From assembly GCA_030066855.1 (NCBI GenBank), contig JASJAU010000037.1:500-64499 (forward strand): a DNA stretch of 64,000 nt. The letters run 5' to 3'. The notes under the pieces were generated by a model. The model had not been told where the DNA came from. It did not search any database and saw nothing but the letters and a program-made list of their open reading frames with translations. A program made the position numbers and the translations under genes. Position 1 is the stretch's first letter. Every line of letters starts with the position of its first letter. This document shows positions 1 to 64,000 of the stretch, piece after piece. Source of the DNA: Paracoccaceae bacterium (GTDB lineage Bacteria > Pseudomonadota > Alphaproteobacteria > Rhodobacterales > Rhodobacteraceae).

Positions 1-481
1 CCAAATCCATCGCGATGATCGCCTCGTCCTCGATCACCAGCACGCGCCCCGATATTGCGTCCCGCATCTCGGCATGCGCGATCTCCAGAAGTCGTTCCGC
101 CTCCACCGTCGAGATGCCGATGACCTCGGCGATCGCTTCGAAATCGAACCGCTCGATCGAATGGAGCAGGAGAACCTCGCGCGTGCCGCTCGTCAGACGC
201 GACAGATGCTCCTGAGCCCGGCCCTCCAGTCCGGCGCCGCCGGGTTCGATGGTCGCGCCGGACGACGCCCAGATGCCGTGAAAAACCTTGAAAAGCGCGG
301 TTCTGGGCGCCGTGTCGGCTGAGAAGACGGACGCGTCCTGCAGAATCGCCTCGAGCGTCGCGACCGCATAAGCGTCGCCCGACGCCTGGTTGCCCGTCAA
401 CGCGCGGGCGTAGCGCCGCAGATACGGGAGCTCCCGCCCGATCACGTCCGTCAAATCGTTCTGCCGCGTCGCCTCAGACAT
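1..481 (-). CDS. phyR: PhyR anti-anti-sigma response regulator (5' part only; C-terminal receiver runs off the window)
   Basis: Minus-strand translation from ATG at 481-479 gives MSEATRQNDLTDVIGRELPYLRRYARALTGNQASGDAYA... (sigma-like domain). It ends in RVLVIEDEAIIAMDL (start of the receiver) at the window edge. Divergent from nepR-ecfG. Confidence 0.85.
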   Translation of the reverse strand, partial: MSEATRQNDLTDVIGRELPYLRRYARALTGNQASGDAYAVATLEAILQDASVFSADTAPRTALFKVFHGIWASSGATIEPGGAGLEGRAQEHLSRLTSGTREVLLLHSIERFDFEAIAEVIGISTVEAERLLEIAHAEMRDAISGRVLVIEDEAIIAMDL

Positions 482-505
482 ATCGCAATAAATCCCTCGT
501 TCATC

Positions 506-531
506 GGAACCAAACCGGGCTGTCGGCCGTT
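506..531 (+). promoter_or_regulatory. EcfG-type (general stress response) promoter GGAAC-N17-CGTT upstream of nepR
   Basis: GGAAC at 506-510, a 17-nt spacer, then CGTT at 528-531, about 47 nt upstream of the nepR ATG. Matches the alphaproteobacterial EcfG -35/-10 consensus. Confidence 0.6.
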
Positions 532-577
532 CGGTCTGTTAAGGGGATACACTATCTTTCGAAGGGAACCATCCGGT

Positions 578-745
578 ATGGCGAAAAATCCGCCTTCAAA
601 ACGCGATTACGCGGAGATCGACGAGAATCTTCGCCGTGTCTTTGAGGAGCTGTCGAGCGAGCAGGTGCCGGATCGCTTCACCGACCTTCTGGACCGCCTC
701 CGGAAAGGCGACCCGCCCCCCGACGAGGGGGAGGCCGAGGGATGA
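578..745 (+). CDS. nepR: NepR-like anti-sigma factor (55 aa)
   Basis: Small ORF MAKNPPSKRDYAEIDENLRRVFEELSSEQVPDRFTDLLDRLRKG... whose stop overlaps the ecfG start (ATGA at 742-745). It sits between phyR and the ECF sigma gene. The ORF track missed it because it is under 60 aa. Confidence 0.75.
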   Translation: MAKNPPSKRDYAEIDENLRRVFEELSSEQVPDRFTDLLDRLRKGDPPPDEGEAEG

Positions 746-1299
746 ACGCCCCGGACCCGCGGGAGGAGCTGGTCGAGCACCTGCCGGCCATGCGCGCCTT
801 CGCGCTTTCGCTGACGCGGAACGGGGCCCAGGCCGACGATCTTGTCCAGGACACCGTTATCAAGGCGTGGACCAACTTCGACAAGTTCCAGGCCGGCTCG
901 AACCTCCGCGCCTGGCTGTTCACCATCCTGCGCAATACCTTCTACTCGCACCGCCGGAAATCGAAGCGCGAGGTCGCCGATGTCGACGGCGCTTTCTCAG
1001 CCGGCTTGGCGGAAAAGCCCGAGCATGACGGGCGCCTTCAGCTCAAGGACTTCATGACCGCTTTCGGCCAGATCCCGGTCGAACAGCGCGAGGCGCTGCT
1101 CCTCGTGGGCGCGTCCGGATTCAGCTACGAGCAGGCGGCGGAAATGTGCGGCGTTGCCATCGGCACGATCAAGAGCCGCGCCAATCGCGGCCGCCGGGCG
1201 CTCGCCGAGCTTATGGACCTCGGGCCGGACGACGATCTGGAGCTCACCGACCGCGCCACGCTCGCAGTGCTCAGCGCGAGCGGCAATTCGCCGGTGTGA
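742..1299 (+). CDS. ecfG: ECF sigma factor, EcfG (sigma-E-like) family
   Basis: 185-aa ORF with sigma-70 region 2 (DLVQDTVIKAWTNFDKF...NLRAWLFTILRNTFYS) and region 4 (EALLLVGASGFSYEQAAEMCGVAIGTIKSRANRGR). Confidence 0.9.
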   Translation: MNAPDPREELVEHLPAMRAFALSLTRNGAQADDLVQDTVIKAWTNFDKFQAGSNLRAWLFTILRNTFYSHRRKSKREVADVDGAFSAGLAEKPEHDGRLQLKDFMTAFGQIPVEQREALLLVGASGFSYEQAAEMCGVAIGTIKSRANRGRRALAELMDLGPDDDLELTDRATLAVLSASGNSPV

Positions 1300-1306
1300 G
1301 GCCCCG

Positions 1307-3097
1307 ATGCTTCGCGGCTCCGACATCTCCCGCAACGTCTGGTCCTCGCTGACCTTCCGCGTGCTCGGGCTTATGACGCTGGCCATGGCGCCAATCGGCG
1401 GGATGTCGATCTATCAGACCTCCGAGCTTACGGCCCGGACGGAAGAGCGCGCGGCGGCGTCACTCCTCTCCGCGACTGTGGACGCGGTCACGCCGGAAAT
1501 CGCGGCGCTCGAGCGCGTGATCGGCGCGGCGACGGCCATGTCGCTCTTGACCGTCGACATCTGGAACCGTCACGAAGCCTGCGTTTTGGCCTTCTCGCGC
1601 GTCTCGAACGCAGAGGCCAGCTTCCACTTCGCCGGCGTCCTGACACGCGACGGCGCGCTCTGCGTGCCGGATGAGATTTCCCTCTCGCACAGCGAGATGG
1701 TCACGGCCGCTATGACGTTCGAGAACGACGCGCCGTTCGAATACAGCCAAGCGGTGAACGAAACTGGGGACGTCGAGACCGTCATCGCCCAACCCGTCGC
1801 AGGCCCGGACGGAGTCACGCATTACGTCCTGATCGGCGCGCGTCAGAACCGGTTCTTGGAAACTGCCGCGCGAAGCGACGCCGCCCGCGCCGAAGCCCTG
1901 ATAACCTTCTCCCAAAGCGGCGCGATCCTGAACGCGAACGCGCCCGCGGAACTCGCTGCGGCCGAATTGCCGGCCGGTCGCGACATCTCGGAGCTCACCA
2001 GCCCCCGGGGCTATACGCTCCAGGGCGAAACGCAGGCGGGAAAGGCGCGAATCTATTCCGTAGTTCCGATTCACGGTGACCTAATTTTCGCGCTGGGGAG
2101 CTGGACGCCCGAGAACACGGCGATTCCGGGGGCGGGAACTCGGATGCCGCCTTGGTTCTTCCCGATCCTTACCTGGCTCGCGACGCTCGCCATTCTCTAC
2201 ATCGCCGTAAGCCGCTTCGTTGTGCGACATGTCGAGTTGCTGGGGCAAAGAATGCGCCGCTTTGCGCGAAACAGGACCATGCCGCTTGCCGAGACCGATC
2301 CGCTGACGCCTTCGGAGTTCACGGAGATGAACCGGAATTTCCTGGCGATGGCCGAGGCGATTCTGAAGGACGAAGCGGAACTCGAGCAGGTGATTCACGA
2401 CAAAACCCTCTTAGTGCGCGAAGTGCATCATAGGGTTAAGAACAATCTACAACTCATTGCATCCATTATGAATATGCAGATCAGGAAGAATCGAGACTCG
2501 GAAACCGGCGAGGTGGTCAAGCGCCTTCAGGATAGGGTGCTCGGCCTCGCCGCCATCCACCGGCAGATGTACCAATCGCAGTCGCTCGACCGTGTTCCCG
2601 CTGACGCGCTAGTTGAGGCTGTTCTCGATCAGACCCTCCGGCTGGATCCTGGGGTTGAGGTCCATCTTGAACGGGACTTGATGCCCCTCAATCTTGTGCT
2701 TGATCAGGCCATTCCTCTGGCTCTTCTTTCCGCCGAAGCCGCCGCAAACGCACTGCATCATCTGGGGGCGACCGACGGCGGTCGGCCTAAGCTGGCGGTG
2801 AAGCTAGAGCCTGCGGGCGAAGAAGAAGCTCGCCTACGCGTGTCCAATACCGTGGCGGCGGAAGACGCGTCCGAAGAGGGGCTGATCGAATTCCCCGGCC
2901 AAGGCCTGGGCGCTCAATTGATCAACGCCTTCGCGCGTCAGTTAGGCGCTGAGGCGATCACGCGGCGGGAGGACGGTTTGCATCATCTGGAGGTGACCTT
3001 CCGCCCGAACGGACTGGACCATGCGGACGTCGCCGGGCCGGGGGCTCGCGATCTGGCGAAAGGCGGGGGCAGCGGCGTGGTCTCGGCTGGCGCTTAA
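1307..3097 (+). CDS. HWE/HisKA_2-type sensor histidine kinase (PhyK-like, GSR-associated)
   Basis: H-box REVHHRVKNNLQLIASIMNMQ, a periplasmic-type sensor region between two hydrophobic segments, and a C-terminal ATPase (GLGAQLINAFARQLG). Start taken at the ATG after the ecfG stop, because the track's 1154 start overlaps ecfG. Confidence 0.85.
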   Translation: MLRGSDISRNVWSSLTFRVLGLMTLAMAPIGGMSIYQTSELTARTEERAAASLLSATVDAVTPEIAALERVIGAATAMSLLTVDIWNRHEACVLAFSRVSNAEASFHFAGVLTRDGALCVPDEISLSHSEMVTAAMTFENDAPFEYSQAVNETGDVETVIAQPVAGPDGVTHYVLIGARQNRFLETAARSDAARAEALITFSQSGAILNANAPAELAAAELPAGRDISELTSPRGYTLQGETQAGKARIYSVVPIHGDLIFALGSWTPENTAIPGAGTRMPPWFFPILTWLATLAILYIAVSRFVVRHVELLGQRMRRFARNRTMPLAETDPLTPSEFTEMNRNFLAMAEAILKDEAELEQVIHDKTLLVREVHHRVKNNLQLIASIMNMQIRKNRDSETGEVVKRLQDRVLGLAAIHRQMYQSQSLDRVPADALVEAVLDQTLRLDPGVEVHLERDLMPLNLVLDQAIPLALLSAEAAANALHHLGATDGGRPKLAVKLEPAGEEEARLRVSNTVAAEDASEEGLIEFPGQGLGAQLINAFARQLGAEAITRREDGLHHLEVTFRPNGLDHADVAGPGARDLAKGGGSGVVSAGA

Positions 3098-3969
3098 GTC
3101 TCGCCGCGACGGAACATGGACTTCGCCGCGACAGCCGCGCCGAGCGTGATCAAAACGCAGGCGATCCAGAGCGCGGCCGTGGCTTCCGCGCGGCCGAACG
3201 CCACCAAAGTGACGGTCGACAAAAGGGGCGCGGCATAGCTCGCGGCGCCGAGAATGGCGATGTCGCCCTTTTTCATGCCGATGTCCCAAAGAAAGAAGGC
3301 GAGCCCGACGGGGCCAAGACCTAACCCGGCGACAGCCGCCCAGGCGATTGCGCCGTCCGGCCAGACGGTGTCTTCGAACGCAAGGTGACAAATGACAGCG
3401 AGGACTGCGGTTGCAAGGCAGAACCCGGTTACCGATCCCGTCGGCACGTGCGCGATCCGGCGGGAGAGAACTGAATAGGACGCCCAGACGAAGGCGGCCG
3501 CGAGGGCGAGCGCGTAGCCCGCGCGATAGGCGGGATCCGTGGAGAACCTTGAGCCGCAGGACACAAGAATGATCGCGCCGAGGAACCCGAGAAGGGCGCC
3601 CGTGATGTGGTGCGGCCGGAGCTTTCCACCGGTTACAAGGGTCGATCCGAGCACGATAAGGAGCGGCCAGAGATAGGCGATCAGGCTCGCTTCGGCAGCG
3701 GGCGCCGCGCGAAGCGCCGAGAAGTAGAGGAAGTGATAGCCGAAAAGCCCGCCGATCCCGAGCGCCCAGACACTGGGCGATCGGGGCAGCGCGCTGGCGC
3801 CCTGGCCCGAAACCGCGAGCACCGCGAGACCTGCCATGCCGCCGATCGCAAAGGTCATGGCTGCGAGCTGAAAGGGCGGCACCGCGCCGGTCGCGTCCGT
3901 GAATAGGGCGAGCAACGCCCAAAGAAGCACCGCCATGAAGCCCAGCCCGGTTGCCGCGCGTTCTGCCAT
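3094..3969 (-). CDS. EamA/DMT-family transporter
   Basis: About 10 hydrophobic helices. The N-terminus MAERAATGLGFMAVLLWALLALFT is typical of EamA repeats. Confidence 0.8.
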   Translation of the reverse strand: MAERAATGLGFMAVLLWALLALFTDATGAVPPFQLAAMTFAIGGMAGLAVLAVSGQGASALPRSPSVWALGIGGLFGYHFLYFSALRAAPAAEASLIAYLWPLLIVLGSTLVTGGKLRPHHITGALLGFLGAIILVSCGSRFSTDPAYRAGYALALAAAFVWASYSVLSRRIAHVPTGSVTGFCLATAVLAVICHLAFEDTVWPDGAIAWAAVAGLGLGPVGLAFFLWDIGMKKGDIAILGAASYAAPLLSTVTLVAFGRAEATAALWIACVLITLGAAVAAKSMFRRGET

Positions 3970-4125
3970 CCTCGCCAATCCGCTTTGACAGATGATGCCG
4001 GTTGATCCCGGCAACGGATTTGGGCGTTGACTCGATTATTCGCGGATTGTCAATGTTTTGCCACTTTTCTCTCTAAGGGTCGTTCTCAGCCGTCTGGGGG
4101 CGGCGCATGGGAACGGGAGGTCCGA

Positions 4126-4323
4126 ATGGACATGCTGCACCTCGTCCCGGCCGCGTTGTTGAGCACGATTGGTATGTGGTTTCTTTGGCCGGTGATCGTC
4201 GATCCAATCCTGCGCCGCAGGCGCCACATCCGCACGCAATCGCTCGAAGCGACCGACGCTCTGGCAGAGGATCTGTTTCAGAACTGGTCCGATCTCGACG
4301 CCGAGGACGCTCGCCGCACCTAA
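4126..4323 (+). CDS. Small hypothetical membrane protein (65 aa)
   Basis: GGGAGG Shine-Dalgarno 7 nt upstream of the ATG. One hydrophobic helix (LVPAALLSTIGMWFLWPVIV) followed by an acidic tail. No family recognised. Confidence 0.35.
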   Translation: MDMLHLVPAALLSTIGMWFLWPVIVDPILRRRRHIRTQSLEATDALAEDLFQNWSDLDAEDARRT

Positions 4324-4476
4324 TACCGACCTCTTCGGATCTCTCCGCAGCTGGCCGGGGCGTTCCTTCTCATGACGTCAATTCGCCCTGCCGTCCCTTG
4401 CAGCCGCCGGGGGGCGCTACTAAGACTCTGGCAATTCCCAGCGGGTAGAACCCGAGTGATTTGAAGGCAGGCGAGC

Positions 4477-5106
4477 ATGCGCGATCCCCACGAGACTTAC
4501 ATGAACCTTGTCCCCATGGTGGTCGAGCAGACCAGCCGGGGGGAGCGGGCCTACGACATTTTCTCGCGCCTCCTGAAGGAGCGGATCGTTTTCGTGAACG
4601 GCCCAATCCATGACGGGATGAGCCAGCTGATCGTCGCGCAGCTCCTGCATCTCGAAGCGGAGAATCCGTCGAAAGAGATCTCGATGTACATAAATAGCCC
4701 AGGCGGCGTGGTGACGGCCGGCCTCTCGATCTATGATACGATGCAGTACATCCGGCCCAAGATAGCCACGCTTGTCGTTGGACAGGCGGCCTCGATGGGC
4801 TCGCTCCTCTTGGCGGCCGGCGACAAGGGCATGCGCCTTTCGCTTCCCAACTCCTCGATCATGGTTCATCAGCCGTCTGGCGGGTTTCAGGGTCAGGCGA
4901 GCGACATCATGATCCACGCCCGTCACGTCGAGCGACTGAAGCAGCGGCTGAACGAGATTTACGTCAGCCACACAGGGCAGGGCCTTGAAAAAGTTGAAGA
5001 CGCGCTCGAGCGCGACAACTTCATGACCCCGGAAGAAGCGAAGGACTGGGGCCTCATCGACGAGATCGTGGAGAACCGGGCGCGTCCCGAGGACGAGGAT
5101 AGTTGA
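4477..5106 (+). CDS. clpP: ATP-dependent Clp protease proteolytic subunit
   Basis: Unmistakable ClpP sequence ([25 protein letters not shown]...[11 protein letters not shown]...MVHQPSGG). Confidence 0.97.
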
Positions 5107-5274
5107 TGGCGGCGCAACACGCCGCCGTGACAGCGGACAATTGTCTGTGAATTTGGCGTTGTGCCTGCCTGACCGGTGCCCTAGGCTTTTCGTCATGGCG
5201 GTTGAGCGGGTAGAATTCGAAGTCCCGGCCGGAACCGGGCGCCGTGCGGGCGATCAGCCGAAAAAGGGTATGTG

Positions 5275-6534
5275 ATGGCGAATAATTCGGGCGACAGCAA
5301 GAACACCCTTTACTGCTCGTTTTGCGGAAAGAGCCAGCATGAGGTTCGCAAGCTGATCGCGGGTCCGACGGTCTTCATCTGCGATGAATGCGTCGAACTG
5401 TGCATGGACATCATCCGGGAGGAGACGAAATCTTCCGGCCTGAAGTCGTCGGACGGCGTGCCCAGCCCGAAAGAGATTTGTGACGTTCTCGACGATTATG
5501 TGATCGGCCAGGGCCATGCGAAACGCGTGCTCTCGGTCGCAGTGCACAATCATTACAAACGCCTGAACCACGCCGGGAAATCTGACATCGAACTTGCGAA
5601 GTCGAACATCTTGCTGATCGGCCCGACCGGCTGCGGCAAGACGCTTCTGGCGCAAACGCTGGCGCGCATCCTCGACGTGCCGTTCACGATGGCCGACGCG
5701 ACGACGCTGACCGAGGCGGGCTACGTCGGCGAGGATGTCGAGAACATCATTCTGAAGCTCTTGCAGGCCAGCGAGTACAACGTTGAGCGGGCGCAGCGCG
5801 GCATCGTCTATATCGACGAGGTCGACAAGATCACCCGCAAGTCCGACAACCCGTCGATCACGCGGGACGTGTCGGGCGAGGGCGTGCAGCAAGCGCTCTT
5901 GAAGATCATGGAAGGCACCGTGGCTAGCGTTCCTCCGCAGGGCGGCCGGAAGCACCCGCAGCAGGAGTTCCTGCAGGTCGACACGACCAACATCCTCTTC
6001 ATCTGTGGCGGGGCCTTTGCCGGCCTCGACAAGATCATCGCACAGCGCGGCAAAGGCTCGGCAATGGGTTTCGGGGCGGACGTGAAATCCTCCGACGAGA
6101 AGTCCATCGGAGAACACTTCAAGGAGCTTGAGCCGGAGGATCTCCTGAAATTCGGCTTGATCCCGGAATTCGTTGGCCGCCTTCCGGTCATCGCGACGCT
6201 CGAGGATCTGGACGAAGACGCTTTGGTCACAATCCTGACCGAACCCAAGAACGCGCTGGTCAAGCAGTACCAGCGGTTGTTCGAACTCGAGGACGCCAAG
6301 CTCACCTTCACGCCGGACGCGCTCAAGGCCATCGCCAAGCGGGCGATCGACCGCAAGACCGGCGCTCGCGGCCTCAGGTCGATCATGGAGGACATCCTTC
6401 TCGACACCATGTTCGATCTGCCCGGAATGGACAGTGTCGATGAAGTCGTGGTGAACGAGGAATCGGTGTCGTCGGATGTCAAACCGCTGATGATCCACGC
6501 GGATTCCGAGAAGGAACCGGCCAGCGCGGGCTGA
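5275..6534 (+). CDS. clpX: ATP-dependent Clp protease ATP-binding subunit ClpX
   Basis: Zinc-finger motifs CSFCGK...CDECV, Walker A GPTGCGKT and an IGF-type loop region. Immediately downstream of clpP. Confidence 0.97.
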
Positions 6535-6935
6535 TGCGCCGACTGATCTCCACCGGATCGCCTTTCGAGGCCAACATCGGCTACTCGCGCGCGGTCGTGT
6601 GCGACGGCTGGGTCTTCGTGGCGGGAACCACCGGCTACGATTACGCGACCATGGTCATGCCCGAAAGCGTCGCCGAACAATGCCGGAACGCCTTCGCAAC
6701 TATCGCGGATGCGCTGGGCGAGGCGGGCGCCAGCCTCGATGACGTGGTGCGCGCCCGCTACATTCTCCCCAATCCGGAGGATTGGCCGGAGTGCTGGCCC
6801 GTCACCTCAAGCGTGTTCGCGAAGGCCCGACCGGCCTCGACCATGCTGGTCGCGGGGCTTCAGGAACCCGAGATGAAGATCGAAATCGAAGTCACCGCGC
6901 GTCTGCCAGATGCCGGCTTGGCGGCACCCGCTTGA
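6534..6935 (+). CDS. RidA/YjgF-family protein
   Basis: 133 aa with a YjgF-like pattern ([19 protein letters not shown]...IEIEVTA). The start overlaps the clpX stop. Confidence 0.8.
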
Positions 6936-7003
6936 CAGCGTTCCGCTGGACCTTGATCCAGCCTTGCGGCATACCGGAGCCAACGCATCCAAGGGAACCT
7001 CGC

Positions 7004-7387
7004 ATGGGTATTGGAACCACGCTTCTCCGCGCCGTGACCTGGTGGAACAGCCAGACCCTCGGCACGCAGCTATTCACCTGGCGCAAGGGGCAGAAGGTGG
7101 GAGAGGACGATCAGGGCAACGTCTTCTATCAGACCGCAGACGGCAAGCGCCGCTGGGTGATCTATAACGGCGAGGCCGAGGCGAGCCGGGTCAGCCCGGA
7201 GTGGCATGGCTGGCTGCACCACACCTGGAATGACCCGCCTACGACCACGCCCATGCGCCACAAGGACTGGGAGAAGCCGCATCAGGAGAACCTGACCGGC
7301 ACGTCGGCGGCCTACGCGCCGCCGGGGTCGATCCGACGCCCGCATCCCGAGGAGAAGTCGGATTACGAGGCCTGGCAGCCGGAGTAG
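7004..7387 (+). CDS. NDUFA12-family (NADH:ubiquinone oxidoreductase subunit-like) protein
   Basis: [44 protein letters not shown]...RRWVIYNG...[10 protein letters not shown] is typical of bacterial NDUFA12 homologues. Confidence 0.8.
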
Positions 7388-7390
7388 AGC

Positions 7391-7834
7391 ATGTCCGAAA
7401 ACACGACTGAAATCGTCACGGGCGGGATCGTCGTCGCCGTGGCGGCGGGATTTCTGATCTACGCCTCCCAGTTCGGCGGCTTCGGCGGCGCCGGCGGTGA
7501 CGCCGTTTACTCCGCCTCCTTCCGTTCGGCTGAAGGCGTTGGCGTCGGCACGGATGTGCGGCTCGCAGGCGTGAAGGTCGGTACGGTGCTGTCGCTCGAC
7601 CTTGATCCGGCCACCTTCCGCGCCGACGCGAGCTTCACGATCGACGACGAGGTTGTCTTGCCCGAGGATACGGCGGCAGTCATCTCATCCGAGGGCCTGC
7701 TCGGAGGGAGCTTCGTTGAGATCTTGCCGGGCGGCTCGGCCTTCAATCTGGAGCCGGGAAGCGAGATCGAAGACACGCAAGGGGCGGTCTCCATTGTTCA
7801 GCTTTTGTTGCGGTTCGTGACGAGCGACGAATGA
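7391..7834 (+). CDS. mlaD: MlaD/MCE-domain outer-membrane lipid asymmetry protein
   Basis: N-terminal TM helix followed by an MCE domain (VRLAGVKVGTVLSLDLDP...). Confidence 0.78.
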   Translation: MSENTTEIVTGGIVVAVAAGFLIYASQFGGFGGAGGDAVYSASFRSAEGVGVGTDVRLAGVKVGTVLSLDLDPATFRADASFTIDDEVVLPEDTAAVISSEGLLGGSFVEILPGGSAFNLEPGSEIEDTQGAVSIVQLLLRFVTSDE

Positions 7835-8265
7835 GCCCGCGCTTTTCCGTTCTGACGCTCCTGCTTTTCGCGCTGCCTGCAAGCGCGCAGGACGCCGTCA
7901 TCGCGTCGCCAATCGACGGCTCGACCGTGATCCTGCCGGCGCCGGACATCGCGGCGGAAAGCGTCCGCGCATTGACCGCGCCGGGCGCGATGCTGCGCGG
8001 CCTCGACAAGGTCTCGGGCGAGGTCGTCGATCTTGCGCTGGGCGTCGGCGAGACGGCAGAGGTCGGCCGTATCGCGGTGACGTTGGGCGAGTGCCGCTAC
8101 CCGGAGGACAACCCGTCCGGCGAGGCCTATGCCTGGCTGGACATTCGGGACATGGCTCGAGAGGCGACCGTCTTCTCAGGCTGGATGATCGCTTCCAGCC
8201 CGGCGCTGAACGCGCTTGATCACGCCCGCTACGACGTCTGGGTGATCCGCTGCAGCACGGCCTGA
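7831..8265 (+). CDS. DUF2155-like secreted protein
   Basis: Signal peptide (LLLFALPASAQD). ATGA coupling to mlaD, and the GLDKVSG...LGECRYP motif recalls DUF2155. Confidence 0.6.
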   Translation: MSPRFSVLTLLLFALPASAQDAVIASPIDGSTVILPAPDIAAESVRALTAPGAMLRGLDKVSGEVVDLALGVGETAEVGRIAVTLGECRYPEDNPSGEAYAWLDIRDMAREATVFSGWMIASSPALNALDHARYDVWVIRCSTA

Positions 8266-8873
8266 GGATCCGTTTCCAAGGGCAGGCGCGTGATATCCGC
8301 ATCCACTTCAAGCGCGCGCTGAAGCATCCGGTGATACGCCTCACGCGGGATTTCGACCGCGCCCAGGCTTACCAAATGCGGTGTGGTGAACTGGGTGTCG
8401 AAAAGCGTGAAGCCTGTCCGCCGCAGGTGATCGACGGCCCAGGCAAGGGCGATCTTCGAGCCGTCCCGCTCGCGTGAGAACATGCTCTCGCCGAAGAAAA
8501 CGCTCGCGATGGCAAGGCCGTACATCCCGCCGATGAGCTTGCCATCCTGAAACACCTCGAACGAATGCGCCTCGCTGCGCTTGTGCAGGGCGATCATGAG
8601 CGAGCGGATCGTCTCGTTGATCCAGGTCTCGGATCGGTCGGCGCAGGCTTCGAGCACATCTTCGAACGCCGTGTCGAGCCGGACCTCGTAGTCCGCCTTG
8701 CGCAATCGCCGGGCAAGCGAGCGCGAAACGCGAAACCCGTCAAGCGGCAGCACGCCCCGCAGCTTGGGATCGACCCAGAAAACAGTCGGGTCCTCCCGAT
8801 TGTCCGCCATTGGAAAGATGCCGGAGGCATAGGCGCCGATCAGCAGGTCAGGGGTCAGGCGGCGGCTGCTCAT
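8229..8873 (-). CDS. aat: Leucyl/phenylalanyl-tRNA--protein transferase
   Basis: AYASGIFPMAD...VFWVDPKLRGVLPLDGF...GGMYGLAIASVFFGESMFS are hallmark Aat motifs. Confidence 0.9.
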   Translation of the reverse strand: MSSRRLTPDLLIGAYASGIFPMADNREDPTVFWVDPKLRGVLPLDGFRVSRSLARRLRKADYEVRLDTAFEDVLEACADRSETWINETIRSLMIALHKRSEAHSFEVFQDGKLIGGMYGLAIASVFFGESMFSRERDGSKIALAWAVDHLRRTGFTLFDTQFTTPHLVSLGAVEIPREAYHRMLQRALEVDADITRLPLETDPQAVLQRITQTS

Positions 8874-8906
8874 GCCTTTAGTGTAACCCAGTTTCGGCGG
8901 GCGCAG

Positions 8907-10253
8907 TCACGCCAGGTTCTCGTCGAGCCAGTGTTCCAGCCAGTGAATGTCGTAGTTGCCCGTCAGCACATCCTCTTCCGCCAGTAGCGCGTTGAAGAGC
9001 GGAATTGTGGTGTCGATGCCATCCACGATGATCTCGGAAAGCGCCCGGCCCAACCGCGCCAGCGCTTCGGGTCGGTCGCGGCCATGGACAATCAGCTTGC
9101 CGATGAGCGAGTCGTAATAGGGCGGGATGCTGTAACCGTCATAAAGCGCCGAATCCATCCGCACGCCCAGCCCCCCGGGCGCGTGATACTGCGAGATCGT
9201 GCCGGGCGAGGGCGAGAAGCTCGGCAGCTTCTCGGCGTTGATCCGGATTTCGATAGCGTGGCCGTTGATCGAAAGATCCTCCTGTGCGAAGGACATTGTC
9301 TCGCCAGCGGCGGCGCGGATTTGCTCGCGGACCAGATCCACGCCGAAGATCGCCTCGGTAACAGGATGCTCGACCTGCAGTCGGGTGTTCATCTCGATGA
9401 AGTAGAACTCCCCATCCTCATAAAGGAACTCGACGGTGCCGGCGCCGATGTAGTTGATCCGGGCGACGGCTTCCGCGCAAATCTTGCCGATCCGCGCCCG
9501 CTCTTCGGCCGTGATGGACGGCCCGGGCGCCTCTTCGAAGACCTTCTGGTGCCGGCGCTGAAGCGAGCAATCCCGCTCGCCAAGGTGCACGGCGTGCCCG
9601 CGCCCGTCGCCGAACACCTGAATCTCGATGTGGCGCGGCTTGCCCAGATATTTCTCGATATAGACCTCATCGTTACCGAAGGCGGCCTTCGCCTCAGATC
9701 GCGCGGAGGGGAAGGCTGTCTCCATCTCTTCGGCGCTCCGCGCGAGCTTCATGCCGCGCCCGCCGCCGCCTGCCGTGGCCTTGACGATGACCGGGTAGCC
9801 GAACTCCTCCCCGATCGCCTTCGCTGACGCCAGATCAGGCACGCCGCCATCCGAGCCGGGGACAACCGGGATGCCGAGGTTCCGCGCCGTCTCCTTGGCA
9901 GTGATCTTGTCGCCCATCACCCGGATATGCTCGGCCGAAGGACCGATGAATGTGATCTGATGATCTTCGACCACCTGAACGAAGGTCGCGTTCTCCGAAA
10001 GGAACCCATACCCCGGATGGATCGCTTGCGCCCCAGTGATCTCACAGGCCGAGATGATCGCGGGGATCGACAAGTAACTCTGCGTTCCGGAGGGCGGACC
10101 GATGCAGACCGACTCGTCGGCCATCCTGACGTGCATCGCGTCAGCGTCCGCGGTCGAATGCACAGCCACTGACTTGATTCCCATCTCGCGGCAGGCACGG
10201 ATCACGCGAAGGGCGATCTCGCCCCGGTTGGCGATCAGGATCTTGTCGAACAT
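8907..10253 (-). CDS. accC: Acetyl-CoA carboxylase biotin carboxylase subunit
   Basis: MFDKILIANRGEIALRVIRACREMGI... with a full ATP-grasp domain, 448 aa. Confidence 0.97.
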   Translation of the reverse strand: MFDKILIANRGEIALRVIRACREMGIKSVAVHSTADADAMHVRMADESVCIGPPSGTQSYLSIPAIISACEITGAQAIHPGYGFLSENATFVQVVEDHQITFIGPSAEHIRVMGDKITAKETARNLGIPVVPGSDGGVPDLASAKAIGEEFGYPVIVKATAGGGGRGMKLARSAEEMETAFPSARSEAKAAFGNDEVYIEKYLGKPRHIEIQVFGDGRGHAVHLGERDCSLQRRHQKVFEEAPGPSITAEERARIGKICAEAVARINYIGAGTVEFLYEDGEFYFIEMNTRLQVEHPVTEAIFGVDLVREQIRAAAGETMSFAQEDLSINGHAIEIRINAEKLPSFSPSPGTISQYHAPGGLGVRMDSALYDGYSIPPYYDSLIGKLIVHGRDRPEALARLGRALSEIIVDGIDTTIPLFNALLAEEDVLTGNYDIHWLEHWLDENLA

Positions 10254-10263
10254 GCGCCGCGCC

Positions 10264-10761
10264 TCACTCGACGACCATCAAGGGCGCGCCGAATTCCACC
10301 GGCGCGCCGTCCTCGACGAGGATGCGCTTGACCGTTCCAGCCTTGGGGGCCGGGATCTGGTTCATTGTCTTCATCGCCTCGACGATGAGAAGCGTCTGAC
10401 CCTCGGTGACCTTGTCGCCGATCTTGACGAAGACTTCCGCGCCGGGTTCCGGCGCCAGATAGGCGGTGCCGACCATCGGCGAGGTGATCGCGCCGGGAAG
10501 CGCGGCCGGGTCGTCGCTCGCAGGCGCGGCTTCGGCAGGCGCGGCAACGGGAGCCGGAGCAGCTGGGGCTGCGGGCGCGACGGGCGCGGCGGGAACAGCC
10601 ACCTGGATCGCGCTTGCAGACACGCGGCTCACGCGCACATTCAGGTTGCCGTCATCCGCGTAATTCCGCTTGACCTGCAATTCGCTCAGATCGTTTTCCT
10701 GCAGCAGCTCGGCCAGAGCCCGGATGAAATCGACGTCATCCGCGTGGGTCTTGTTTGTCAT
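10264..10761 (-). CDS. accB: Acetyl-CoA carboxylase biotin carboxyl carrier protein
   Basis: Ala/Pro linker and the biotinylation motif EAMKTMN. Located upstream of accC. Confidence 0.93.
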
Positions 10762-11049
10762 GCTTGTCCCTCCCGCCTCATCGGCCGATCAACGCCCGCT
10801 TTCTTGCCGCAGGGTTATAGGGGAGAGGCTCTGGAAGGAAAAGCGTCCTTGGTCCCGTTCTCCAATGGCTCGAAATCCACATGGTTTTACTCTTGTTGGG
10901 GAGACGGGTTGATCGCATGATTGCGATGAGGGCGGAAACAGCGAACTCGCCATGCGCCGGCATCGCAACGGGCTTAGGCAAAGGACGGCGACACTGCAAA
11001 CTACATCCATGCTATGCTGGACGCCTCACATCTGACCGGGAGGAGCGAT

Positions 11050-11400
11050 ATGGCTTGGATCATGGCGTATGCCGGCGCGGTGCCGACGGCGAAAAAGGCG
11101 GAATATCAGGCGCATGCGGCCCGCATGGCCGACATCTTCCGAAAGCACGGCGCCACCCGCGTCGTCGAGACCTGGGGAGAGGCGGTGCCGCCAGGCAATA
11201 TCACTTCATTTCCGATGGCGGTGAAAGCCGGCCCCGATGACACGGTCGTGTTCGGCTGGCAGGAATGGCCCGACCGGGCGACGCAGGAGGCCAAGTTTCA
11301 GGAAGCCATGCAGGATCCCGAGATGGGCGAGATGGGCGAAGTGCCGATCAATGGCCAAACGATGATTTTCGCGGGTTTCGACGTACTGACGGATACCTAG
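11050..11400 (+). CDS. DUF1428-family protein
   Basis: GGGAGGA SD before the ATG. Shows the TSFPMAVKA...VVFGWQEW...MIFAGF pattern of DUF1428. Confidence 0.65.
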   Translation: MAWIMAYAGAVPTAKKAEYQAHAARMADIFRKHGATRVVETWGEAVPPGNITSFPMAVKAGPDDTVVFGWQEWPDRATQEAKFQEAMQDPEMGEMGEVPINGQTMIFAGFDVLTDT

Positions 11401-11621
11401 CCGCGCGGGAGCGGCTCATGGCCGACTGGCCGGCGGATCGAACGGGCATCAGATCCCCCGATCCGTTCCGCCCCGCTCCGGCGTCGAGAACCGCGTAACA
11501 TTGGGGAAGATGCAGCCCGGACGGTTTGATGGGCGGTCAAAAACGGTGGTGGTAGCCTAATGCGCCAACCGGACGAGGCATCCTGACAACCCGGCGTCCA
11601 AAGCTCCCGCCAGAGCCCTGC

Positions 11622-12161
11622 CTAGCGCGAGAGGTTCAGGCTTGAGGCCGCAGGGTCTTCGGCTATCGACCGCGTTTCAGCAAAACCGGTCTCGGCCCGG
11701 GTGAATCGCGCGGGCGCAGTCTCGCCTCGGACCGGCTCCGTCGTTTCCTCTTGCCGCTTGCCGGGCGCGCCGGCTGGCTCAAAGACCTCCGTCTCTTCGG
11801 CACTGGGCGCGGCCGGTTCAAGCTCAGGCGGCAGGTCCGGCGGATCGAGGGCGACCCTGACCTGCCGTTCCAGCGGGCTTTCCTGAAAGGCCGGCGGCGG
11901 CCCGGTGGGCCCGTCGCCCAGTGGCGGACGGCCGCTCGTCTCGTCGGTTTCCCTGTCGCGAAGGCGCTGCGCCGCCGGAAGCTGCTCCGGCGGGTCAATT
12001 GCGCGCGCGGTCTCGGCCCGGAGCGAAGCCCGCGGCGCCTCGCCGGCGGAGGCGCGGGCCGCGCCCGGCTGGGGTGGCTGCGCGGACTTGGACGACGCCG
12101 GCGGCTGCCCGGTTTCAGCGGGCTTGATCGGTGTGACGGAGGTGGAGACGGCGGATATCAT
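11622..12161 (-). CDS. Hypothetical Pro/Ala/Glu-rich protein
   Basis: 179-aa low-complexity ORF with no recognisable domain. In this GC context its reality as a gene is uncertain. Confidence 0.35.
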   Translation of the reverse strand: MISAVSTSVTPIKPAETGQPPASSKSAQPPQPGAARASAGEAPRASLRAETARAIDPPEQLPAAQRLRDRETDETSGRPPLGDGPTGPPPAFQESPLERQVRVALDPPDLPPELEPAAPSAEETEVFEPAGAPGKRQEETTEPVRGETAPARFTRAETGFAETRSIAEDPAASSLNLSR

Positions 12162-12238
12162 GGCCCTCGATCCTCAACGAGAATCCCCACCTGAGCGTGA
12201 CGCTACAGGCTGGTTATGAAGAAACCGTTAACGCCGGG

Positions 12239-12862
12239 TCATTTTGGTGCGGGGGCAAGCGCTCTCCGGTAGAGCGCGGACAGAAACGCGGCAGCCTGAT
12301 CGAAGTGCTCCGACGCCTCGGGTCTTAGGATGCCCCTGACCTGCACGTCGAAATCCGCGTAATGCTGCGTTGTCGCCCAGATCGAAAAGATCAGATGATG
12401 CGGGTCGACGGGCGCGAGACGGCCTTCGTCGATCCAGCTCTGCAAAACACCCGCGACCTCATCGACAAGCGACTTCAGCGGTCCATCGATGGATTCCAGA
12501 ATCCTGGGCGCACCCTGCACGATTTCATTCGCGAAGAGTCTGCTTTCGCGCGGGAATTCCCGGCTCATATCCAGCTTCCGCAGGACATAGCTCACGATCT
12601 CGCCGACCGGGTCGCCGTCCGGATCAATCCCGCGCATGGGGTCGAGCCATGTGTCGAGCAGACCGGACAGAAGCTCGGTGTAAATCGCCTCCTTCGACGG
12701 GAAGTAGTAGAGCACGTTCGGCTTTGACAGCCCGGCGGCTCCCGCGATCTGATCAAGCGTCGCGCCGCGAAACCCTTCGGACGAAAAGACGTCCAGCGCC
12801 GCTTCCAGAATCGCCTCGCGGTTCTTACGCTGAATGCGGGTTTTTGGGCGTTCGTTTTTCAA
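12239..12862 (-). CDS. rutR: TetR-family regulator, RutR-like (pyrimidine catabolism)
   Basis: N-terminal TetR HTH (ILEAALDVFSSEGFRGATLDQIAGAAGLSKPNVLYYF). Divergent from a beta-alanine/pyrimidine cluster and next to a RutR-box palindrome. Confidence 0.75.
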   Translation of the reverse strand: MKNERPKTRIQRKNREAILEAALDVFSSEGFRGATLDQIAGAAGLSKPNVLYYFPSKEAIYTELLSGLLDTWLDPMRGIDPDGDPVGEIVSYVLRKLDMSREFPRESRLFANEIVQGAPRILESIDGPLKSLVDEVAGVLQSWIDEGRLAPVDPHHLIFSIWATTQHYADFDVQVRGILRPEASEHFDQAAAFLSALYRRALAPAPK

Positions 12863-12983
12863 GTCTTATGCATCTTTCATTTTGCGCCGCGCGGGTTTTT
12901 CGCTCATCCTTTTGCGAACCATGTCTGGTTGGGCTTTGGCCTTGGCCGCGCTTGACTGCGAATAGCGCTCTGCTAGCGTCATC

Positions 12984-12999
12984 CTGACCAAATGGTCAA
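12984..12999. promoter_or_regulatory. RutR-box-like palindrome CTGACCAAATGGTCAA
   Basis: Perfect TGACCA-NN-TGGTCA dyad in the rutR/aminotransferase divergent promoter. It matches the E. coli RutR consensus TTGACCAnnTGGTCAA at 15 of 16 positions (consensus quoted from memory). Confidence 0.6.
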
Positions 13000-13031
13000 A
13001 CATTTTGCAGCCCTTGCCTAGGAGGTGTGCC

Positions 13032-14354
13032 ATGGCGCTTGACCGTCCGACCGTTCCGAATGACCTCTCGGCGTTTTGGATGCCGTTCACGGCCAACCGG
13101 CAGTTCAAGAACGCGCCGCGCATGTTCGCCTCTGCCAAAGACATGCACTACAAGACCACCGATGGCCGGGACGTTCTGGACGGCACAGCGGGGCTTTGGT
13201 GCTGCAACGCGGGCCATTGCCGGCCGAGGATAGTGGAAGCCATTCAAAAGCAGGCGGCCGAGTTGGACTACGCGCCCGCTTTCCAGATGGGCCACCCGCG
13301 CGCCTTCGAGCTCGCCTCCGCAGTGCGCGACATCGCGCCTGAAGGCATGGAGCATGTGTTCTTTACGAACTCCGGCTCAGAAAGCGTTGAGACGGCGCTG
13401 AAAATCGCGCTGGCCTATCATCGGGCGAAGGGAGAAGGGCACCGCACGCGTCTGGTGGGTCGCGAAAAGGGATACCATGGGGTGAACTTCGGTGGCATCT
13501 CGGTTGGCGGGATCACCAACAACAAGCGGATGTTCCCCTCGCTCCCGAACGTCACGCATCTGCCCGCAACCCACCTGAAAGAGAACTTCTTCAGTCGGGG
13601 CCAGCCGGAGCATGGCGCGGACCTCGCCGACGAGTTGGAGCGGCAGGCGGCGATCTACGGCGGAGAGACCATCGCGGCCTGCATCGTAGAGCCCGTCGCC
13701 GGATCCGCCGGGGTCATCCTGCCGCCGAAGGGGTATCTTGAGCGGATCCGCGAGATCTGCGACCGCCACGGCATCCTGTTGATCTTTGACGAGGTGATCA
13801 CGGGTTTTGGGCGCCTGGGCGCCGCGTTCGCCGCCGATCGTTTCGGCGTGATCCCCGATCTGATCACCTGCGCTAAGGGCCTTACCTCGGGAGTCATTCC
13901 AATGGGCGCCGTGCTTGCCTCGAATGACATCCATGACGCCTTCATGCACGGGCCCGAGCATGTGATCGAATTCTTCCACGGCTACACCTATTCCGGCTCC
14001 CCCATCGCGTCCGCCGCCGGGCTGGCGACCTTGGAGGTCTACAAGGAGGAGAGTCTCTTTGAGCGCGCTCGGGAGCTTGAGGGCTACTGGGAGGACGCGG
14101 TCCATTCACTGGCGCATCATCCCCATGTGATCGACGTGCGGAACCTCGGGCTGATCGGCGCGATCGAGCTTGAGCCCATCGCGGGAGAGCCCACGAAACG
14201 GGCGTTTTCCGCATTCCTCGATGCCTATGAGCAGGGCATCCTGATCCGGACGACGGGCGACATCATCGCCATGTCCCCGCCGCTCATCATTGAGAAAGCC
14301 CATATCGATCAGTTGGTTGAGACGCTCTCAGGCGTTTTGAAGCGGCTGCAGTAA
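13032..14354 (+). CDS. Class III (omega) aminotransferase, beta-alanine--pyruvate transaminase-like
   Basis: AGGAGG SD before the ATG. Shows LWCCNAGHCRPRIVEAI..., DEVITGFGRLG and CAKGLTSG (PLP lysine). Confidence 0.88.
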   Translation: MALDRPTVPNDLSAFWMPFTANRQFKNAPRMFASAKDMHYKTTDGRDVLDGTAGLWCCNAGHCRPRIVEAIQKQAAELDYAPAFQMGHPRAFELASAVRDIAPEGMEHVFFTNSGSESVETALKIALAYHRAKGEGHRTRLVGREKGYHGVNFGGISVGGITNNKRMFPSLPNVTHLPATHLKENFFSRGQPEHGADLADELERQAAIYGGETIAACIVEPVAGSAGVILPPKGYLERIREICDRHGILLIFDEVITGFGRLGAAFAADRFGVIPDLITCAKGLTSGVIPMGAVLASNDIHDAFMHGPEHVIEFFHGYTYSGSPIASAAGLATLEVYKEESLFERARELEGYWEDAVHSLAHHPHVIDVRNLGLIGAIELEPIAGEPTKRAFSAFLDAYEQGILIRTTGDIIAMSPPLIIEKAHIDQLVETLSGVLKRLQ

Positions 14355-14379
14355 GCGAAGAAGACAGGGGGATCGGGGC

Positions 14380-15630
14380 ATGGCCGCACCAGCCGCGAAC
14401 ATGAAGATTGATGGGGACCGTCTCTGGGACAGCCTCATGGAGATGGCCAAAATAGGCCCGGGCGTCGCGGGCGGCAACAACCGCCAGACGGTGACGGATG
14501 AGGACGGCGAGGGCCGCGCGCTGTTCCAGAAATGGTGCGAGGACGCGGGCATGACCATGGGCGTCGACCAGATGGGCACGATGTTCATGCGCCGCGAGGG
14601 GACGGATCCCGACGCGCTCCCGGTCTACGTCGGCTCGCACCTCGACACCCAGCCGACCGGTGGAAAATACGACGGCGTTCTGGGCGTGCTCGGCGGCTTG
14701 GAGATCGTGCGGACGCTCAACGACCTCGACATCAAGACCAAACATCCGATCGTGGTGGTGAACTGGACGAATGAGGAGGGAACGCGGTTCGCTCCGGCCA
14801 TGCTTGCTTCGGGCGTCTTCGCCGGGCGGCACGAGCTGCAATGGGCCTACGATCGGGTTGACGCGAATGGCAAAACATTTGGCAATGAGCTGGAGCGGAT
14901 CGGCTGGCGCGGCGACGAGGAGGTCGGCAAGCGCGACATGCATGCCTTCTTCGAGCTGCATATTGAGCAAGGGCCCATCCTCGAGGCCGAAGGCAAAGAC
15001 ATCGGTGTCGTCACACATGGCCAGGGCCTCCGCTGGATCGAGTGCACGGTGATAGGCAAGGAAAGCCACACGGGCTCGACGCCAATGCATATGCGCAAGA
15101 ACGCGGGGCGCGGGTTGGCGCTAGTGACCGAGCTTGTCCACGAGATCGCGATGAAGAAGCAGCCGAACGCGGTGGGCGCCATCGGCCATATCGACGTTTA
15201 TCCCAACAGCCGGAACATCATCCCCGGCAAGGTGGTATTCACCGTCGATATGCGCACGCACCTTTTGGACAAGCTGAACGGCATGGTCGCCGAGTTCATG
15301 GAGCGGGCGCCGAAGCTCTGCGAGGAGATCGGCGTTTCCTTCGAATGCGAGATCGTCGGCCAGTTCGACCCGCCCGCCTTTGACGTAGGTTGCGTTGGCG
15401 CGGTTCGGAGCGCTGCCGAGCGGCTCGGCTACAGCCATATGGACATCGTCTCGGGCGCCGGACACGACGCCTGCTGGATCAACGATGTCGCGCCGACAGC
15501 GATGGTGATGTGCCCCTGCGTCGACGGCCTGAGCCATAACGAGGCCGAGGAGATTTCCAAGGAATGGGCGGCGGCGGGTGCGGATGTGCTGATGCACGCG
15601 GTCGTCGAAACGGCGGAGATCGTGGAGTGA
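14380..15630 (+). CDS. M20-family amidohydrolase (N-carbamoyl-beta-alanine / beta-ureidopropionase-type, allantoate amidohydrolase family)
   Basis: GSHLDTQPTGGKYDGVLGVLGGLE and WTNEEGTRF motifs. Lies between the aminotransferase and dihydropyrimidinase genes. Confidence 0.85.
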   Translation: MAAPAANMKIDGDRLWDSLMEMAKIGPGVAGGNNRQTVTDEDGEGRALFQKWCEDAGMTMGVDQMGTMFMRREGTDPDALPVYVGSHLDTQPTGGKYDGVLGVLGGLEIVRTLNDLDIKTKHPIVVVNWTNEEGTRFAPAMLASGVFAGRHELQWAYDRVDANGKTFGNELERIGWRGDEEVGKRDMHAFFELHIEQGPILEAEGKDIGVVTHGQGLRWIECTVIGKESHTGSTPMHMRKNAGRGLALVTELVHEIAMKKQPNAVGAIGHIDVYPNSRNIIPGKVVFTVDMRTHLLDKLNGMVAEFMERAPKLCEEIGVSFECEIVGQFDPPAFDVGCVGAVRSAAERLGYSHMDIVSGAGHDACWINDVAPTAMVMCPCVDGLSHNEAEEISKEWAAAGADVLMHAVVETAEIVE

Positions 15631-15688
15631 CCAAAACGCTTCGAAGCATTTTTCGAGGTCTTTCGAAGGACCTTGAAAGGAGTATGAA

Positions 15689-16435
15689 ATGAACGTCCAA
15701 AGCGCCACGACCGACGAAACCCAAATCCGTATCGACCTGGCTGCCGCGATCCGGCTCGCCTGCCGCGCGGATTGGCACGAAGGGGTCGCCAACCATTTCT
15801 CCGCCGCTGTTTCCGCAGACGGCCGCAAATTCCTGGTCAATCCGCGCTGGGTGCATTGGAGCCGGGTGCGGGCCTCGGACCTCGTCCTCTGCGACGCCGA
15901 CGATCCGAGCACGATGAAGCGGCCCGATGCGCCAGACCCCTCGGCCTGGTCGATCCATTCGGCATTGCACCGGAACCTCCCCCAGGCCCGCGTGGCGCTT
16001 CATATCCATCCGCCCTACGCAACCGCGCTTGCGACGCTGAAAGATCCGACGATTCACCCGATCGATCAAGTCACGGCCCGCTTTTTCAAGCGCCTGGCCT
16101 ATGATCTGAGCTTCGGCGGTATCGCCACCGAGGGCGCCGAGGGCGAGCGCATCGCGGCGTCCATCGGCAACCACACGAGCGTGATGATGCAAAACCATGG
16201 AGTAACAACGCTGGGCGCGACCGTGGCCGAGGCCTTCGACGCCATGTACCACCTCGAGCGGGCCGCGCGGACGATGGTACTGGCCTATTCCACCGGCCAG
16301 CCGCTCGAGATCATGCCGGACGCGCTGGCCGAGATCACCGCAGCCGAGTGGGAGGATTACACCGACTCCCAGTTCGCCCATTTCGCCGAGATGAAACGGG
16401 TGCTCGACAAGGAAGAGCCGGATTACAAAGACTAA
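15689..16435 (+). CDS. Class II aldolase/adducin-family protein
   Basis: 248 aa with a class II aldolase-like pattern (HIHPPYATALA..., MQNHGVTTLGATVAEAF). Confidence 0.78.
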   Translation: MNVQSATTDETQIRIDLAAAIRLACRADWHEGVANHFSAAVSADGRKFLVNPRWVHWSRVRASDLVLCDADDPSTMKRPDAPDPSAWSIHSALHRNLPQARVALHIHPPYATALATLKDPTIHPIDQVTARFFKRLAYDLSFGGIATEGAEGERIAASIGNHTSVMMQNHGVTTLGATVAEAFDAMYHLERAARTMVLAYSTGQPLEIMPDALAEITAAEWEDYTDSQFAHFAEMKRVLDKEEPDYKD

Positions 16436-16519
16436 ACCCTGGGGGCGCCGCCCCCGGACCCCGGAGTAATTCCCCCATGAGGAAGTGCCCGGAACACAAG
16501 ACAGAACGGGGAGCGTACC

Positions 16520-17974
16520 ATGTCCACTATCATCAAGAACGGCACCGTTGTAACGGCCGATCTGTCCTACAAGGCCGACGTGCTGGTCGAGGACGGCGTG
16601 ATTATCGAGATCGGTCAGGGGCTGTCCGGCGACGAGGAGCTGGACGCGACGGGCTGCTATGTCATGCCGGGCGGGATCGACCCGCACACGCATCTCGAGA
16701 TGCCGTTCATGGGGACCTATTCCACCGACGATTTCGAAAGCGGCACCCGCGCCGCGCTTTCTGGCGGCACCACGATGGTCGTCGATTTCGCTCTGCCGTC
16801 GCCGGGCCAGGGGCTCCATGACGCGCTTCAGATGTGGCACAACAAGTCGACCAAGGCGAATTGCGACTACTCCTACCATATGGCCGTTACCTGGTGGGGC
16901 GAGCAGGTCTTCAACGAGATGCAGTCGGTGATCGAGAAGGAAGGGATCACCACCTTCAAGCATTTCATGGCCTACAAGGGCGCCCTGATGGTGAACGATG
17001 ATGAGATGTTCGCCTCTTTCAAGCGGTTGGCCGAGCTTGGCGGCATCGCGCTCGTTCACGCCGAGAACGGCGACGTGGTGGCCGAATTGCAGGCCAAGCT
17101 CATGGCCGAGGGCAATACCGGCCCCGAGGCGCATGCCTATTCGCGGCCCAGCCAGGTGGAGGGCGAGGCGACCAACCGCGCGATCATGATCGCTGACATG
17201 GCCGGCGTGCCGCTCTATGTGGTCCACACCTCCTGCGAAGAGGCCCACGAGGCCATCCGCCGCGCCCGCCAGCTCGGGAAGCGGGTCTGGGGCGAGCCGC
17301 TGATCCAGCACTTGACGCTGGACGAAAGCGAATACGCCCATCCCGACTGGGATCACGCCGCGCGTCGCGTGATGTCGCCGCCCTTCCGGAACAAACAGCA
17401 TCAGGACAGCCTTTGGAACGGGCTGGCCTCCGGCTCGCTTTCGGTCGTGGCGACCGACCATTGCGCGTTCACCACAGAGCAGAAGCGTTACGGCGTCGGT
17501 GACTTCACCAAGATCCCGAACGGCACCGGCGGGCTCGAGGACCGGATGCCGATGCTCTGGACCTATGGCGTGAACACCGGGCGGCTGACGCCGCAGGAGT
17601 TCGTCGCGGTGACCTCGACCAACATTGCCAAGATATTGAATTGCTACCCGAAAAAGGGCGCGATCCTTGTCGGCGCCGATGCCGATATTGTGGTCTGGGA
17701 TCCGGAGAAATCCAAAACCATCGCCGCCGCGACCCAGCAGTCGGCCATCGATTACAACGTTTTCGAAGGCAAGGAGGTCAAAGGCCTTCCCCGTTTCACG
17801 CTCACGCGCGGCCACGTCGCAATTCACGATGGCGAGGTGCGGACGCAGGAAGGCCACGGCAAGTTCGTCCGCCGCGAGCCTTACGGCGCGGTCAATAAGG
17901 CGCTGTCGTCCTGGAAGGAGCTCACCGCGCCGAGGCCGGTTGAGCGGACCGGTATACCGGCGACGGGAGTTTGA
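16520..17974 (+). CDS. hydA: Dihydropyrimidinase (D-hydantoinase)
   Basis: MPGGIDPHTHLEMPFMGT, KHFMAYKGALMV (carbamylated Lys region) and VATDHCAF are canonical. Confidence 0.92.
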   Translation: MSTIIKNGTVVTADLSYKADVLVEDGVIIEIGQGLSGDEELDATGCYVMPGGIDPHTHLEMPFMGTYSTDDFESGTRAALSGGTTMVVDFALPSPGQGLHDALQMWHNKSTKANCDYSYHMAVTWWGEQVFNEMQSVIEKEGITTFKHFMAYKGALMVNDDEMFASFKRLAELGGIALVHAENGDVVAELQAKLMAEGNTGPEAHAYSRPSQVEGEATNRAIMIADMAGVPLYVVHTSCEEAHEAIRRARQLGKRVWGEPLIQHLTLDESEYAHPDWDHAARRVMSPPFRNKQHQDSLWNGLASGSLSVVATDHCAFTTEQKRYGVGDFTKIPNGTGGLEDRMPMLWTYGVNTGRLTPQEFVAVTSTNIAKILNCYPKKGAILVGADADIVVWDPEKSKTIAAATQQSAIDYNVFEGKEVKGLPRFTLTRGHVAIHDGEVRTQEGHGKFVRREPYGAVNKALSSWKELTAPRPVERTGIPATGV

Positions 17975-18037
17975 TGGACCGAGCGGGCGCGGAGCCCGCC
18001 GCGGCGCGCATCCAATCGGAGTTGAGCTGAAAATCCA

Positions 18038-18069
18038 GGCGCGGGCCGCTGGTCCGCGCCCTTTTGTTG
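18038..18069 (+). terminator. Rho-independent terminator after dihydropyrimidinase
   Basis: 7-bp GC stem GGCGCGG / CCGCGCC with a 9-nt loop, followed by CTTTTGTTG. Confidence 0.6.
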
Positions 18070-18528
18070 CGAATTCACTGCACTTGGGTGGGTTTTCGCC
18101 GATCGGGTCGCCGCGTTCGCTTGCCTCGTTCATATTCCATTCGCAAGTTGGCGTCAGAGCTGGGGACCAACCCCGGCCAGAGGCAGAAAGAGCGAAACAT
18201 GGCAGACATCCTGAAAATGGTCCTGAAAGGGCCGGGCCACCGCCGTCGGGCGCTTACGCTTTGGCAAGCGTGGTGGCGGCGCGCCGTTTGACATGGGCGC
18301 GGGCGGCGGGCGCCGCAGGGGCTGGCGCGAGCGGCTGAACGCACTCTACGGCGGTCGCGCGAAATCGGTCGCGCCAAAGGCGCGTGAGGGCCGGACGCAG
18401 AGTCGGTCGTCTCTGGGCGGAATTGTCAGCATGCTGGAGAACACGCTGGCGGAAGACGTCTTCAGCGAGGAAGACGGCAAACCGGCGAAAGCGCGGAACT
18501 CGCGGCTTTCCTAGGTCCGCTCCTTCAT

Positions 18529-18567
18529 CCGAAACACCAAACCCCGCCAACGGCTTCGCTGGCGGGG
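18529..18567 (-). terminator. Rho-independent terminator after acs
   Basis: Perfect 8-bp stem CCCCGCCA / TGGCGGGG with a 10-nt loop. On the minus strand it is followed by TTTGGTGTTTCGG. Confidence 0.65.
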
Positions 18568-18596
18568 CTCGGGCAATAATCCCATTGCGGCTCTGA

Positions 18597-20555
18597 TCAG
18601 GCGCGGTTCATCCGGTTCTCGATCAGGTCCTCGACCACTTCCGGCTCGGCGAGGGTCGAGGTGTCGCCCAGCGCTCCGTAGTCGTTTTCGGCGATTTTTC
18701 TCAGGATCCGCCGCATGATCTTGCCCGACCGCGTCTTCGGCAGGCCCGGGGCGAACTGAATCAGATCAGGTTTTGCGATCGGTCCGATTTCCGATCGCAC
18801 CCAGGTCTCCAGCTCCTTGCGCAGTTCCTCTGACGGGCTCTCGCCCCCCATTAGGGTGACATAGGCGTAGATGCCCTGGCCCTTGATCTCGTGCGGGTAA
18901 CCGACGACAGCGGCCTCGGCCACTTTCGAATGCGCGACGAGCGCGCTTTCGACCTCGGCGGTACCCATCCGGTGGCCGGACACGTTGATCACGTCATCAA
19001 CGCGGCCGGTGATCCAGTAGTACCCATCGGCATCCCGGCGGCAGCCGTCGCCCGAGAAGTAGTAGCCCTTGTAGTCTGAGAAATAAGTCTTCTCGAACCG
19101 CTCATGATCGCCCCACACGGTGCGCATCTGGGCGGGCCAGCTATCTTTCATGCAGAGCACGCCCTCGGCCTCGGTCGTGGTGATCTCCTCGCCAGTTTGC
19201 GGCTCGAGGATCACGGGCTGGACGCCGAAGAAGGGCAGGGTCGCGGAGCCCGGCTTGGTCGGGATCGCCCCCGGCAGCGGCGTCAGCAGATGCCCGCCGG
19301 TCTCGGTCTGCCACCACGTGTCGACGATCGGCACGTTGCCGTGGCCGACGACCTCGTTATACCAGTTCCAGGCCTCCGGATTGATCGGCTCGCCGACGGT
19401 TCCCAGAACCTTCAGCGACGACAGGTCATGCCGGTCAACGAACTCTGTGCCCTTGCCCATCAGGGCGCGGATGGCGGTGGGGGCGGTGTAGAACTGATTG
19501 ACCTGGTGCCGGTCGCACACGTCCCAGAAACGGCCCGCGTCGGGGTAGGTCGGCACGCCCTCGAACATCAGCGTCGTCGCGCCGTTCGCGAGCGGGCCGT
19601 AGACGATGTAGCTGTGGCCGGTGACCCAACCAACATCCGCCGTGCACCAGAAGATGTCGCCGTCGTGGTAGTCGAACACGTACTCATGCGTCATCGAGGC
19701 GAAGACCAGATAGCCGCCCGACGTGTGGACCACGCCCTTCGGCTGACCGGTTGAGCCCGAGGTGTAGAGGATGAAAAGCGGGTCTTCCGCGTTCATCTCT
19801 TCTGGCGGGCACTCGTCCGAGACATCGGCGGCCAGATCATGCAGCCAGAAGTCGCGACCGTCCGTCATCGGCACGTCGCCGCCCGTGCGGCGCACGACCA
19901 GCATCTTGGCGTCGCCCTCAACCTTGGCAAAGGCCTTGTCCGCGTTGACCTTGAGCGGTGTGTTCCGCCCGCCGCGCGGCGCTTCGTCGGCGGTGATTAC
20001 TACTGAGCCCTGGCACTGGTTCACCCGCGCGGCCAGAGCGTCGGGCGAGAAGCCTGCGAAGACGATCGAGTGGATCGCGCCGATCCGCGCGCTGGCGAGC
20101 ATGGCATAGGCGGCTTCCGGGATCATCGGCAGATAGAGAACGACGCGGTCGCCCTTCTTCACGCCCATGCCTTTGAGCACATTGGCGAAGCGAGAGACTT
20201 CGCGGTGCAGCTCGGCGTAGGTGATGTGCCTGGCGTCATGCTCAGGATTGTCCGGCTCCCAGATAATCGCTGTCTGGTCGCCGCGCGTGGTCAGATGCCG
20301 GTCGATGCAGTTCGCGGCCACGTTCAGCGTGCCGTCCTCGAACCAGCGGATATCGATGTTTCCCGGCGCGAAGGAGGTGTTCTTCACCTTGGTGAAGGGT
20401 TTGATCCAGTCGATCCGCTTGCCGTGTTCGCTCCAGAACCCTTCCGGGTCCTCGACCGACTGCTTGTACATGGCGTCGTACTTGGCGCGGTCGGCATGTG
20501 CGTTGTTGGCCATCTCCTCGTCCGGCCAATACATTCCATCCCGTTCATCCAGCAT
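18597..20555 (-). CDS. acs: Acetyl-CoA synthetase (AMP-forming)
   Basis: 652 aa. Shows [20 protein letters not shown] and the C-terminal [13 protein letters not shown] (acetylated-Lys motif). Confidence 0.97.
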
Positions 20556-20621
20556 GGGGTCCCCTCCTGGTCGTCATTTTGTCTGGGTGACAGGCGCCGC
20601 CTGAGACGCGGCGCCAAGCCG

Positions 20622-21377
<756 letters not shown>

Positions 21378-21389
21378 CTCCGTCCCTCC

Positions 21390-22148
21390 TTAATGCGCCG
21401 CTTCGCCGAGGTACGCTTCCTGCACCTTCGGGTTGCCTTTGATGTTGTCTGGCGTGTCCTCCACCAGCGGCGTGCCCTGCGCCAGAACGGTGATCCGCTC
21501 AGCCAGGCTGAAAACGACGTGCATGTCGTGCTCGATGATGCACATGGTGATGTCGCGCTTTTCGTTGATCTCTTTCAGAAGATCGATCGTGTTGTTGGTG
21601 TCGGCCCGCGCCATGCCGGCGGTGGGCTCGTCCAACAAGAGAAGCCGCGGCTCCTGCACCAGACACATCGCCATTTCAAGGCGGCGCTTGTCGCCCCGGC
21701 TCATCGAGGCCGAATGCATGTCGCGCTTGTCGAGCATGTTGACGTCTTCAAGGATGGCGTCGGCCTTTGCGATCAGCTCCTTCTCGTTGGCGAACTGCTC
21801 ATAGGCGTGCATTCGGAAAGAGCCGTCGCGCTTGGCGAAACACGGGATCAGGATGTTTTCGAGAACGGTGAGGTCCCCGAAGATTTCAGGTGTCTGGAAC
21901 ACCCGGGATATCCCCATCTGGTTGATCTCGTGCGGCTTGCGGCCGAGAACCGATTGCCCGCCGAACATCACCGAACCCGTGTCCGGGATTAGCTTGCCGA
22001 CAAGGCAGTTGAGCAGGGTCGATTTGCCCGCGCCGTTCGGCCCGATGATCGCGTGGACGGTGTTCTCCGCCACCGAGAGGTTCACGTCACCGAGCGCCTG
22101 CAGACCGCCGAAGCGCTTGTTGACGCCTTTGACTTCAAGAATTCCCAT
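21390..22148 (-). CDS. ABC transporter ATP-binding protein (LivG-like)
   Basis: Walker A GPNGAGKST, Walker B LLLDEPTAGM and a BCA C-terminal region. Confidence 0.92.
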   Translation of the reverse strand: MGILEVKGVNKRFGGLQALGDVNLSVAENTVHAIIGPNGAGKSTLLNCLVGKLIPDTGSVMFGGQSVLGRKPHEINQMGISRVFQTPEIFGDLTVLENILIPCFAKRDGSFRMHAYEQFANEKELIAKADAILEDVNMLDKRDMHSASMSRGDKRRLEMAMCLVQEPRLLLLDEPTAGMARADTNNTIDLLKEINEKRDITMCIIEHDMHVVFSLAERITVLAQGTPLVEDTPDNIKGNPKVQEAYLGEAAH

Positions 22149-22160
22149 GGGTCCTTCTCC

Positions 22161-23360
22161 TTATTCCGCTGGCGTCTTGGCAGCTGCGTCTTCGGCCTCC
22201 TGGGCGCGCTTTCCACGCCCGAAGAGCCGTCCGATCCGCTGACCGCCTTCCACAAGGCCGCCGGGCAGGAATATGACGACCGCCATGAACACGATGCCGA
22301 GCGTCAGGTGCCAGCCCTTGCCGATGAACGGATGGATGATGAAGACAATGAAGTCTTCGATTCCGTCAGGCATAAACGCGAACCATTGGTGCAGGATGCC
22401 GTCGTTAATCTTCGACAGGATGTTTTCCATGTACTTGATCATGCCCGCGCCCAAAACCGGTCCAATGAGCGTGCCGACGCCGCCGAGGATGGCCATCAGA
22501 ACGACTTCGCCCGACGCGGTCCAGAACATACGCTCAGGTCCAACCTGGGTGTCCATCGCGACCATCAGACCACCGGCAAGACCGGCGTACATGCCCGAGA
22601 TAACGAAAGCGGCGAGGGTATAAGGCTTGGAGTTAAGGCCCGTGTAGTTCATCCGCTGCTGGTTTGACTTAACCGCGCGCAGCATCATGCCGAAAGGCGA
22701 GCGGAAGATGCGGATCGACACGTAGAACGAGATCAGCATCACGATCGCGGCGATGTAGTAGCCCATGTTGAACGTCCAAAGCCAGTCGCCAGCGCTCAAC
22801 TCGAAGCTGGACCTCATGTCGAGGCCGAAGAGGTTTGCGCGGCCGATCTCGCCATCTCCCAGGTTGGAAAGAAGCGGACGGTCTGTCGGCTTGATCTGCA
22901 AGCCCGTCTCGCCTCCCGTGATCGGCGTTAGCACCGAGTAGGCGAGAGAATAGGACATCTGCGCGAAAGCCAGCGTCAGGATCGAGAAGTAGATGCCCGA
23001 CCGGCGAAGCGAGATAAAGCCAACGACAACCGCGAAGAGCCCAGCGAAGATGATCGACATGATGATCGCCGGGATCACGTTCAGTGTAACCAGCTTCATC
23101 ATCCAGATCGCCGCATAGGATCCGACACCCAGGAAGGCCGCATGACCGAATGAAAGGTAGCCGGTCAGGCCGAAGAGGATGTTGAAACCGATTGCAAAGA
23201 TCCCGAAGATCACAAAGCGCTGCATCAGGTCCGGATAGCCGGCATTGAACTGCGCCAGCTGGCTGCCTTCTGGAAAGGGGTTCAGGAAGAACGGCGCCAG
23301 AATGGTAAGAACCGCGACGACGATCAGAAGGGTTGAATCGTTCTTTTTGAGACCAAGCAT
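22161..23360 (-). CDS. Branched-chain-type ABC permease (LivM-like)
   Basis: Multi-TM ORF of 399 aa with a LivM-like core ([16 protein letters not shown]). Confidence 0.9.
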
Positions 23361-23363
23361 GTC

Positions 23364-24395
23364 TTATTCCTCCATCACGCCTTTGCGCCCCATCAGGCCG
23401 CGCGGCCGTGTGAGCAGGATGACAATGGCGACCAGGTAGATGATGATCTGGTTGATGCCGGGGATGATGTCGATGACAGCGCCCATGGAGGCAAAGCTCT
23501 CGAGCACACCAAGTAGGAACCCTGCAAGAACGGCACCGGGCAGCGAGCCCATGCCGCCCACGACAACCACGACGAAGCTCAGGACAAGGAAGTCCATACC
23601 CATGTGATAATTGGGAGAGTTGATCGGCGTGTACATGACCCCGGCAAGACCCGCCACACAGGCGGCGATGGCGAACATCACGGTGAAGCGCTTATCGATG
23701 TTGATTCCCAAAAGGCCAACGGTCTCGCGGTCCGCCATGCCGGCCCGGACAACCATGCCGAAGGTGGTGAATTGCAAGAAGGCAAACACACCTGCGATCA
23801 CGATCATCGCGAACGCGAAGTAGATCAGACGCCAGTAGGGATAGATGATGGTGAATGGATCGAAGCCCAGAAGAACGCCGAAGTCGAACGAACCGGTGAA
23901 GGCTTCCGGTGCCGGAGTCGGGATCGGGTTCGCCCCGTAGAAGTACTTGATGATTTCCTGAAGCACGATGGCAAGGCCGAAGGTTACGAGGATCTGATCC
24001 GCGTGGGGGCGCTTGTAGAAGTGCTTGATCAATCCGCGCTCCATGGCAAATCCAACAAGCACCATGATCGGGATCGAGAAGAGAATGGCGAGCGGCACAG
24101 ACCAGTCGATGATGCCCTGTCCCGCTGCCTCACCGAACCATTCGTAGACGTAGGGAACATCGACCTTCATCGGGTTCCCGAGAAAGTCGGTCCGCGTCTC
24201 GTCCACAACTTCGTGGCTCAGGCTCAGAATACGCTGGAGAGTAACGGCGCAAAACGCGCCAATCATAAACAGTGCCCCGTGGGCGAAGTTCACAACGCCG
24301 AGCGTACCGAAGATCAGAGTCAGACCGAGCGCGATGAGCGCATAGGCCGAGCCCTTATCCAGGCCGTTCAGAACTTGCAGAATGATGGCTTCCAT
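23364..24395 (-). CDS. Branched-chain-type ABC permease (LivH-like)
   Basis: MEAIILQVLNGLDKGSAYALIALGLTLIFGTLGVVNFAHG is the canonical LivH N-terminus. Confidence 0.9.
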   Translation of the reverse strand: MEAIILQVLNGLDKGSAYALIALGLTLIFGTLGVVNFAHGALFMIGAFCAVTLQRILSLSHEVVDETRTDFLGNPMKVDVPYVYEWFGEAAGQGIIDWSVPLAILFSIPIMVLVGFAMERGLIKHFYKRPHADQILVTFGLAIVLQEIIKYFYGANPIPTPAPEAFTGSFDFGVLLGFDPFTIIYPYWRLIYFAFAMIVIAGVFAFLQFTTFGMVVRAGMADRETVGLLGINIDKRFTVMFAIAACVAGLAGVMYTPINSPNYHMGMDFLVLSFVVVVVGGMGSLPGAVLAGFLLGVLESFASMGAVIDIIPGINQIIIYLVAIVILLTRPRGLMGRKGVMEE

Positions 24396-24421
24396 GTCCC
24401 TTCCTCCGCGGGGTTCGGGTA

Positions 24422-24445
24422 AGCCACGCCCCTCGAGGCGTGGCT
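24422..24445 (-). promoter_or_regulatory. Intercistronic stem-loop between the binding-protein and permease genes
   Basis: Perfect 9-bp stem AGCCACGCC / GGCGTGGCT with a 6-nt loop and no T-tract. It resembles the mRNA-stabilising hairpins that follow SBP genes. Confidence 0.4.
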
Positions 24446-24514
24446 AGATTTTCGAGCGGGGTGCGCGTTAGGCGCGTGATAACCGTTTGGAAATCGCCCT
24501 CGCTTTGATCCGGA

Positions 24515-25879
24515 TCATGCTCCGGGATTGCAGGCTCCGAGGGTCGCTTCCGCGCCGCCCATTTGCGGATGGTCGGGTGCGTAGGTGACCTGCTCGACCG
24601 GAGTGACTTCGACGATCTCGAGTAGGTCGTAGGGACCATCGGGGTTTTCTTTCCCCTTCACGACAAGCACGTCCTTGAAGCACTGGTGATCGGCGCCGCG
24701 ATACAGCGTCTTGCCGTTGCCCAGCCCGTCGAACTCGAAGTCTTCGAGTGCTTCGGCAACTGCGCACGGGTTGAACGAGCCAGCCCGGTTCACAGCGTCT
24801 GCGTAGAGAAGCGTCTGACAGTACACCGTGTGCGCGGCCTGCGACGGCGGGAAGCCGTACTTGGTGCCGAACGAGCGAGTGAACGCCTGCGATCCCTCGT
24901 CGGGCAGTGACCAGTGCCAGTTCGTCGAACCAAAGATGCCCTTAACGTTTTCACCGGCACCACGTGCCATCAAACGCGAGTAGAGCGGAACGACGATCTG
25001 GAAGTCCTTACCGTTGGCCTGGGCTTCGCGAAGACCGAACTGAACGGCACTGGTCAGCGAGTTCACCATGTTGCCGCCGTAGTGGTTCAGAACAAGCACG
25101 TCCGCACCCGACTGCAAGACAGGCGTGATGTAGGACGAGAAGTCGGTCTGCGTCAGCGGGGTTTTCACCGCGTTGACAGTTTCCCAGCCGATCGCTTCGG
25201 TCGCTTGGGTTACAGCTTCTTCCGTCGTGTAACCCCAGTTATAGTCGGCCGTCAGGTGATAGGCCTTCCGGTCGGCGCCATAGGCATTGGCAAGCACGGG
25301 AGCCAGCGCCGCGCCAGACATGTACGAGTTGAAGAAGTGGCGGAAGCCATTGGCCTTCCGGTCCTTACCCGTGGTGTCGTTCGAGTGCGTAAGGCCAGCC
25401 ATGAAGATGACGCCCGCCTCCTGGCAGAGCGCTTGCACCGCAACAGCCACACCGGAGGATGAACCGCCGGTGATCATGATAGCGCCGTCTTTCTCGATCA
25501 TCGACCGGGCCGAAGCTCGGGCCGCATCTGATTTAGTCTGCGTGTCGCCAGTCACATATTCGATCTTCTTGCCCAAGATGCCTGTGCCGTCGAGCGTCTT
25601 GGACGAGAATGTATTGATCATCCCGCCGTCGCCGCCGCCGTTCAGATGCTCGACCGCAAGCTCGTAAGCACGCAGCTCGTCCGCGCCCTCATCGGCGTAG
25701 GGGCCTGTCTGAGGCACGTTGAAGCCAAGCGTCACTGTGTCGCCTTCAGGCGCGTTCGTGAAACCTGTGTGCCCGCCGGCCCAGACCGCGCCGGTGAAGA
25801 TCGTCGGCGTCGCAAGCGCCGCGCCTGCTGCCGCGCCGGTCTTTAGCGCGCCGCGACGGGTGAGATTGGATTTAGTCAT
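24515..25879 (-). CDS. Periplasmic substrate-binding protein (type I / Leu-Ile-Val-binding-protein fold) with Tat-type signal
   Basis: N-terminus TRRGALKTGAAAGAALATPTIFTGAVWA. 454 aa, first gene of the ABC-acs operon. Confidence 0.85.
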   Translation of the reverse strand: MTKSNLTRRGALKTGAAAGAALATPTIFTGAVWAGGHTGFTNAPEGDTVTLGFNVPQTGPYADEGADELRAYELAVEHLNGGGDGGMINTFSSKTLDGTGILGKKIEYVTGDTQTKSDAARASARSMIEKDGAIMITGGSSSGVAVAVQALCQEAGVIFMAGLTHSNDTTGKDRKANGFRHFFNSYMSGAALAPVLANAYGADRKAYHLTADYNWGYTTEEAVTQATEAIGWETVNAVKTPLTQTDFSSYITPVLQSGADVLVLNHYGGNMVNSLTSAVQFGLREAQANGKDFQIVVPLYSRLMARGAGENVKGIFGSTNWHWSLPDEGSQAFTRSFGTKYGFPPSQAAHTVYCQTLLYADAVNRAGSFNPCAVAEALEDFEFDGLGNGKTLYRGADHQCFKDVLVVKGKENPDGPYDLLEIVEVTPVEQVTYAPDHPQMGGAEATLGACNPGA

Positions 25880-26013
25880 ATGGTCCTCCCAATTGAGACT
25901 CCCGGCGGGTGGCGGACGCTACGGCGTTCCTCCATAGCAGCCGGGACCTTTTACAAGGTGTCAGCTTTATGGCGCGAACGCCGAAAACCGATCAACAAGG
26001 TAGCGTAGCTGTT

Positions 26014-26061
26014 GAACTTTTTTGTAAACACTTACACAATGCGTATAGTATTTTTGTAAAG
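26014..26061. promoter_or_regulatory. Two direct TTTTGTAAA boxes (candidate RamB/ScfR operator)
   Basis: GAACTTTTTTGTAAA (26014-26028) and AGTATTTTTGTAAAG (26048-26061) lie 32 bp apart. An inverted TTTTACAA copy sits at 25949-25956. All are in the divergent promoter between the SBP gene and the ScfR-type regulator. Confidence 0.4.
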
Positions 26062-26111
26062 TAATTTTCTTGCGCCGGCAGAATCCCATTGAAAAAGCAT
26101 AGGAAATCACC

Positions 26112-27431
26112 ATGCAGAGACCCGCTCTAACCGGCTCCCGCATCCGCCGCCACCGGCTGGACCGGGGCATCCGGCAGGCCGATCTGGCGCGGGGCTGCGA
26201 TATCTCGCCGAGCTACCTCAATCTGATCGAACATAACCGTCGCAGAATCGGCGGCGCGCTGCTGAACCGCATCGCCCGGGTGCTCGACATGGACCCGGCC
26301 GCGTTGAGCGAGGGGGCTGAGAGCGCGCTGGTCGAGGCGTTGGAGGCCGCTGCGGCGGATGCCGGCGAACAGTCCGACAGTTTGGAGCGAGCCGAAGAGT
26401 TCGCTGGACGCTTTCCGGGCTGGGCGCGGCTTCTCGAGGATCAGTCGCGTCGCATCGAACGGCTTGAGCGGGTCGTGCAGGTCCTGACCGACCGGCTGAC
26501 CCACGACCCCCAGCTTTCGGCTTCGCTGCACGACGTCCTGACTACCGTCACAGCGATCCGGTCCACCAGCGGCATTCTCGCCGCCGAGGACGAGATCGAG
26601 CCGCAATGGCGCGCCCGATTCCACCGCAACCTTTACGAGGACAGCCAGCGTCTGGCCGGGTCCGCCGAGGCGCTGGTGAGCTTCCTGGACGCCGGCGGCG
26701 ATGCCGCCCGGACCGTCGTTTTGCCTCACGATGAGGTCGAGGCATGGCTCGCCGATCAGGACTGGACGGTCGACGCGCTCGAGCGGGGCGCGGCGGACGC
26801 GGATGATATTGCGGCGCAGGAGGCGCGCCTTACCACACCGGCGGCGAAGGACTTGGCGAAGAGATACCTGCGCCGCTACCGAGCGGATGCGGATCGGGTT
26901 CCCCAAAACCGGTTGATCGAAGCTCTCAGTGCAGGCTTCATGGATCCCGCCGCGCTTGCCGGGCACTTCGGCGTCGAGTTCGACATGATCCTGAGGCGGC
27001 TCGCCTCGCTGCCAGGGGAGGCCTTCGAGAACGGCATCTCGCCCGGGCTGGTCCTCTGCGACGGGTCCGGCACGCTGACCTTCCGCAAAGCGGTTCCGGG
27101 CTTCGAGCCACCTAGATTCGGCGCGGCCTGTCCTCTCTGGCCGCTCTACCAGGCGCTGCAGCGGCCATCCCAGCCGATCCGCGCCCATGTCGTTCTACCA
27201 GGCCGCGACACCTGGCGTTTCACCGTACACGCCATCGCCACGTCACGCTACGAGGCTGGATTCAACCGTCCGCCTGTCGTCGAGGCGACCATGTTGGTCG
27301 TTCCGGTTCTGGGCGAGGCGGCCGCGTCCGACGACGTGCTGACCATTGGCACCTCGTGTCGGATTTGCGCTGTCGCCGACTGCGCGGCCCGGCGCGAGCC
27401 GTCGATTCTCAGCCTCGCTCAGACCGCGTGA
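26112..27431 (+). CDS. ScfR/RamB-family regulator (XRE HTH + ImmA-like + DUF2083)
   Basis: N-terminal HTH (LTGSRIRRHRLDRGIRQADLARGCDISPSYLNLIEHNRR), a long C-terminal domain and a terminal Cys cluster CRICAVADCAARREPS. Confidence 0.82.
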   Translation: MQRPALTGSRIRRHRLDRGIRQADLARGCDISPSYLNLIEHNRRRIGGALLNRIARVLDMDPAALSEGAESALVEALEAAAADAGEQSDSLERAEEFAGRFPGWARLLEDQSRRIERLERVVQVLTDRLTHDPQLSASLHDVLTTVTAIRSTSGILAAEDEIEPQWRARFHRNLYEDSQRLAGSAEALVSFLDAGGDAARTVVLPHDEVEAWLADQDWTVDALERGAADADDIAAQEARLTTPAAKDLAKRYLRRYRADADRVPQNRLIEALSAGFMDPAALAGHFGVEFDMILRRLASLPGEAFENGISPGLVLCDGSGTLTFRKAVPGFEPPRFGAACPLWPLYQALQRPSQPIRAHVVLPGRDTWRFTVHAIATSRYEAGFNRPPVVEATMLVVPVLGEAAASDDVLTIGTSCRICAVADCAARREPSILSLAQTA

Positions 27432-27534
27432 AGCGCCCAGTTTCCGCCGCTTTCACTTGCCATCCGATGCGAGACGGGAGCGCCAGATGGGCGAACCCTA
27501 TGGCCCATCCTTGGTCTAAACGGTTCACAAGAGC

Positions 27535-28146
27535 ATGCGAGTTCAGGATTGCTGCCTGAGCTTCGCATTGCTCTGCACGCCAGTTGCCGAGGTCACCGCG
27601 GCAATCGGCGGCATCATGCGGGCGTCCGAGAACGGCGCGACGGTTACGGTCGGCGAGACGCCGCCGCCGTTCATCGCGGCCTCGCGGTCTCGCGGCTACA
27701 TCTCACACCGCAGGGGCGTGCTCGTCTCGCGCCCCGCAGGCGCCGAAGTCGTCTTGGTGGAGTTTAGCCATCTCCAGAACGTCCTCACGCCGCTCTCCAT
27801 GACCTTGCCCGAGGTCGAATTCATTGGCTTCCGCTCGAACTGGGAGACCGGGCACCGGTGGCACAATGAACTGAGCGTCCACCTCGGCGGAGAAATGGTC
27901 CGGCAGATCGACCTCGACGAAGGAATGCGCCGCTCCGGCTTGAGCTTGGTCGAATGGGGCGAGCCCAGGTCATTCGAAGCAACGGCCTCCTACTCGTTAG
28001 GCGACATGAGCCAGCGCCTCACGCGGCGCCACCTCCAGGATGCCCCCCGGCGCTGTTGGCTCGATGTCGACCGAGCGGTCGTGCTCGGGATGCGGAGAGG
28101 GCGAGACGGACACCGAAGAGGTTCTGGCGCAGGAGGCCTACCTTGA
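27535..28146 (+). CDS. Hypothetical protein (start and 3' end uncertain)
   Basis: High GC3 over about the first 150 codons and no family recognised. GC3 falls in the last ~20 codons while another frame looks coding. Alternative start at 27616. Confidence 0.35.
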   Translation: MRVQDCCLSFALLCTPVAEVTAAIGGIMRASENGATVTVGETPPPFIAASRSRGYISHRRGVLVSRPAGAEVVLVEFSHLQNVLTPLSMTLPEVEFIGFRSNWETGHRWHNELSVHLGGEMVRQIDLDEGMRRSGLSLVEWGEPRSFEATASYSLGDMSQRLTRRHLQDAPRRCWLDVDRAVVLGMRRGRDGHRRGSGAGGLP

Positions 28147-28808
28147 GGCCATCGAGGCGCTTAGGCAATTCTGAAGTCGGTTCGGGCAAGCGATGCAACG
28201 CGTGTTGCCTAACACCGAGAATACGAAAAGGCCTATGACAAATGGATGAGCAAGCCGGAGCGGCCCGGAGGTTTCGACCCTACGATCTATCTCGGCTGGA
28301 ACGTTCAAAGGATCGACCGTTCCGGGCCGGTTCGCATCCTGACTTTCTTTCACGAGGAGCGCGCTCTAGTGCGAGCTTGGAGAGCTGAACTTTCGGCTGA
28401 CGCAGACGGTGGTCGATCAGATCGACGGCGTGTCGCAGAGTCTGAGCGAACTTGATTTTGTGGTTACGCATGCCGTCGCGGCACTGAAGGCGGGTCGCTA
28501 CACCGACGCGGAAAGCTCCCCCGCGGGGCGTTTTCGCGTCGGTCTGCCGGTACATCGGTATTCGTTTCGACGAGGGTGGGCCGATCCTGACGTGGAAAGC
28601 AGCCAAAAGAAGCGCGGCGCGGGAATTGGTCAAGGGGCGCGAGGAACTCGCTCACGCGATCAATTCCGACGTCACCTCCGACCTCACGGTCTTTCACATC
28701 GCCACGCTATACACCCGGGACTGACAGCATCCCCTTTTTGACAGTGCCGCGCCGGCGCGCGATAGTCTCCCCAAAGGCCGAAAACGGCGCATAGGGAGGG
28801 GATCGGCG

Positions 28809-29177
28809 ATGGGCGGACATGTCCTGCTGATCGAGGATGAACCGAATATTATCGAAGCGATCCGCTTTATCCTGTCGCGCGACGGGTGGCGGGTTGATAT
28901 CCACTCGGACGGGCGGACGGCGGTCGATGCTGTCCGCGACCGCGCGCCGGATCTGGTCATCCTCGACGTCATGCTGCCCAACCGCTCGGGCTATGACATT
29001 TTGAACGACGTCCGAAAAGACCCCGGCACCAGCGACATGCCGGTGCTCATGCTGACCGCGCGCGGGCAGAAGAAGGACCGCGAGTTGGCCGAGAAGCTGG
29101 GCGTCAGCAAGTTCATGACAAAACCCTTCTCGAACGGCGAGGTCCTCTCGACCGTGCGGGAGCTCGTGGCGCGGTGA
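28809..29177 (+). CDS. Single-domain (CheY-like) response regulator
   Basis: 122 aa consisting of a receiver only. Conserved residues: LLIEDE, DLVILDVMLP (phospho-Asp), LMLTA, KPF. Confidence 0.9.
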   Translation: MGGHVLLIEDEPNIIEAIRFILSRDGWRVDIHSDGRTAVDAVRDRAPDLVILDVMLPNRSGYDILNDVRKDPGTSDMPVLMLTARGQKKDRELAEKLGVSKFMTKPFSNGEVLSTVRELVAR

Positions 29178-29467
29178 ACCAGCCCGACGAGCCGCTTTTC
29201 CTCGCGCGCCAGTCCTATCGCCGCCGGCGGCTGGGCGACGCTGCGCGGCTCCTACCGCTTTTGGGCTTCGTGCTCCTCTGCCTTCCGGTTCTTTGGGCGA
29301 ACGAGGCGCGAACGGCCAGCGGCCTGGTGTACCTGTTCGTTCTCTGGGGGCTTCTCATTCTGGCAGTGGCGCTGATTTCGCCGCGTCTTGAGCAGAACGA
29401 GCCGGACTTAGGCGAAACGGACGGCGCCGGAGACGCAGGTGCCGGTGGACCGGCAGCGAGCGAATGA
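29174..29467 (+). CDS. Small two-TM membrane protein
   Basis: GTG start overlaps the regulator's stop and its own stop overlaps the kinase ATG (ATGA). Two hydrophobic helices (LLPLLGFVLLCLPVLW and LVYLFVLWGLLILAVALI). Confidence 0.55.
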   Translation: MNQPDEPLFLARQSYRRRRLGDAARLLPLLGFVLLCLPVLWANEARTASGLVYLFVLWGLLILAVALISPRLEQNEPDLGETDGAGDAGAGGPAASE

Positions 29468-32148
29468 TCAGCTTCAACTCGCTCGCCGTCGTCGCGCTTC
29501 TTTACGTCGTGCTTCTCTTCGCGGTAGCGTTTTGGGCCGACAAAAGGGCGGCACGGGGGCAGGTGGGCTGGCTCAGAAGCCCTTGGATCTACACCCTCTC
29601 GCTTTCGATCTACTGCACGGCCTGGACGTTCTATGGCGCCGTCGGCTACGCCGCCCGGTCGGGGCTCGAATTCGTTACGATCTACCTCGGCCCGACCCTA
29701 GTGATGATTGGCTGGTGGGCGCTGCTCAGGCGCCTTGTCCGCATCGGCCGGACGCAGCGAATCACCTCGATCGCCGACATGGTGTCTTCGCGATACGGCA
29801 AGTCCAATCTGCTCGGCGTTCTCGTCACGGTTCTGGCCGTCGTGGGCATCACCCCGTACATCGCGCTTCAGCTTCAATCGGTGACGCTCAGTTTCGCCGT
29901 GTTCACGCCAGGCAGCGCGTCGGACTCCGTCAGCCTGATATCGACCGCATTCTGGGTGGCCGCCGGGCTCGCCGCATTCACGATCATCTTCGGCACCCGA
30001 AACCTGAACGTGAATGAGCGGCACCATGGCGTCGTGACCGCTATCGCCGTTGAGGCGGTCGTGAAACTCGTCGCTCTAATCGCCGTCGGTGTCTTCGTGG
30101 TCTACTCGGTCGCGGACGGGCCGACGGATATCCTCGACCGCATCGAAAGCTCTTCGATCAGCGCCTGGGAGCTCCAGCCGGACCGCTGGGTAACCCTGAT
30201 CTTCCTTTCGGCGGCGGCCTTCATCTGCCTGCCGCGCATGTTCCAGGTCATCGTCGTCGAGAATTCGGACGAGCGGCACCTGGCCACGGCCAGTTGGGCT
30301 TTCCCCCTCTATCTTTTTCTGATGAGCCTGTTCGTCGTGCCAATCGCGGTCGTCGGGCTGTCTGTTCTGCCGGAGGGCTCCAACCCCGACCTCTTCGTTC
30401 TCACGCTCCCGATCGCCTTCGACCAGAGCGCGCTGACCACGCTCGCTTTTCTGGGTGGCTTCTCGTCGGCGACGTCCATGGTCATCGTGGCCGCGATTGC
30501 GGTTTCAACCATGGTATCGAACCACATCGTGATGCCGATCTGGCTGAACGCGAGGAAAGGCGGCGCGACCGTGTCGGGCGATGTCCGCGACACCGTGATC
30601 CTCGCAAGGCGGCTGTCGATCGCCGCAGTCTTGGGCCTTGGCTATCTCTACTACCGCCTCTCGGGCGGCGGCGCGGCGCTTGCGGCTATCGGCCTGATCG
30701 CTTTCGTTGGTCTGGCCCAGGTGCTGCCGTCGCTGATCGGTGGCGCGTTCTGGCGCGGCGCCACCCGCGCGGGGGCAGCGGCCGGGCTGATCATCGGCTT
30801 CGCCATCTGGATCTGGACGTCGTTCCTGCCAAGCTTCGGTGAGACCGCGCTGATGTCACCGTCGGTCTACGCCGAAGGCCCGTTCGGCATAGGCGCGCTC
30901 CGCCCTCTGGCGCTTTTCGGCATCGAGGGGCTGGATCCGCTCGTGCATTCCGTCTTCTGGTCGATGCTTCTAAACACCACCGCCTTCGTGACCTTTTCGC
31001 TCCTCAGCTTTCCTTCTCCGCTCGAACGGTTGCAGGGTGCCTTGTTCATCAACATCTTCCGCTATTCCGAGAGCGCCCGCGGCTGGACCGGCGGCGCGGC
31101 CGAGGCGGAGGACCTGCTGATGATGGCGCAGCGGATCATCGGCCCGACTGAGGCGCAGGCCCTCTTCGAGGCGGAGGCGGCTGCCCAAGGCCAGGTCGGC
31201 TACCTGCCGGACGTAACCCCCGATTTCCTAGAGCGGCTCGAGCGCGAGCTAGCGGGGTCGGTCGGCGCCGCGACCGCGCATGCCATGCTCGCGCAAATCA
31301 CGGGCGGCGTTTCGGTCAGTGTCGAAGATTTGATGAAGGTCGCCGACGAAGCTCAGCAAATCCTTGAATATTCCAGCCAGCTCGAAGCGAAGTCGACTGA
31401 ACTTGGCCGCACCGCGCGCCAGCTTCAGGAAGCCAACGAGAAGCTAATGGCGCTTTCGGTTCAAAAGGACGGGTTCCTTAGCCAGATTAGCCACGAGCTG
31501 CGCACGCCCATGACCTCGATCCGCTCGTTCAGCGAGATTCTGATGGGTGGGGAGAGCATGACCGCCGAAGAGCGGCAGAAATACAGCTCGATCATCCATG
31601 ACGAGGCCATTCGGCTCACGCGTCTCCTGGACGACCTTCTCGATCTCAGCGTTCTCGAGAACGGTCAGGTGACGCTCAATCTGGCCGACGACTCGCTGGA
31701 TCGGATCATCACCCGCGCGGTCGCCGCGACCGAGAGACCCAAGGGCGAGCCGGAGATCGCGATCCGGCGCGACAACGGCAGCGAGGGCGTGCCACTTCAC
31801 ACCGACAGCGATCGGCTGGCGCAGGTCTTCATCAACCTGATCGCCAACGCGCAGAAGTATTGCGACGCGGAGCGGCCCGAACTGGCGATTTCGGTGAAGG
31901 ACATAGGCGGCAGGACGGTGGTGGATTTCGTCGACAACGGCTCCGGAATCCCGCAGGCGGCGCAATCGACGATCTTCGAGAAGTTCTCGCGCCTCTCAGA
32001 TGATAAGGCGGCGGGCGGCGCGGGGCTCGGACTTGCTATCTGCCGCGAGGTCATGCTGCGCCTCGGCGGCGCGATCGCTTACCTGCCGGGGCAGGGCGGC
32101 GCGGCCTTCAGGGTGACCCTGCCGGGCCCTAGGGCGCGGGCGGCCTGA
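29464..32148 (+). CDS. Sodium/solute-symporter (SSS/SLC5)-domain-fused sensor histidine kinase (CbrA/CrbS-like architecture, no receiver)
   Basis: About 500 aa of SSS-like TM helices, a linker, the H-box FLSQISHELRTPMTSIRSF, and an ATPase domain (NLIANAQKY and GGAGLGLAICREV). Confidence 0.9.
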   Translation: MISFNSLAVVALLYVVLLFAVAFWADKRAARGQVGWLRSPWIYTLSLSIYCTAWTFYGAVGYAARSGLEFVTIYLGPTLVMIGWWALLRRLVRIGRTQRITSIADMVSSRYGKSNLLGVLVTVLAVVGITPYIALQLQSVTLSFAVFTPGSASDSVSLISTAFWVAAGLAAFTIIFGTRNLNVNERHHGVVTAIAVEAVVKLVALIAVGVFVVYSVADGPTDILDRIESSSISAWELQPDRWVTLIFLSAAAFICLPRMFQVIVVENSDERHLATASWAFPLYLFLMSLFVVPIAVVGLSVLPEGSNPDLFVLTLPIAFDQSALTTLAFLGGFSSATSMVIVAAIAVSTMVSNHIVMPIWLNARKGGATVSGDVRDTVILARRLSIAAVLGLGYLYYRLSGGGAALAAIGLIAFVGLAQVLPSLIGGAFWRGATRAGAAAGLIIGFAIWIWTSFLPSFGETALMSPSVYAEGPFGIGALRPLALFGIEGLDPLVHSVFWSMLLNTTAFVTFSLLSFPSPLERLQGALFINIFRYSESARGWTGGAAEAEDLLMMAQRIIGPTEAQALFEAEAAAQGQVGYLPDVTPDFLERLERELAGSVGAATAHAMLAQITGGVSVSVEDLMKVADEAQQILEYSSQLEAKSTELGRTARQLQEANEKLMALSVQKDGFLSQISHELRTPMTSIRSFSEILMGGESMTAEERQKYSSIIHDEAIRLTRLLDDLLDLSVLENGQVTLNLADDSLDRIITRAVAATERPKGEPEIAIRRDNGSEGVPLHTDSDRLAQVFINLIANAQKYCDAERPELAISVKDIGGRTVVDFVDNGSGIPQAAQSTIFEKFSRLSDDKAAGGAGLGLAICREVMLRLGGAIAYLPGQGGAAFRVTLPGPRARAA

Positions 32149-32210
32149 GCAACTCTTTCGTAAGGAAAATCGGCCAGATACGCGGTATCCAGCCACGCGA
32201 ACCTGCCGCC

Positions 32211-32768
32211 ATGTCCGACACAGATCCTCGAAACGCGCTCCGCCGAATGGTGACCGCCCCGCCGGCGTCGGCGGGCGGGCTTGGCGGCGTGGAGAAGGCG
32301 CTGTCGGTCGAGCTATCGCGCTCGGGCGACGAGCTTTTGGGACTTTCGGTCGAACTTCAGGCGTTCGGTTTGAGCGAGGGGGATGAGCGCTGGGTCGTCG
32401 AGAGCCTGACAGAGGAGGATCTGGTTTATCTCGCAAGCTTCGATGATGGAACGAGCGCGGAGCTTGTGGTGGCGGATCAGGGGCTTCTTTCGGCGCTGAT
32501 CGAGGTTCAAACTTTGGGTCGCGTCACTCCCGGCCAGCCGCCCGCGCGTCCGCCGACCCGAACCGACGGGGTCGTCGCGGCGGATATGATCGACCGCTGG
32601 CTTGTGGATCTCGGAGTTTTGCCGGCGGACGTGAGCGTTGCTCAGGGCATTGTGCGCCAGAACCGAGTGCTTGACCGCCGCTCGGTGGCGATCACGCTCG
32701 ACCCCCGCGCCTACCGGGCCGCGCGGCTGTCGCTGTCCTTCTCTGGGGGGCCAAAACCGGGGTGCTGA
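32211..32768 (+). CDS. FliM-like (CheC-like middle domain) protein, N-terminal ORF of a split gene
   Basis: The pattern LSALIEVQTLGR...PTRTDGVVAADMIDRWL resembles the FliM middle domain. The ORF ends in a G6/A4/G4 homopolymer tract where the next ORF begins in another frame. Confidence 0.45.
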   Translation: MSDTDPRNALRRMVTAPPASAGGLGGVEKALSVELSRSGDELLGLSVELQAFGLSEGDERWVVESLTEEDLVYLASFDDGTSAELVVADQGLLSALIEVQTLGRVTPGQPPARPPTRTDGVVAADMIDRWLVDLGVLPADVSVAQGIVRQNRVLDRRSVAITLDPRAYRAARLSLSFSGGPKPGC

Positions 32769-33289
32769 CCATTGTCGCCCCGGCGCTCGGAGCTCGCGCG
32801 AAGGGGCAGGGCCCGATTGACACAGATCGGCTACGCGCTGCCGTCTTCACGGCGGAGGCGGAGCTTTCCGTGGTGCTGGCCCGGTTCGAGATGCCCTTGG
32901 CCCGCGCCGCGACTCTCAAAGTGGACGATAGGATCGACCTGCCCGGCAACGAGCCGAGCAAGGTCGCGCTTGAAGGCGGAGAGGGGATGCCGGAGCTACC
33001 CGCCACACTGGGTCAGATGAACGGCAAGTGGGCGATCCGCCTGGCGCATGCCGCTGCGGCCCAAGCCGAAGCCATCTCGCCGGTCTTTGCCGATAAGTCG
33101 CCACCTCCTGTCGCCGCCTTAGCAGACCTTCCCGAGACCGCGACCGAACACACCGGGCTCCCTGAACTGCCGGAGTTGCCCGATCTACCAGACCTTCCTG
33201 ATGGGCCAGGACTTCACGGCTTGCCGGAGCTGTCAGATCACCAAACCAGTCTTCCCGATCTCCCGACTCCGGCGAGCGATCCGGCCTAG
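32762..33289 (+). CDS. FliN/SpoA (surface presentation of antigens) domain protein with LP[ED]LP-repeat tail
   Basis: AELSVVLARFEMPLARAATLKVDDRIDLPGN...ATLGQMNGKWAIRL fits the FliN C-terminal beta-rich domain pattern. The tail reads LPELPELPDLPDLPDGPGLHGLPEL...LPDLP. Confidence 0.55.
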   Translation: MLTIVAPALGARAKGQGPIDTDRLRAAVFTAEAELSVVLARFEMPLARAATLKVDDRIDLPGNEPSKVALEGGEGMPELPATLGQMNGKWAIRLAHAAAAQAEAISPVFADKSPPPVAALADLPETATEHTGLPELPELPDLPDLPDGPGLHGLPELSDHQTSLPDLPTPASDPA

Positions 33290-33714
33290 CGCCGCACCTG
33301 ATCGAGTTGCCCCGCAAGGCCGGGCGCGGGATAGCCCGCTTGGTCCAACGCTTTCAGGATCGCCTCGTTTGTCATCTTGCCCGACATCGCCATGGCGAAG
33401 GCCCAAAGGATCGAGGACCGCGTGCCGCTGGCGCAATAGGCGAGCGTTCGGCCCTGATCCGCCGCGATCGCCGCCAGCTGCGCTTCGATGATATCTACGC
33501 TCAGCATGCCGGGCGACAGCGGATTGGCGACAAAGGCGACTCCGGCGGCCCGACACGCTTCGCCCATCGCCGCGCTCGCCAGCTCTTCCGGAACTTCGAT
33601 GTCCGGTCGGTTGCAGATGATCGTCGTCACGCCGCTTTCCGCAAGGCCCGCGACATCATCGGGCGCGATCTGCGGCGAAACGGAGGTCTTCTCGTCCAGG
33701 GCGCGCTCCATCAT
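33286..33714 (-). CDS. TIGR01244/DUF442-family (Blh N-domain-like) sulfur-transferase/phosphatase-like protein
   Basis: VSPQIAPDDVAGLAESGVTTIICNRPD...YCASGTRSS is the DUF442 signature. Confidence 0.78.
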   Translation of the reverse strand: MMERALDEKTSVSPQIAPDDVAGLAESGVTTIICNRPDIEVPEELASAAMGEACRAAGVAFVANPLSPGMLSVDIIEAQLAAIAADQGRTLAYCASGTRSSILWAFAMAMSGKMTNEAILKALDQAGYPAPGLAGQLDQVRR

Positions 33715-33721
33715 CCGGCCC

Positions 33722-34153
33722 TCATGCCGTCGACATCGCGTCGATCCGTGACCGGATTGGCGGGGCGCCATACATGCCGGCCGCCATCGCCGCGAGGAAC
33801 ACCAGACCGCCAGCGCCGCCCCAGGTCAGCGACGCGACTGCGGGGCCGGGGCAGAGGCCCGACAAGCCCCAGCCGGCTCCGAAGAGCGTCGATCCGATCA
33901 CCAGGTTCCAGCCGATCGTCGGTTCCGGACGCGCCGGGAAGTCGCCGCCCAAAAGGGGCGTTCCTCGCGCCGCCGCGACGCGCCAGGCGATCGCCATTGG
34001 CAGGATCGCGCCGCCCATCACGAAGGCGAGCGTCGGGTCCCAGTCGCCGAACACGTCAAGCCACCCGATCACCTTCCGCGTGTCGGTCATGCCCGAGATC
34101 AACAGCCCCACGCCGAAGACGCCGCCGGCCAGAAACGCGTAAACCGCACGCAT
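33722..34153 (-). CDS. YeeE/YedE-family sulfur-compound transporter half (DUF6691-like)
   Basis: MRAVYAFLAGGVFGVGLLISGMTDTRKVIGWLD..., four TM helices. Confidence 0.78.
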   Translation of the reverse strand: MRAVYAFLAGGVFGVGLLISGMTDTRKVIGWLDVFGDWDPTLAFVMGGAILPMAIAWRVAAARGTPLLGGDFPARPEPTIGWNLVIGSTLFGAGWGLSGLCPGPAVASLTWGGAGGLVFLAAMAAGMYGAPPIRSRIDAMSTA

Positions 34154-34578
34154 CACACGCCTCCCAGAAGAGCGCGGGCCAGCACCACGGTCAGGCCGCC
34201 CGCGCCGATGTAAAACACCGTCGCCACGATCCCGCGCAAGCTGAGCCGCGAGATGCCGCAAACGCCGTGCCCCGAGGTGCAGCCGTTCGCCAGCCGTGTG
34301 CCCACGCCAACGCAAAGCCCGGCTAGCGCCACGATGACGTGGTTTCCTGTCAGATGGGTATCCGACCCGCCCATGGCGAGCGCCGCGACACCGGGAAAGA
34401 CCACAAGTCCGGCGAGAAACGCCAGCCGTTCATTGGCGGTCTCGCGCCCGCTTCCATCCACAAGCGCTCCGAGGATGCCCGAGGCGCCCATCACTCTGCC
34501 GTTGACGAGCAGGTAAAGCGCCGCCGCGCCACCGATAATGACCCCGCCGATCAGGCCGAGGACCCAGTCCATTTCCAT
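34153..34578 (-). CDS. YeeE/YedE-family sulfur-compound transporter half
   Basis: GGVIIGGAAALYLLVNGRVMGASGI and LANGCTSGHGVCG (conserved Cys motif). Confidence 0.8.
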   Translation of the reverse strand: MEMDWVLGLIGGVIIGGAAALYLLVNGRVMGASGILGALVDGSGRETANERLAFLAGLVVFPGVAALAMGGSDTHLTGNHVIVALAGLCVGVGTRLANGCTSGHGVCGISRLSLRGIVATVFYIGAGGLTVVLARALLGGV

Positions 34579-34588
34579 ATGGCTTCCT

Positions 34589-35452
34589 TCAGAGCTTGTT
34601 CACGGGCACCTTGAGAAAGACATCGCCCTTCTCGTCCGGCTCCGGCATGTTGCCCGCCCGCATGTTGACCTGCAGCGACGGCACGATCAGCTTCGGCATG
34701 TCCAGCGTAGCGTCCCGAGCCTCGCGCATCTCTACGAACTCCTCTCGGCTCTTGCCGCCGCCCACGTGGACGTTCTTGGCCTTCTGCTCTCCCACGGTCG
34801 ATTCCCAGGCGTAGACGTCGCGCCCCGGCGCCTTGTAATCGTGGCCGACGAAGATGCGCGTCTCGTCCGGCAGGGCGAGGATCGCTTGCACGCTGTCGAA
34901 CATGATATCGGCCGAGCCTCCGGGGAAGTCGCAGCGCGCCGTGCCGAAATCCGGCATGAAAAGCGTGTCGCCCACGAATGCCGCGTCGCCGATGACATAG
35001 GTCATGCAGGCGGGCGTGTGGCCGGGCGTGTGCAGCACGTCGCCCCGGATCTGGCCGACATGAAAACTGTCGCCGTCCTCGAAAAGCGCGTCGAACTGGC
35101 TGCCGTCGCGCTGGAACTCGGTGCCCTCGTTGAAGATCTTGCCGAAGGTGTCCTGCACGACGGTGATGTTCCTGCCGATTCCGATCTTGCCGCCGAGCTG
35201 CTCCTGCAAATAGGGCGCGGCGGAAAGGTGGTCGGCGTGGACATGGGTCTCGAGCACCCAATCGACAACAAGCCCCTCGGCGCGAACGTAGGCGATGATC
35301 TCATCGGCGGACGAGGTGTCGGTGCGCCCGGCCGCGTAGTCGAAGTCGAGTACGCTGTCCACGATTGCGCAATGCGTCCCCTCGGGATCCCGCACGACGT
35401 ACGAGATTGTGTTGGTCGCTTCATCGAAGAAGGCCTTGACGAACGGTTTCAT
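34589..35452 (-). CDS. MBL-fold persulfide dioxygenase-like hydrolase (Blh/ETHE1 type)
   Basis: MKPFVKAFFDEATNTISYVV...ETHVHADHLSAA...HTPGHTPACM. The longer track ORF (to 35905) is an upstream extension. Confidence 0.87.
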   Translation of the reverse strand: MKPFVKAFFDEATNTISYVVRDPEGTHCAIVDSVLDFDYAAGRTDTSSADEIIAYVRAEGLVVDWVLETHVHADHLSAAPYLQEQLGGKIGIGRNITVVQDTFGKIFNEGTEFQRDGSQFDALFEDGDSFHVGQIRGDVLHTPGHTPACMTYVIGDAAFVGDTLFMPDFGTARCDFPGGSADIMFDSVQAILALPDETRIFVGHDYKAPGRDVYAWESTVGEQKAKNVHVGGGKSREEFVEMREARDATLDMPKLIVPSLQVNMRAGNMPEPDEKGDVFLKVPVNKL

Positions 35453-35496
35453 TCTAACCTCCAATAGTCGCAGTCCAGATATACGGACATTTGAAC

Positions 35497-35516
35497 ATAT
35501 TTCAATATTGATATAT
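35497..35516. promoter_or_regulatory. 20-bp AT-rich palindrome in the bigR/PDO divergent promoter (candidate operator)
   Basis: ATATtTCAATATTGAtATAT has a perfect 10-bp core TCAATATTGA. Four more pairs flank one mismatched pair. Confidence 0.5.
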
Positions 35517-35524
35517 TTTATCCC

Positions 35525-35878
35525 ATGACCGTGCAAATCGTGAGCAAGATGGAAGACTCTTTCAAGGACATGCATGCGGCGATGGCCGAATCCGCCGACG
35601 AGGCGGCGGGTTATCTGCGCGCCCTGTCGAACCCGTCTCGCCTGCTCCTTTTGTGCCAGTTGGTTGAGTGCGAACGCAGCGTGGGCGAACTGGAGGAGGC
35701 GCTGGGCCTCGGCCAAGCCTATGTATCCCAGCAATTGGCGCGTCTGAGAAGCGAAGGCCTGGTCAAAGCCGCGCGCGACGGGCGAATCGTCCGCTACAGT
35801 CTTGCCGATCCGAGGGTCGTTCCGGTTCTTCAGGTGCTGTACGAGCAATTCTGCGGCCCGGCGCGCGCCGCACAATAA
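35525..35878 (+). CDS. bigR: ArsR/SmtB-family repressor, BigR/SqrR-like persulfide sensor
   Basis: LRALSNPSRLLLLCQL...VSQQLARLRSEGLV...EQFCGP. The two Cys residues are positioned as in BigR/SqrR. Divergent from the PDO-YeeE-DUF442 operon. Confidence 0.82.
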   Translation: MTVQIVSKMEDSFKDMHAAMAESADEAAGYLRALSNPSRLLLLCQLVECERSVGELEEALGLGQAYVSQQLARLRSEGLVKAARDGRIVRYSLADPRVVPVLQVLYEQFCGPARAAQ

Positions 35879-36016
35879 GCGGGCATACGCCCAAAAGGCG
35901 GTCAATCCACAAGTTTATCCCCGAGAATTGGTGGGCGTTAACACGCCCGGCGCCACGGCTGTGGTATGGTGTGTCATCAAACAGTCCGCGCAGACGGGCC
36001 AGACGGGAGGTTTTAT

Positions 36017-36238
36017 ATGACCATTCATGTGACGAAGCCTGAAGCGCGCGACGACGTCGATGTGATCATCGACACGCTCCTTGCCGAGCCCGAGCGCGCC
36101 GAGGACCTCAAGACCATGCTCCGGCACAAGATGGCGGCGCCCGAAGTCGTTGCCGTCGCGCATGCCAAACCGGTGAGCAAGCCGGACATCGACGCCCAGG
36201 ACGACGTCGAGGATCTTTGGGACAATGTCCCCGTCTGA
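36017..36238 (+). CDS. Small acidic hypothetical protein (73 aa)
   Basis: GGGAGG SD 6 nt upstream of the ATG. Sequence MTIHVTKPEARDDVDVIIDTLLAEPERAEDLK... matches no family I recognise. Confidence 0.4.
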   Translation: MTIHVTKPEARDDVDVIIDTLLAEPERAEDLKTMLRHKMAAPEVVAVAHAKPVSKPDIDAQDDVEDLWDNVPV

Positions 36239-36296
36239 CGCCCCGCACGCCTGACCGGCGTGCTTGTTTTTCGCCTCCCATGACGTAGAAGATGTT

Positions 36297-38369
36297 ATGG
36301 GCAAGGCGGATGCAATCGCGTCAGAGGCGAAATGGGCAGACGAGCGGCGCGGCGGAACAGCCGTGCTCCGTGTCGTTGCCCCTGGCGTCCGGGCCCTGAC
36401 GCCGGAAGGCCGGGCCGACCTATTCAAACGAATCGATGCCGCGGAGGCGGACAACTCGGTCACGTCGATCGTGTTAGCCGGCGACACCGCGACTTTCGCG
36501 ACCGGGACCAGCCTCGAACCGGCATCCGAGGATGAACCGGGGCCGGATCTCGCCGCCTTGTGCGATCGAATCGAGGCCTGCGAGAAGCCTGTCGTCGCGG
36601 CCATCTCCGGCGCCGCGCTTGGCAACGGGCTGGAAATCGCGATCGCGGCGCACTCCCGCGTGGTCGGCCCTGACGCGCGGCTCGGCGCTCCGGCGATGTC
36701 CATCGGACTGGTCCCGAACGGGGGCGGAACCCAGCGCCTTCCGAAACTGATTGGCGGGCTGGCGGCGCTGAAACTTCTCCTCAGCGGACGATCCGTGGGT
36801 GGCAAGACGGCCGTCAAACTTGAACTGGCCGAGGAGCTGGCGAGCGAGGACGTCCTGTCAGCCGCGACCGCGCGTGCGGAGGCGATGGCGGCCTCGGGCG
36901 CGCCGCTCGTCCGAAATTCGGAACGCCGCGACAAGCTCGGCCAGGGTAAGGGGTTTCTGGAAATCGTCGCCCAGCACCGGGCCATCGCGCGAAGCGAGGG
37001 TTCCGACGCGCCGCTCCGCCTGATCGAATGCGTCGAGGCCGCTCTCCTCTTGCCCTACGACATCGGTCGCGGGCTCGAGCAGGCCGCTTTCGATGATCTC
37101 GTCGTTTCGGACCACTCGCGGGCGCTGCGCCACGTCCTCGGCTCAGAACGCATGGTTCAAACCCGCTCAGCGGCATCGGGCCGGGTGATGTCGCGCCCCT
37201 TGTCGCACGTGGGCGTCCTCGGCGCGCGCGGCCTGGGCACCGAGGTCGTCGTCGCCGCGCTCGATTCCGGGCTCGAGGTCACGGTGGCCGAGCTCTCGGA
37301 CGCCGCGCTCGAAGACGGGGTCACCCGGATCATTGAGCACTACGACGCCCGCGTCACTGCGGGCAATATGACCGACGATGCGGTCGAAGCGACGCTCGAC
37401 CGGATGCACGCAGTCTGCGGGTACCGGACTCTCTCGGCGGTCGATCTCGTGATCGATCCCGGCCCCGCGATCTCGAAAGCGCGGGTGCGCGAGCTTGACG
37501 CTGTTCTTAAAGCCGGCGCGCTTCTGGCAACCGCCAGCGACCGGGTCGACCTCGCGCGGATCGCCGGCGCGACGAGCCGTCCGGGCGATGTGGTCAGCCT
37601 CCGGCTCTATCCCGGCTTGACGCGACACCGCGCGGCAGAGCTCAGCCATCTCCCGGAAACCGCAGCGAACGCAACGGAAACCGCCCGTGCCTTTGCCCGC
37701 CGCCTGGGACGCCTGATCATCGAGACCGGGCCGACCTCGCCGGGCGTCGGTGCTCGGTTGACCGACGCGCTCCACGCCGCCGCCGACCGCCTGGTCATTG
37801 AAGGCGCGCGGATCGGTGAGGTAGACGACACGCTCCGCGCCTGGGGCCTCCCCATGGGGTCTTTCGCCTGGCGCGATGTGGCCGGGCTTCAGCGGGGCGC
37901 CGACTACGTCTCATCGGTCGACGCGCAAATGGTCGCCGCCGGAAGAACCGGCCGGTCGGGCGGACGGGGCTACTACGTCTACCAAACACGCGGGCAGCCG
38001 GCGACCGAAGACCCGGACGTCCTGAACATCATAGCCGAGATGCAGCGCGAGGAGGGCATCAGCCCGCGCGTCGTGACCGCCTCGGAAATCCGCCACGCCT
38101 GCATCTCCGCAATGGCGGGGGCGGGCGCGGCCATGCTGATGGACAGCACCGCGTCCCGGCCGCTCGACATCGACATGATCGCGATCCACGGCCTCGGGTT
38201 TCAGCGCCGCACCGGCGGCCCGATGTTCGCCGCCGACCTGATCGGCCTTCAAAGGGTCAGCGACACGCTTGAGAAACTCGCCCGGGCGGACGACCGCATC
38301 CAGCCGCCGGCGGATGTCTTCGCCGATCTGATCCGTGCCAAAAAGGGCTTCGCCGACCTGAACGGCTAG
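36297..38369 (+). CDS. Fused enoyl-CoA hydratase-like / 3-hydroxyacyl-CoA dehydrogenase (FadJ/FadB-like)
   Basis: N-terminal crotonase fold (KPVVAAISGAALGNGLEIAIAAH) and a central NAD-binding domain (VGVLGARGLGTEVVVAAL). A C-terminal 3HCDH repeat follows. Confidence 0.82.
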   Translation: MGKADAIASEAKWADERRGGTAVLRVVAPGVRALTPEGRADLFKRIDAAEADNSVTSIVLAGDTATFATGTSLEPASEDEPGPDLAALCDRIEACEKPVVAAISGAALGNGLEIAIAAHSRVVGPDARLGAPAMSIGLVPNGGGTQRLPKLIGGLAALKLLLSGRSVGGKTAVKLELAEELASEDVLSAATARAEAMAASGAPLVRNSERRDKLGQGKGFLEIVAQHRAIARSEGSDAPLRLIECVEAALLLPYDIGRGLEQAAFDDLVVSDHSRALRHVLGSERMVQTRSAASGRVMSRPLSHVGVLGARGLGTEVVVAALDSGLEVTVAELSDAALEDGVTRIIEHYDARVTAGNMTDDAVEATLDRMHAVCGYRTLSAVDLVIDPGPAISKARVRELDAVLKAGALLATASDRVDLARIAGATSRPGDVVSLRLYPGLTRHRAAELSHLPETAANATETARAFARRLGRLIIETGPTSPGVGARLTDALHAAADRLVIEGARIGEVDDTLRAWGLPMGSFAWRDVAGLQRGADYVSSVDAQMVAAGRTGRSGGRGYYVYQTRGQPATEDPDVLNIIAEMQREEGISPRVVTASEIRHACISAMAGAGAAMLMDSTASRPLDIDMIAIHGLGFQRRTGGPMFAADLIGLQRVSDTLEKLARADDRIQPPADVFADLIRAKKGFADLNG

Positions 38370-38581
38370 CTCAAAAACAACCCCAGCACGACCGTCATCA
38401 GCCCGATGGCGGAGATGCCGAGCGCCGCGAAGTTGATTGCGACCACCCGCTGCAGACGCTCCCGCATTGCATCCTCGTCCAGCCCCTCCCGCCGGGCCCG
38501 AACAGCGATCAACACGCACCAGCCAAGCCCCAGCACGCCGATCAGCGTCAGCGCCGCTCCAATCCAGATCAAGGCTTCCAT
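38366..38581 (-). CDS. Small two-TM membrane protein (71 aa)
   Basis: MEALIWIGAALTLIGVLGLGWCVLIAV...AINFAALGISAIGLMTVVLGLFL. Confidence 0.5.
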   Translation of the reverse strand: MEALIWIGAALTLIGVLGLGWCVLIAVRARREGLDEDAMRERLQRVVAINFAALGISAIGLMTVVLGLFLS

Positions 38582-38701
38582 CGCCGCTCCTCCGTGTTGA
38601 GGCCGGTCCGGGGCCTACCCCGCACCCGCCCGCCTGACAAGCCCTTGCGGCCCCCGATTGCGCCCTGTATCGAACCCGCTCACGGGCAGGAAGGATTTGC
38701 C

Positions 38702-38959
38702 ATGACCGACGAGGCCGGACAGGAAAGCTACCGCGTCACCGCCGACGAGCTGCGCCAGTTCATCGAGCGTTTCGAACGGCTCGAAGCCGAGAAGCGCGAC
38801 ATCGCCGACCAGCAGAAAGAGGTCATGGCCGAGGCCAAGGGCCGCGGCTACGACACCCGCGTCATGCGCAAGGTAATCGCGCTCCGGAAGCGCGACGCGG
38901 CGGATGTGGCCGAGGAAGAGGCTGTGCTCGATCTCTACAAACAGGCGCTCGGCATGTAG
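38702..38959 (+). CDS. gapR: GapR/DUF2312-family nucleoid-associated protein
   Basis: ELRQFIERFERLEAEKRDIADQQKEVMAEAKGRGYDTRVMRKVIALRKRD is the canonical DUF2312 sequence. Confidence 0.87.
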   Translation: MTDEAGQESYRVTADELRQFIERFERLEAEKRDIADQQKEVMAEAKGRGYDTRVMRKVIALRKRDAADVAEEEAVLDLYKQALGM

Positions 38960-38965
38960 GCCCCT

Positions 38966-39826
38966 TCAGGGCTCCAAGAACGTTACGCCCGGCGTCGTCG
39001 CGATCTCGCGGGCGTCTTCCTCGTAAAGCGCGGTCAGCTCGGCGACTACCTCGGGCGTCCAGCCGTCCAGAAGCCCCGCGCCCTCTGGCGGACCGGACAT
39101 GCGATAGCCGTCGAGGAAAGCGGCGATCGTTTTCCGGCGCTTGGGTTCCGACATGTCCTCATGCTTTCCCAGAAGCGCAGTCAGCCGGGCCAGGGTCTCC
39201 GCGCTCAAGGCGCGTCCCAGCATGTCGAGACCACCCTCCATCGCCGCCAGCGCGTCCAGCCCGGCGACCTCGCGCAGTATCTCGGACCAGAGAAGCGGCG
39301 CGTCCTCGTGCCGCCAGACCAGGATCGGGGTTTCGGGAGCGGTTTCGGCTATGCGGTCGATCACATCGGACCAGGCGAAGTCCTCGAGCACCGCGCCGGA
39401 GAGCGCGCCCGCGCCGTCCTTGCCCAAGGCCGCGGGCAGGAACGTGGCCGGGTTGCGGATGCAAAGCGCGAATTCGGACGCGTGGCTTGGAAAGGCGCGG
39501 GGCAGCCAGCCCGCGGTCGACGCTAGTGGATAGAGCCTGTCCGGAGCCAGGACATCGCTCTCGGCGCCAAGAAATCCGGGGTGCGAGAGGATGATCCGCT
39601 CTGCGCTCTCATCGTCCCGGATCGCGTCGAGAAGCGCCGTCTCAGTCTCCGCGTCCGAGGTCTCTCCGGCGAGGCTCTCCATCACGTCCTCCAGAAGATC
39701 GCGGTAACGTCCGGGGCCGGGCGCGCCGACGCCCTCGCGACCCAGCATCTCGCGGTTCTTCAGGATCGACCGGATCAGCTGACCGTCGTCGGTGTGATGC
39801 GCTCCGAGATGGAAGAGGATCTGCAT
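38966..39826 (-). CDS. Conserved hypothetical protein (286 aa)
   Basis: Long ORF with good GC3 bias and no family recognised. Confidence 0.55.
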   Translation of the reverse strand: MQILFHLGAHHTDDGQLIRSILKNREMLGREGVGAPGPGRYRDLLEDVMESLAGETSDAETETALLDAIRDDESAERIILSHPGFLGAESDVLAPDRLYPLASTAGWLPRAFPSHASEFALCIRNPATFLPAALGKDGAGALSGAVLEDFAWSDVIDRIAETAPETPILVWRHEDAPLLWSEILREVAGLDALAAMEGGLDMLGRALSAETLARLTALLGKHEDMSEPKRRKTIAAFLDGYRMSGPPEGAGLLDGWTPEVVAELTALYEEDAREIATTPGVTFLEP

Positions 39827-39972
39827 GGTTGGGACCGCCCGCCGCGTGCCCGAGAACGTAACCGTGAGAGGTTCGCCGGAAAAGCGCCTGCCCTGCGGAC
39901 GCGCCGCGGATGTCGCCGAAATGCCCCGCCTGTCTTGCGCGAGCGCCCCTTTCCCCGTACATCGCGTCCCGT

Positions 39973-40048
39973 GCCCCTATAGCTCAGCTGGTAGAGCATC
40001 TGATTTGTAATCAGGGGGTCGGGAGTTCGAGTCTCTCTGGGGGCACCA
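39973..40048 (+). tRNA. tRNA-Thr (anticodon UGU), CCA encoded
   Basis: Manual cloverleaf: acceptor GCCCCTA / TGGGGGC, D-arm GCTC-AGCTGGTA-GAGC, anticodon loop TT-TGT-AA, T-arm GGGAG-TTCGAGT-CTCTC. Ends in ACCA. Confidence 0.92.
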
Positions 40049-40890
40049 TCGAATTGGAAATATTTGATTAATATCAGTTATTTAAAAACCATAGGCGTGC
40101 AGGGCTCCCATGGGTATGCCCCTTTTCCTTGATTGGCGGAAAGAGGTTACTGCACCCACCGTGAAACTGAAAAACACCTATCTCCCATTCAAACGGGGGC
40201 CACGTTTCAACGGACGACGTTAAGGGCAGCAATTCGCGTCAGTTTGGATCGTTGTCGTATGGTGGCAGCCTGTTTGCCCATGTCAGGCGGTTGTCGCCAT
40301 CTTTGGGAGGCAATCTCCAACGTGAAGGGAGTTTTGAGTGGATGTTTAGATTAAAGACGCCAACACCAAATCTATGCTCCGCCTTACTTTACTCTCCGTT
40401 TTCTTCTCCCCACGGGCGGTTAGGTATCCCGCGACCGGCGAGTCGGCCAGCTTTGGCGGAAACAGAATACCCAAGCTGCAAATTAGGCGACTACGCCGAC
40501 CAAACCCTCGCTGGTCGCCGAAGCAAACAAGATAACGGATCCGGCGAGAGCGATGCACAGCAATCCATGCGCAAGAACGAACACTCACCGGACGACAATC
40601 AAGTCCACTATCAGTATGAGTACGAAAATTGGCATTTCCTTCGAGCCGTTTGTCCAAGTCAGTTCCGCAGCGTAGTCAATTGTCTAGCTGATCCGGCAAC
40701 TGGGCGCCGGGGCTAGTTTCCCTTCTAATGCCATGTTCCAACTATACATCAAATCACGCATTTCCTGTTTCCGAGGGCCCATCTTTCGACGGCGGGCTGA
40801 ATGACTGCTTTGGGGACAAAACCGACTTCGGCGGCAACAGCCCAAATGGACGGTCGTCGTGTTTCATTGCCGTACCGAACTTGCCCCGTT

Positions 40891-42747
40891 TTAGTAGACG
40901 ATGTTCAGCATCAACAGCGAAACACAAAGAAACAGAACCGTCATTATCCCGCCGGATTTGACGAAATCCATCACCTTGTAACCCGCCGGCCCCATGATGA
41001 GCGCATTCACCTGGTGCGTCGGAATGATGAATGAATTGGACGTGGAGATGGCAACTGTCAGCGCGAATACCGCCGGGTTTGCGCCGGCGGCAAGCGCAAT
41101 GGAAACCGCCAGCGGCACAAGAAGCACTGTGGCTCCGACGTTAGACATCACAAGGGAAAACGCCGTCGCAAGTATCGCCACGCCGGCTTGCAGCGCCCAG
41201 ACGGGCCATCCGTCGAGTATCGCGAGTATCTGTTGTGCGATCCACTCCGCCGTTCCGGTGTTCTGCACCGCCTGACCCAGCGGAATGAGGCTGGCGAGAA
41301 GAAAAACGGTGTTCCATCCGACGGAACGGTACGCCTCATCGATGCTCAGCACCCTTGTGAGAAGCATCCCGACCGCACCTGTTAACAAGCAGAGCGAGAG
41401 CCGCACATCTGTGAATAGGATCAGGGAAAGCGATAGGAGAAAAAAGAACACCGCCCATCCGACTTTATGAGGGCGCAACTCGTCCTTGGGAAAGTCGGCG
41501 GTGACGACGATGAAGTCGCGGTCTCGCTTCAGGCGCATCAGATTGTCCCAGCGCGTGTGCGCGACCAGCATGTCGCCGGCCTGAAAGGGAACGGTTCCGA
41601 TCTGAGTCGGTTCATGCTCGTCGGTCTTCACATGGCTGAGAGTATCCTCGCCCCGATGTATCGCGAGCAGGCTCAATCCGTAGGTTTTGCGAAGAAGCAG
41701 ATCACGCGGGCTCTTGCCGATGAGCTTGGAGTCGGGCGGAATGACTAGCTCGGCAACGCCAGCATTTGTCTGCGCGAACTCTTCGACGAAAACGTCAAGA
41801 TCAGAACGGACAATCAATCCAAACCGCTCGGCGAATCTATCCACGACTGCCCGCTCGCCAATGATCGCCAACCGGCATGGCACGGCGATCTCCGCCGTCA
41901 GGATCTGAATCATCGAGGCTTTGCCACGATAGAACGTCGAAATGATGTAGAGATTGTTCTCGTTGTTTATGTCGGCGAGAATCTGACCGGCCAGCGGGCT
42001 GCCCTCGGGCACGTCGACCTCGAAGACGCTTGCGTGAAGCCCGTAGACGCGCTCGAGATACTCAGCGGTCCCCTTTCCTGAAGCCACTTCGACGGGGCTT
42101 GCCGATCCGGGCAGGACCCAGCGGCCAAGCAAAAGGAAGTAGAGGATACCAGTGATGACGAGAGCCGCGCCGATTGGCGTCACCGAGAACAACCCGAAGG
42201 GCTCCATTTTCTGATCATCAGGCAAGCTCGTATTCGCAGTTTGGATCAGATCATTCAGCAGAATGAGAGGCGATGACCCGACCATCGTCATTGTGCCGCC
42301 GAGAATGGCGCAAAACCCCATGGGCATGAGAAGCCGGCTGATCGGGATGCCCGACCGAACCGAAATCTTGCTCACGACCGGCAGGAAGAGGGCGGCGGCG
42401 CCGACGTTCTGCAGGAAGCTGGAAATCGCCCCAACCGTGCCAGACACAATCGGCAGCACCCGGGCCTCGGTGGTTCCGCCGTGCTTGAGAATGGCGGCCG
42501 CGACCTTGTTCATTATTCCCGTCCGGTCCAAACCCGCGCCGACAATCATCACGGCAATGATTGAAATGACGGCATTCGAGGCGAAGCCGTCGAATAGGTG
42601 AGTGACGTCGGCGAGACGCTCCAGACCCGGCGCGTAGGAGAGAATTCCGACAAGTACGAGCACCAACAAGGCTGCGAGATCGATGCGGATGATCTCGGAT
42701 ACGAACAAGAAAACTGTGAACGCCAACAACGCGATGACGACGCCCAT
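40891..42747 (-). CDS. SLC13/DASS-family permease with internal TrkA-C (RCK_C) domains
   Basis: TM-rich N- and C-terminal halves flank a soluble insert. Start taken at MGVVIALLAF, because the track ORF's extra 114 codons are Arg/Pro-rich and non-coding-like. Confidence 0.82.
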   Translation of the reverse strand: MGVVIALLAFTVFLFVSEIIRIDLAALLVLVLVGILSYAPGLERLADVTHLFDGFASNAVISIIAVMIVGAGLDRTGIMNKVAAAILKHGGTTEARVLPIVSGTVGAISSFLQNVGAAALFLPVVSKISVRSGIPISRLLMPMGFCAILGGTMTMVGSSPLILLNDLIQTANTSLPDDQKMEPFGLFSVTPIGAALVITGILYFLLLGRWVLPGSASPVEVASGKGTAEYLERVYGLHASVFEVDVPEGSPLAGQILADINNENNLYIISTFYRGKASMIQILTAEIAVPCRLAIIGERAVVDRFAERFGLIVRSDLDVFVEEFAQTNAGVAELVIPPDSKLIGKSPRDLLLRKTYGLSLLAIHRGEDTLSHVKTDEHEPTQIGTVPFQAGDMLVAHTRWDNLMRLKRDRDFIVVTADFPKDELRPHKVGWAVFFFLLSLSLILFTDVRLSLCLLTGAVGMLLTRVLSIDEAYRSVGWNTVFLLASLIPLGQAVQNTGTAEWIAQQILAILDGWPVWALQAGVAILATAFSLVMSNVGATVLLVPLAVSIALAAGANPAVFALTVAISTSNSFIIPTHQVNALIMGPAGYKVMDFVKSGGIMTVLFLCVSLLMLNIVY

Positions 42748-43089
42748 CTCATATGTGAAACTGATAGGCTCCAAGCGGCCCTCCCCCCCCACGAAGCTGC
42801 TTGAAGCTTCATTGTGGTACACAGATGGCTCAGATGGCAAGGCGCACACGGTTTTCTGGTCCGACCTCCGCGGTGACCGGTGGCGTTCTGACGTTCTCCC
42901 AGCGTCAGATTTTCGGGGTGGTTGGTGTCTAGGATGCCTTGTTCGGCATGGTAGACGTCTTGTCGGCATAGCGATCCGCGAATGACTGCAATGCGGACGA
43001 AGCAGACCTTCTTTGGATATGGATGCAGCAAACGCTACAACAGCTTTAGCCATTCGCTCAAAGCAATCATGGAAAGGTAGTTTCCACAC

Positions 43090-43425
43090 ATGACCAAGAA
43101 AGCCTTAGTCGCCTTGAAGGATGGCAAGTTCACAACAAAACTTGAGTTTGTATTGCCTGCCCAAATGGAGACTTTCCAGCTTGTAGCTGAACGTTCCGGC
43201 AAAATATCTGACGCGGCTGGCGTGGTTTACACAGGAAAAACAGTTACATCTGAGTTCCTGCAAGAAAGGATGCAGGCATGTGAAGGAACTCGCCATCATT
43301 CTGCGGAACAAAATGCCAGCATCGCTGATGCATTCCTCGATGAGATAGCGAAGTTCAAAGTTGGAACGACTGTCGAGGTCGTCTCGTCGTCAGACGTCTT
43401 ACAACTCAAGAAACTCGGAACTTAA
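43090..43425 (+). CDS. Hypothetical protein (111 aa), low-GC
   Basis: Intact ORF in AT-rich island DNA with no family recognised. Confidence 0.35.
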   Translation: MTKKALVALKDGKFTTKLEFVLPAQMETFQLVAERSGKISDAAGVVYTGKTVTSEFLQERMQACEGTRHHSAEQNASIADAFLDEIAKFKVGTTVEVVSSSDVLQLKKLGT

Positions 43426-43788
43426 CTGATCCCTGTATCGTTTTTTGCGGTTTTGATTTGTGCACTTTGGGCTCAAAGGAGACAACCCGCTGTGACGCTC
43501 AGGTGCTTGGCATCGCCCAAGGCCTGAATGACTGCCTTGCCGACCTAGGAGACTCTCGCTTTTCCGATCAACCTCAGGCCATAAAGCACTCTCACTTGCA
43601 TAGTGTCGCGCACAACTTTGCTGACTCATTGGTCAGCGGATCATACCTCATCATTGGGCGCCATGCGGTGGACGCTGGGCATTCGGCATAGCAACGCACC
43701 TTGGACGGACATGGGTATCTGCTATAGTACAGCCCCATCGTCGATGCGCACCAGGCACGCGAGCTTTGACCCTTCAGAAGGAAAGACA

Positions 43789-44403
43789 TTGAGTATCACG
43801 CTTTATCATGCGCCGGGCGCATGCTCGACCGCCGCCTATGTTTCTCTCTTAGAGGCCGGCGCCGAATTCGACGTTGTGATGATCAGCCTTGCTAAAAAGG
43901 AGCAAAACTCCGAGAGCTATAAGGCGCTGAATCCGAAGCAAAAAGTTCCGTATTTGATCGTCGATGGAAAGGGCTTGAGCGAGAACACTGCAATTCAAAC
44001 CTGGATCGCCAGCGCCTATCCCGACGCCAATCTGTTGCCACAAGATAGGTTTGAACAGGCACGCGCGATTTCATACATGAACTGGTTTTCTTCGGGGATG
44101 CACCCGCATATCACCCGCCATTTCCGGACAGCCAAATTCTGCGACATCAAGAGCGCGCATGAAGACATCAAAGCCAAAGCCAAAGCGATGTTCTTCGAGC
44201 AGATGGCTCTAGTCGAACAGGAACTCGACGGCCGCACTTGGTTCTTCGATCATAACACCGCATGCGACTCATATTTTTTCTGGGTCTATGACCGTGCCCT
44301 GCGTGAGGATTTCGACCTTTCAGATTTCAGCGGTTGCACAGCGCATTACGAGGCTATGCAAAAGCGGCCAAACGTCCAAAAGGCGCTAGCGCATACCGAT
44401 TAA
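43789..44403 (+). CDS. Glutathione S-transferase
   Basis: TTG start after GAAGGAAAG. Sequence SITLYHAPGACSTAAYVSLLEAGAEF...NPKQKVPYLIVDG shows a GST N-domain followed by a C-domain. Confidence 0.82.
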   Translation: MSITLYHAPGACSTAAYVSLLEAGAEFDVVMISLAKKEQNSESYKALNPKQKVPYLIVDGKGLSENTAIQTWIASAYPDANLLPQDRFEQARAISYMNWFSSGMHPHITRHFRTAKFCDIKSAHEDIKAKAKAMFFEQMALVEQELDGRTWFFDHNTACDSYFFWVYDRALREDFDLSDFSGCTAHYEAMQKRPNVQKALAHTD

Positions 44404-44575
44404 GGGGTTTGAGTTGGGTGTTGTGATCCCTGAGTTTGGCCATGTTAGACGACCCCAGACACGCCGCCGGAAACGGACCACGAGATGATGACGAGAAGCC
44501 CAGGGCCGCCCGAGAACGTACCAACGATCAAGTGGCGTTTGTGAGTTGTCACCGCCCGGCGAAAGCGCCTTGGCG

Positions 44576-44836
44576 TGTGATGTCAAAGGAAACCGCGCTT
44601 GAGCCGGGCAGGGAGAGCTGCCTGGCGTTCGGGCATGACCAAGGTCTCTCCCTTCCGCTACTTGAAGACCAGAGGGTTCTATCAGAAGAAACCGGCCTGC
44701 TAGCGTCAGCATGACTTGTTCATTACTCTCAGTGGCGATCTGAGGGGCTTAGTCCCCTACAGAACAGATTCTTGCCGCCTCGAATTCAAGAAGAGGGCGG
44801 GAAGGTCTGGCCGAGCATCATTCCTGTGGCAGTACC
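44576..44836 (+). mobile_element. IS6-family remnant with internal deletion (MITE-like: left ~115 bp + right ~100 bp)
   Basis: 44576-44690 aligns with 63039-63150 and 44741-44836 aligns with 63500-63596 of the larger IS6 remnant. Terminal sequences are TGTGATGTCAAAGGAA ... TTCCTGTGGCAGTACC. Confidence 0.6.
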
Positions 44837-44838
44837 AA

Positions 44839-45072
44839 TCAAAGGGCTTTCTCTCCGAGGATCCGACTAGAAATCCCGCGCGCTAATGGCGCAATGAAGT
44901 AGATTGCCGGGACGCCAACGCAATAGGCCACAGCGTAAGACTTTGCCCAAGCCAATAGGAAGTCCGACCGAAACCCGATATTCGCCCAAGTGACGACAAA
45001 CGTCATTATGAAGAGCATCATCGCTGCCATCACGAACGAGAACACAAGGTGGAACAGCTTGGGGTTTGACAT
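44839..45072 (-). CDS. DUF2798-like small membrane protein (77 aa)
   Basis: MSNPKLFHLVFSFVMAAMMLFIMTFVVTWANIGF... Its stop codon lies 2 nt from the IS remnant end. Confidence 0.6.
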   Translation of the reverse strand: MSNPKLFHLVFSFVMAAMMLFIMTFVVTWANIGFRSDFLLAWAKSYAVAYCVGVPAIYFIAPLARGISSRILGEKAL

Positions 45073-45276
45073 CTGGCCTCCGCGGCGAAGTGTTTGGCGT
45101 TGTTTCTTGTTAGGGGCGTTGTGACTTTCGCCAATCCAAGCCCGCGCCTCAGACCATGTATGGGACAGTGGCCGACGCCCGGGGCCAGTTGGTGTCAACT
45201 CGATCGCGCTGCGCGAAATGAACCCGTCCCAATGAAGTGCAAGGGCGTAACGACCATTTCGCGACACCTTTGATCG

Positions 45277-46383
45277 TTACTCAGCCGCCTTCGCTTTGCC
45301 CGCCTCGGCAGCATTGATGGCCGGTTTGACGTCTTCCGCCAAGAGTACCATCGATCGTCGCGCGAGCGCCGGATCAGCCCAATCCTTGCCGGCGTAAAGA
45401 AGCGTGCCAAACTCGCCAGTCTCCTCGCGAAAAGCGAGGAGTTCGTCTGTGACCTTGTCTGCTGTCCCCCAGATGATCAGGCGGTCGCAGACGTGTTCCA
45501 GCGTGACTTCCTCGTCCGGCTGATCACGATACTCTTTGAAGAGATTGATGCGCCCATGCTTCTTCAGTTTGGTATAAAGCTGTTTGTAGTAGAAAACATA
45601 CGGGCTGTCGGGATCGGTGGCGTAACGCCGCGCTGTGTCGAGGTCATCTGCGACAAAGACCGATTTAGCGACGCGCCAGTTAGCCGGGTCTGCGAGGCGT
45701 CCGGCACGTTCGCAGCCTTCGACATACTTGGGCCAGTGCGATTTAACCCATTGCGGCATAAGAAAGTTCGCGCTGATCGGGTCCCAGCCGCGAGCGGCGG
45801 CTTCTGCGACACCTTGGGAGAACGGCGCGACAGCGGTCACGACGATGGGCGGATGCGGCCGTTGTAGCGGCTTTGGCAGGATGCCCTGTCCAATATCGAG
45901 CATTTGAGTGCGATCGGTCGAAACATTCCAAAAGTCGCCCTCGATATTGTAGGGCGCTTCTGTCTCCCAAATCTTGAGAACGGTGTTGATGCACTCGAGG
46001 AACATGCCGGGACGGTCTGCATCGAGGTTTCCGAACACCTCGGCGTCAGAGGCCAGCCCACCTGGAGAGATGCCAAAGTTCAGTTTCCCGTCCAGCATAT
46101 GGTCTAGCATCGCTATATCAGCGGCGATCCTGGCTGGGTGAGTGTTGGGCATGTTCACCGTGCCTGTGCCAAGGCGCATCTGTTTGATCGAAGACGCGAG
46201 CGAGGCGATGAACATCATGCAGTTCGTGATGTTTTCGGCCTTGTCGGTGGAGTGCTCGCCCACATAACCCTCTGTAAATCCGAGTTCGTCGGCCAAGAGA
46301 AAGACCTCACGATCTTCTTCCAGGCAAAGCCGCCAGTCTTTGTCCAGCGGGTGAATGGGCATTGTGAAAAAGCCGAGTTCCAT
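45277..46383 (-). CDS. LLM-class (luciferase-like) flavin-dependent monooxygenase
   Basis: MELGFFTMPIHPLDKDW...GYVGEHST... over 368 aa, typical of LimB/alkanal-type LLM enzymes. Confidence 0.88.
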   Translation of the reverse strand: MELGFFTMPIHPLDKDWRLCLEEDREVFLLADELGFTEGYVGEHSTDKAENITNCMMFIASLASSIKQMRLGTGTVNMPNTHPARIAADIAMLDHMLDGKLNFGISPGGLASDAEVFGNLDADRPGMFLECINTVLKIWETEAPYNIEGDFWNVSTDRTQMLDIGQGILPKPLQRPHPPIVVTAVAPFSQGVAEAAARGWDPISANFLMPQWVKSHWPKYVEGCERAGRLADPANWRVAKSVFVADDLDTARRYATDPDSPYVFYYKQLYTKLKKHGRINLFKEYRDQPDEEVTLEHVCDRLIIWGTADKVTDELLAFREETGEFGTLLYAGKDWADPALARRSMVLLAEDVKPAINAAEAGKAKAAE

Positions 46384-46486
46384 GGGTACGTCTCCTGATC
46401 GTTGAGAGGGAAACTAGCCTTGTTAATGGTCGGCACGTAATAATAATTAATAAAGAAATGCATTATGAATTTTGATGGAGGCTGTG

Positions 46487-47389
46487 ATGGTCACGCTTCG
46501 ACAAATTCGGTCGGTGGTTGCCGTTTTCGAAGAGAGCTCGTTTACCCGTGCAGCCGAACGCGAGAATGCAACGCAGTCCGGTGTATCGCAGCATGTGGCG
46601 GCGGTCGAAGCGGCGCTCGGCGTGACACTGTTCGATCGGGATACAAACGGAATTCAACCGACCGCCTCTGGCAAGCGGTACTATGAGCAGGCGGTAGAAG
46701 CGCTGGGGTTGCTTGAGTCTGCGGCAGGCGAGGCGCGAGCCGCGGCTATTGGTGCTAGTGGTCCGGTTCACGCCGGTCTCATGCCTGCCTTTACACGCGC
46801 GGCGCTGGCACCCGTTCTCGACAAGTTCCTCAAGGCACACCCTTATATCGATGTGCGGATCGTCGAGGGGTATTCGGGGGCGCTGACCAGCATGGTTCAG
46901 GCGCAGACGCTCGATTTCGCGCTTGTGCCGGCGGGCTCAGCGGATGTGGGATTGAAGACGACACATTTGGTACGAGATCGCGAAATGCTCGTGTCAGGTC
47001 CGAGTGCGGGGGTGCCGCACAACCTGCCTGTCGCGCTCTCCGACCTAGGGCCGCTCAGTATGATTGTGCCGACGCGAAACAACGTGCGACGCAAGAGGCT
47101 CGAAGAATATTTCGAGACGCACAATGTGCAGATCGCGCGAATTCTTGAGATGGATGCGATGATGGGCACGCTTGAGCTTGTTGCGATGGGTGAGTGGGTC
47201 TCGGTGTTGCCGGGCCTCATCTGCACGAGCGATAGCGATGGGCGTGTGCGCCGCGTGTCGCCTTTGGCGAAGCCGGCGCTTCATAGTGAATTCGTAATGA
47301 TCGAGCCATCGCGAAAGCCGCTGTCGCCTCAGGCGGCGGCGCTCTTTGAAGCGATGCGTGACGAGATTTGCAGGCTGGCGACGGTCTGA
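46487..47389 (+). CDS. LysR-family transcriptional regulator
   Basis: MVTLRQIRSVVAVFEESSFTRAAERENATQSGVSQHVAAVE (LysR HTH) plus a substrate-binding domain. Divergent from the LLM gene. Confidence 0.9.
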   Translation: MVTLRQIRSVVAVFEESSFTRAAERENATQSGVSQHVAAVEAALGVTLFDRDTNGIQPTASGKRYYEQAVEALGLLESAAGEARAAAIGASGPVHAGLMPAFTRAALAPVLDKFLKAHPYIDVRIVEGYSGALTSMVQAQTLDFALVPAGSADVGLKTTHLVRDREMLVSGPSAGVPHNLPVALSDLGPLSMIVPTRNNVRRKRLEEYFETHNVQIARILEMDAMMGTLELVAMGEWVSVLPGLICTSDSDGRVRRVSPLAKPALHSEFVMIEPSRKPLSPQAAALFEAMRDEICRLATV

Positions 47390-47396
47390 GGCGCGC

Positions 47397-48713
47397 CTAG
47401 AACATGTAGTTCGGCAACCAAGTCGCGAGGCCCGGGAGCCACAGCACGATCAATGCGGCGACGAGAATGAGGATGAAATAGGGCGTTGAGCCCGCGAAGA
47501 TCTTTCCAAGCGTTGCTGTCTTGTCCGTCACCGCGCCCCGGACCGTGTAGACAAGGAGGCCGAAGGGTGGCGTCAAGAGGCCGGCTTCGATCACAAGGAT
47601 GCCGAAGATGGCGAAAGCAAGCGGGTCCATACCGAGCGTCATGGCGATCGGCGCGAAGATCGGGACCGTTAGCAAGATAATGGAGACCGAGTCGATCAGC
47701 ATGCCCAGAATGATCCAGATCAGCATCATGAGCGCTATGAGCATCCAGGGCTCGAAACCCGCGCCTATGAAGAGTCCCTGAATGAAGTTCACAGCACCGC
47801 CAAGGGCAAGAAGGCGGGAGTACATCTGCGCTGTAATAAGCAGGAACATGATGGGCGCAGTCGTGCGCCCGGCCTGAAAGATCGCCTCGATGATTTCCTT
47901 GCCGCGCATTCCCTTGGCAATTCCAATGCCAAGGGCGCCGATCGCACCGAATCCTGCGGCCTCGGTGGGCGTGAATATACCTGTCCAGATGCCGCCGATC
48001 ACGAGGAGGATGAGCAGCAAGATGCCGATCCCACCGATCAACTCTGATCGAAGCTCGTCCCGTGTAAGCGGCACGAGTGGCTCTTCGAAGGCCGGGGCGA
48101 TTTGAGGGTTACGGATTGCTGCAAAGATGACGTACCCCGAGAAAAGCGCTGCCAGGACGATGCCGGGAATGACACCCGCAATGAAAAGCGCGCCGACACT
48201 CATTTCAGTCAGAATGGCCCAGACGATCAGTAGGACCGATGGCGGAATGAGCATGCCGAGGCAGGCGGATCCGGCAACTGCGCCGAGCGCAAAGGTTTGT
48301 TTGTAGCCTACGCGCATCATCTCTGGGTAGGCGATGCGGGAGAAGGCTGCAGCGGCGGCGATGGAGACGCCTGTCACGGCCGCGAAGACTGTATTGCCTG
48401 CGATTGTAGCAATGGCGAGGCGGCCTGGCACCCGCCGCAGGTATCGATCGCAAATGCGATAGAGGTCCGCCGCCGCACCAGATCGAGATATGAAATCGCC
48501 CATGAGCACAAATAGCGGGATCACCGCGAAAACGTCCTTTCGCACGGCCTCATAGGCCGTGTTTCCGAGGATCGAAACGGCGGCCTCGAAGCTGCCGAGC
48601 ATGAGCCAGACACCAAGACCGGAACAAACCGCAAGAGCGATGCCGATGTGGGTTCCGGTCAGGATCAGGACGATCAGCAGCAGCAGCATCCAGAGTGCGA
48701 TATCACCGCCCAT
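47397..48713 (-). CDS. TRAP transporter large permease (DctM family)
   Basis: 438 aa, 12+ TM helices, with DctM-like motifs (IPLFVLMGDF and GVSIAAAAAFS). Confidence 0.92.
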   Translation of the reverse strand: MGGDIALWMLLLLIVLILTGTHIGIALAVCSGLGVWLMLGSFEAAVSILGNTAYEAVRKDVFAVIPLFVLMGDFISRSGAAADLYRICDRYLRRVPGRLAIATIAGNTVFAAVTGVSIAAAAAFSRIAYPEMMRVGYKQTFALGAVAGSACLGMLIPPSVLLIVWAILTEMSVGALFIAGVIPGIVLAALFSGYVIFAAIRNPQIAPAFEEPLVPLTRDELRSELIGGIGILLLILLVIGGIWTGIFTPTEAAGFGAIGALGIGIAKGMRGKEIIEAIFQAGRTTAPIMFLLITAQMYSRLLALGGAVNFIQGLFIGAGFEPWMLIALMMLIWIILGMLIDSVSIILLTVPIFAPIAMTLGMDPLAFAIFGILVIEAGLLTPPFGLLVYTVRGAVTDKTATLGKIFAGSTPYFILILVAALIVLWLPGLATWLPNYMF

Positions 48714-48722
48714 CGTCGCGCC

Positions 48723-49235
48723 TCATTCTGCGTTCTCGGGCATGGCGCCCGGCGCTTGGAGTTCGTTCTCAAGCTGATCGCGCCAGTCGAGGACGATCAT
48801 TGTAATATAGGCCCATGCACCAAAGACCGACATCACCAGCACAGTCCCGCGCACGGGCCATGTTGGCACGCGCAGAGCTCCTTCACCCTCGTATTCCCCG
48901 ATCCGATAGGCGTCCCAGAACGACGGCCATGTGCTCCAGATCAGGCCAAGGAAAAAGATGAGCCCGAGAAGAGCGCCGAACGTGCGGAGAAGTTTGCGCA
49001 GAACAAGAGGTACGGCGTCAGCAAATATCGATGTTCGGAGCATAGAGCCGGAGTAGATGGCCAGCGGCAGTTGGAGGAACGTAATCGAGACGACCGAGTT
49101 CTGGATGATCTCCTTGGTGCCTGGGATGGGGTTATTGAACATGCCTCGTCCCACCACGTCGCCGAAAATGAGAAAGGCGAGCGCCAGCGTCCAAAAGGCC
49201 GAGAAAAGGTGGATTGCCCGGGTTAACCGTATCAC
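48723..49235 (-). CDS. TRAP transporter small permease (DctQ family)
   Basis: 170 aa, 4 TM helices, immediately upstream of dctM. Confidence 0.85.
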   Translation of the reverse strand: MIRLTRAIHLFSAFWTLALAFLIFGDVVGRGMFNNPIPGTKEIIQNSVVSITFLQLPLAIYSGSMLRTSIFADAVPLVLRKLLRTFGALLGLIFFLGLIWSTWPSFWDAYRIGEYEGEGALRVPTWPVRGTVLVMSVFGAWAYITMIVLDWRDQLENELQAPGAMPENAE

Positions 49236-49312
49236 CGCGACTACGACCTCCCCGTTCGTTCTGCGATCCTCTTTCTAGGGTATTTCACGTGCTTGGCCGG
49301 TCAAGGCGAAAT

Positions 49313-49403
49313 TTAGCAAGTGATAAATTAGGTCCTGTGGTGCGCTTGACGCCTCGTGATCTACTATGTGCATATGCTTCGGTAATTAGCAGTCGATAAA
49401 TTA
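49313..49403 (+). promoter_or_regulatory. Two copies of the TTAGCAnnnGATAAATTA box in the dctQM/dctP divergent promoter
   Basis: TTAGCAAGTGATAAATTA (49313-49330) and TTAGCAGTCGATAAATTA (49386-49403). Both have TTA-N8-TAA (T-N11-A) architecture. Confidence 0.45.
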
Positions 49404-49463
49404 TCGAAGCGCGCTAATTCACAACAAGGGTCGAAACCCTTTGATGCTTCTGGGAGGATTAGC

Positions 49464-50522
49464 ATGAAGATCAAGACAGCGCTTGCGACAGCGTCAGCCA
49501 TCGCCTTCGCAGGAACCGCGTTTGCAGATTCGTTCACTTTCCGGATCGGTTCGGGCCATCCGAACGGTCCTGCGGTGTATGTGGCCGATGTGGCCGACTT
49601 CTTTGTACCTGAAGTCAAGAAGCGTGCCGAAGCAGCCGGTCATACGGTTGAATTCGTGGAAGGCTATGGCGGTGCGATTGCCGGCGTGGCGGAAACGCTG
49701 GAATCCGTTCAAAACGGCATTCTCGACATAGGCGCCTACTGCATTTGCTTCGAGCCCGCGAAGCTATTCCTGCACAATTTCCCATACTACACGCCGTTCG
49801 GTCCGCAGGATTCCGAACAGGCGATGGACGCGGTCCGCGCCACCTATGATGCGGTGCCGTGGCTTACCGAGCAGTTTGAATCGGAGTATGATCAGGTTCT
49901 CTTGGGCCTCCATGGGTGGGACAACTACCACCTCGGAACGACCGATCCCTGGGACACGGTCGAGGACTTGCAGGGCGTGAAGATTGGCGGTGCCGGTCCG
50001 AACTTGCCTTGGCTCGAATTCGCTGGTGCGGTGCCGGTGCAATCGACTTTGCCGGACGGATATTTGTCCTTGCAGACAGGCGTTTACAACGGCTGGTTGA
50101 TGTTTCCGTCGGCCTATCTTGGGTTCAAGTTCCACGAGCCTGCGCCGCATTACACGCTGATCGGGTTTGGCGCGATGGGTGTGAATGCGCTGACCATGAA
50201 CCAGCGCCGTTTCGAGAGCTTGCCTGAAGACATGCAGCAGATCCTGATGGATGTCGGGCGCGAGTATGAGGCGCAGGCGGGAGCCTCGCTGAACGCGCGT
50301 CAGGCGTCCGGATTGGCCGGTCTGACCGAGGTGGGCGCTCAGATCAAGGAGCTTTCCGAGGAGGCGCGTGCGGGATGGGCAGCGAGCTTGACTGAGTTCC
50401 CGCAGCAGCAGGCGACCGAGTCCAATGGGCGAGGCATGCCCGGAACCGAGGTGATCACCTCTTACCTCCAGGCGGTGGCCGACACCGGCTATGAAATGCC
50501 TGTCGACTACGTGGTCGAATAA
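49464..50522 (+). CDS. TRAP transporter substrate-binding protein (DctP family)
   Basis: Signal peptide MKIKTALATASAIAFAGTAFA followed by a DctP-like fold, 352 aa. Confidence 0.9.
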   Translation: MKIKTALATASAIAFAGTAFADSFTFRIGSGHPNGPAVYVADVADFFVPEVKKRAEAAGHTVEFVEGYGGAIAGVAETLESVQNGILDIGAYCICFEPAKLFLHNFPYYTPFGPQDSEQAMDAVRATYDAVPWLTEQFESEYDQVLLGLHGWDNYHLGTTDPWDTVEDLQGVKIGGAGPNLPWLEFAGAVPVQSTLPDGYLSLQTGVYNGWLMFPSAYLGFKFHEPAPHYTLIGFGAMGVNALTMNQRRFESLPEDMQQILMDVGREYEAQAGASLNARQASGLAGLTEVGAQIKELSEEARAGWAASLTEFPQQQATESNGRGMPGTEVITSYLQAVADTGYEMPVDYVVE

Positions 50523-50540
50523 TCATCGCGACAAAAAAAA

Positions 50541-50575
50541 AGGGGCGGCCATCTGGAGCTGCCCCTATTTTTGTG
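50541..50575. terminator. Bidirectional-looking rho-independent terminator
   Basis: A9 run, then the 9-bp stem AGGGGCGGC / GCTGCCCCT (one G-U pair) with an 8-nt loop. ATTTTTGTG follows. Confidence 0.65.
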
Positions 50576-50589
50576 TGGGAGGGAGTACA

Positions 50590-51459
50590 ATGGCACTGTC
50601 TGATCGCATCCCTTACCAAGCCATCGTCGATCGCCCAAAGCTGAGCTTGCCGGACGGAAAGCGTCTTGCAGTATGGGTTATTCTGAACGCCGAGGAATGG
50701 CAGATCGAAAGAGCCATGCCCCGCACCGTCTTGCCGCCGCCGATGGGAAAGGCGCTCTTACCGGATGTGCCAAACTGGTCTTGGCATGAATATGGAATGA
50801 GATCAGGCTTCTGGCGGCAATGGAGGGCGCTGACTGAGCGAAGTATCCCCACAACCTTTGCGGTGAATGGCAATGTTTGCACCAGCTATCGGCGCGTGGC
50901 GGAGGCGGCGCGGGATGCAGGTTGGGAGTTCATGGGACATGGTTTCGTCCAGGGACCGATGCACCGACTGGAGGACCAGGAAGGCGCGATCCGCGATGCC
51001 GTCGCAGCGATTGAGGCGTTTTGGGGCAAACCGCCCCGAAGCTGGGAAAGCCCCGGTCTGACCGAGACTGAAGAAACGCTCGACCTCCTTCGACAATATG
51101 GGATTGAATACGTTGCAGATTGGGTGATTGACGATCTGCCCGAGCGGATTGAGACACCCTTCGGACATGTCACGACGGTGCCTTATACCGTCGAAACCAA
51201 CGACATCACTGTTTTCGCCATTCAGGGGCATGAATCGGATGTGTTCCTGAAGCGCGGCAAAGACCAGTTTGACCGCCTCTATCTGGAGGCCGAAGACAAC
51301 GCCCGAGTGATGGCGATTTCAATCCATCCCTATATCACCGGCGCGCCGCACCGGATTCGGTATCTGGAAGAGCTGCTCGACTATGTCGGCAGTTTCGAGG
51401 GTGTCGCGTGGATGACGGCAACCGAGATTGGGGACTGGTACAACCAGCAGATCGCATAG
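50590..51459 (+). CDS. Polysaccharide deacetylase-family hydrolase (PuuE-allantoinase-like fold)
   Basis: MALSDRIPYQAIVDRPKLSLPDGKRLAVWVILNAEEW...NWSWHEYGMRSGFWR. Start chosen after the terminator. Confidence 0.75.
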   Translation: MALSDRIPYQAIVDRPKLSLPDGKRLAVWVILNAEEWQIERAMPRTVLPPPMGKALLPDVPNWSWHEYGMRSGFWRQWRALTERSIPTTFAVNGNVCTSYRRVAEAARDAGWEFMGHGFVQGPMHRLEDQEGAIRDAVAAIEAFWGKPPRSWESPGLTETEETLDLLRQYGIEYVADWVIDDLPERIETPFGHVTTVPYTVETNDITVFAIQGHESDVFLKRGKDQFDRLYLEAEDNARVMAISIHPYITGAPHRIRYLEELLDYVGSFEGVAWMTATEIGDWYNQQIA

Positions 51460-51480
51460 GACCAAACGGCCCGTTTTCGC

Positions 51481-53856
51481 TTAGACTTTGCCAAGAGCCT
51501 TCAGCACACGCTCGGGCGTCATCGGCATCTGCCATAGGGACGAGTTCAGCGGGCGCAAGGCGTCGTTGACCGCGTTCAGGATGGCGCCCGGCGCGCCGCC
51601 GGTTCCAGCCTCTCCCGCGCCTTTGGCACCGAGAACGCTTGTCTTTGTTGGCGTCTCGATGTGGGCAACGTGTATATCCGGCATCTCGGCCGACATTGGC
51701 ACCAAATAGTCCGCCATGGTCGTATTCAGCATCTGGCCATCTTCAGAGTACAGGCACTCCTCATAAAGCGCTCCACCAATACCCTGAACAACGCCGCCCC
51801 GGATTTGCTCGTCGACCAAAAGAGGGTTCAGTACACGGCCGCAATCTTCGACGGCCCAGAAGTCCAGAACGCGGATAATCCCCGTATCGGTGTCGACTTC
51901 TACGTGGGCCGCCATTGCGCCGTTCGTGAATACGAAGGGAAAATCCGTCACCCGGTAGTGGCGTGTTGCGATGAGCTCCGGTTTGAGGTCGGAGGGCAGC
52001 TCGTTGCCGCGATAGTAAACGGTGCGTGCAAGGTCGCTGAGGTCCATGCGCTCCGTGCCGTCGGTATCTGTTATCTTGCCTGCTTTGATGTCCAAATCGT
52101 CTGGCTTGGCCTGGAGAATGACGGCGGCAACGTCGAGAACTTGCTCCTTCAGCGCAACCGCCGCCTGAAGCATAGCCTCACCTCCAATTCCGGCGCCGCG
52201 AGACGCCCAGGTGCCTCCACCGTAGGGCGTAACCTCGGTATCGCCGGTTTTTATCCGGACACGGTCGAGATCGACACCGAAGATATCTGCCGCGATCTGC
52301 GCTAGGATGGTGTTGGTGCCCTGACCCTGTTCAGTGACGGAGGATGAGACCTGGATCCCGCCACCAGCATCCAGCCGGATTGTCGCTCCGTCCTGGCTGG
52401 CAATTGGCGCGCCGCCGATGCCATAAAACATTGGCGAGGGGTTGGTAACCTCAACCATCGAACAGAAGCCGATCCCACGAAAAACGCCTTCGTTCCGGAG
52501 GCGGGCCTGGTCCTCGCGCAGCGCTTCATAGCGCATCATGTCCACCAGACGTTCGAGAGCTTTTTGATGTGAAAGATCGTCGAGCTTCATGCCAGAGGCG
52601 CTTGCACGGGGATAGCTGTCGTCGCGCATCAAGTTGCGTCGGCGGATTTCAACCGGATCGAGTCCAATGGCGGCGGCGGCGTCCTCGAGCAGACCGTCGC
52701 AGATCGCCATAGCAATCGGATGGCCGACAGCGCGGTACTGGCACATCATGTTCTTGTTCTGAAAAACGACCCGCGCACGGGCATGATAGTTCTCGATATC
52801 GTATGGCGCGCCGGTGAGGTTCAGGACTTGGTTGGCTTCAATAGCGGAGGTGCGCGGATACATCGAGAAGGGCCCGATCCCGGTCACATCGTCAAACGCG
52901 AGGGCAGCGATTTGGCCGTCCTGCGTGACCGCCATTTTGCCATGGACGACGTGGTCGCGAGCATGAATGTCGGTTAAAAAGCTCTCGTGCCGGTCGGCGA
53001 CGAATTTGACAGGCCGCTTCAGAAGGCGAGAGGCAATTGCTGTAGCGATTTCATCGCCATAAGTGTGGATCTTGATCCCGAACGAGCCACCAACATCTTC
53101 AGCAATGATGCGGACGTTCTCTTCCGCAAGGCCTAGATGCTTGGCAAAGATGAACTGCATCATATGCGGTGCCTGACCCGAGTAGTGGAAGGTCAGGTGA
53201 TCTTCGGACGGGTCGAAATCTGCGATCGCAGCGCGGGCTTCGAGGGTCACGCCGGTGTGTCGTCCGAAACGAAGTTCGCGTTCGACCAATGTGACATCCG
53301 TTCGGGAAAATGCTGCCTTTGTGTCACCGACATCGACGGTTCGTTCCCAGGCGAGGTTTGAGCCGAATTCCTGGTGGATAACGGGCGCGTCCGGATCGAG
53401 CGCGGTCTCCATATCGCAGGCCGCGGGCAGCTCTTCGTATTCGACCGTCACGAGCGCTACCGCATCTTCCGCGAGAGCGCGGCTCGTGGCTACGATCATG
53501 GCCAGGGGTTCGCCTTGCCAGCGGGCCACATCGTCGGCGAGCGGCATCTGAGGCGCGGATCTGAGGCCGGCGAGGTGGCTCAGGACACCGACATAAGGCT
53601 CAACATGCGGCGCCAAATCGGCACCTGTCCAGACAGCGATCACACCCGGAGAGTTCTTCGCGTCCGAAATGTCGATGGATGTGATCCTGGCATGCGCCAT
53701 GTCGGAACGGACGAATGCGGCGTGCACCATCCGCGGCAGCACTTTGTCATCGACGAAGCGGCCACGTCCCTCTGACAGGCGACGTGCATCGGGGCGAGGT
53801 ACCGAGTGGCCAATATAGGAATTGGGGCGATCGTATAGAGTCAGTGGGTTGGTCAT
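51481..53856 (-). CDS. Molybdopterin-binding large subunit of an XDH/CoxL-family hydroxylase
   Basis: 791 aa. SYIGHSVPRPDARRLSEGRGRFVDD N-terminus and aldehyde oxidase/XDH a/b hammerhead and Mo-binding domains. Confidence 0.92.
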   Translation of the reverse strand: MTNPLTLYDRPNSYIGHSVPRPDARRLSEGRGRFVDDKVLPRMVHAAFVRSDMAHARITSIDISDAKNSPGVIAVWTGADLAPHVEPYVGVLSHLAGLRSAPQMPLADDVARWQGEPLAMIVATSRALAEDAVALVTVEYEELPAACDMETALDPDAPVIHQEFGSNLAWERTVDVGDTKAAFSRTDVTLVERELRFGRHTGVTLEARAAIADFDPSEDHLTFHYSGQAPHMMQFIFAKHLGLAEENVRIIAEDVGGSFGIKIHTYGDEIATAIASRLLKRPVKFVADRHESFLTDIHARDHVVHGKMAVTQDGQIAALAFDDVTGIGPFSMYPRTSAIEANQVLNLTGAPYDIENYHARARVVFQNKNMMCQYRAVGHPIAMAICDGLLEDAAAAIGLDPVEIRRRNLMRDDSYPRASASGMKLDDLSHQKALERLVDMMRYEALREDQARLRNEGVFRGIGFCSMVEVTNPSPMFYGIGGAPIASQDGATIRLDAGGGIQVSSSVTEQGQGTNTILAQIAADIFGVDLDRVRIKTGDTEVTPYGGGTWASRGAGIGGEAMLQAAVALKEQVLDVAAVILQAKPDDLDIKAGKITDTDGTERMDLSDLARTVYYRGNELPSDLKPELIATRHYRVTDFPFVFTNGAMAAHVEVDTDTGIIRVLDFWAVEDCGRVLNPLLVDEQIRGGVVQGIGGALYEECLYSEDGQMLNTTMADYLVPMSAEMPDIHVAHIETPTKTSVLGAKGAGEAGTGGAPGAILNAVNDALRPLNSSLWQMPMTPERVLKALGKV

Positions 53857-54332
53857 GCCGAGACCCTCCCGTCAATCACATCGCAAACCGCATCGACGAT
53901 GGCCTGGTAGCCGGTGCAGCGACAGTAGTTTCCGGAGAGATGCTCGCGAATAGCATTTCGGTCGGAAGCGCCGCCCGCTTCGATGTATTCGATAGCGCTT
54001 GCTAGCATGCCGGGCGTGCAAAACCCGCATTGAAGCGCATTCCGAGCCATGAAGGACTGACGGAGCGCAGCGCTACGCCCGCTGTCGGCAAGGCCTTCGA
54101 CCGTTGTGACGTTCGCGCCATTTGCCTGCACAGCAAGCATTAGGCAGCCGCGTACCATGCGTCCGTCTACCTCGAGCGTGCAGGCCCCGCAGACGCCATG
54201 CTCGCAGCCCACATGGCTGCCGGTCAGCCCGAGATCCTGTCTGAGAAAGTCAACGAGGTTGCGGCGCACGGGCACATCCGCCTCGACGGTCTCGCCATTG
54301 ACCGTGAGTGAGATTTGAGCGGTCTGTTTCAT
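53853..54332 (-). CDS. [2Fe-2S]-binding small subunit (CoxS-like)
   Basis: GCEHGVCGACTL and CGFCTPGM cluster motifs. Overlaps both neighbouring genes by 4 nt. Confidence 0.92.
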   Translation of the reverse strand: MKQTAQISLTVNGETVEADVPVRRNLVDFLRQDLGLTGSHVGCEHGVCGACTLEVDGRMVRGCLMLAVQANGANVTTVEGLADSGRSAALRQSFMARNALQCGFCTPGMLASAIEYIEAGGASDRNAIREHLSGNYCRCTGYQAIVDAVCDVIDGRVSA

Positions 54333-55171
54333 GCCGTTAACTCCGAGAAAGCGCGTTTGAGAGCCACGCCGGCAAGGTGTCGCTTGGTGTCCGCTGATGT
54401 GCTTACGTCGCCGTCGCACTCAAGGTCGCTAAGCGCCGCAACCGCCGCATGAAGGGCCGCCGGTCCACCGTCTGAACCGGCAAGAGCATCTTCCGCTCTC
54501 TCAGCGCGGAGGGGACGATCACCAACACCAAAGAAGGCGACTCGGACGCCGGCTAGTGTGGCATCCGCGGCGACTATGCACCCGGCCATCGCATAGTCGC
54601 CATGCCGTCGGACGATCTCGTGGAATCCAAACCTGTCGTGCGGTTTGGCTTTGGGTAAGCGAACCGCGACCACCAACTCCTCGGGTTCGCGCACCGTCTC
54701 GTAGATGCCGAGGAAAAAGTCGTCCGCTTTGACCGTCCGTCTGGCGGAGGCGCTTTGCAATACGACCTCACCTCCCAGAGCCAGAAGAACGGCGGGCATT
54801 TCGGCTGCGGGATCGGCAAGCGCGATGCTGCCTCCGATTGTGCCGCGGTTGCGGATCGCTGCGTGTGCGATGTGGGGGAGAACCTTGGCAATCAACGGTA
54901 CGGCTTCGATGACTTCCTTATCGTCCTCAAGGTCGCAATACCGCGTGGTCGCGCCGATCGCGACCCAACTGTCTTCTATGGCGACTCCGGAAAGGCCTGG
55001 TATGCCGTTCAAATCGACAAGGGTCTCTGGCGCTGCGAGCCGGAAATTCATCATTGGCATGAGGCTCTGCCCACCTGCGAGCGGCTCAGCCATGCCGTCC
55101 GCGTCGGCGAGAAGGGCAAGAGCAGCCTCCAGTGTTTCAGGGCTTTGGTAGTCGAAATCTGGCGCTTTCAC
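54329..55171 (-). CDS. FAD-binding medium subunit (CoxM-like)
   Basis: MKAPDFDYQSPETLEAALALL...LAGGQSLMPMMNFRLA...RNRGTIGGS. Confidence 0.9.
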   Translation of the reverse strand: MKAPDFDYQSPETLEAALALLADADGMAEPLAGGQSLMPMMNFRLAAPETLVDLNGIPGLSGVAIEDSWVAIGATTRYCDLEDDKEVIEAVPLIAKVLPHIAHAAIRNRGTIGGSIALADPAAEMPAVLLALGGEVVLQSASARRTVKADDFFLGIYETVREPEELVVAVRLPKAKPHDRFGFHEIVRRHGDYAMAGCIVAADATLAGVRVAFFGVGDRPLRAERAEDALAGSDGGPAALHAAVAALSDLECDGDVSTSADTKRHLAGVALKRAFSELTA

Positions 55172-55273
55172 GAGCTCGTTATCCCCTTCAACCGCAGTGA
55201 GGTGAGATGTAGTTGGATGTTACTATTTATCGACCTATAAACTACCGAAAGTCGCAACTGGGGAGCTCCAGCC

Positions 55274-55735
55274 ATGGCGATCAGACAGAAAACCGTCGTG
55301 CAAATGAAACTGATTGCGACCGGCGAGACCCACGCCAGAAGCAAGATTCGGGTCCGAGATGTCGAAGGCGTGATTGATGAGCCATTTGAACGGGATGGCA
55401 CCAATCTCGGTCTGACGCCGACTGAGACGCTTATGGCTTCTCTCATCGGCTGCACAAACGTGATCTCCAAGCGCATTGCGCATGGCATGGGCGTCGAGAT
55501 GGGCGAGATGGACGTCAATCTGACCGCGAATTTCGACCGGCGCGGCACCATGCTTCAGGAAGAGGTTGAAACGCCGTTCACGGACATTGTGATGGACATC
55601 GCAGTTGCCACTGACGCCACCCCTGATCAGCTTGAAGCGATCAAGTCTGACCTTTCGAAATACTGTCCTGTTGCGAAAGTCATTCGTGGATCCGGTGTGT
55701 CCATCATCGAAAACTGGACCATCAAGCCCCTCTAA
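55274..55735 (+). CDS. OsmC-family peroxiredoxin-like protein
   Basis: TPTETLMASLIGCTNV and LSKYCPVA are the two conserved OsmC Cys motifs. Confidence 0.83.
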   Translation: MAIRQKTVVQMKLIATGETHARSKIRVRDVEGVIDEPFERDGTNLGLTPTETLMASLIGCTNVISKRIAHGMGVEMGEMDVNLTANFDRRGTMLQEEVETPFTDIVMDIAVATDATPDQLEAIKSDLSKYCPVAKVIRGSGVSIIENWTIKPL

Positions 55736-55751
55736 AGACAAAGGACGTCCT

Positions 55752-56273
55752 ATGACCACCAAACCCATGCCCGGCTCCGCTGCCCCGGCGCTTTCGCTGC
55801 CTCTTGTCGGTGGCGGCACCTATGATCTTCAGGCGCAGTCGCCGGACGCCGCTACGATGGTGATCTTTTATCGCGGTTATCATTGCCCGGTATGCCAGGG
55901 CTATCTTGGCAAAGTCGCTGAAAAGGCGCCCGCCTTCGCAGATCAGGGGATGCCAATTGTTTTGGTGTCGATGGATGGTGAAGAGCGCGCCGAGAAAGCC
56001 AAGACCGAATGGGGTCTCAATGACGTGCCAGTGGCGTATGGCCTGACCGAAGTGCAGGCGCGTTCCTGGGGGCTCTACATAACCAATTCAATCAAAGAAG
56101 TTGAGATACCTGTGTTTTGTGAGCCCGGAACATTCTGGGTTCTCCCGGATGGGTCGCTTTACCTGATCGAAATCTCATCTATGCCGTTTGCGAGACCCGA
56201 TCTCGATATCCTTCTGGGCCGCGTGGTGGCGGTTGGAAATGGATATCCTGCTCGCGGGACCCGCGCGGCCTGA
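55752..56273 (+). CDS. AhpC/TSA (thioredoxin-fold) peroxiredoxin-like protein
   Basis: VIFYRGYHCPVCQGYL (CxxC) in a 173-aa thioredoxin-like ORF. Confidence 0.75.
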   Translation: MTTKPMPGSAAPALSLPLVGGGTYDLQAQSPDAATMVIFYRGYHCPVCQGYLGKVAEKAPAFADQGMPIVLVSMDGEERAEKAKTEWGLNDVPVAYGLTEVQARSWGLYITNSIKEVEIPVFCEPGTFWVLPDGSLYLIEISSMPFARPDLDILLGRVVAVGNGYPARGTRAA

Positions 56274-56308
56274 CGAGTTATTCGCGGCGCTTGCCCGAGG
56301 CGCCGCCC

Positions 56309-56938
56309 TCAGCCGTTCAGTCTTTGCAGGCCGATCAGAAGGCTGTCGACGGACGACTCGATGACGAATGGCAAACCGGCGACCGGTTTCTGGCCATAGA
56401 TCTCCGTTCTGACGCCAAAATAATAGATGCCGCCGTGCACCGACCAGGCGAGTTCGATCTCTTGGTCTGAAAGCGCGTCCGGGTCGATCCCTTGTTCATT
56501 CCGCCATTCCCGAACAATCGGCTCAAGGATGCGCCTGCGGACGCGGTCTATGTAGCGTCGATTTATGTCGCCGCCCTTCAATCCGGCAAAAAGGAAGATC
56601 CGCATCCAGTCGCGCTGAAAGACGACCTCAGTATAGACCGTGTAGAATTCTATCAGCCGGTCACGCAGCGGCGTGGACCGGTCCGATATCATGTCGTCCC
56701 AATCGGCACGCCAGCGTTGGACGTAGACCGTTTCGTAGACTTCGGCGATCAGATCATCCTTGGATGGGAAGTACCGATAGAGCAGCGGCTGAGTGACCCC
56801 AAGCCGTCGCGCGAGCTCGCGTGTTGAGCTGTCGAAACCCTCCTCGGCAAAGAACTCGATCGCCTTTTGCACGAACTCTGAGCGACGGTCGTCATAAGAC
56901 AATCGCTTGCGTTTGGGAGAGGAGCCGAGCTCGGTCAT
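56309..56938 (-). CDS. TetR-family transcriptional regulator
   Basis: FVQKAIEFFAEEGFDSSTRELARRLGVTQPLLYRYFPSKDDL. Start taken at MTELGSS because the track's upstream extension is Arg-rich. Confidence 0.85.
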   Translation of the reverse strand: MTELGSSPKRKRLSYDDRRSEFVQKAIEFFAEEGFDSSTRELARRLGVTQPLLYRYFPSKDDLIAEVYETVYVQRWRADWDDMISDRSTPLRDRLIEFYTVYTEVVFQRDWMRIFLFAGLKGGDINRRYIDRVRRRILEPIVREWRNEQGIDPDALSDQEIELAWSVHGGIYYFGVRTEIYGQKPVAGLPFVIESSVDSLLIGLQRLNG

Positions 56939-57417
56939 GCGTCTCGCCAATCGTCTCCAACTTTGATGCGATGGCCGACAGCGAGGCCTTGAAGAAGGGT
57001 CTGTTCGAGAAAGCAGCCTTTCTTGGCTGCGTTGAGCAGTCGTTCGAGGTCTTCTGGTGACGCGTCGCTGTCGATATCGACATCCATGTCGAACGATACC
57101 GGCGCCGTGACGTAGGGATTGTTGCCCTCCTGCTCGCCTTGCCAATGGAGACGCGTATGCACCTCGACACCTCGGATCGGTATCCGGAGGCGTTTTGAGA
57201 AGGCGCGGATCTGCGTCATCAGGCAACCTGTCAGAGCAGCACAGAAGTGGGCCAAGGGCGGTGGCGCGGTGCCGTCCCCACCGTGAAATGGACCTTCGTC
57301 GGTAGCCAGCTCAAAGCTTTCCCCCTGTGCGGGCCAGGACACGGAAATATCGTTTCGCATCTTGCCAGAGGACCGGCCGACGCCTTCAAAGATTACATCG
57401 AACTGTTTTTTCGGCAT
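56935..57417 (-). CDS. OsmC-like protein
   Basis: PLAHFCAALTGCLMT and AAKKGCFLE motifs. The stop overlaps the tetR start by 4 nt. Confidence 0.72.
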   Translation of the reverse strand: MPKKQFDVIFEGVGRSSGKMRNDISVSWPAQGESFELATDEGPFHGGDGTAPPPLAHFCAALTGCLMTQIRAFSKRLRIPIRGVEVHTRLHWQGEQEGNNPYVTAPVSFDMDVDIDSDASPEDLERLLNAAKKGCFLEQTLLQGLAVGHRIKVGDDWRDA

Positions 57418-57443
57418 TGCCAACCTAATTTTCGAAATGCAAG

Positions 57444-57461
57444 TTATCGGATGATAATTTA
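57444..57461 (+). promoter_or_regulatory. Related TTA-N6-GATAATTTA box in the osmC-tetR / cyclase divergent promoter
   Basis: TTATCGGATGATAATTTA matches the 49313 box at 13 of 18 positions and shares the same TTA-N8-TAA frame. Confidence 0.3.
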
Positions 57462-57528
57462 ATGCGCCGGACCCCGACAGCAAGGCGTCGCGGGCATTCC
57501 GGCCTCCAAGACAAAGGGAGGAGGCGAG

Positions 57529-58485
57529 ATGGCCAAGCTCACACGCGCCGACATTTACAAGACCGCCGAAGAGCTTTCGAACTGGGGGCGCTGGGGAGAC
57601 GACGACCAACTCGGAACGCTAAACAACATCTCACCCGAAGATATTGTTGGCGCAGCGGGGCTGGTGAAAAAGGGCAAGGTTTTTGCCCTTGGACTAGATC
57701 TCAAACAGAAGATCCAATCGGGGCTTTTCGGTGGGCGTTGGAACCTCATCCACCAGATGTTGGCCACAGGTACGGACGCGGTCGCGGGAGAGCAGGATGG
57801 CGACGGAAAAGCCTATCTCCGCTATGCCGACGACGCGATCAACGTGCCTTGCCAAGGCTCAACGCAGTGGGATGCGCTTTGTCACATCTTTCTGGATGAC
57901 AAGATGTACAACGGCTACCCAGCGACGGACGTAACCGTGAACGGAGCCAAGCATCTCGGGATCGAGCATGTCAGGGACAAGATGGTCGGGCGGGGCGTCC
58001 TCCTCGACGTTGCGCGATGGAAAGGCGTTGACAGCCTGGATGACGGCTACGGGATTACCAACGCTGACCTCGACGGCTGTGCCGAGGCTCAAAGCGTCGA
58101 GATCCGCAAGGGAGACTTTGTCATCGTTCGGACTGGTCATCAGGAACGCTGCCTCGCGAGTGGCGACTGGACCGGCTATGCTGGCGGTGACGCGCCGGGG
58201 CTGGCATTTGAGACGGCGCACTGGATCAAAAAAAATGACATTGCCGCGATCTGTGCTGATACCTGGGGGTGTGAGGTCCGCCCGAATGAGACGGACGAGG
58301 CCAACCAGCCATGGCATTGGGTGGTGATCCCCGCCATTGGGATATCGATGGGCGAGATCTTCTATTTGAAAGAGCTGGCGGCGGATTGTGCTGAAGATGG
58401 CGTCTATGAGTTCATGTTTACCGCGCCGCCGCTGCATTTGCCTGGAGGCGCCGGGTCGCCCATTAACCCGCAAGCGATCAAGTGA
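57529..58485 (+). CDS. Cyclase-family (kynurenine formamidase/isatin hydrolase-like) protein
   Basis: SNWGRWGDDDQLGTLN and QGSTQWDALCH motifs, 318 aa. Confidence 0.83.
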   Translation: MAKLTRADIYKTAEELSNWGRWGDDDQLGTLNNISPEDIVGAAGLVKKGKVFALGLDLKQKIQSGLFGGRWNLIHQMLATGTDAVAGEQDGDGKAYLRYADDAINVPCQGSTQWDALCHIFLDDKMYNGYPATDVTVNGAKHLGIEHVRDKMVGRGVLLDVARWKGVDSLDDGYGITNADLDGCAEAQSVEIRKGDFVIVRTGHQERCLASGDWTGYAGGDAPGLAFETAHWIKKNDIAAICADTWGCEVRPNETDEANQPWHWVVIPAIGISMGEIFYLKELAADCAEDGVYEFMFTAPPLHLPGGAGSPINPQAIK

Positions 58486-59117
58486 CGCCAACGCTGTGGG
58501 GCAGGGCGAGTTCGGTCAACGTCCAAAAGGTCATGTGGTGCCTTGCTGAATGCGGGGTGACCTATGATCGAATTGATGCGGGCGGCAGATATGGCCGGAC
58601 AGATGACCACGACTTTGCGGCTATGGCTCCTTTGCGCCGTGTCCCGGTGTGGCAGGAGGGTCAGGTCACTGTCTGGGAGTCCCATGCGATATTGCGTCAC
58701 CTAGGGCGCGGCCCCGCTTCGGCCATTTGGCCGGATCATATCAGCGCACGCGCGGTTGCGGATCAGTGGATGGATTTCACGAACACGACCCTGATGCAGC
58801 CATTCGTCGGGGTGTTCTTTCAGGTTGTCCGATTCCCTCCGGAAGAAAGGTCCTTTAGCGTATTGGAGAAGCACCTGAAGAGATTGCATGCGGCGCTCGA
58901 CGTCATGGAGGGCCGATTGACGAGGAGTATGTGGCTCGGCGGCGAGGCGTTCACGCTTGCCGATATCGCGGCTGGCGCACCGATGTTTCGCTATCATGAC
59001 ATTGGTATCGAGCGTCCCGAGCGCCCGGCGCTGCTGGCGTGGTATCAACGCCTGACAGAGAGGGGGGCATTTCGTGCCAATGTGATGACTTCCTATGACG
59101 AGCTTCGGCCGAGCTAG
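58482..59117 (+). CDS. Glutathione S-transferase-family protein
   Basis: SVNVQKVMWCLAECGVTYD...VPVWQEG...WESHAILRHLG. Coupled to the cyclase gene by a 4-nt overlap. Confidence 0.82.
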   Translation: MTPTLWGRASSVNVQKVMWCLAECGVTYDRIDAGGRYGRTDDHDFAAMAPLRRVPVWQEGQVTVWESHAILRHLGRGPASAIWPDHISARAVADQWMDFTNTTLMQPFVGVFFQVVRFPPEERSFSVLEKHLKRLHAALDVMEGRLTRSMWLGGEAFTLADIAAGAPMFRYHDIGIERPERPALLAWYQRLTERGAFRANVMTSYDELRPS

Positions 59118-59118
59118 A

Positions 59119-60324
59119 TCAGTCTTCCAGGATCGCTGCAGTCTCTCTCACGATGACGTCCATGTCAGGGTGGTTGCGGCCGTCGTCATTTTGAGGGTGG
59201 CTCCGTTCAAAGATGTAGCTGCCCAATCGGCGCCCCAGGTCGCGGGCGTCTCGCGAAAGAGGCGCGCGGGTTTTGGAATAGGCCTCTAGCGCGCCGGGCA
59301 CATCCGTTGCGTCCAGCAGTCGAGCTAGCGCGAGCGCGTCTTCAGCGGCCTTCGTTACTCCCATTCCCACGTGAGGGCGGGCGACGCAGGCAGCGTCGCC
59401 GGCAAGCGCGACTCGCCCGTCGTTAAAAGTTGGGCTCCAAAGGTCATAGATCGGCGTGAAGAAGGGGCGCTTGCTGTGCTGGAGTATATCGAAAATCTCC
59501 GGCGGCAGGAGGTTTCGCGCAGCCTTGTTCATGTCGTCCAAGACATCGTCCCGTACCAGTGGCGGCGGGATCGATACAGGATGATAGCGTCCTTGGGCGT
59601 CGGTTAGCATGTCGCGAAGCTCATCCTCGGAGAACGCCGCGTACCAAACGAAGTTGTAGCGGCGATGACCAGGGCGCAGGTCGTTCTCCGCGCCAGCGAT
59701 GGGATACCCAATCATCTGCGTGCCGTTGGGCAAAAAGAATCCGAAATCTGCGAAGACGCGAGAATGCACGTCGGCGGGGATCGCAGATTCTTCCGCGAGC
59801 GCGCGCCACACCACATAGCCCGAGTACTCTGGCTGGATGTCGGGATGCATCTGACCGCGAATGGCCGATCTGAAGCCGTCTGCGCCGATCAGAACGTCCG
59901 CTTCTTCCGTGCTCCCGTCATCGAAAGTCGCCACAATGCAAGCGTCGCGATTTTCATAACGGATGATAGTGCGTCCCAGGTGATACGTCCCCTCGGGCAC
60001 GAGCGCTCGGAGGATTCGGTGCATCCGGTCCCACGAGGTTACGATCTGGGGATAGTGTTGCTGCGAGACGACGGCTCCGGAACGGTCAAAAACCGCGCGC
60101 ATCTCGACGTCGACCCCGAGGTCCGCGATTTCAGCACCGACGGCCTTGAGCGCTTTGATCAAACGATCATGCGTGACGATGCCGGCACCACGCCCAGCCA
60201 GTTCAACATCGGTGCGCTCGTAGATCTTCACGGTCCAGCCCGCTCGCATCAAAGCCGCGGCTGCAAAAAGCCCGCCGATTGATCCGCCCGACACCAGAGC
60301 GCTGCCGGTTTTCTTGCTTTCCAC
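59119..60324 (-). CDS. FAD-dependent aromatic/heteroaromatic-ring monooxygenase (group A flavoprotein hydroxylase)
   Basis: GxGxxG region LVSGGSIGGLFAAAAL and ALAGDAACVARPHVGMGVTKAAEDA (2,6-dihydroxypyridine/salicylate hydroxylase-like). Confidence 0.88.
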   Translation of the reverse strand: MESKKTGSALVSGGSIGGLFAAAALMRAGWTVKIYERTDVELAGRGAGIVTHDRLIKALKAVGAEIADLGVDVEMRAVFDRSGAVVSQQHYPQIVTSWDRMHRILRALVPEGTYHLGRTIIRYENRDACIVATFDDGSTEEADVLIGADGFRSAIRGQMHPDIQPEYSGYVVWRALAEESAIPADVHSRVFADFGFFLPNGTQMIGYPIAGAENDLRPGHRRYNFVWYAAFSEDELRDMLTDAQGRYHPVSIPPPLVRDDVLDDMNKAARNLLPPEIFDILQHSKRPFFTPIYDLWSPTFNDGRVALAGDAACVARPHVGMGVTKAAEDALALARLLDATDVPGALEAYSKTRAPLSRDARDLGRRLGSYIFERSHPQNDDGRNHPDMDVIVRETAAILED

Positions 60325-60346
60325 TTGTCACCCATTGCCTGAATGC

Positions 60347-60364
60347 TAATTTATCACTCTATAA
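60347..60364 (-). promoter_or_regulatory. TTATAGAGTGATAAATTA box in the monooxygenase/cupin divergent promoter
   Basis: The reverse complement shares an exact 13-mer, AGTGATAAATTAG, with the box at 49319-49331. Confidence 0.45.
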
Positions 60365-60399
60365 TTAAGATCATCTTTGGAAAAGCAACCGCCGGACAA

Positions 60400-60798
60400 A
60401 TGACACCACTGGACAGCGAGAAATTCACCGGCCCGCATTGGCCTGAGGAGTATGTCGCCGAGCTTGGCGCGGCGCGAACAAACGGCAATGTGGGAACGCG
60501 GATTGTGAGCGAGAGCGACCGGGTTCGGGTCTGGATAGTGGAGATGAAGCCGGGCGAGCGGCTGCCGTTTCACACCCATGTTCTGGACTACTTCTGGACA
60601 GCCACGTCAAATGGCAAAGCGCGGTCGCGATATGGCGACGGACAGGTGGCAGAGGCGGAGTATGAAGTCGGCGACACCAAGCACTTCTCTTTCACCAAGG
60701 GAGAGTCAATGACGCACGACCTGGAGAACATCGGCGATACAGTGCTGACCTTTACGACCATTGAGTTTCTCGACAGCGCCAACGACCCGCTTGTGTGA
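60400..60798 (+). CDS. Cupin-domain protein
   Basis: MKPGERLPFHTHVLDYFW...HDLENIG fits the two cupin motifs. Start at the internal ATG downstream of the operator box. Confidence 0.68.
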   Translation: MTPLDSEKFTGPHWPEEYVAELGAARTNGNVGTRIVSESDRVRVWIVEMKPGERLPFHTHVLDYFWTATSNGKARSRYGDGQVAEAEYEVGDTKHFSFTKGESMTHDLENIGDTVLTFTTIEFLDSANDPLV

Positions 60799-60812
60799 CT
60801 GATCGAGCGAGC

Positions 60813-61316
60813 CTAAGTGGCAATTGCAAGGGCGCCCAGCTTGCCTTTTCCAAAAACCAACGGTGTCCGATTTGTCGAGCGATGCGTGAGCACCTGTCCA
60901 AGGAAGATTTCGTGATCGCCGCCGTCGTATCTTGCGTATGTTTTGCACTCGATGACTGCGGTCGCGTGCTCCAGAACCGGATGACCGCACGATCCCGTCG
61001 ACCAATCAACCGCATCGAAACGCTCGGCGACGGGCGACGAAAAGACACGCGGGAGGTCTGCTTGCTCCGCCGACAAAACGTTTATCGCGAAGCCGTCGCT
61101 GGCATGAAATACGGGCAGGCTCGCAGCGTTGCGCGCCAACGACCAAAGGACAAGAGGCGGATCCATGGACACAGAGTTGAACGAGCTGATGGTCACACCG
61201 ACCGGAGCGCCCGTCTGCGTCATGGCTGTCACAATGGTTACGCCTGTTGGAAAACATCCGAGAGTCTGCCGAAAATCGGCGACATCGAAATCGGGCATCT
61301 TGGACATGGCCGTCAT
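60813..61316 (-). CDS. Flavin reductase (HpaC/NtaB-like, FMN-binding split barrel)
   Basis: FRQTLGCFPTGVTIVTA...GVTISSFNSVSMDPPLVLWSL...GGDHEIFLGQV. Confidence 0.9.
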   Translation of the reverse strand: MTAMSKMPDFDVADFRQTLGCFPTGVTIVTAMTQTGAPVGVTISSFNSVSMDPPLVLWSLARNAASLPVFHASDGFAINVLSAEQADLPRVFSSPVAERFDAVDWSTGSCGHPVLEHATAVIECKTYARYDGGDHEIFLGQVLTHRSTNRTPLVFGKGKLGALAIAT

Positions 61317-61410
61317 TGCGCGCTCCCTTAAGCCTCTTAGGAGAATTAGGGGAAATTGACATCAATCCAAATTATGATTTGTTATCGTTTTCATTACATG
61401 AGGTACTGAT

Positions 61411-61953
61411 TTGAGCGCCGATCGAGCTCTGGAACCGCTCCCGCCTGAGCGTTGGCCCGACCGTATCGGGCATCTAGCCAACGATTTCGCGGGTGATTTG
61501 AACGTCTACCGGCTTATGGCGCACGATCCTGAACTTCTTGCGGCCTGGTCCCCGCTTCGCGAGCATGTCGTCACGAAGAATGCGCTGGGCGCCGAACGCC
61601 TCGAGATTGTAGTTCTGAGAACCGCCGCACGTTTAGGAGTCGGGTATGAATGGGCGCGTCACGTCGATCGCGCCGCGAAACTCGGAATGGACCAAGAGCG
61701 CATTCGCGCGATGGCAGGGCCACGCGAAGCGATGAGCGGCCAGGATTCCCTTCTGGCAGGTATCGTCGATGATCTTCTCGACACGACCCGGATCGCCCCT
61801 GATCGCTCTACGGCGCTCATTGCAATGGCAGGGAAAACCGCCGTTCTCGATCTGATCGCGACAGTCGGATTCTATGTTACGCTTGGCGCTATTCTGAACA
61901 CCTTCGACGTGCCTCTGGAAGAACGCATCGCGCCCGTCGACATTCCCACATGA
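61411..61953 (+). CDS. Carboxymuconolactone decarboxylase (AhpD-like) family protein
   Basis: TTG start with a GAGG SD. ERLEIVVLRTAARLGVGYEWARHV is typical of the CMD family. Confidence 0.75.
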   Translation: MSADRALEPLPPERWPDRIGHLANDFAGDLNVYRLMAHDPELLAAWSPLREHVVTKNALGAERLEIVVLRTAARLGVGYEWARHVDRAAKLGMDQERIRAMAGPREAMSGQDSLLAGIVDDLLDTTRIAPDRSTALIAMAGKTAVLDLIATVGFYVTLGAILNTFDVPLEERIAPVDIPT

Positions 61954-61976
61954 GCAAACTCGAGAGGAGACCGCCA

Positions 61977-62861
61977 ATGCCCGCCGAAATGAAGGGCCCG
62001 TTGATTCCGACCGTGAACCGTTTCGCTGTCGGATCTCACGAAGTCACGGCGGTTCTTGATGGCTGGGTTGTGCCCGAGGCGGTAAAGCCGCCTCTCTGTC
62101 TCGATCTGAAGGACGAAGATATTGCCGCGCTTGCCGCCGAAAATCACCTTCCCGAGGACCGATACGAGCATCCGTTCGTACCGACGGTTGTGAACACCCG
62201 CGACGAACTGGTGCTCTTCGATGTCGGTTTTGGCAACAGCGGGCCTGCCGAAAGCGTCGGACACCTTCGGGACCGGATGGCGGTCGCCGGCTATGCCCCC
62301 GAGGACGTAGACCTTGTTGTCTTCACCCATGTGCACCCGGATCACATCCTCGGCGTCATGATTGATGGCGCGCCCGCTTTCCCAAATGCCCGGTACGCCA
62401 TCGGAACGGTGGAATACGACAGCTGGAAGAACGGCGTTGGATTCCCGGACACGCGGAAACCGACGCAGGACGCTTTCGAACGCCTGATAGTGCCGCTTGC
62501 CGACCAGATGACGTTTCTCGATCCCGGTGACACAGTCGGGGCGGGCATCACGGCTGTCGAGGCATTTGGTCACTCGCCCGGGCACATGATGTTCATGGTC
62601 GGGGATGGGGCAGATCAAGTTCTGATTATGGGAGACCTCGCTGTTCATTACGTCTTCTCGCTTCAGGTACCCGAGGCGCGCGTCTTCTTTGATGATGACC
62701 CCGACAAGGCGATCGCGACGCGAAAGCGCGTGCTCGACATGGTCGCCACGGACGGAATTCCTGTCATTGGTCACCACATGCCATTCCCGTCTCTAGGCTA
62801 TATCGAACGAAAGGGCGGCGGCTATAAATGGGAGCCTGCAAGCTATCAAATGCGGCTCTGA
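61977..62861 (+). CDS. MBL-fold metallo-hydrolase (lactonase-like)
   Basis: VVFTHVHPDHILG and AFGHSPGHMMF motifs. Start chosen at the ATG preceded by GAGAGGAGA; the alternative start at 61950 overlaps the CMD stop. Confidence 0.8.
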   Translation: MPAEMKGPLIPTVNRFAVGSHEVTAVLDGWVVPEAVKPPLCLDLKDEDIAALAAENHLPEDRYEHPFVPTVVNTRDELVLFDVGFGNSGPAESVGHLRDRMAVAGYAPEDVDLVVFTHVHPDHILGVMIDGAPAFPNARYAIGTVEYDSWKNGVGFPDTRKPTQDAFERLIVPLADQMTFLDPGDTVGAGITAVEAFGHSPGHMMFMVGDGADQVLIMGDLAVHYVFSLQVPEARVFFDDDPDKAIATRKRVLDMVATDGIPVIGHHMPFPSLGYIERKGGGYKWEPASYQMRL

Positions 62862-63038
62862 TCCGCGCGGGCGCTCCGGATGAGTGGCGTGGCCGCGGCG
62901 CTGCGCAAAAGAGAGCTTCGCTGCCCTGCCAATTCCGGGTTTGTGTTGTTCGGCCGCGCCGCAGAGTTTCTTTTCCTAATGATCAACGTACGGGTGTCGA
63001 CAATAGGCCGCCGACGAGCACGCGGAATTCCTGAAACC

Positions 63039-63596
63039 GGTAATGTCAGAGGAAACCGCGCTTGAGCCGGGCAGTGGGCATGCCTAGCGTTCGGGGATGA
63101 CCAAGGCCTCACCCTTTCTCTACTTCAAGACGAGCCCTGAGATCATTTAATGGCGGTGATGATGTATGTCCGGTTGCCGCTGTCGCTCCGGAATGTCAAA
63201 GACCTGCTGCATGAACGCGGTATCGACGTGAGCCACGAGTCAGTCCGTCAATAGCGGAACCGGTTCGGGCCGATGTTCGGCTCGGAGATCAGACGGAAGC
63301 GGGTCCAGCAGCTCCGGGCCTATTCCAAGTGGAAGTGGCACGTCGACGAGATCTTCGTGAAGATCAATAGCAAGCGGCACTAGCTGTTGCAGGCCATGGA
63401 ACATGAAGGCGAGGTGCTCAAGGCAGCTGTAGCTGAACGAAGAAACAAGCGGGCCGCTGCCAGCCTCAGAGCCGCTGGTTTGTTGATCTCCGTGGCGCTC
63501 TGAAAGGCTATTCCACTTACATAAAGAGTCTTTGTGTCCTCGACTTCAAGAAGAGTACGGGAAGGGGCGGCCAGGACTCATTCCTCTGACAATACC
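63039..63596 (+). mobile_element. IS6-family insertion sequence remnant carrying a transposase pseudogene
   Basis: Terminal inverted repeats GGTAATGTCAGAGGA (63039-63053) and TCCTCTGACAATACC (63582-63596). The internal reading frame YVRLPLSLRNVKDLLHERGIDVSHESVRQ*RNRFGP...WKWHVDEIFVKINSKRH*LLQAMEHEGEVL is IS6/IS26-like. It carries two in-frame TAG stops and an N-terminal frameshift, and the C-terminal half is missing. Confidence 0.75.
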
Positions 63597-63706
63597 TCCA
63601 CCAAAAACCTGGCGATGACACAAACTCCAAGAAGCGTTTACTTTTCATGTCAGACCCAAGACCAATCCTGGCCATCGGGGCTAACCAAACGGCGGATCGA
63701 ACCCAA

Positions 63707-64000
63707 ATGAACCAATCCTTTCCTTCGCCCATTCTGCGCACCGACGACGACGGCATCGCGGTTTTGACGATCAATGCGCAGCATGCAATGAACGTGCTGT
63801 CGGAGGGCATCATATCGGCGCTCTCCGCGACCTGTTCGGCGATGATGCTGCGAGTCGTGCGGCTGCCACAGCCGGTCATTGCCGAGGTCAAGGGGATCGC
63901 CACCGCCGCCGGATGCCGGGTTGTCGCCTCCTGCGACCTCGCTGTCGCGTCGGAGGATGCGACCTCCGCCATCTCGGGCGACAACATCGGCGAATACTGC
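63707..64000 (+). pseudogene. Enoyl-CoA hydratase/crotonase-like ORF (open at the window end), apparently with an internal deletion
   Basis: [39 protein letters not shown] then directly [40 protein letters not shown]. About 45-50 aa normally carrying the oxyanion-hole segment appear to be absent. Confidence 0.45.

Follow-up and report, generated by a model that had tools for sequence, protein, structure and literature searches.

Within a 64,000-nt stretch of DNA from Paracoccaceae bacterium (here called the window), genes for a single-domain response regulator, a small membrane protein and a transporter-fused histidine kinase are followed on the same strand by a gene resembling those for the flagellar switch proteins FliM and FliN. 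The question raised by this locus is whether the four genes build one signalling machine, in which the kinase would act on a flagellar-type protein through the receiver, or whether two units with separate uses stand next to each other.

Organization and recurrence of the locus

The response regulator gene (28,809–29,177, + strand) encodes 122 residues, and the two-helix membrane protein gene (29,174–29,467, +), found in 78 of 80 loci, encodes 97. The sensor histidine kinase gene (29,464–32,148, +) encodes 894 residues. The translational coupling of the three genes was as the first-pass annotation had described it: the hairpin gene is coupled on both sides, to the receiver through the overlap GTGA (29,174–29,177) and to the kinase through ATGA (29,464–29,467). 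The next plus-strand ORF, the FliM-type gene, begins at 32,211, 62 bp past the kinase stop. The same annotation had noted that the window holds no other flagellar gene, and a Pfam scan of ~ 37 window ORFs, among them the majority of the long ORFs that do not overlap others, returned zero further flagellar genes and no che genes. An Rfam scan of the 25.8–33.8 kb region gave 0 matches.

Kinase-anchored comparison covered the best 80 of at least 596 related genomes, and all 80 belong to the Rhodobacterales. The order ScfR-like regulator, receiver, two-helix protein and kinase was present in ~ 78 of these 80 best-matching loci. The assumed linkage of the FliM-type gene with the kinase operon also recurs: fliM lies downstream of the kinase in 70/80 kinase-anchored loci (~ 87%) from related marine Rhodobacterales, and the kinase operon adjoins fliM in 3/3 FliM-anchored look-ups. 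The remaining 10/80 loci keep the receiver, the two-helix protein and the kinase without fliM. The arrangement is therefore common and far from chance across the best 80 of the at least 596 related genomes. Flanking sulfur and fatty-acid genes, which are unrelated in function, are likewise syntenic across the loci. The evolutionary rates of the two neighbours are far apart, with 65–77% identity for the kinase across the 80 Rhodobacterales loci versus ~ 25% for FliM.

The transporter-fused kinase

The kinase matched HisKA (PF00512, 62.7 bits) and HATPase_c (PF02518, 77.2 bits) and did not match PF00072, in agreement with the H-box SHELRTPMTSI, the ATPase domain and the missing receiver recognised earlier. 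The SHELRTP motif was invariant in 19 orthologues, and its conserved histidine is His677. The protein is composed of an SLC5-like domain with 13 TM helices (~ residues 1–520), a helical linker, HisKA and HATPase_c, with no PAS domain. Residues 3–536 matched PDB entry 10ED, the SLC5-STAC structure of Pseudomonas CbrA, with E = 1.8e-71 for a single-sequence phmmer search and E = 1.1e-88 for a profile; the alignment stops where the membrane domain does. The SSS/SLC5 assignment of the first-pass annotation is thus upheld by homology to the SLC5 domain of CbrA, but not by PF00474 (SSF), which was unmatched by the full kinase at E ≤ 1 and by residues 1–529 at E ≤ 10. No Pfam family matched residues 501–679. 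The segment AEDLLMMAQR...AHAMLAQI, ~ 70 residues long and all-helical, is compatible with a STAC domain and gave no sequence match to STAC. Judged by sequence, the protein appears to belong, as an uncharacterised member, to the SLC5(/STAC) transceptor kinases, a family that includes CbrA, CrbS and RpuS.

The closest parallel is the CbrX-CbrA/CbrB system of Pseudomonas. There, an SLC5-like 13-TM domain, homologous to that of the window kinase throughout, is fused to a HisKA–HATPase core, and a gene for a small two-helix membrane hairpin lies upstream of the kinase gene and overlaps it. In contrast to CbrA, the window kinase has no PAS domain, and a STAC domain is undetectable in it by sequence. 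CbrB is an NtrC-type regulator with its own promoter, whereas the bare receiver described here is encoded upstream within the kinase operon. The CbrXA/CbrB lineage belongs to the Pseudomonadaceae, and the window system to the Rhodobacterales. CrbS/CrbR and RpuS/RpuR (Vibrio, Pseudomonas, Sinorhizobium) are further transporter-fused systems tied to monocarboxylate use; CrbS/R controls acs (acs/actP) and RpuS/R controls a pyruvate symporter (mctP). In the window, likewise, the neighbours of the kinase include an operon containing acs and a regulator of the acyl-CoA type. However, CrbS, a hybrid kinase, includes a receiver, which the window kinase lacks, and CrbR and RpuR carry DNA-binding domains. 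The DNA-binding output that would be expected of a CbrB/CrbR/RpuR-type partner is absent from the co-operonic 122-residue regulator, although an unlinked partner might provide it.

The two-helix hairpin

The 97-residue protein consists of two hydrophobic helices (residues ~ 26–41 and ~ 51–68) around a 9-residue loop, with Arg-rich flanks. The first-pass annotation had likened this ORF, placed ahead of the SSS domain, to the yjcH-actP arrangement. We abandoned this analogy because the ORF matched no Pfam family, DUF485/YjcH included, and because cbrX-cbrA, from the homologous kinase family, is the closer precedent. CbrX of CbrXA is a translationally coupled two-helix hairpin that binds TM3 and TM8 of the SLC5 domain (PMC13022988). 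Compared with that description, the topology and coupling of the window hairpin suggest a CbrX analogue, although it is longer (97 residues here, ~ 58 in CbrX).

The receiver and its promoter

PF00072 (89.6 bits) was the only Pfam domain matched over the 122 residues of the regulator, which is a bare receiver without an output domain, as noted from the start. Its phospho-acceptor is Asp53, and the further catalytic residues are Glu9/Asp10, Thr83 and Lys105. Asp10, Asp53, Thr83 and Lys105 were invariant in an alignment of 12 orthologues. Lacking an output domain, the receiver must act via protein contacts. Its closest solved relatives are the YycF and PhoB receivers (E ~ 1e-21 to 1e-24); RR468 matched with E ~ 1e-19 to 1e-20, and the CheY structure entries matched more weakly than YycF and PhoB (E ~ 1e-13). 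By these comparisons, the receiver appears closer to OmpR/PhoB-type receivers and RR468 than to CheY.

RR468, a stand-alone receiver like that of the window, is the partner of HK853 in Thermotoga maritima, and HK853 is the best solved relative of the window kinase core (E ~ 5e-39). The HK853 sensor is small and periplasmic, whereas the window kinase carries a transporter domain. The likeness to HK853-RR468 is a generic HisKA-family similarity.

A sigma-70-like promoter (TTGACA-17-GATAGT; 28,738–28,766, +) was located 43 bp ahead of the receiver gene. The pattern TTGACA-N17-[G/A]ATAGT, followed by the ribosome-binding site GGGAGGGG, precedes the receiver in the majority of the 60 loci inspected, and the receiver–hairpin–kinase operon is accordingly predicted to have its own conserved sigma-70-type promoter.

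The downstream gene encodes FliM

The fliM gene is split in the window. Its 5′ part (32,211–32,768, +) encodes an N-terminal peptide, NALRRM, and a CheC-like middle domain; its 3′ part (32,747–33,289, +; annotated ORF 32,762–33,289) encodes a SpoA/FliN-type C-terminal domain and a Pro-rich LPDLP tail. In the family HMM, the 5′ ORF covers positions 2–189 and the 3′ part positions 184–350. Word-indexed homologue searches with each half returned self matches only. An exhaustive HMMER search returned 663 relatives, mostly of 320–420 residues, with the 5′ ORF aligned to the first ~ 190 residues. The 3′ ORF matched PF01052 slightly above the cut-off of 23.8 bits, with 24.7. The same family was matched by 61/61 FliM orthologues (best E 8.7e-13) and was the only Pfam family at E ≤ 0.01 in any of them. 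PF02154 was not matched by the fliM ORFs of the window, and the 5′ ORF matched no Pfam family at E ≤ 1.

The family profile matched Salmonella FliM with 9e-10 and a FliM-FliN fusion with 5e-14. The AF2 model of the 5′ ORF (pLDDT 86, pTM 0.80) had the FliM middle domains of T. maritima, Salmonella and Vibrio as its top Foldseek matches (TM 0.6–0.69), and the model of a full-length orthologue aligned with Salmonella FliM over ~ 290 columns (E ~ 1e-13). The type III secretion protein SctQ was also considered and dropped, since the best profile and fold matches, those of the middle domain included, were to FliM. Profiles and models together identify the gene as a true FliM, with a predicted docking-type peptide, a CheC-like middle domain and a SpoA domain. 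The earlier FliM/FliN-like assignment is therefore sharpened to a full-length FliM on the strength of PF01052 and the fold; PF02154 and an uninterrupted reading frame did not bear it out.

Enteric FliM carries the CheY-docking peptide LSQxEIDxLL and a GGXG motif. In the family described here the former is replaced by [S/T]xLRRK, within a conserved N-terminal peptide [S/T]xLRRK[A/L]xAG that precedes a variable linker and the middle domain, and GGXG is reduced to QTxGxV at the position aligned to Salmonella FGGDG.

Orphan fliM genes have been recognised in this order. In R. sphaeroides, fliM and fliG are located elsewhere on chromosome I and are CtrA-dependent (PMC7277832); in D. shibae, Dshi_1409 shares its regulation with the full set of flagellar genes (PMC4046655, PMC6473078); the flagellar cluster of P. 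inhibens is without fliM. Both R. sphaeroides Fla2 fliM and Dshi_1409 are single ~ 350-residue FliM genes outside the flagellar cluster, annotated as hypothetical or FliM/FliN-family and belonging to the CtrA-dependent flagellar regulon. The family described here, putatively orthologous to them, agrees in size and orphan status and has a CtrA-like box; its copy in the window differs in carrying a frameshift. We infer that this gene is the already recognised orphan fliM that belongs to the ancestral flagellum of the Rhodobacterales. By analogy with D. shibae and R. sphaeroides, it would serve in the flagellar regulon and in motility. The statement that this gene combination had no description thus holds for the two-component system, of which we found no characterisation in the literature accessible here, but not for its fliM part.

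The kinase–fliM spacer contains GCAACTCTTTCGTAAGG (32,149–32,165, +), a degenerate copy of the box [T/G]NAA-N7-GTAACC. This box was found within 150 nt upstream of fliM in 37/67 loci, compared with 1% of random windows. The strict CtrA box, TTAA-N7-TTAA with at most one mismatch, occurred in only 5/68 spacers, and the empirically conserved [T/G]NAA-N7-GTAAC was used in its place. The geometry of this putative box and the literature suggest that it may be bound by CtrA.

The frameshift in the window copy

The two halves of fliM meet at a G6 homopolymer (32,745–32,750, +), where one missing G splits the gene. Adding one G gives a 359-residue ORF that fits family HMM positions 2–350 of 357 with 229.7 bits, and the repaired junction reads SGGAKTGVLTIVAP against the consensus GAKxGxxxLxLP. 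Programmed frameshifting was discarded because each of the 67 full-length orthologues that the loci yielded reads as one ORF. The split is a 1-nt deletion in a G-run, to be explained by an error of assembly or by pseudogenisation at an early stage.

The chance that fliM is a true pseudogene here, on its way out of this lineage, we place slightly short of even. Besides the frameshift itself, this reading is favoured by the closest relatives of the kinase (loci L001, L003, L008 and L011), none of which has any fliM, and by the low score of the repaired protein, at the bottom of a family range with a median of 334 bits. Moreover, the repaired FliM carries G239D at a 99%-conserved glycine as well as R274W, and the upstream box reads GTAAGG instead of GTAACC. 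On the other hand, there is one indel only, within a homopolymer and in a metagenome-assembled genome; both halves are otherwise open and fit the family model end to end; and the 6 deviations at 27 conserved columns lie inside the family range of 0–12.

Does the receiver act on FliM?

The first mechanism that the locus brings to mind is a chemotaxis-independent input to FliM, in which the phosphorylated bare receiver would dock onto the adjacent FliM, for example on its Rhodobacterales-specific [S/T]xLRRK peptide, so that the transporter-kinase would tune flagellar rotation by nutrient and carboxylate supply would set the motor; FliM might also have a flagellum-independent role, for instance as a scaffold. 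The same-strand adjacency across the order (70/80 and 3/3 loci), the missing output domain of the receiver and the layout of the FliM N-terminus, in which a conserved peptide is followed by a variable linker as in the CheY-docking peptide, would all suit such a mechanism. The kinase–fliM spacer holds no intrinsic terminator, which would permit co-transcription by read-through. A precedent outside chemotaxis exists in Caulobacter, where non-chemotaxis CheY-like proteins are reported to act on FliM (PMC5677366). CheY and the Caulobacter Cle proteins are, like the window receiver, single-domain receivers, and FliM binding is established for them. However, the window receiver is encoded in a kinase operon rather than a che operon and is more OmpR-like than CheY.

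Strains with a reduced flagellar inventory also bear on this mechanism. A published table lists no flagellar gene cluster for Boseongicola aestuarii or Ruegeria meonggei and fla3 only for Nereida ignava, so that all three are reported without the ancestral cluster; nevertheless, each keeps an intact fliM with the upstream box. For B. aestuarii, comparison with locus L084 gave dN/dS of 0.15 at dS 0.48, and 0.06 for the middle domain. This was the only informative pair, since dS is saturated for Ruegeria and most other pairs. B. aestuarii fliM is under purifying selection, which is unexpected if the gene is purely flagellar. A flagellum-independent role of FliM would explain an intact, selected gene in strains without a flagellar cluster.

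Several observations speak against receiver–FliM coupling. The 10/80 loci without fliM retain the operon with a receiver 65–81% identical to that of the window, toward the upper end of the overall range of 50–83%, and in the three of them that were aligned the receiver has kept its catalytic residues. The CtrA-like box stands between the kinase and fliM, and the fliM genes of D. shibae and R. sphaeroides are co-regulated with the flagellar regulon. Furthermore, the entire neighbourhood is syntenic, which makes the adjacency of kinase and fliM weak evidence. Together with the operon's own predicted promoter, the known orphan fliM, the frameshift and the non-CheY character of the receiver, this leaves the receiver-to-FliM switch a minority hypothesis, which we regard as unlikely.

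The ScfR-like regulator and the ABC-acs operon

The carboxylate context proposed in the first-pass annotation was supported and extended. The ABC-acs operon lies upstream of the signalling genes on the minus strand (18,597–25,879, −) and encodes a binding protein, two permeases, two ABC ATPases and acetyl-CoA synthetase. It comprises acs (18,597–20,555, −; Pfam ACAS_N and AMP-binding) and a five-gene ABC transporter (20,622–25,879, −; Peripla_BP_6, two BPD_transp_2, two ABC_tran), of which the periplasmic binding protein gene occupies 24,515–25,879 (−; Peripla_BP_6). The binding protein was found in 52/80 related loci and the permeases in 47–49, with 60–92% identity where listed.

Between this operon and the receiver lies a ScfR/RamB-like regulator gene (26,112–27,431, +; PF01381 XRE HTH, PF09856 ScfRs C-terminal, partial NF038139 RamB), divergent from the ABC-acs operon. 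In 77/80 loci it stands immediately upstream of the receiver on the same strand, usually ~ 100 nt away. The 1.38-kb spacer that parts the two genes in the window is unique to it, and a search for repeats in this spacer gave nothing remarkable. Two TTTTTGTAAA boxes, 32 bp apart (26,021–26,060), lie in the divergent intergenic region and resemble a ScfR-type operator; the same spacing occurs in 6/73 loci, against a background of 0.1%. We assign them to ScfR as a putative operator.

It could be proposed from this context that the receiver modulates the neighbouring ScfR-like protein, or another transcription factor, much as in CrbS/R but with the output divided between proteins. Such a link would couple carboxylate sensing by the SLC5-kinase to acyl-CoA sensing by ScfR in the control of the ABC-acs operon. 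The conserved position of the ScfR-like gene, its divergence from the operon across paired operator-like boxes, the CrbS/R control of acs in other bacteria and the ScfR-like gene Pden_1785, which clusters with a two-component system in Paracoccus (Kremer et al. 2023), all fit this proposal. Nevertheless, no receiver–ScfR interaction is known in the family, no ScfR-type box was found upstream of the receiver operon, and the long spacer separates the two genes in the window. We hold this to be the least probable of the readings weighed here.

Two neighbouring, probably separate units

We favour, with a probability of about 0.62, a locus in which two units have adjoined each other from an early stage of Rhodobacterales evolution, namely a CbrA/CrbS-type operon and an orphan fliM, probably regulated and used separately. 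The evidence mostly suggests that ancestral synteny, and not membership in one signalling machine, keeps them together. The first unit has the domain content, the SLC5 homology to CbrA, the translational coupling and the intact catalytic and phospho-acceptor residues described above, and it is probably tied to short-chain carboxylate metabolism. Its SLC5-type membrane domain would bind, and perhaps transport, a small organic solute. Precedents in the family, together with the ScfR-like gene and ABC-acs operon alongside, make a short-chain carboxylate the most likely candidate. The hairpin may pack on the SLC5 domain in the manner of CbrX. His677 would autophosphorylate and pass the phosphoryl group to Asp53 of the 122-residue receiver, for which the neighbouring ScfR-like protein or a protein encoded elsewhere is a candidate partner. 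In the second unit, fliM would be driven by a CtrA-type promoter in the kinase–fliM spacer.

Implications

Close relatives of the kinase occur in at least 596 species-representative genomes, many of them from an ocean-abundant group, and a bare receiver accompanies the kinase in almost all of the 80 loci examined. The CbrA/CrbS/RpuS transceptor family is thereby extended to an architecture without DNA-binding output, and the CbrX-type hairpin emerges as a general companion of SLC5-type kinases. Should the receiver act on FliM after all, the system would give metabolism direct access to the flagellar switch, FliM would have gained a second life, and the finding would bear on whether roseobacters swim or stick on algal exudates. 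If, as we favour, the locus consists of two separate units, the annotation is corrected, in that the split ORFs are one fliM and the ‘hypothetical’ protein corresponds to the middle domain of FliM. The practical gain would then also include a defined position for the orphan gene and its CtrA-like box, and a good genetic target flagged beside acs.

The receiver, hairpin and kinase genes

Three plus-strand ORFs formed a translationally coupled set: a 122-aa receiver (28809-29177), a 97-aa hairpin ORF with two TM segments (29174-29467; no Pfam match) and an 894-aa kinase (29464-32148). Their stops and starts overlapped as GTGA at 29174-29177 (receiver/hairpin) and ATGA at 29464-29467 (hairpin/kinase). 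PF00072 (89.6 bits) was the sole Pfam domain of the receiver, and the kinase carried HisKA and HATPase_c, with the H-box SHELRTPMTSI and without a receiver. The first-pass annotation had described the overlaps, the bare receiver and the kinase domains in the same terms. The acidic pocket, Asp53, Thr83 and Lys105 of the receiver were invariant, and its nearest neighbors were the YycF and PhoB receivers and the stand-alone RR468, rather than CheY. In NCBI, where the window belongs to a Paracoccaceae MAG, the product names at the locus read 'sensor histidine kinase', 'hypothetical protein' and 'FliM/FliN family flagellar motor switch protein'. Species-representative genomes contained at least 596 relatives of the kinase; the 80 best, all from Rhodobacterales and 65-77% identical along their entire length, defined the loci over which our counts were taken.

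The SSS/SLC5 transporter domain assigned to the kinase by the first-pass annotation found no match to PF00474, even at E ≤ 10, although its relationship to SLC5 held. The first ~520 residues matched the P. putida CbrA SLC5-STAC construct (PDB 10ED) with E = 1.8e-71 as a single sequence and E = 1.1e-88 as a profile, in an alignment spanning the entire membrane domain. Sequence comparison gave no confirmation of a STAC domain, and a PAS domain was absent. By homology, the kinase is a predicted CbrA-family transceptor. CbrX is a two-helix hairpin of ~58 aa whose gene is translationally coupled to cbrA and which packs on SLC5 TM3 and TM8 (2026 structure paper, PMC13022988). The 97-aa hairpin shares its topology and coupling but is longer, and is by analogy a putative CbrX counterpart. 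The yjcH-actP parallel drawn previously gives way to CbrX-CbrA, the nearer precedent.

A frameshifted fliM gene

Past the kinase stop, and beyond the 62-bp gap noted earlier, came two plus-strand ORFs in different frames: one of 185 aa (32211-32768; no Pfam match) and one of 175 aa (32762-33289; PF01052 FliMN_C, 24.7 bits, cut-off 23.8). An exhaustive HMMER search found 663 relatives of the former, nearly all of 320-420 aa, to whose first ~190 residues it aligned, and one ORF of 300-460 aa lay 3' of the kinase in 67 of the 80 loci. The family HMM matched the window in two frames, at positions 2-189 and then 184-350. Inserting one G into the G6 run at 32745-32750 yielded a 359-aa ORF with an end-to-end match to the family HMM (229.7 bits), the repaired junction being SGGAKTGVLTIVAP and the family consensus GAKxGxxxLxLP. 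Judged from the sequence, the two ORFs are a single fliM, frameshifted by a putative 1-nt homopolymer deletion in this MAG.

The product is a genuine FliM, more than the FliM/FliN-like protein of the first-pass annotation, because profiles, domains and models agree. The orthologue profile matched FliM of Salmonella (E = 9e-10) as well as a FliM-FliN fusion (E = 5e-14), and PF01052 was present in 61/61 orthologues. The AF2 model of a Boseongicola orthologue (pLDDT 97 over the middle domain) aligned with Salmonella C-ring FliM chains over ~290 columns (E ~ 1e-13) and with FliM middle domains at TM 0.67-0.72. The modelled 185-aa half from the window (pLDDT 86, pTM 0.80) matched FliM middle domains too. 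GGXG is a motif of enteric FliM. The family differs from the enteric protein in having QTxGxV at the aligned residues and [S/T]xLRRK as its N-terminal peptide. Past the SpoA domain, Rhodobacterales FliM tails were low-complexity and fast-evolving, with LPDLP/LPELP repeats (window 33100-33289) and predicted confidence < 50. As the earlier reading held, no flagellar domain occurred elsewhere among the ~37 window ORFs put through Pfam, most long non-overlapping ORFs included.

Conservation of the neighborhood

The receiver and the 2-TM ORF were each found in 78 of the 80 loci, the ScfR/RamB-like regulator gene upstream (26112-27431, plus strand) in 77 and fliM downstream in 70, so the synteny that the first-pass annotation had set as a check is borne out in these Rhodobacterales loci. 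Three of three FliM-anchored look-ups (Silicimonas, Sulfitobacter, Roseobacter) reached the same arrangement. The receiver-2TM-kinase-fliM combination is therefore ancient and order-wide. The rest of the neighborhood was also syntenic, comprising the binding protein of the divergent ABC-acs operon (52/80; operon at 18597-25879, minus strand) and, downstream, BLH (50/80), FadJ-like (34/80) and YeeE and metallo-beta-lactamase genes (33-37 of 80), which weakens adjacency as functional evidence. Part of this synteny is a sulfur-handling cluster convergent to fliM (33286-35905, minus strand, and 35525-35878), whose products are a BLH-type sulfurtransferase, a pair of YeeE/YedE-like membrane proteins, a protein of the metallo-beta-lactamase fold and an ArsR-type regulator, the last in only 10/80 loci. 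The kinase-fliM gap was usually 20-150 nt; in one MAG (L030, locus coordinates 8703-9293), ~550-590 nt including a 234-aa ORF separated the two.

One pathway or two units

We read the SLC5 kinase operon and the orphan fliM as separate units, with a probability of about 0.62. This reading rests on upstream motifs, literature, loci without fliM and evolutionary rates. The receiver was preceded by a sigma-70-like promoter at 28738-28766 (TTGACA-17-GATAGT) and by a strong ribosome-binding site, both kept in most loci inspected. The kinase-fliM spacer carried a box, [T/G]NAA-N7-GTAAC(C), in 37/67 loci versus 1% of random windows; its geometry is that of the CtrA site, TTAA-N7-TTAA(C), and the window copy (32149-32165) was degenerate. 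In Rhodobacterales, fliM lies outside the flagellar cluster under CtrA (PMC7277832; D. shibae, PMC4046655, PMC6473078). In R. sphaeroides, 'fliM and fliG ... located elsewhere in chromosome I' (PMC7277832), and expression of D. shibae Dshi_1409 (349 aa) fell when ctrA was mutated and rose together with that of flagellar genes (PMC4046655, PMC6473078). The P. inhibens flagellar cluster also lacks fliM. Ten of the 80 loci kept receiver, hairpin ORF and kinase with no trace of fliM within 3 kb, and all but L012 kept ScfR. Among these ten, the BLH gene abutted the kinase in two Cognatiyoonia MAGs, and in the closest relatives of the window a convergent DUF2799 gene began 4 nt past the kinase stop. 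The dN/dS ratios were 0.03-0.08 for the kinase versus 0.14-0.35 for FliM, with dS saturated in most pairs.

The first-pass annotation had proposed that the phosphorylated receiver switches the adjacent FliM. In line with this, no terminator separated kinase and fliM, the receiver lacks an output domain, and FliM retains its conserved N-terminal peptide. Moreover, Tomasch et al. 2025 (Table S1) scored the flagellar gene cluster as absent from Boseongicola aestuarii CECT 8489 and Ruegeria meonggei CECT 8411; for Nereida ignava the survey listed solely the horizontally acquired fla3 type. Despite this, intact fliM genes with the upstream box stood next to the kinase in all three (locus coordinates; L002, B. 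aestuarii, 382 aa, 8714-9862; L065, R. meonggei, 366 aa, 8758-9858; L079, N. ignava, 422 aa, 8772-10040). Compared with its closest relative, B. aestuarii fliM had dN/dS of 0.15 at dS 0.48 (0.06 in the middle domain), and was thus under purifying selection across most of the divergence between the two; either flagellar loss was very recent or FliM has another role. In view of the ten fliM-less loci and the CtrA-like box in the spacer, we consider the switch unlikely.

Under the two-unit reading, the SLC5-type transceptor kinase, stabilised by the CbrX-like hairpin, would sense a small solute and pass a phosphoryl group to Asp53 of the co-encoded receiver, whose own target would be another protein. 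The fliM gene would be an orphan of the ancestral flagellum, driven by a separate, putative CtrA-type promoter. Our best guess for the solute is a short-chain carboxylate, since CrbS/R controls acs and RpuS/R a pyruvate symporter, the adjacent ScfR-type gene is divergent from the ABC-acs operon, and between these lie two TTTTTGTAAA boxes (26021-26028 and 26053-26060) 32 bp apart. This spacing recurred in 6/73 related loci versus 0.1% of background, and the pair resembles ScfR-family paired operators. Within the two-unit reading, a receiver-to-ScfR link is one form that the output step might take, though on its own it is improbable. Kremer et al. 2023 reported that Pden_1785, a ScfR-like gene of Paracoccus, clusters with a two-component system, and left it there; we found no other mention of that cluster in the literature. 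The spacer between the ScfR-like and receiver genes (27432-28808) is 1.38 kb in this MAG alone, versus ~100 nt in relatives, and holds a 203-aa ORF (27535-28146) with no Pfam match and no counterpart in the 80 loci; neither Rfam matches nor notable repeats turned up in it.

Other features of the window

From ~40000 to 64000, G+C falls from 0.63-0.68 to 0.55-0.60, which could mark a genomic island or chimerism in the MAG contig. This part encodes a CitMHS transporter carrying a TrkA_C domain, a LysR regulator, TRAP DctM/DctP and a molybdenum hydroxylase together with its FAD subunit. The 884-aa ORF at 15479-18133 (minus strand) was rejected as a gene: it had no Pfam match, lies antisense to three real plus-strand genes (aldolase, amidohydrolase, peptidase M20 region) and is a shadow ORF of the sort typical of high-GC DNA. 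The left end (1154-3097) encodes another sensor kinase, which is unrelated and of the HWE/HisKA_2 type.

Significance

SLC5/STAC-family kinases, the CbrX-type peptide and orphan Rhodobacterales fliM are known kinds, and no new signalling mechanism is shown by these data. The novelty lies in the architecture, with no PAS domain, a bare receiver first in the operon and a conserved pairing with ScfR, together with a fliM that adjoins an SLC5 kinase operon and is kept in strains reported to lack the flagellar cluster.
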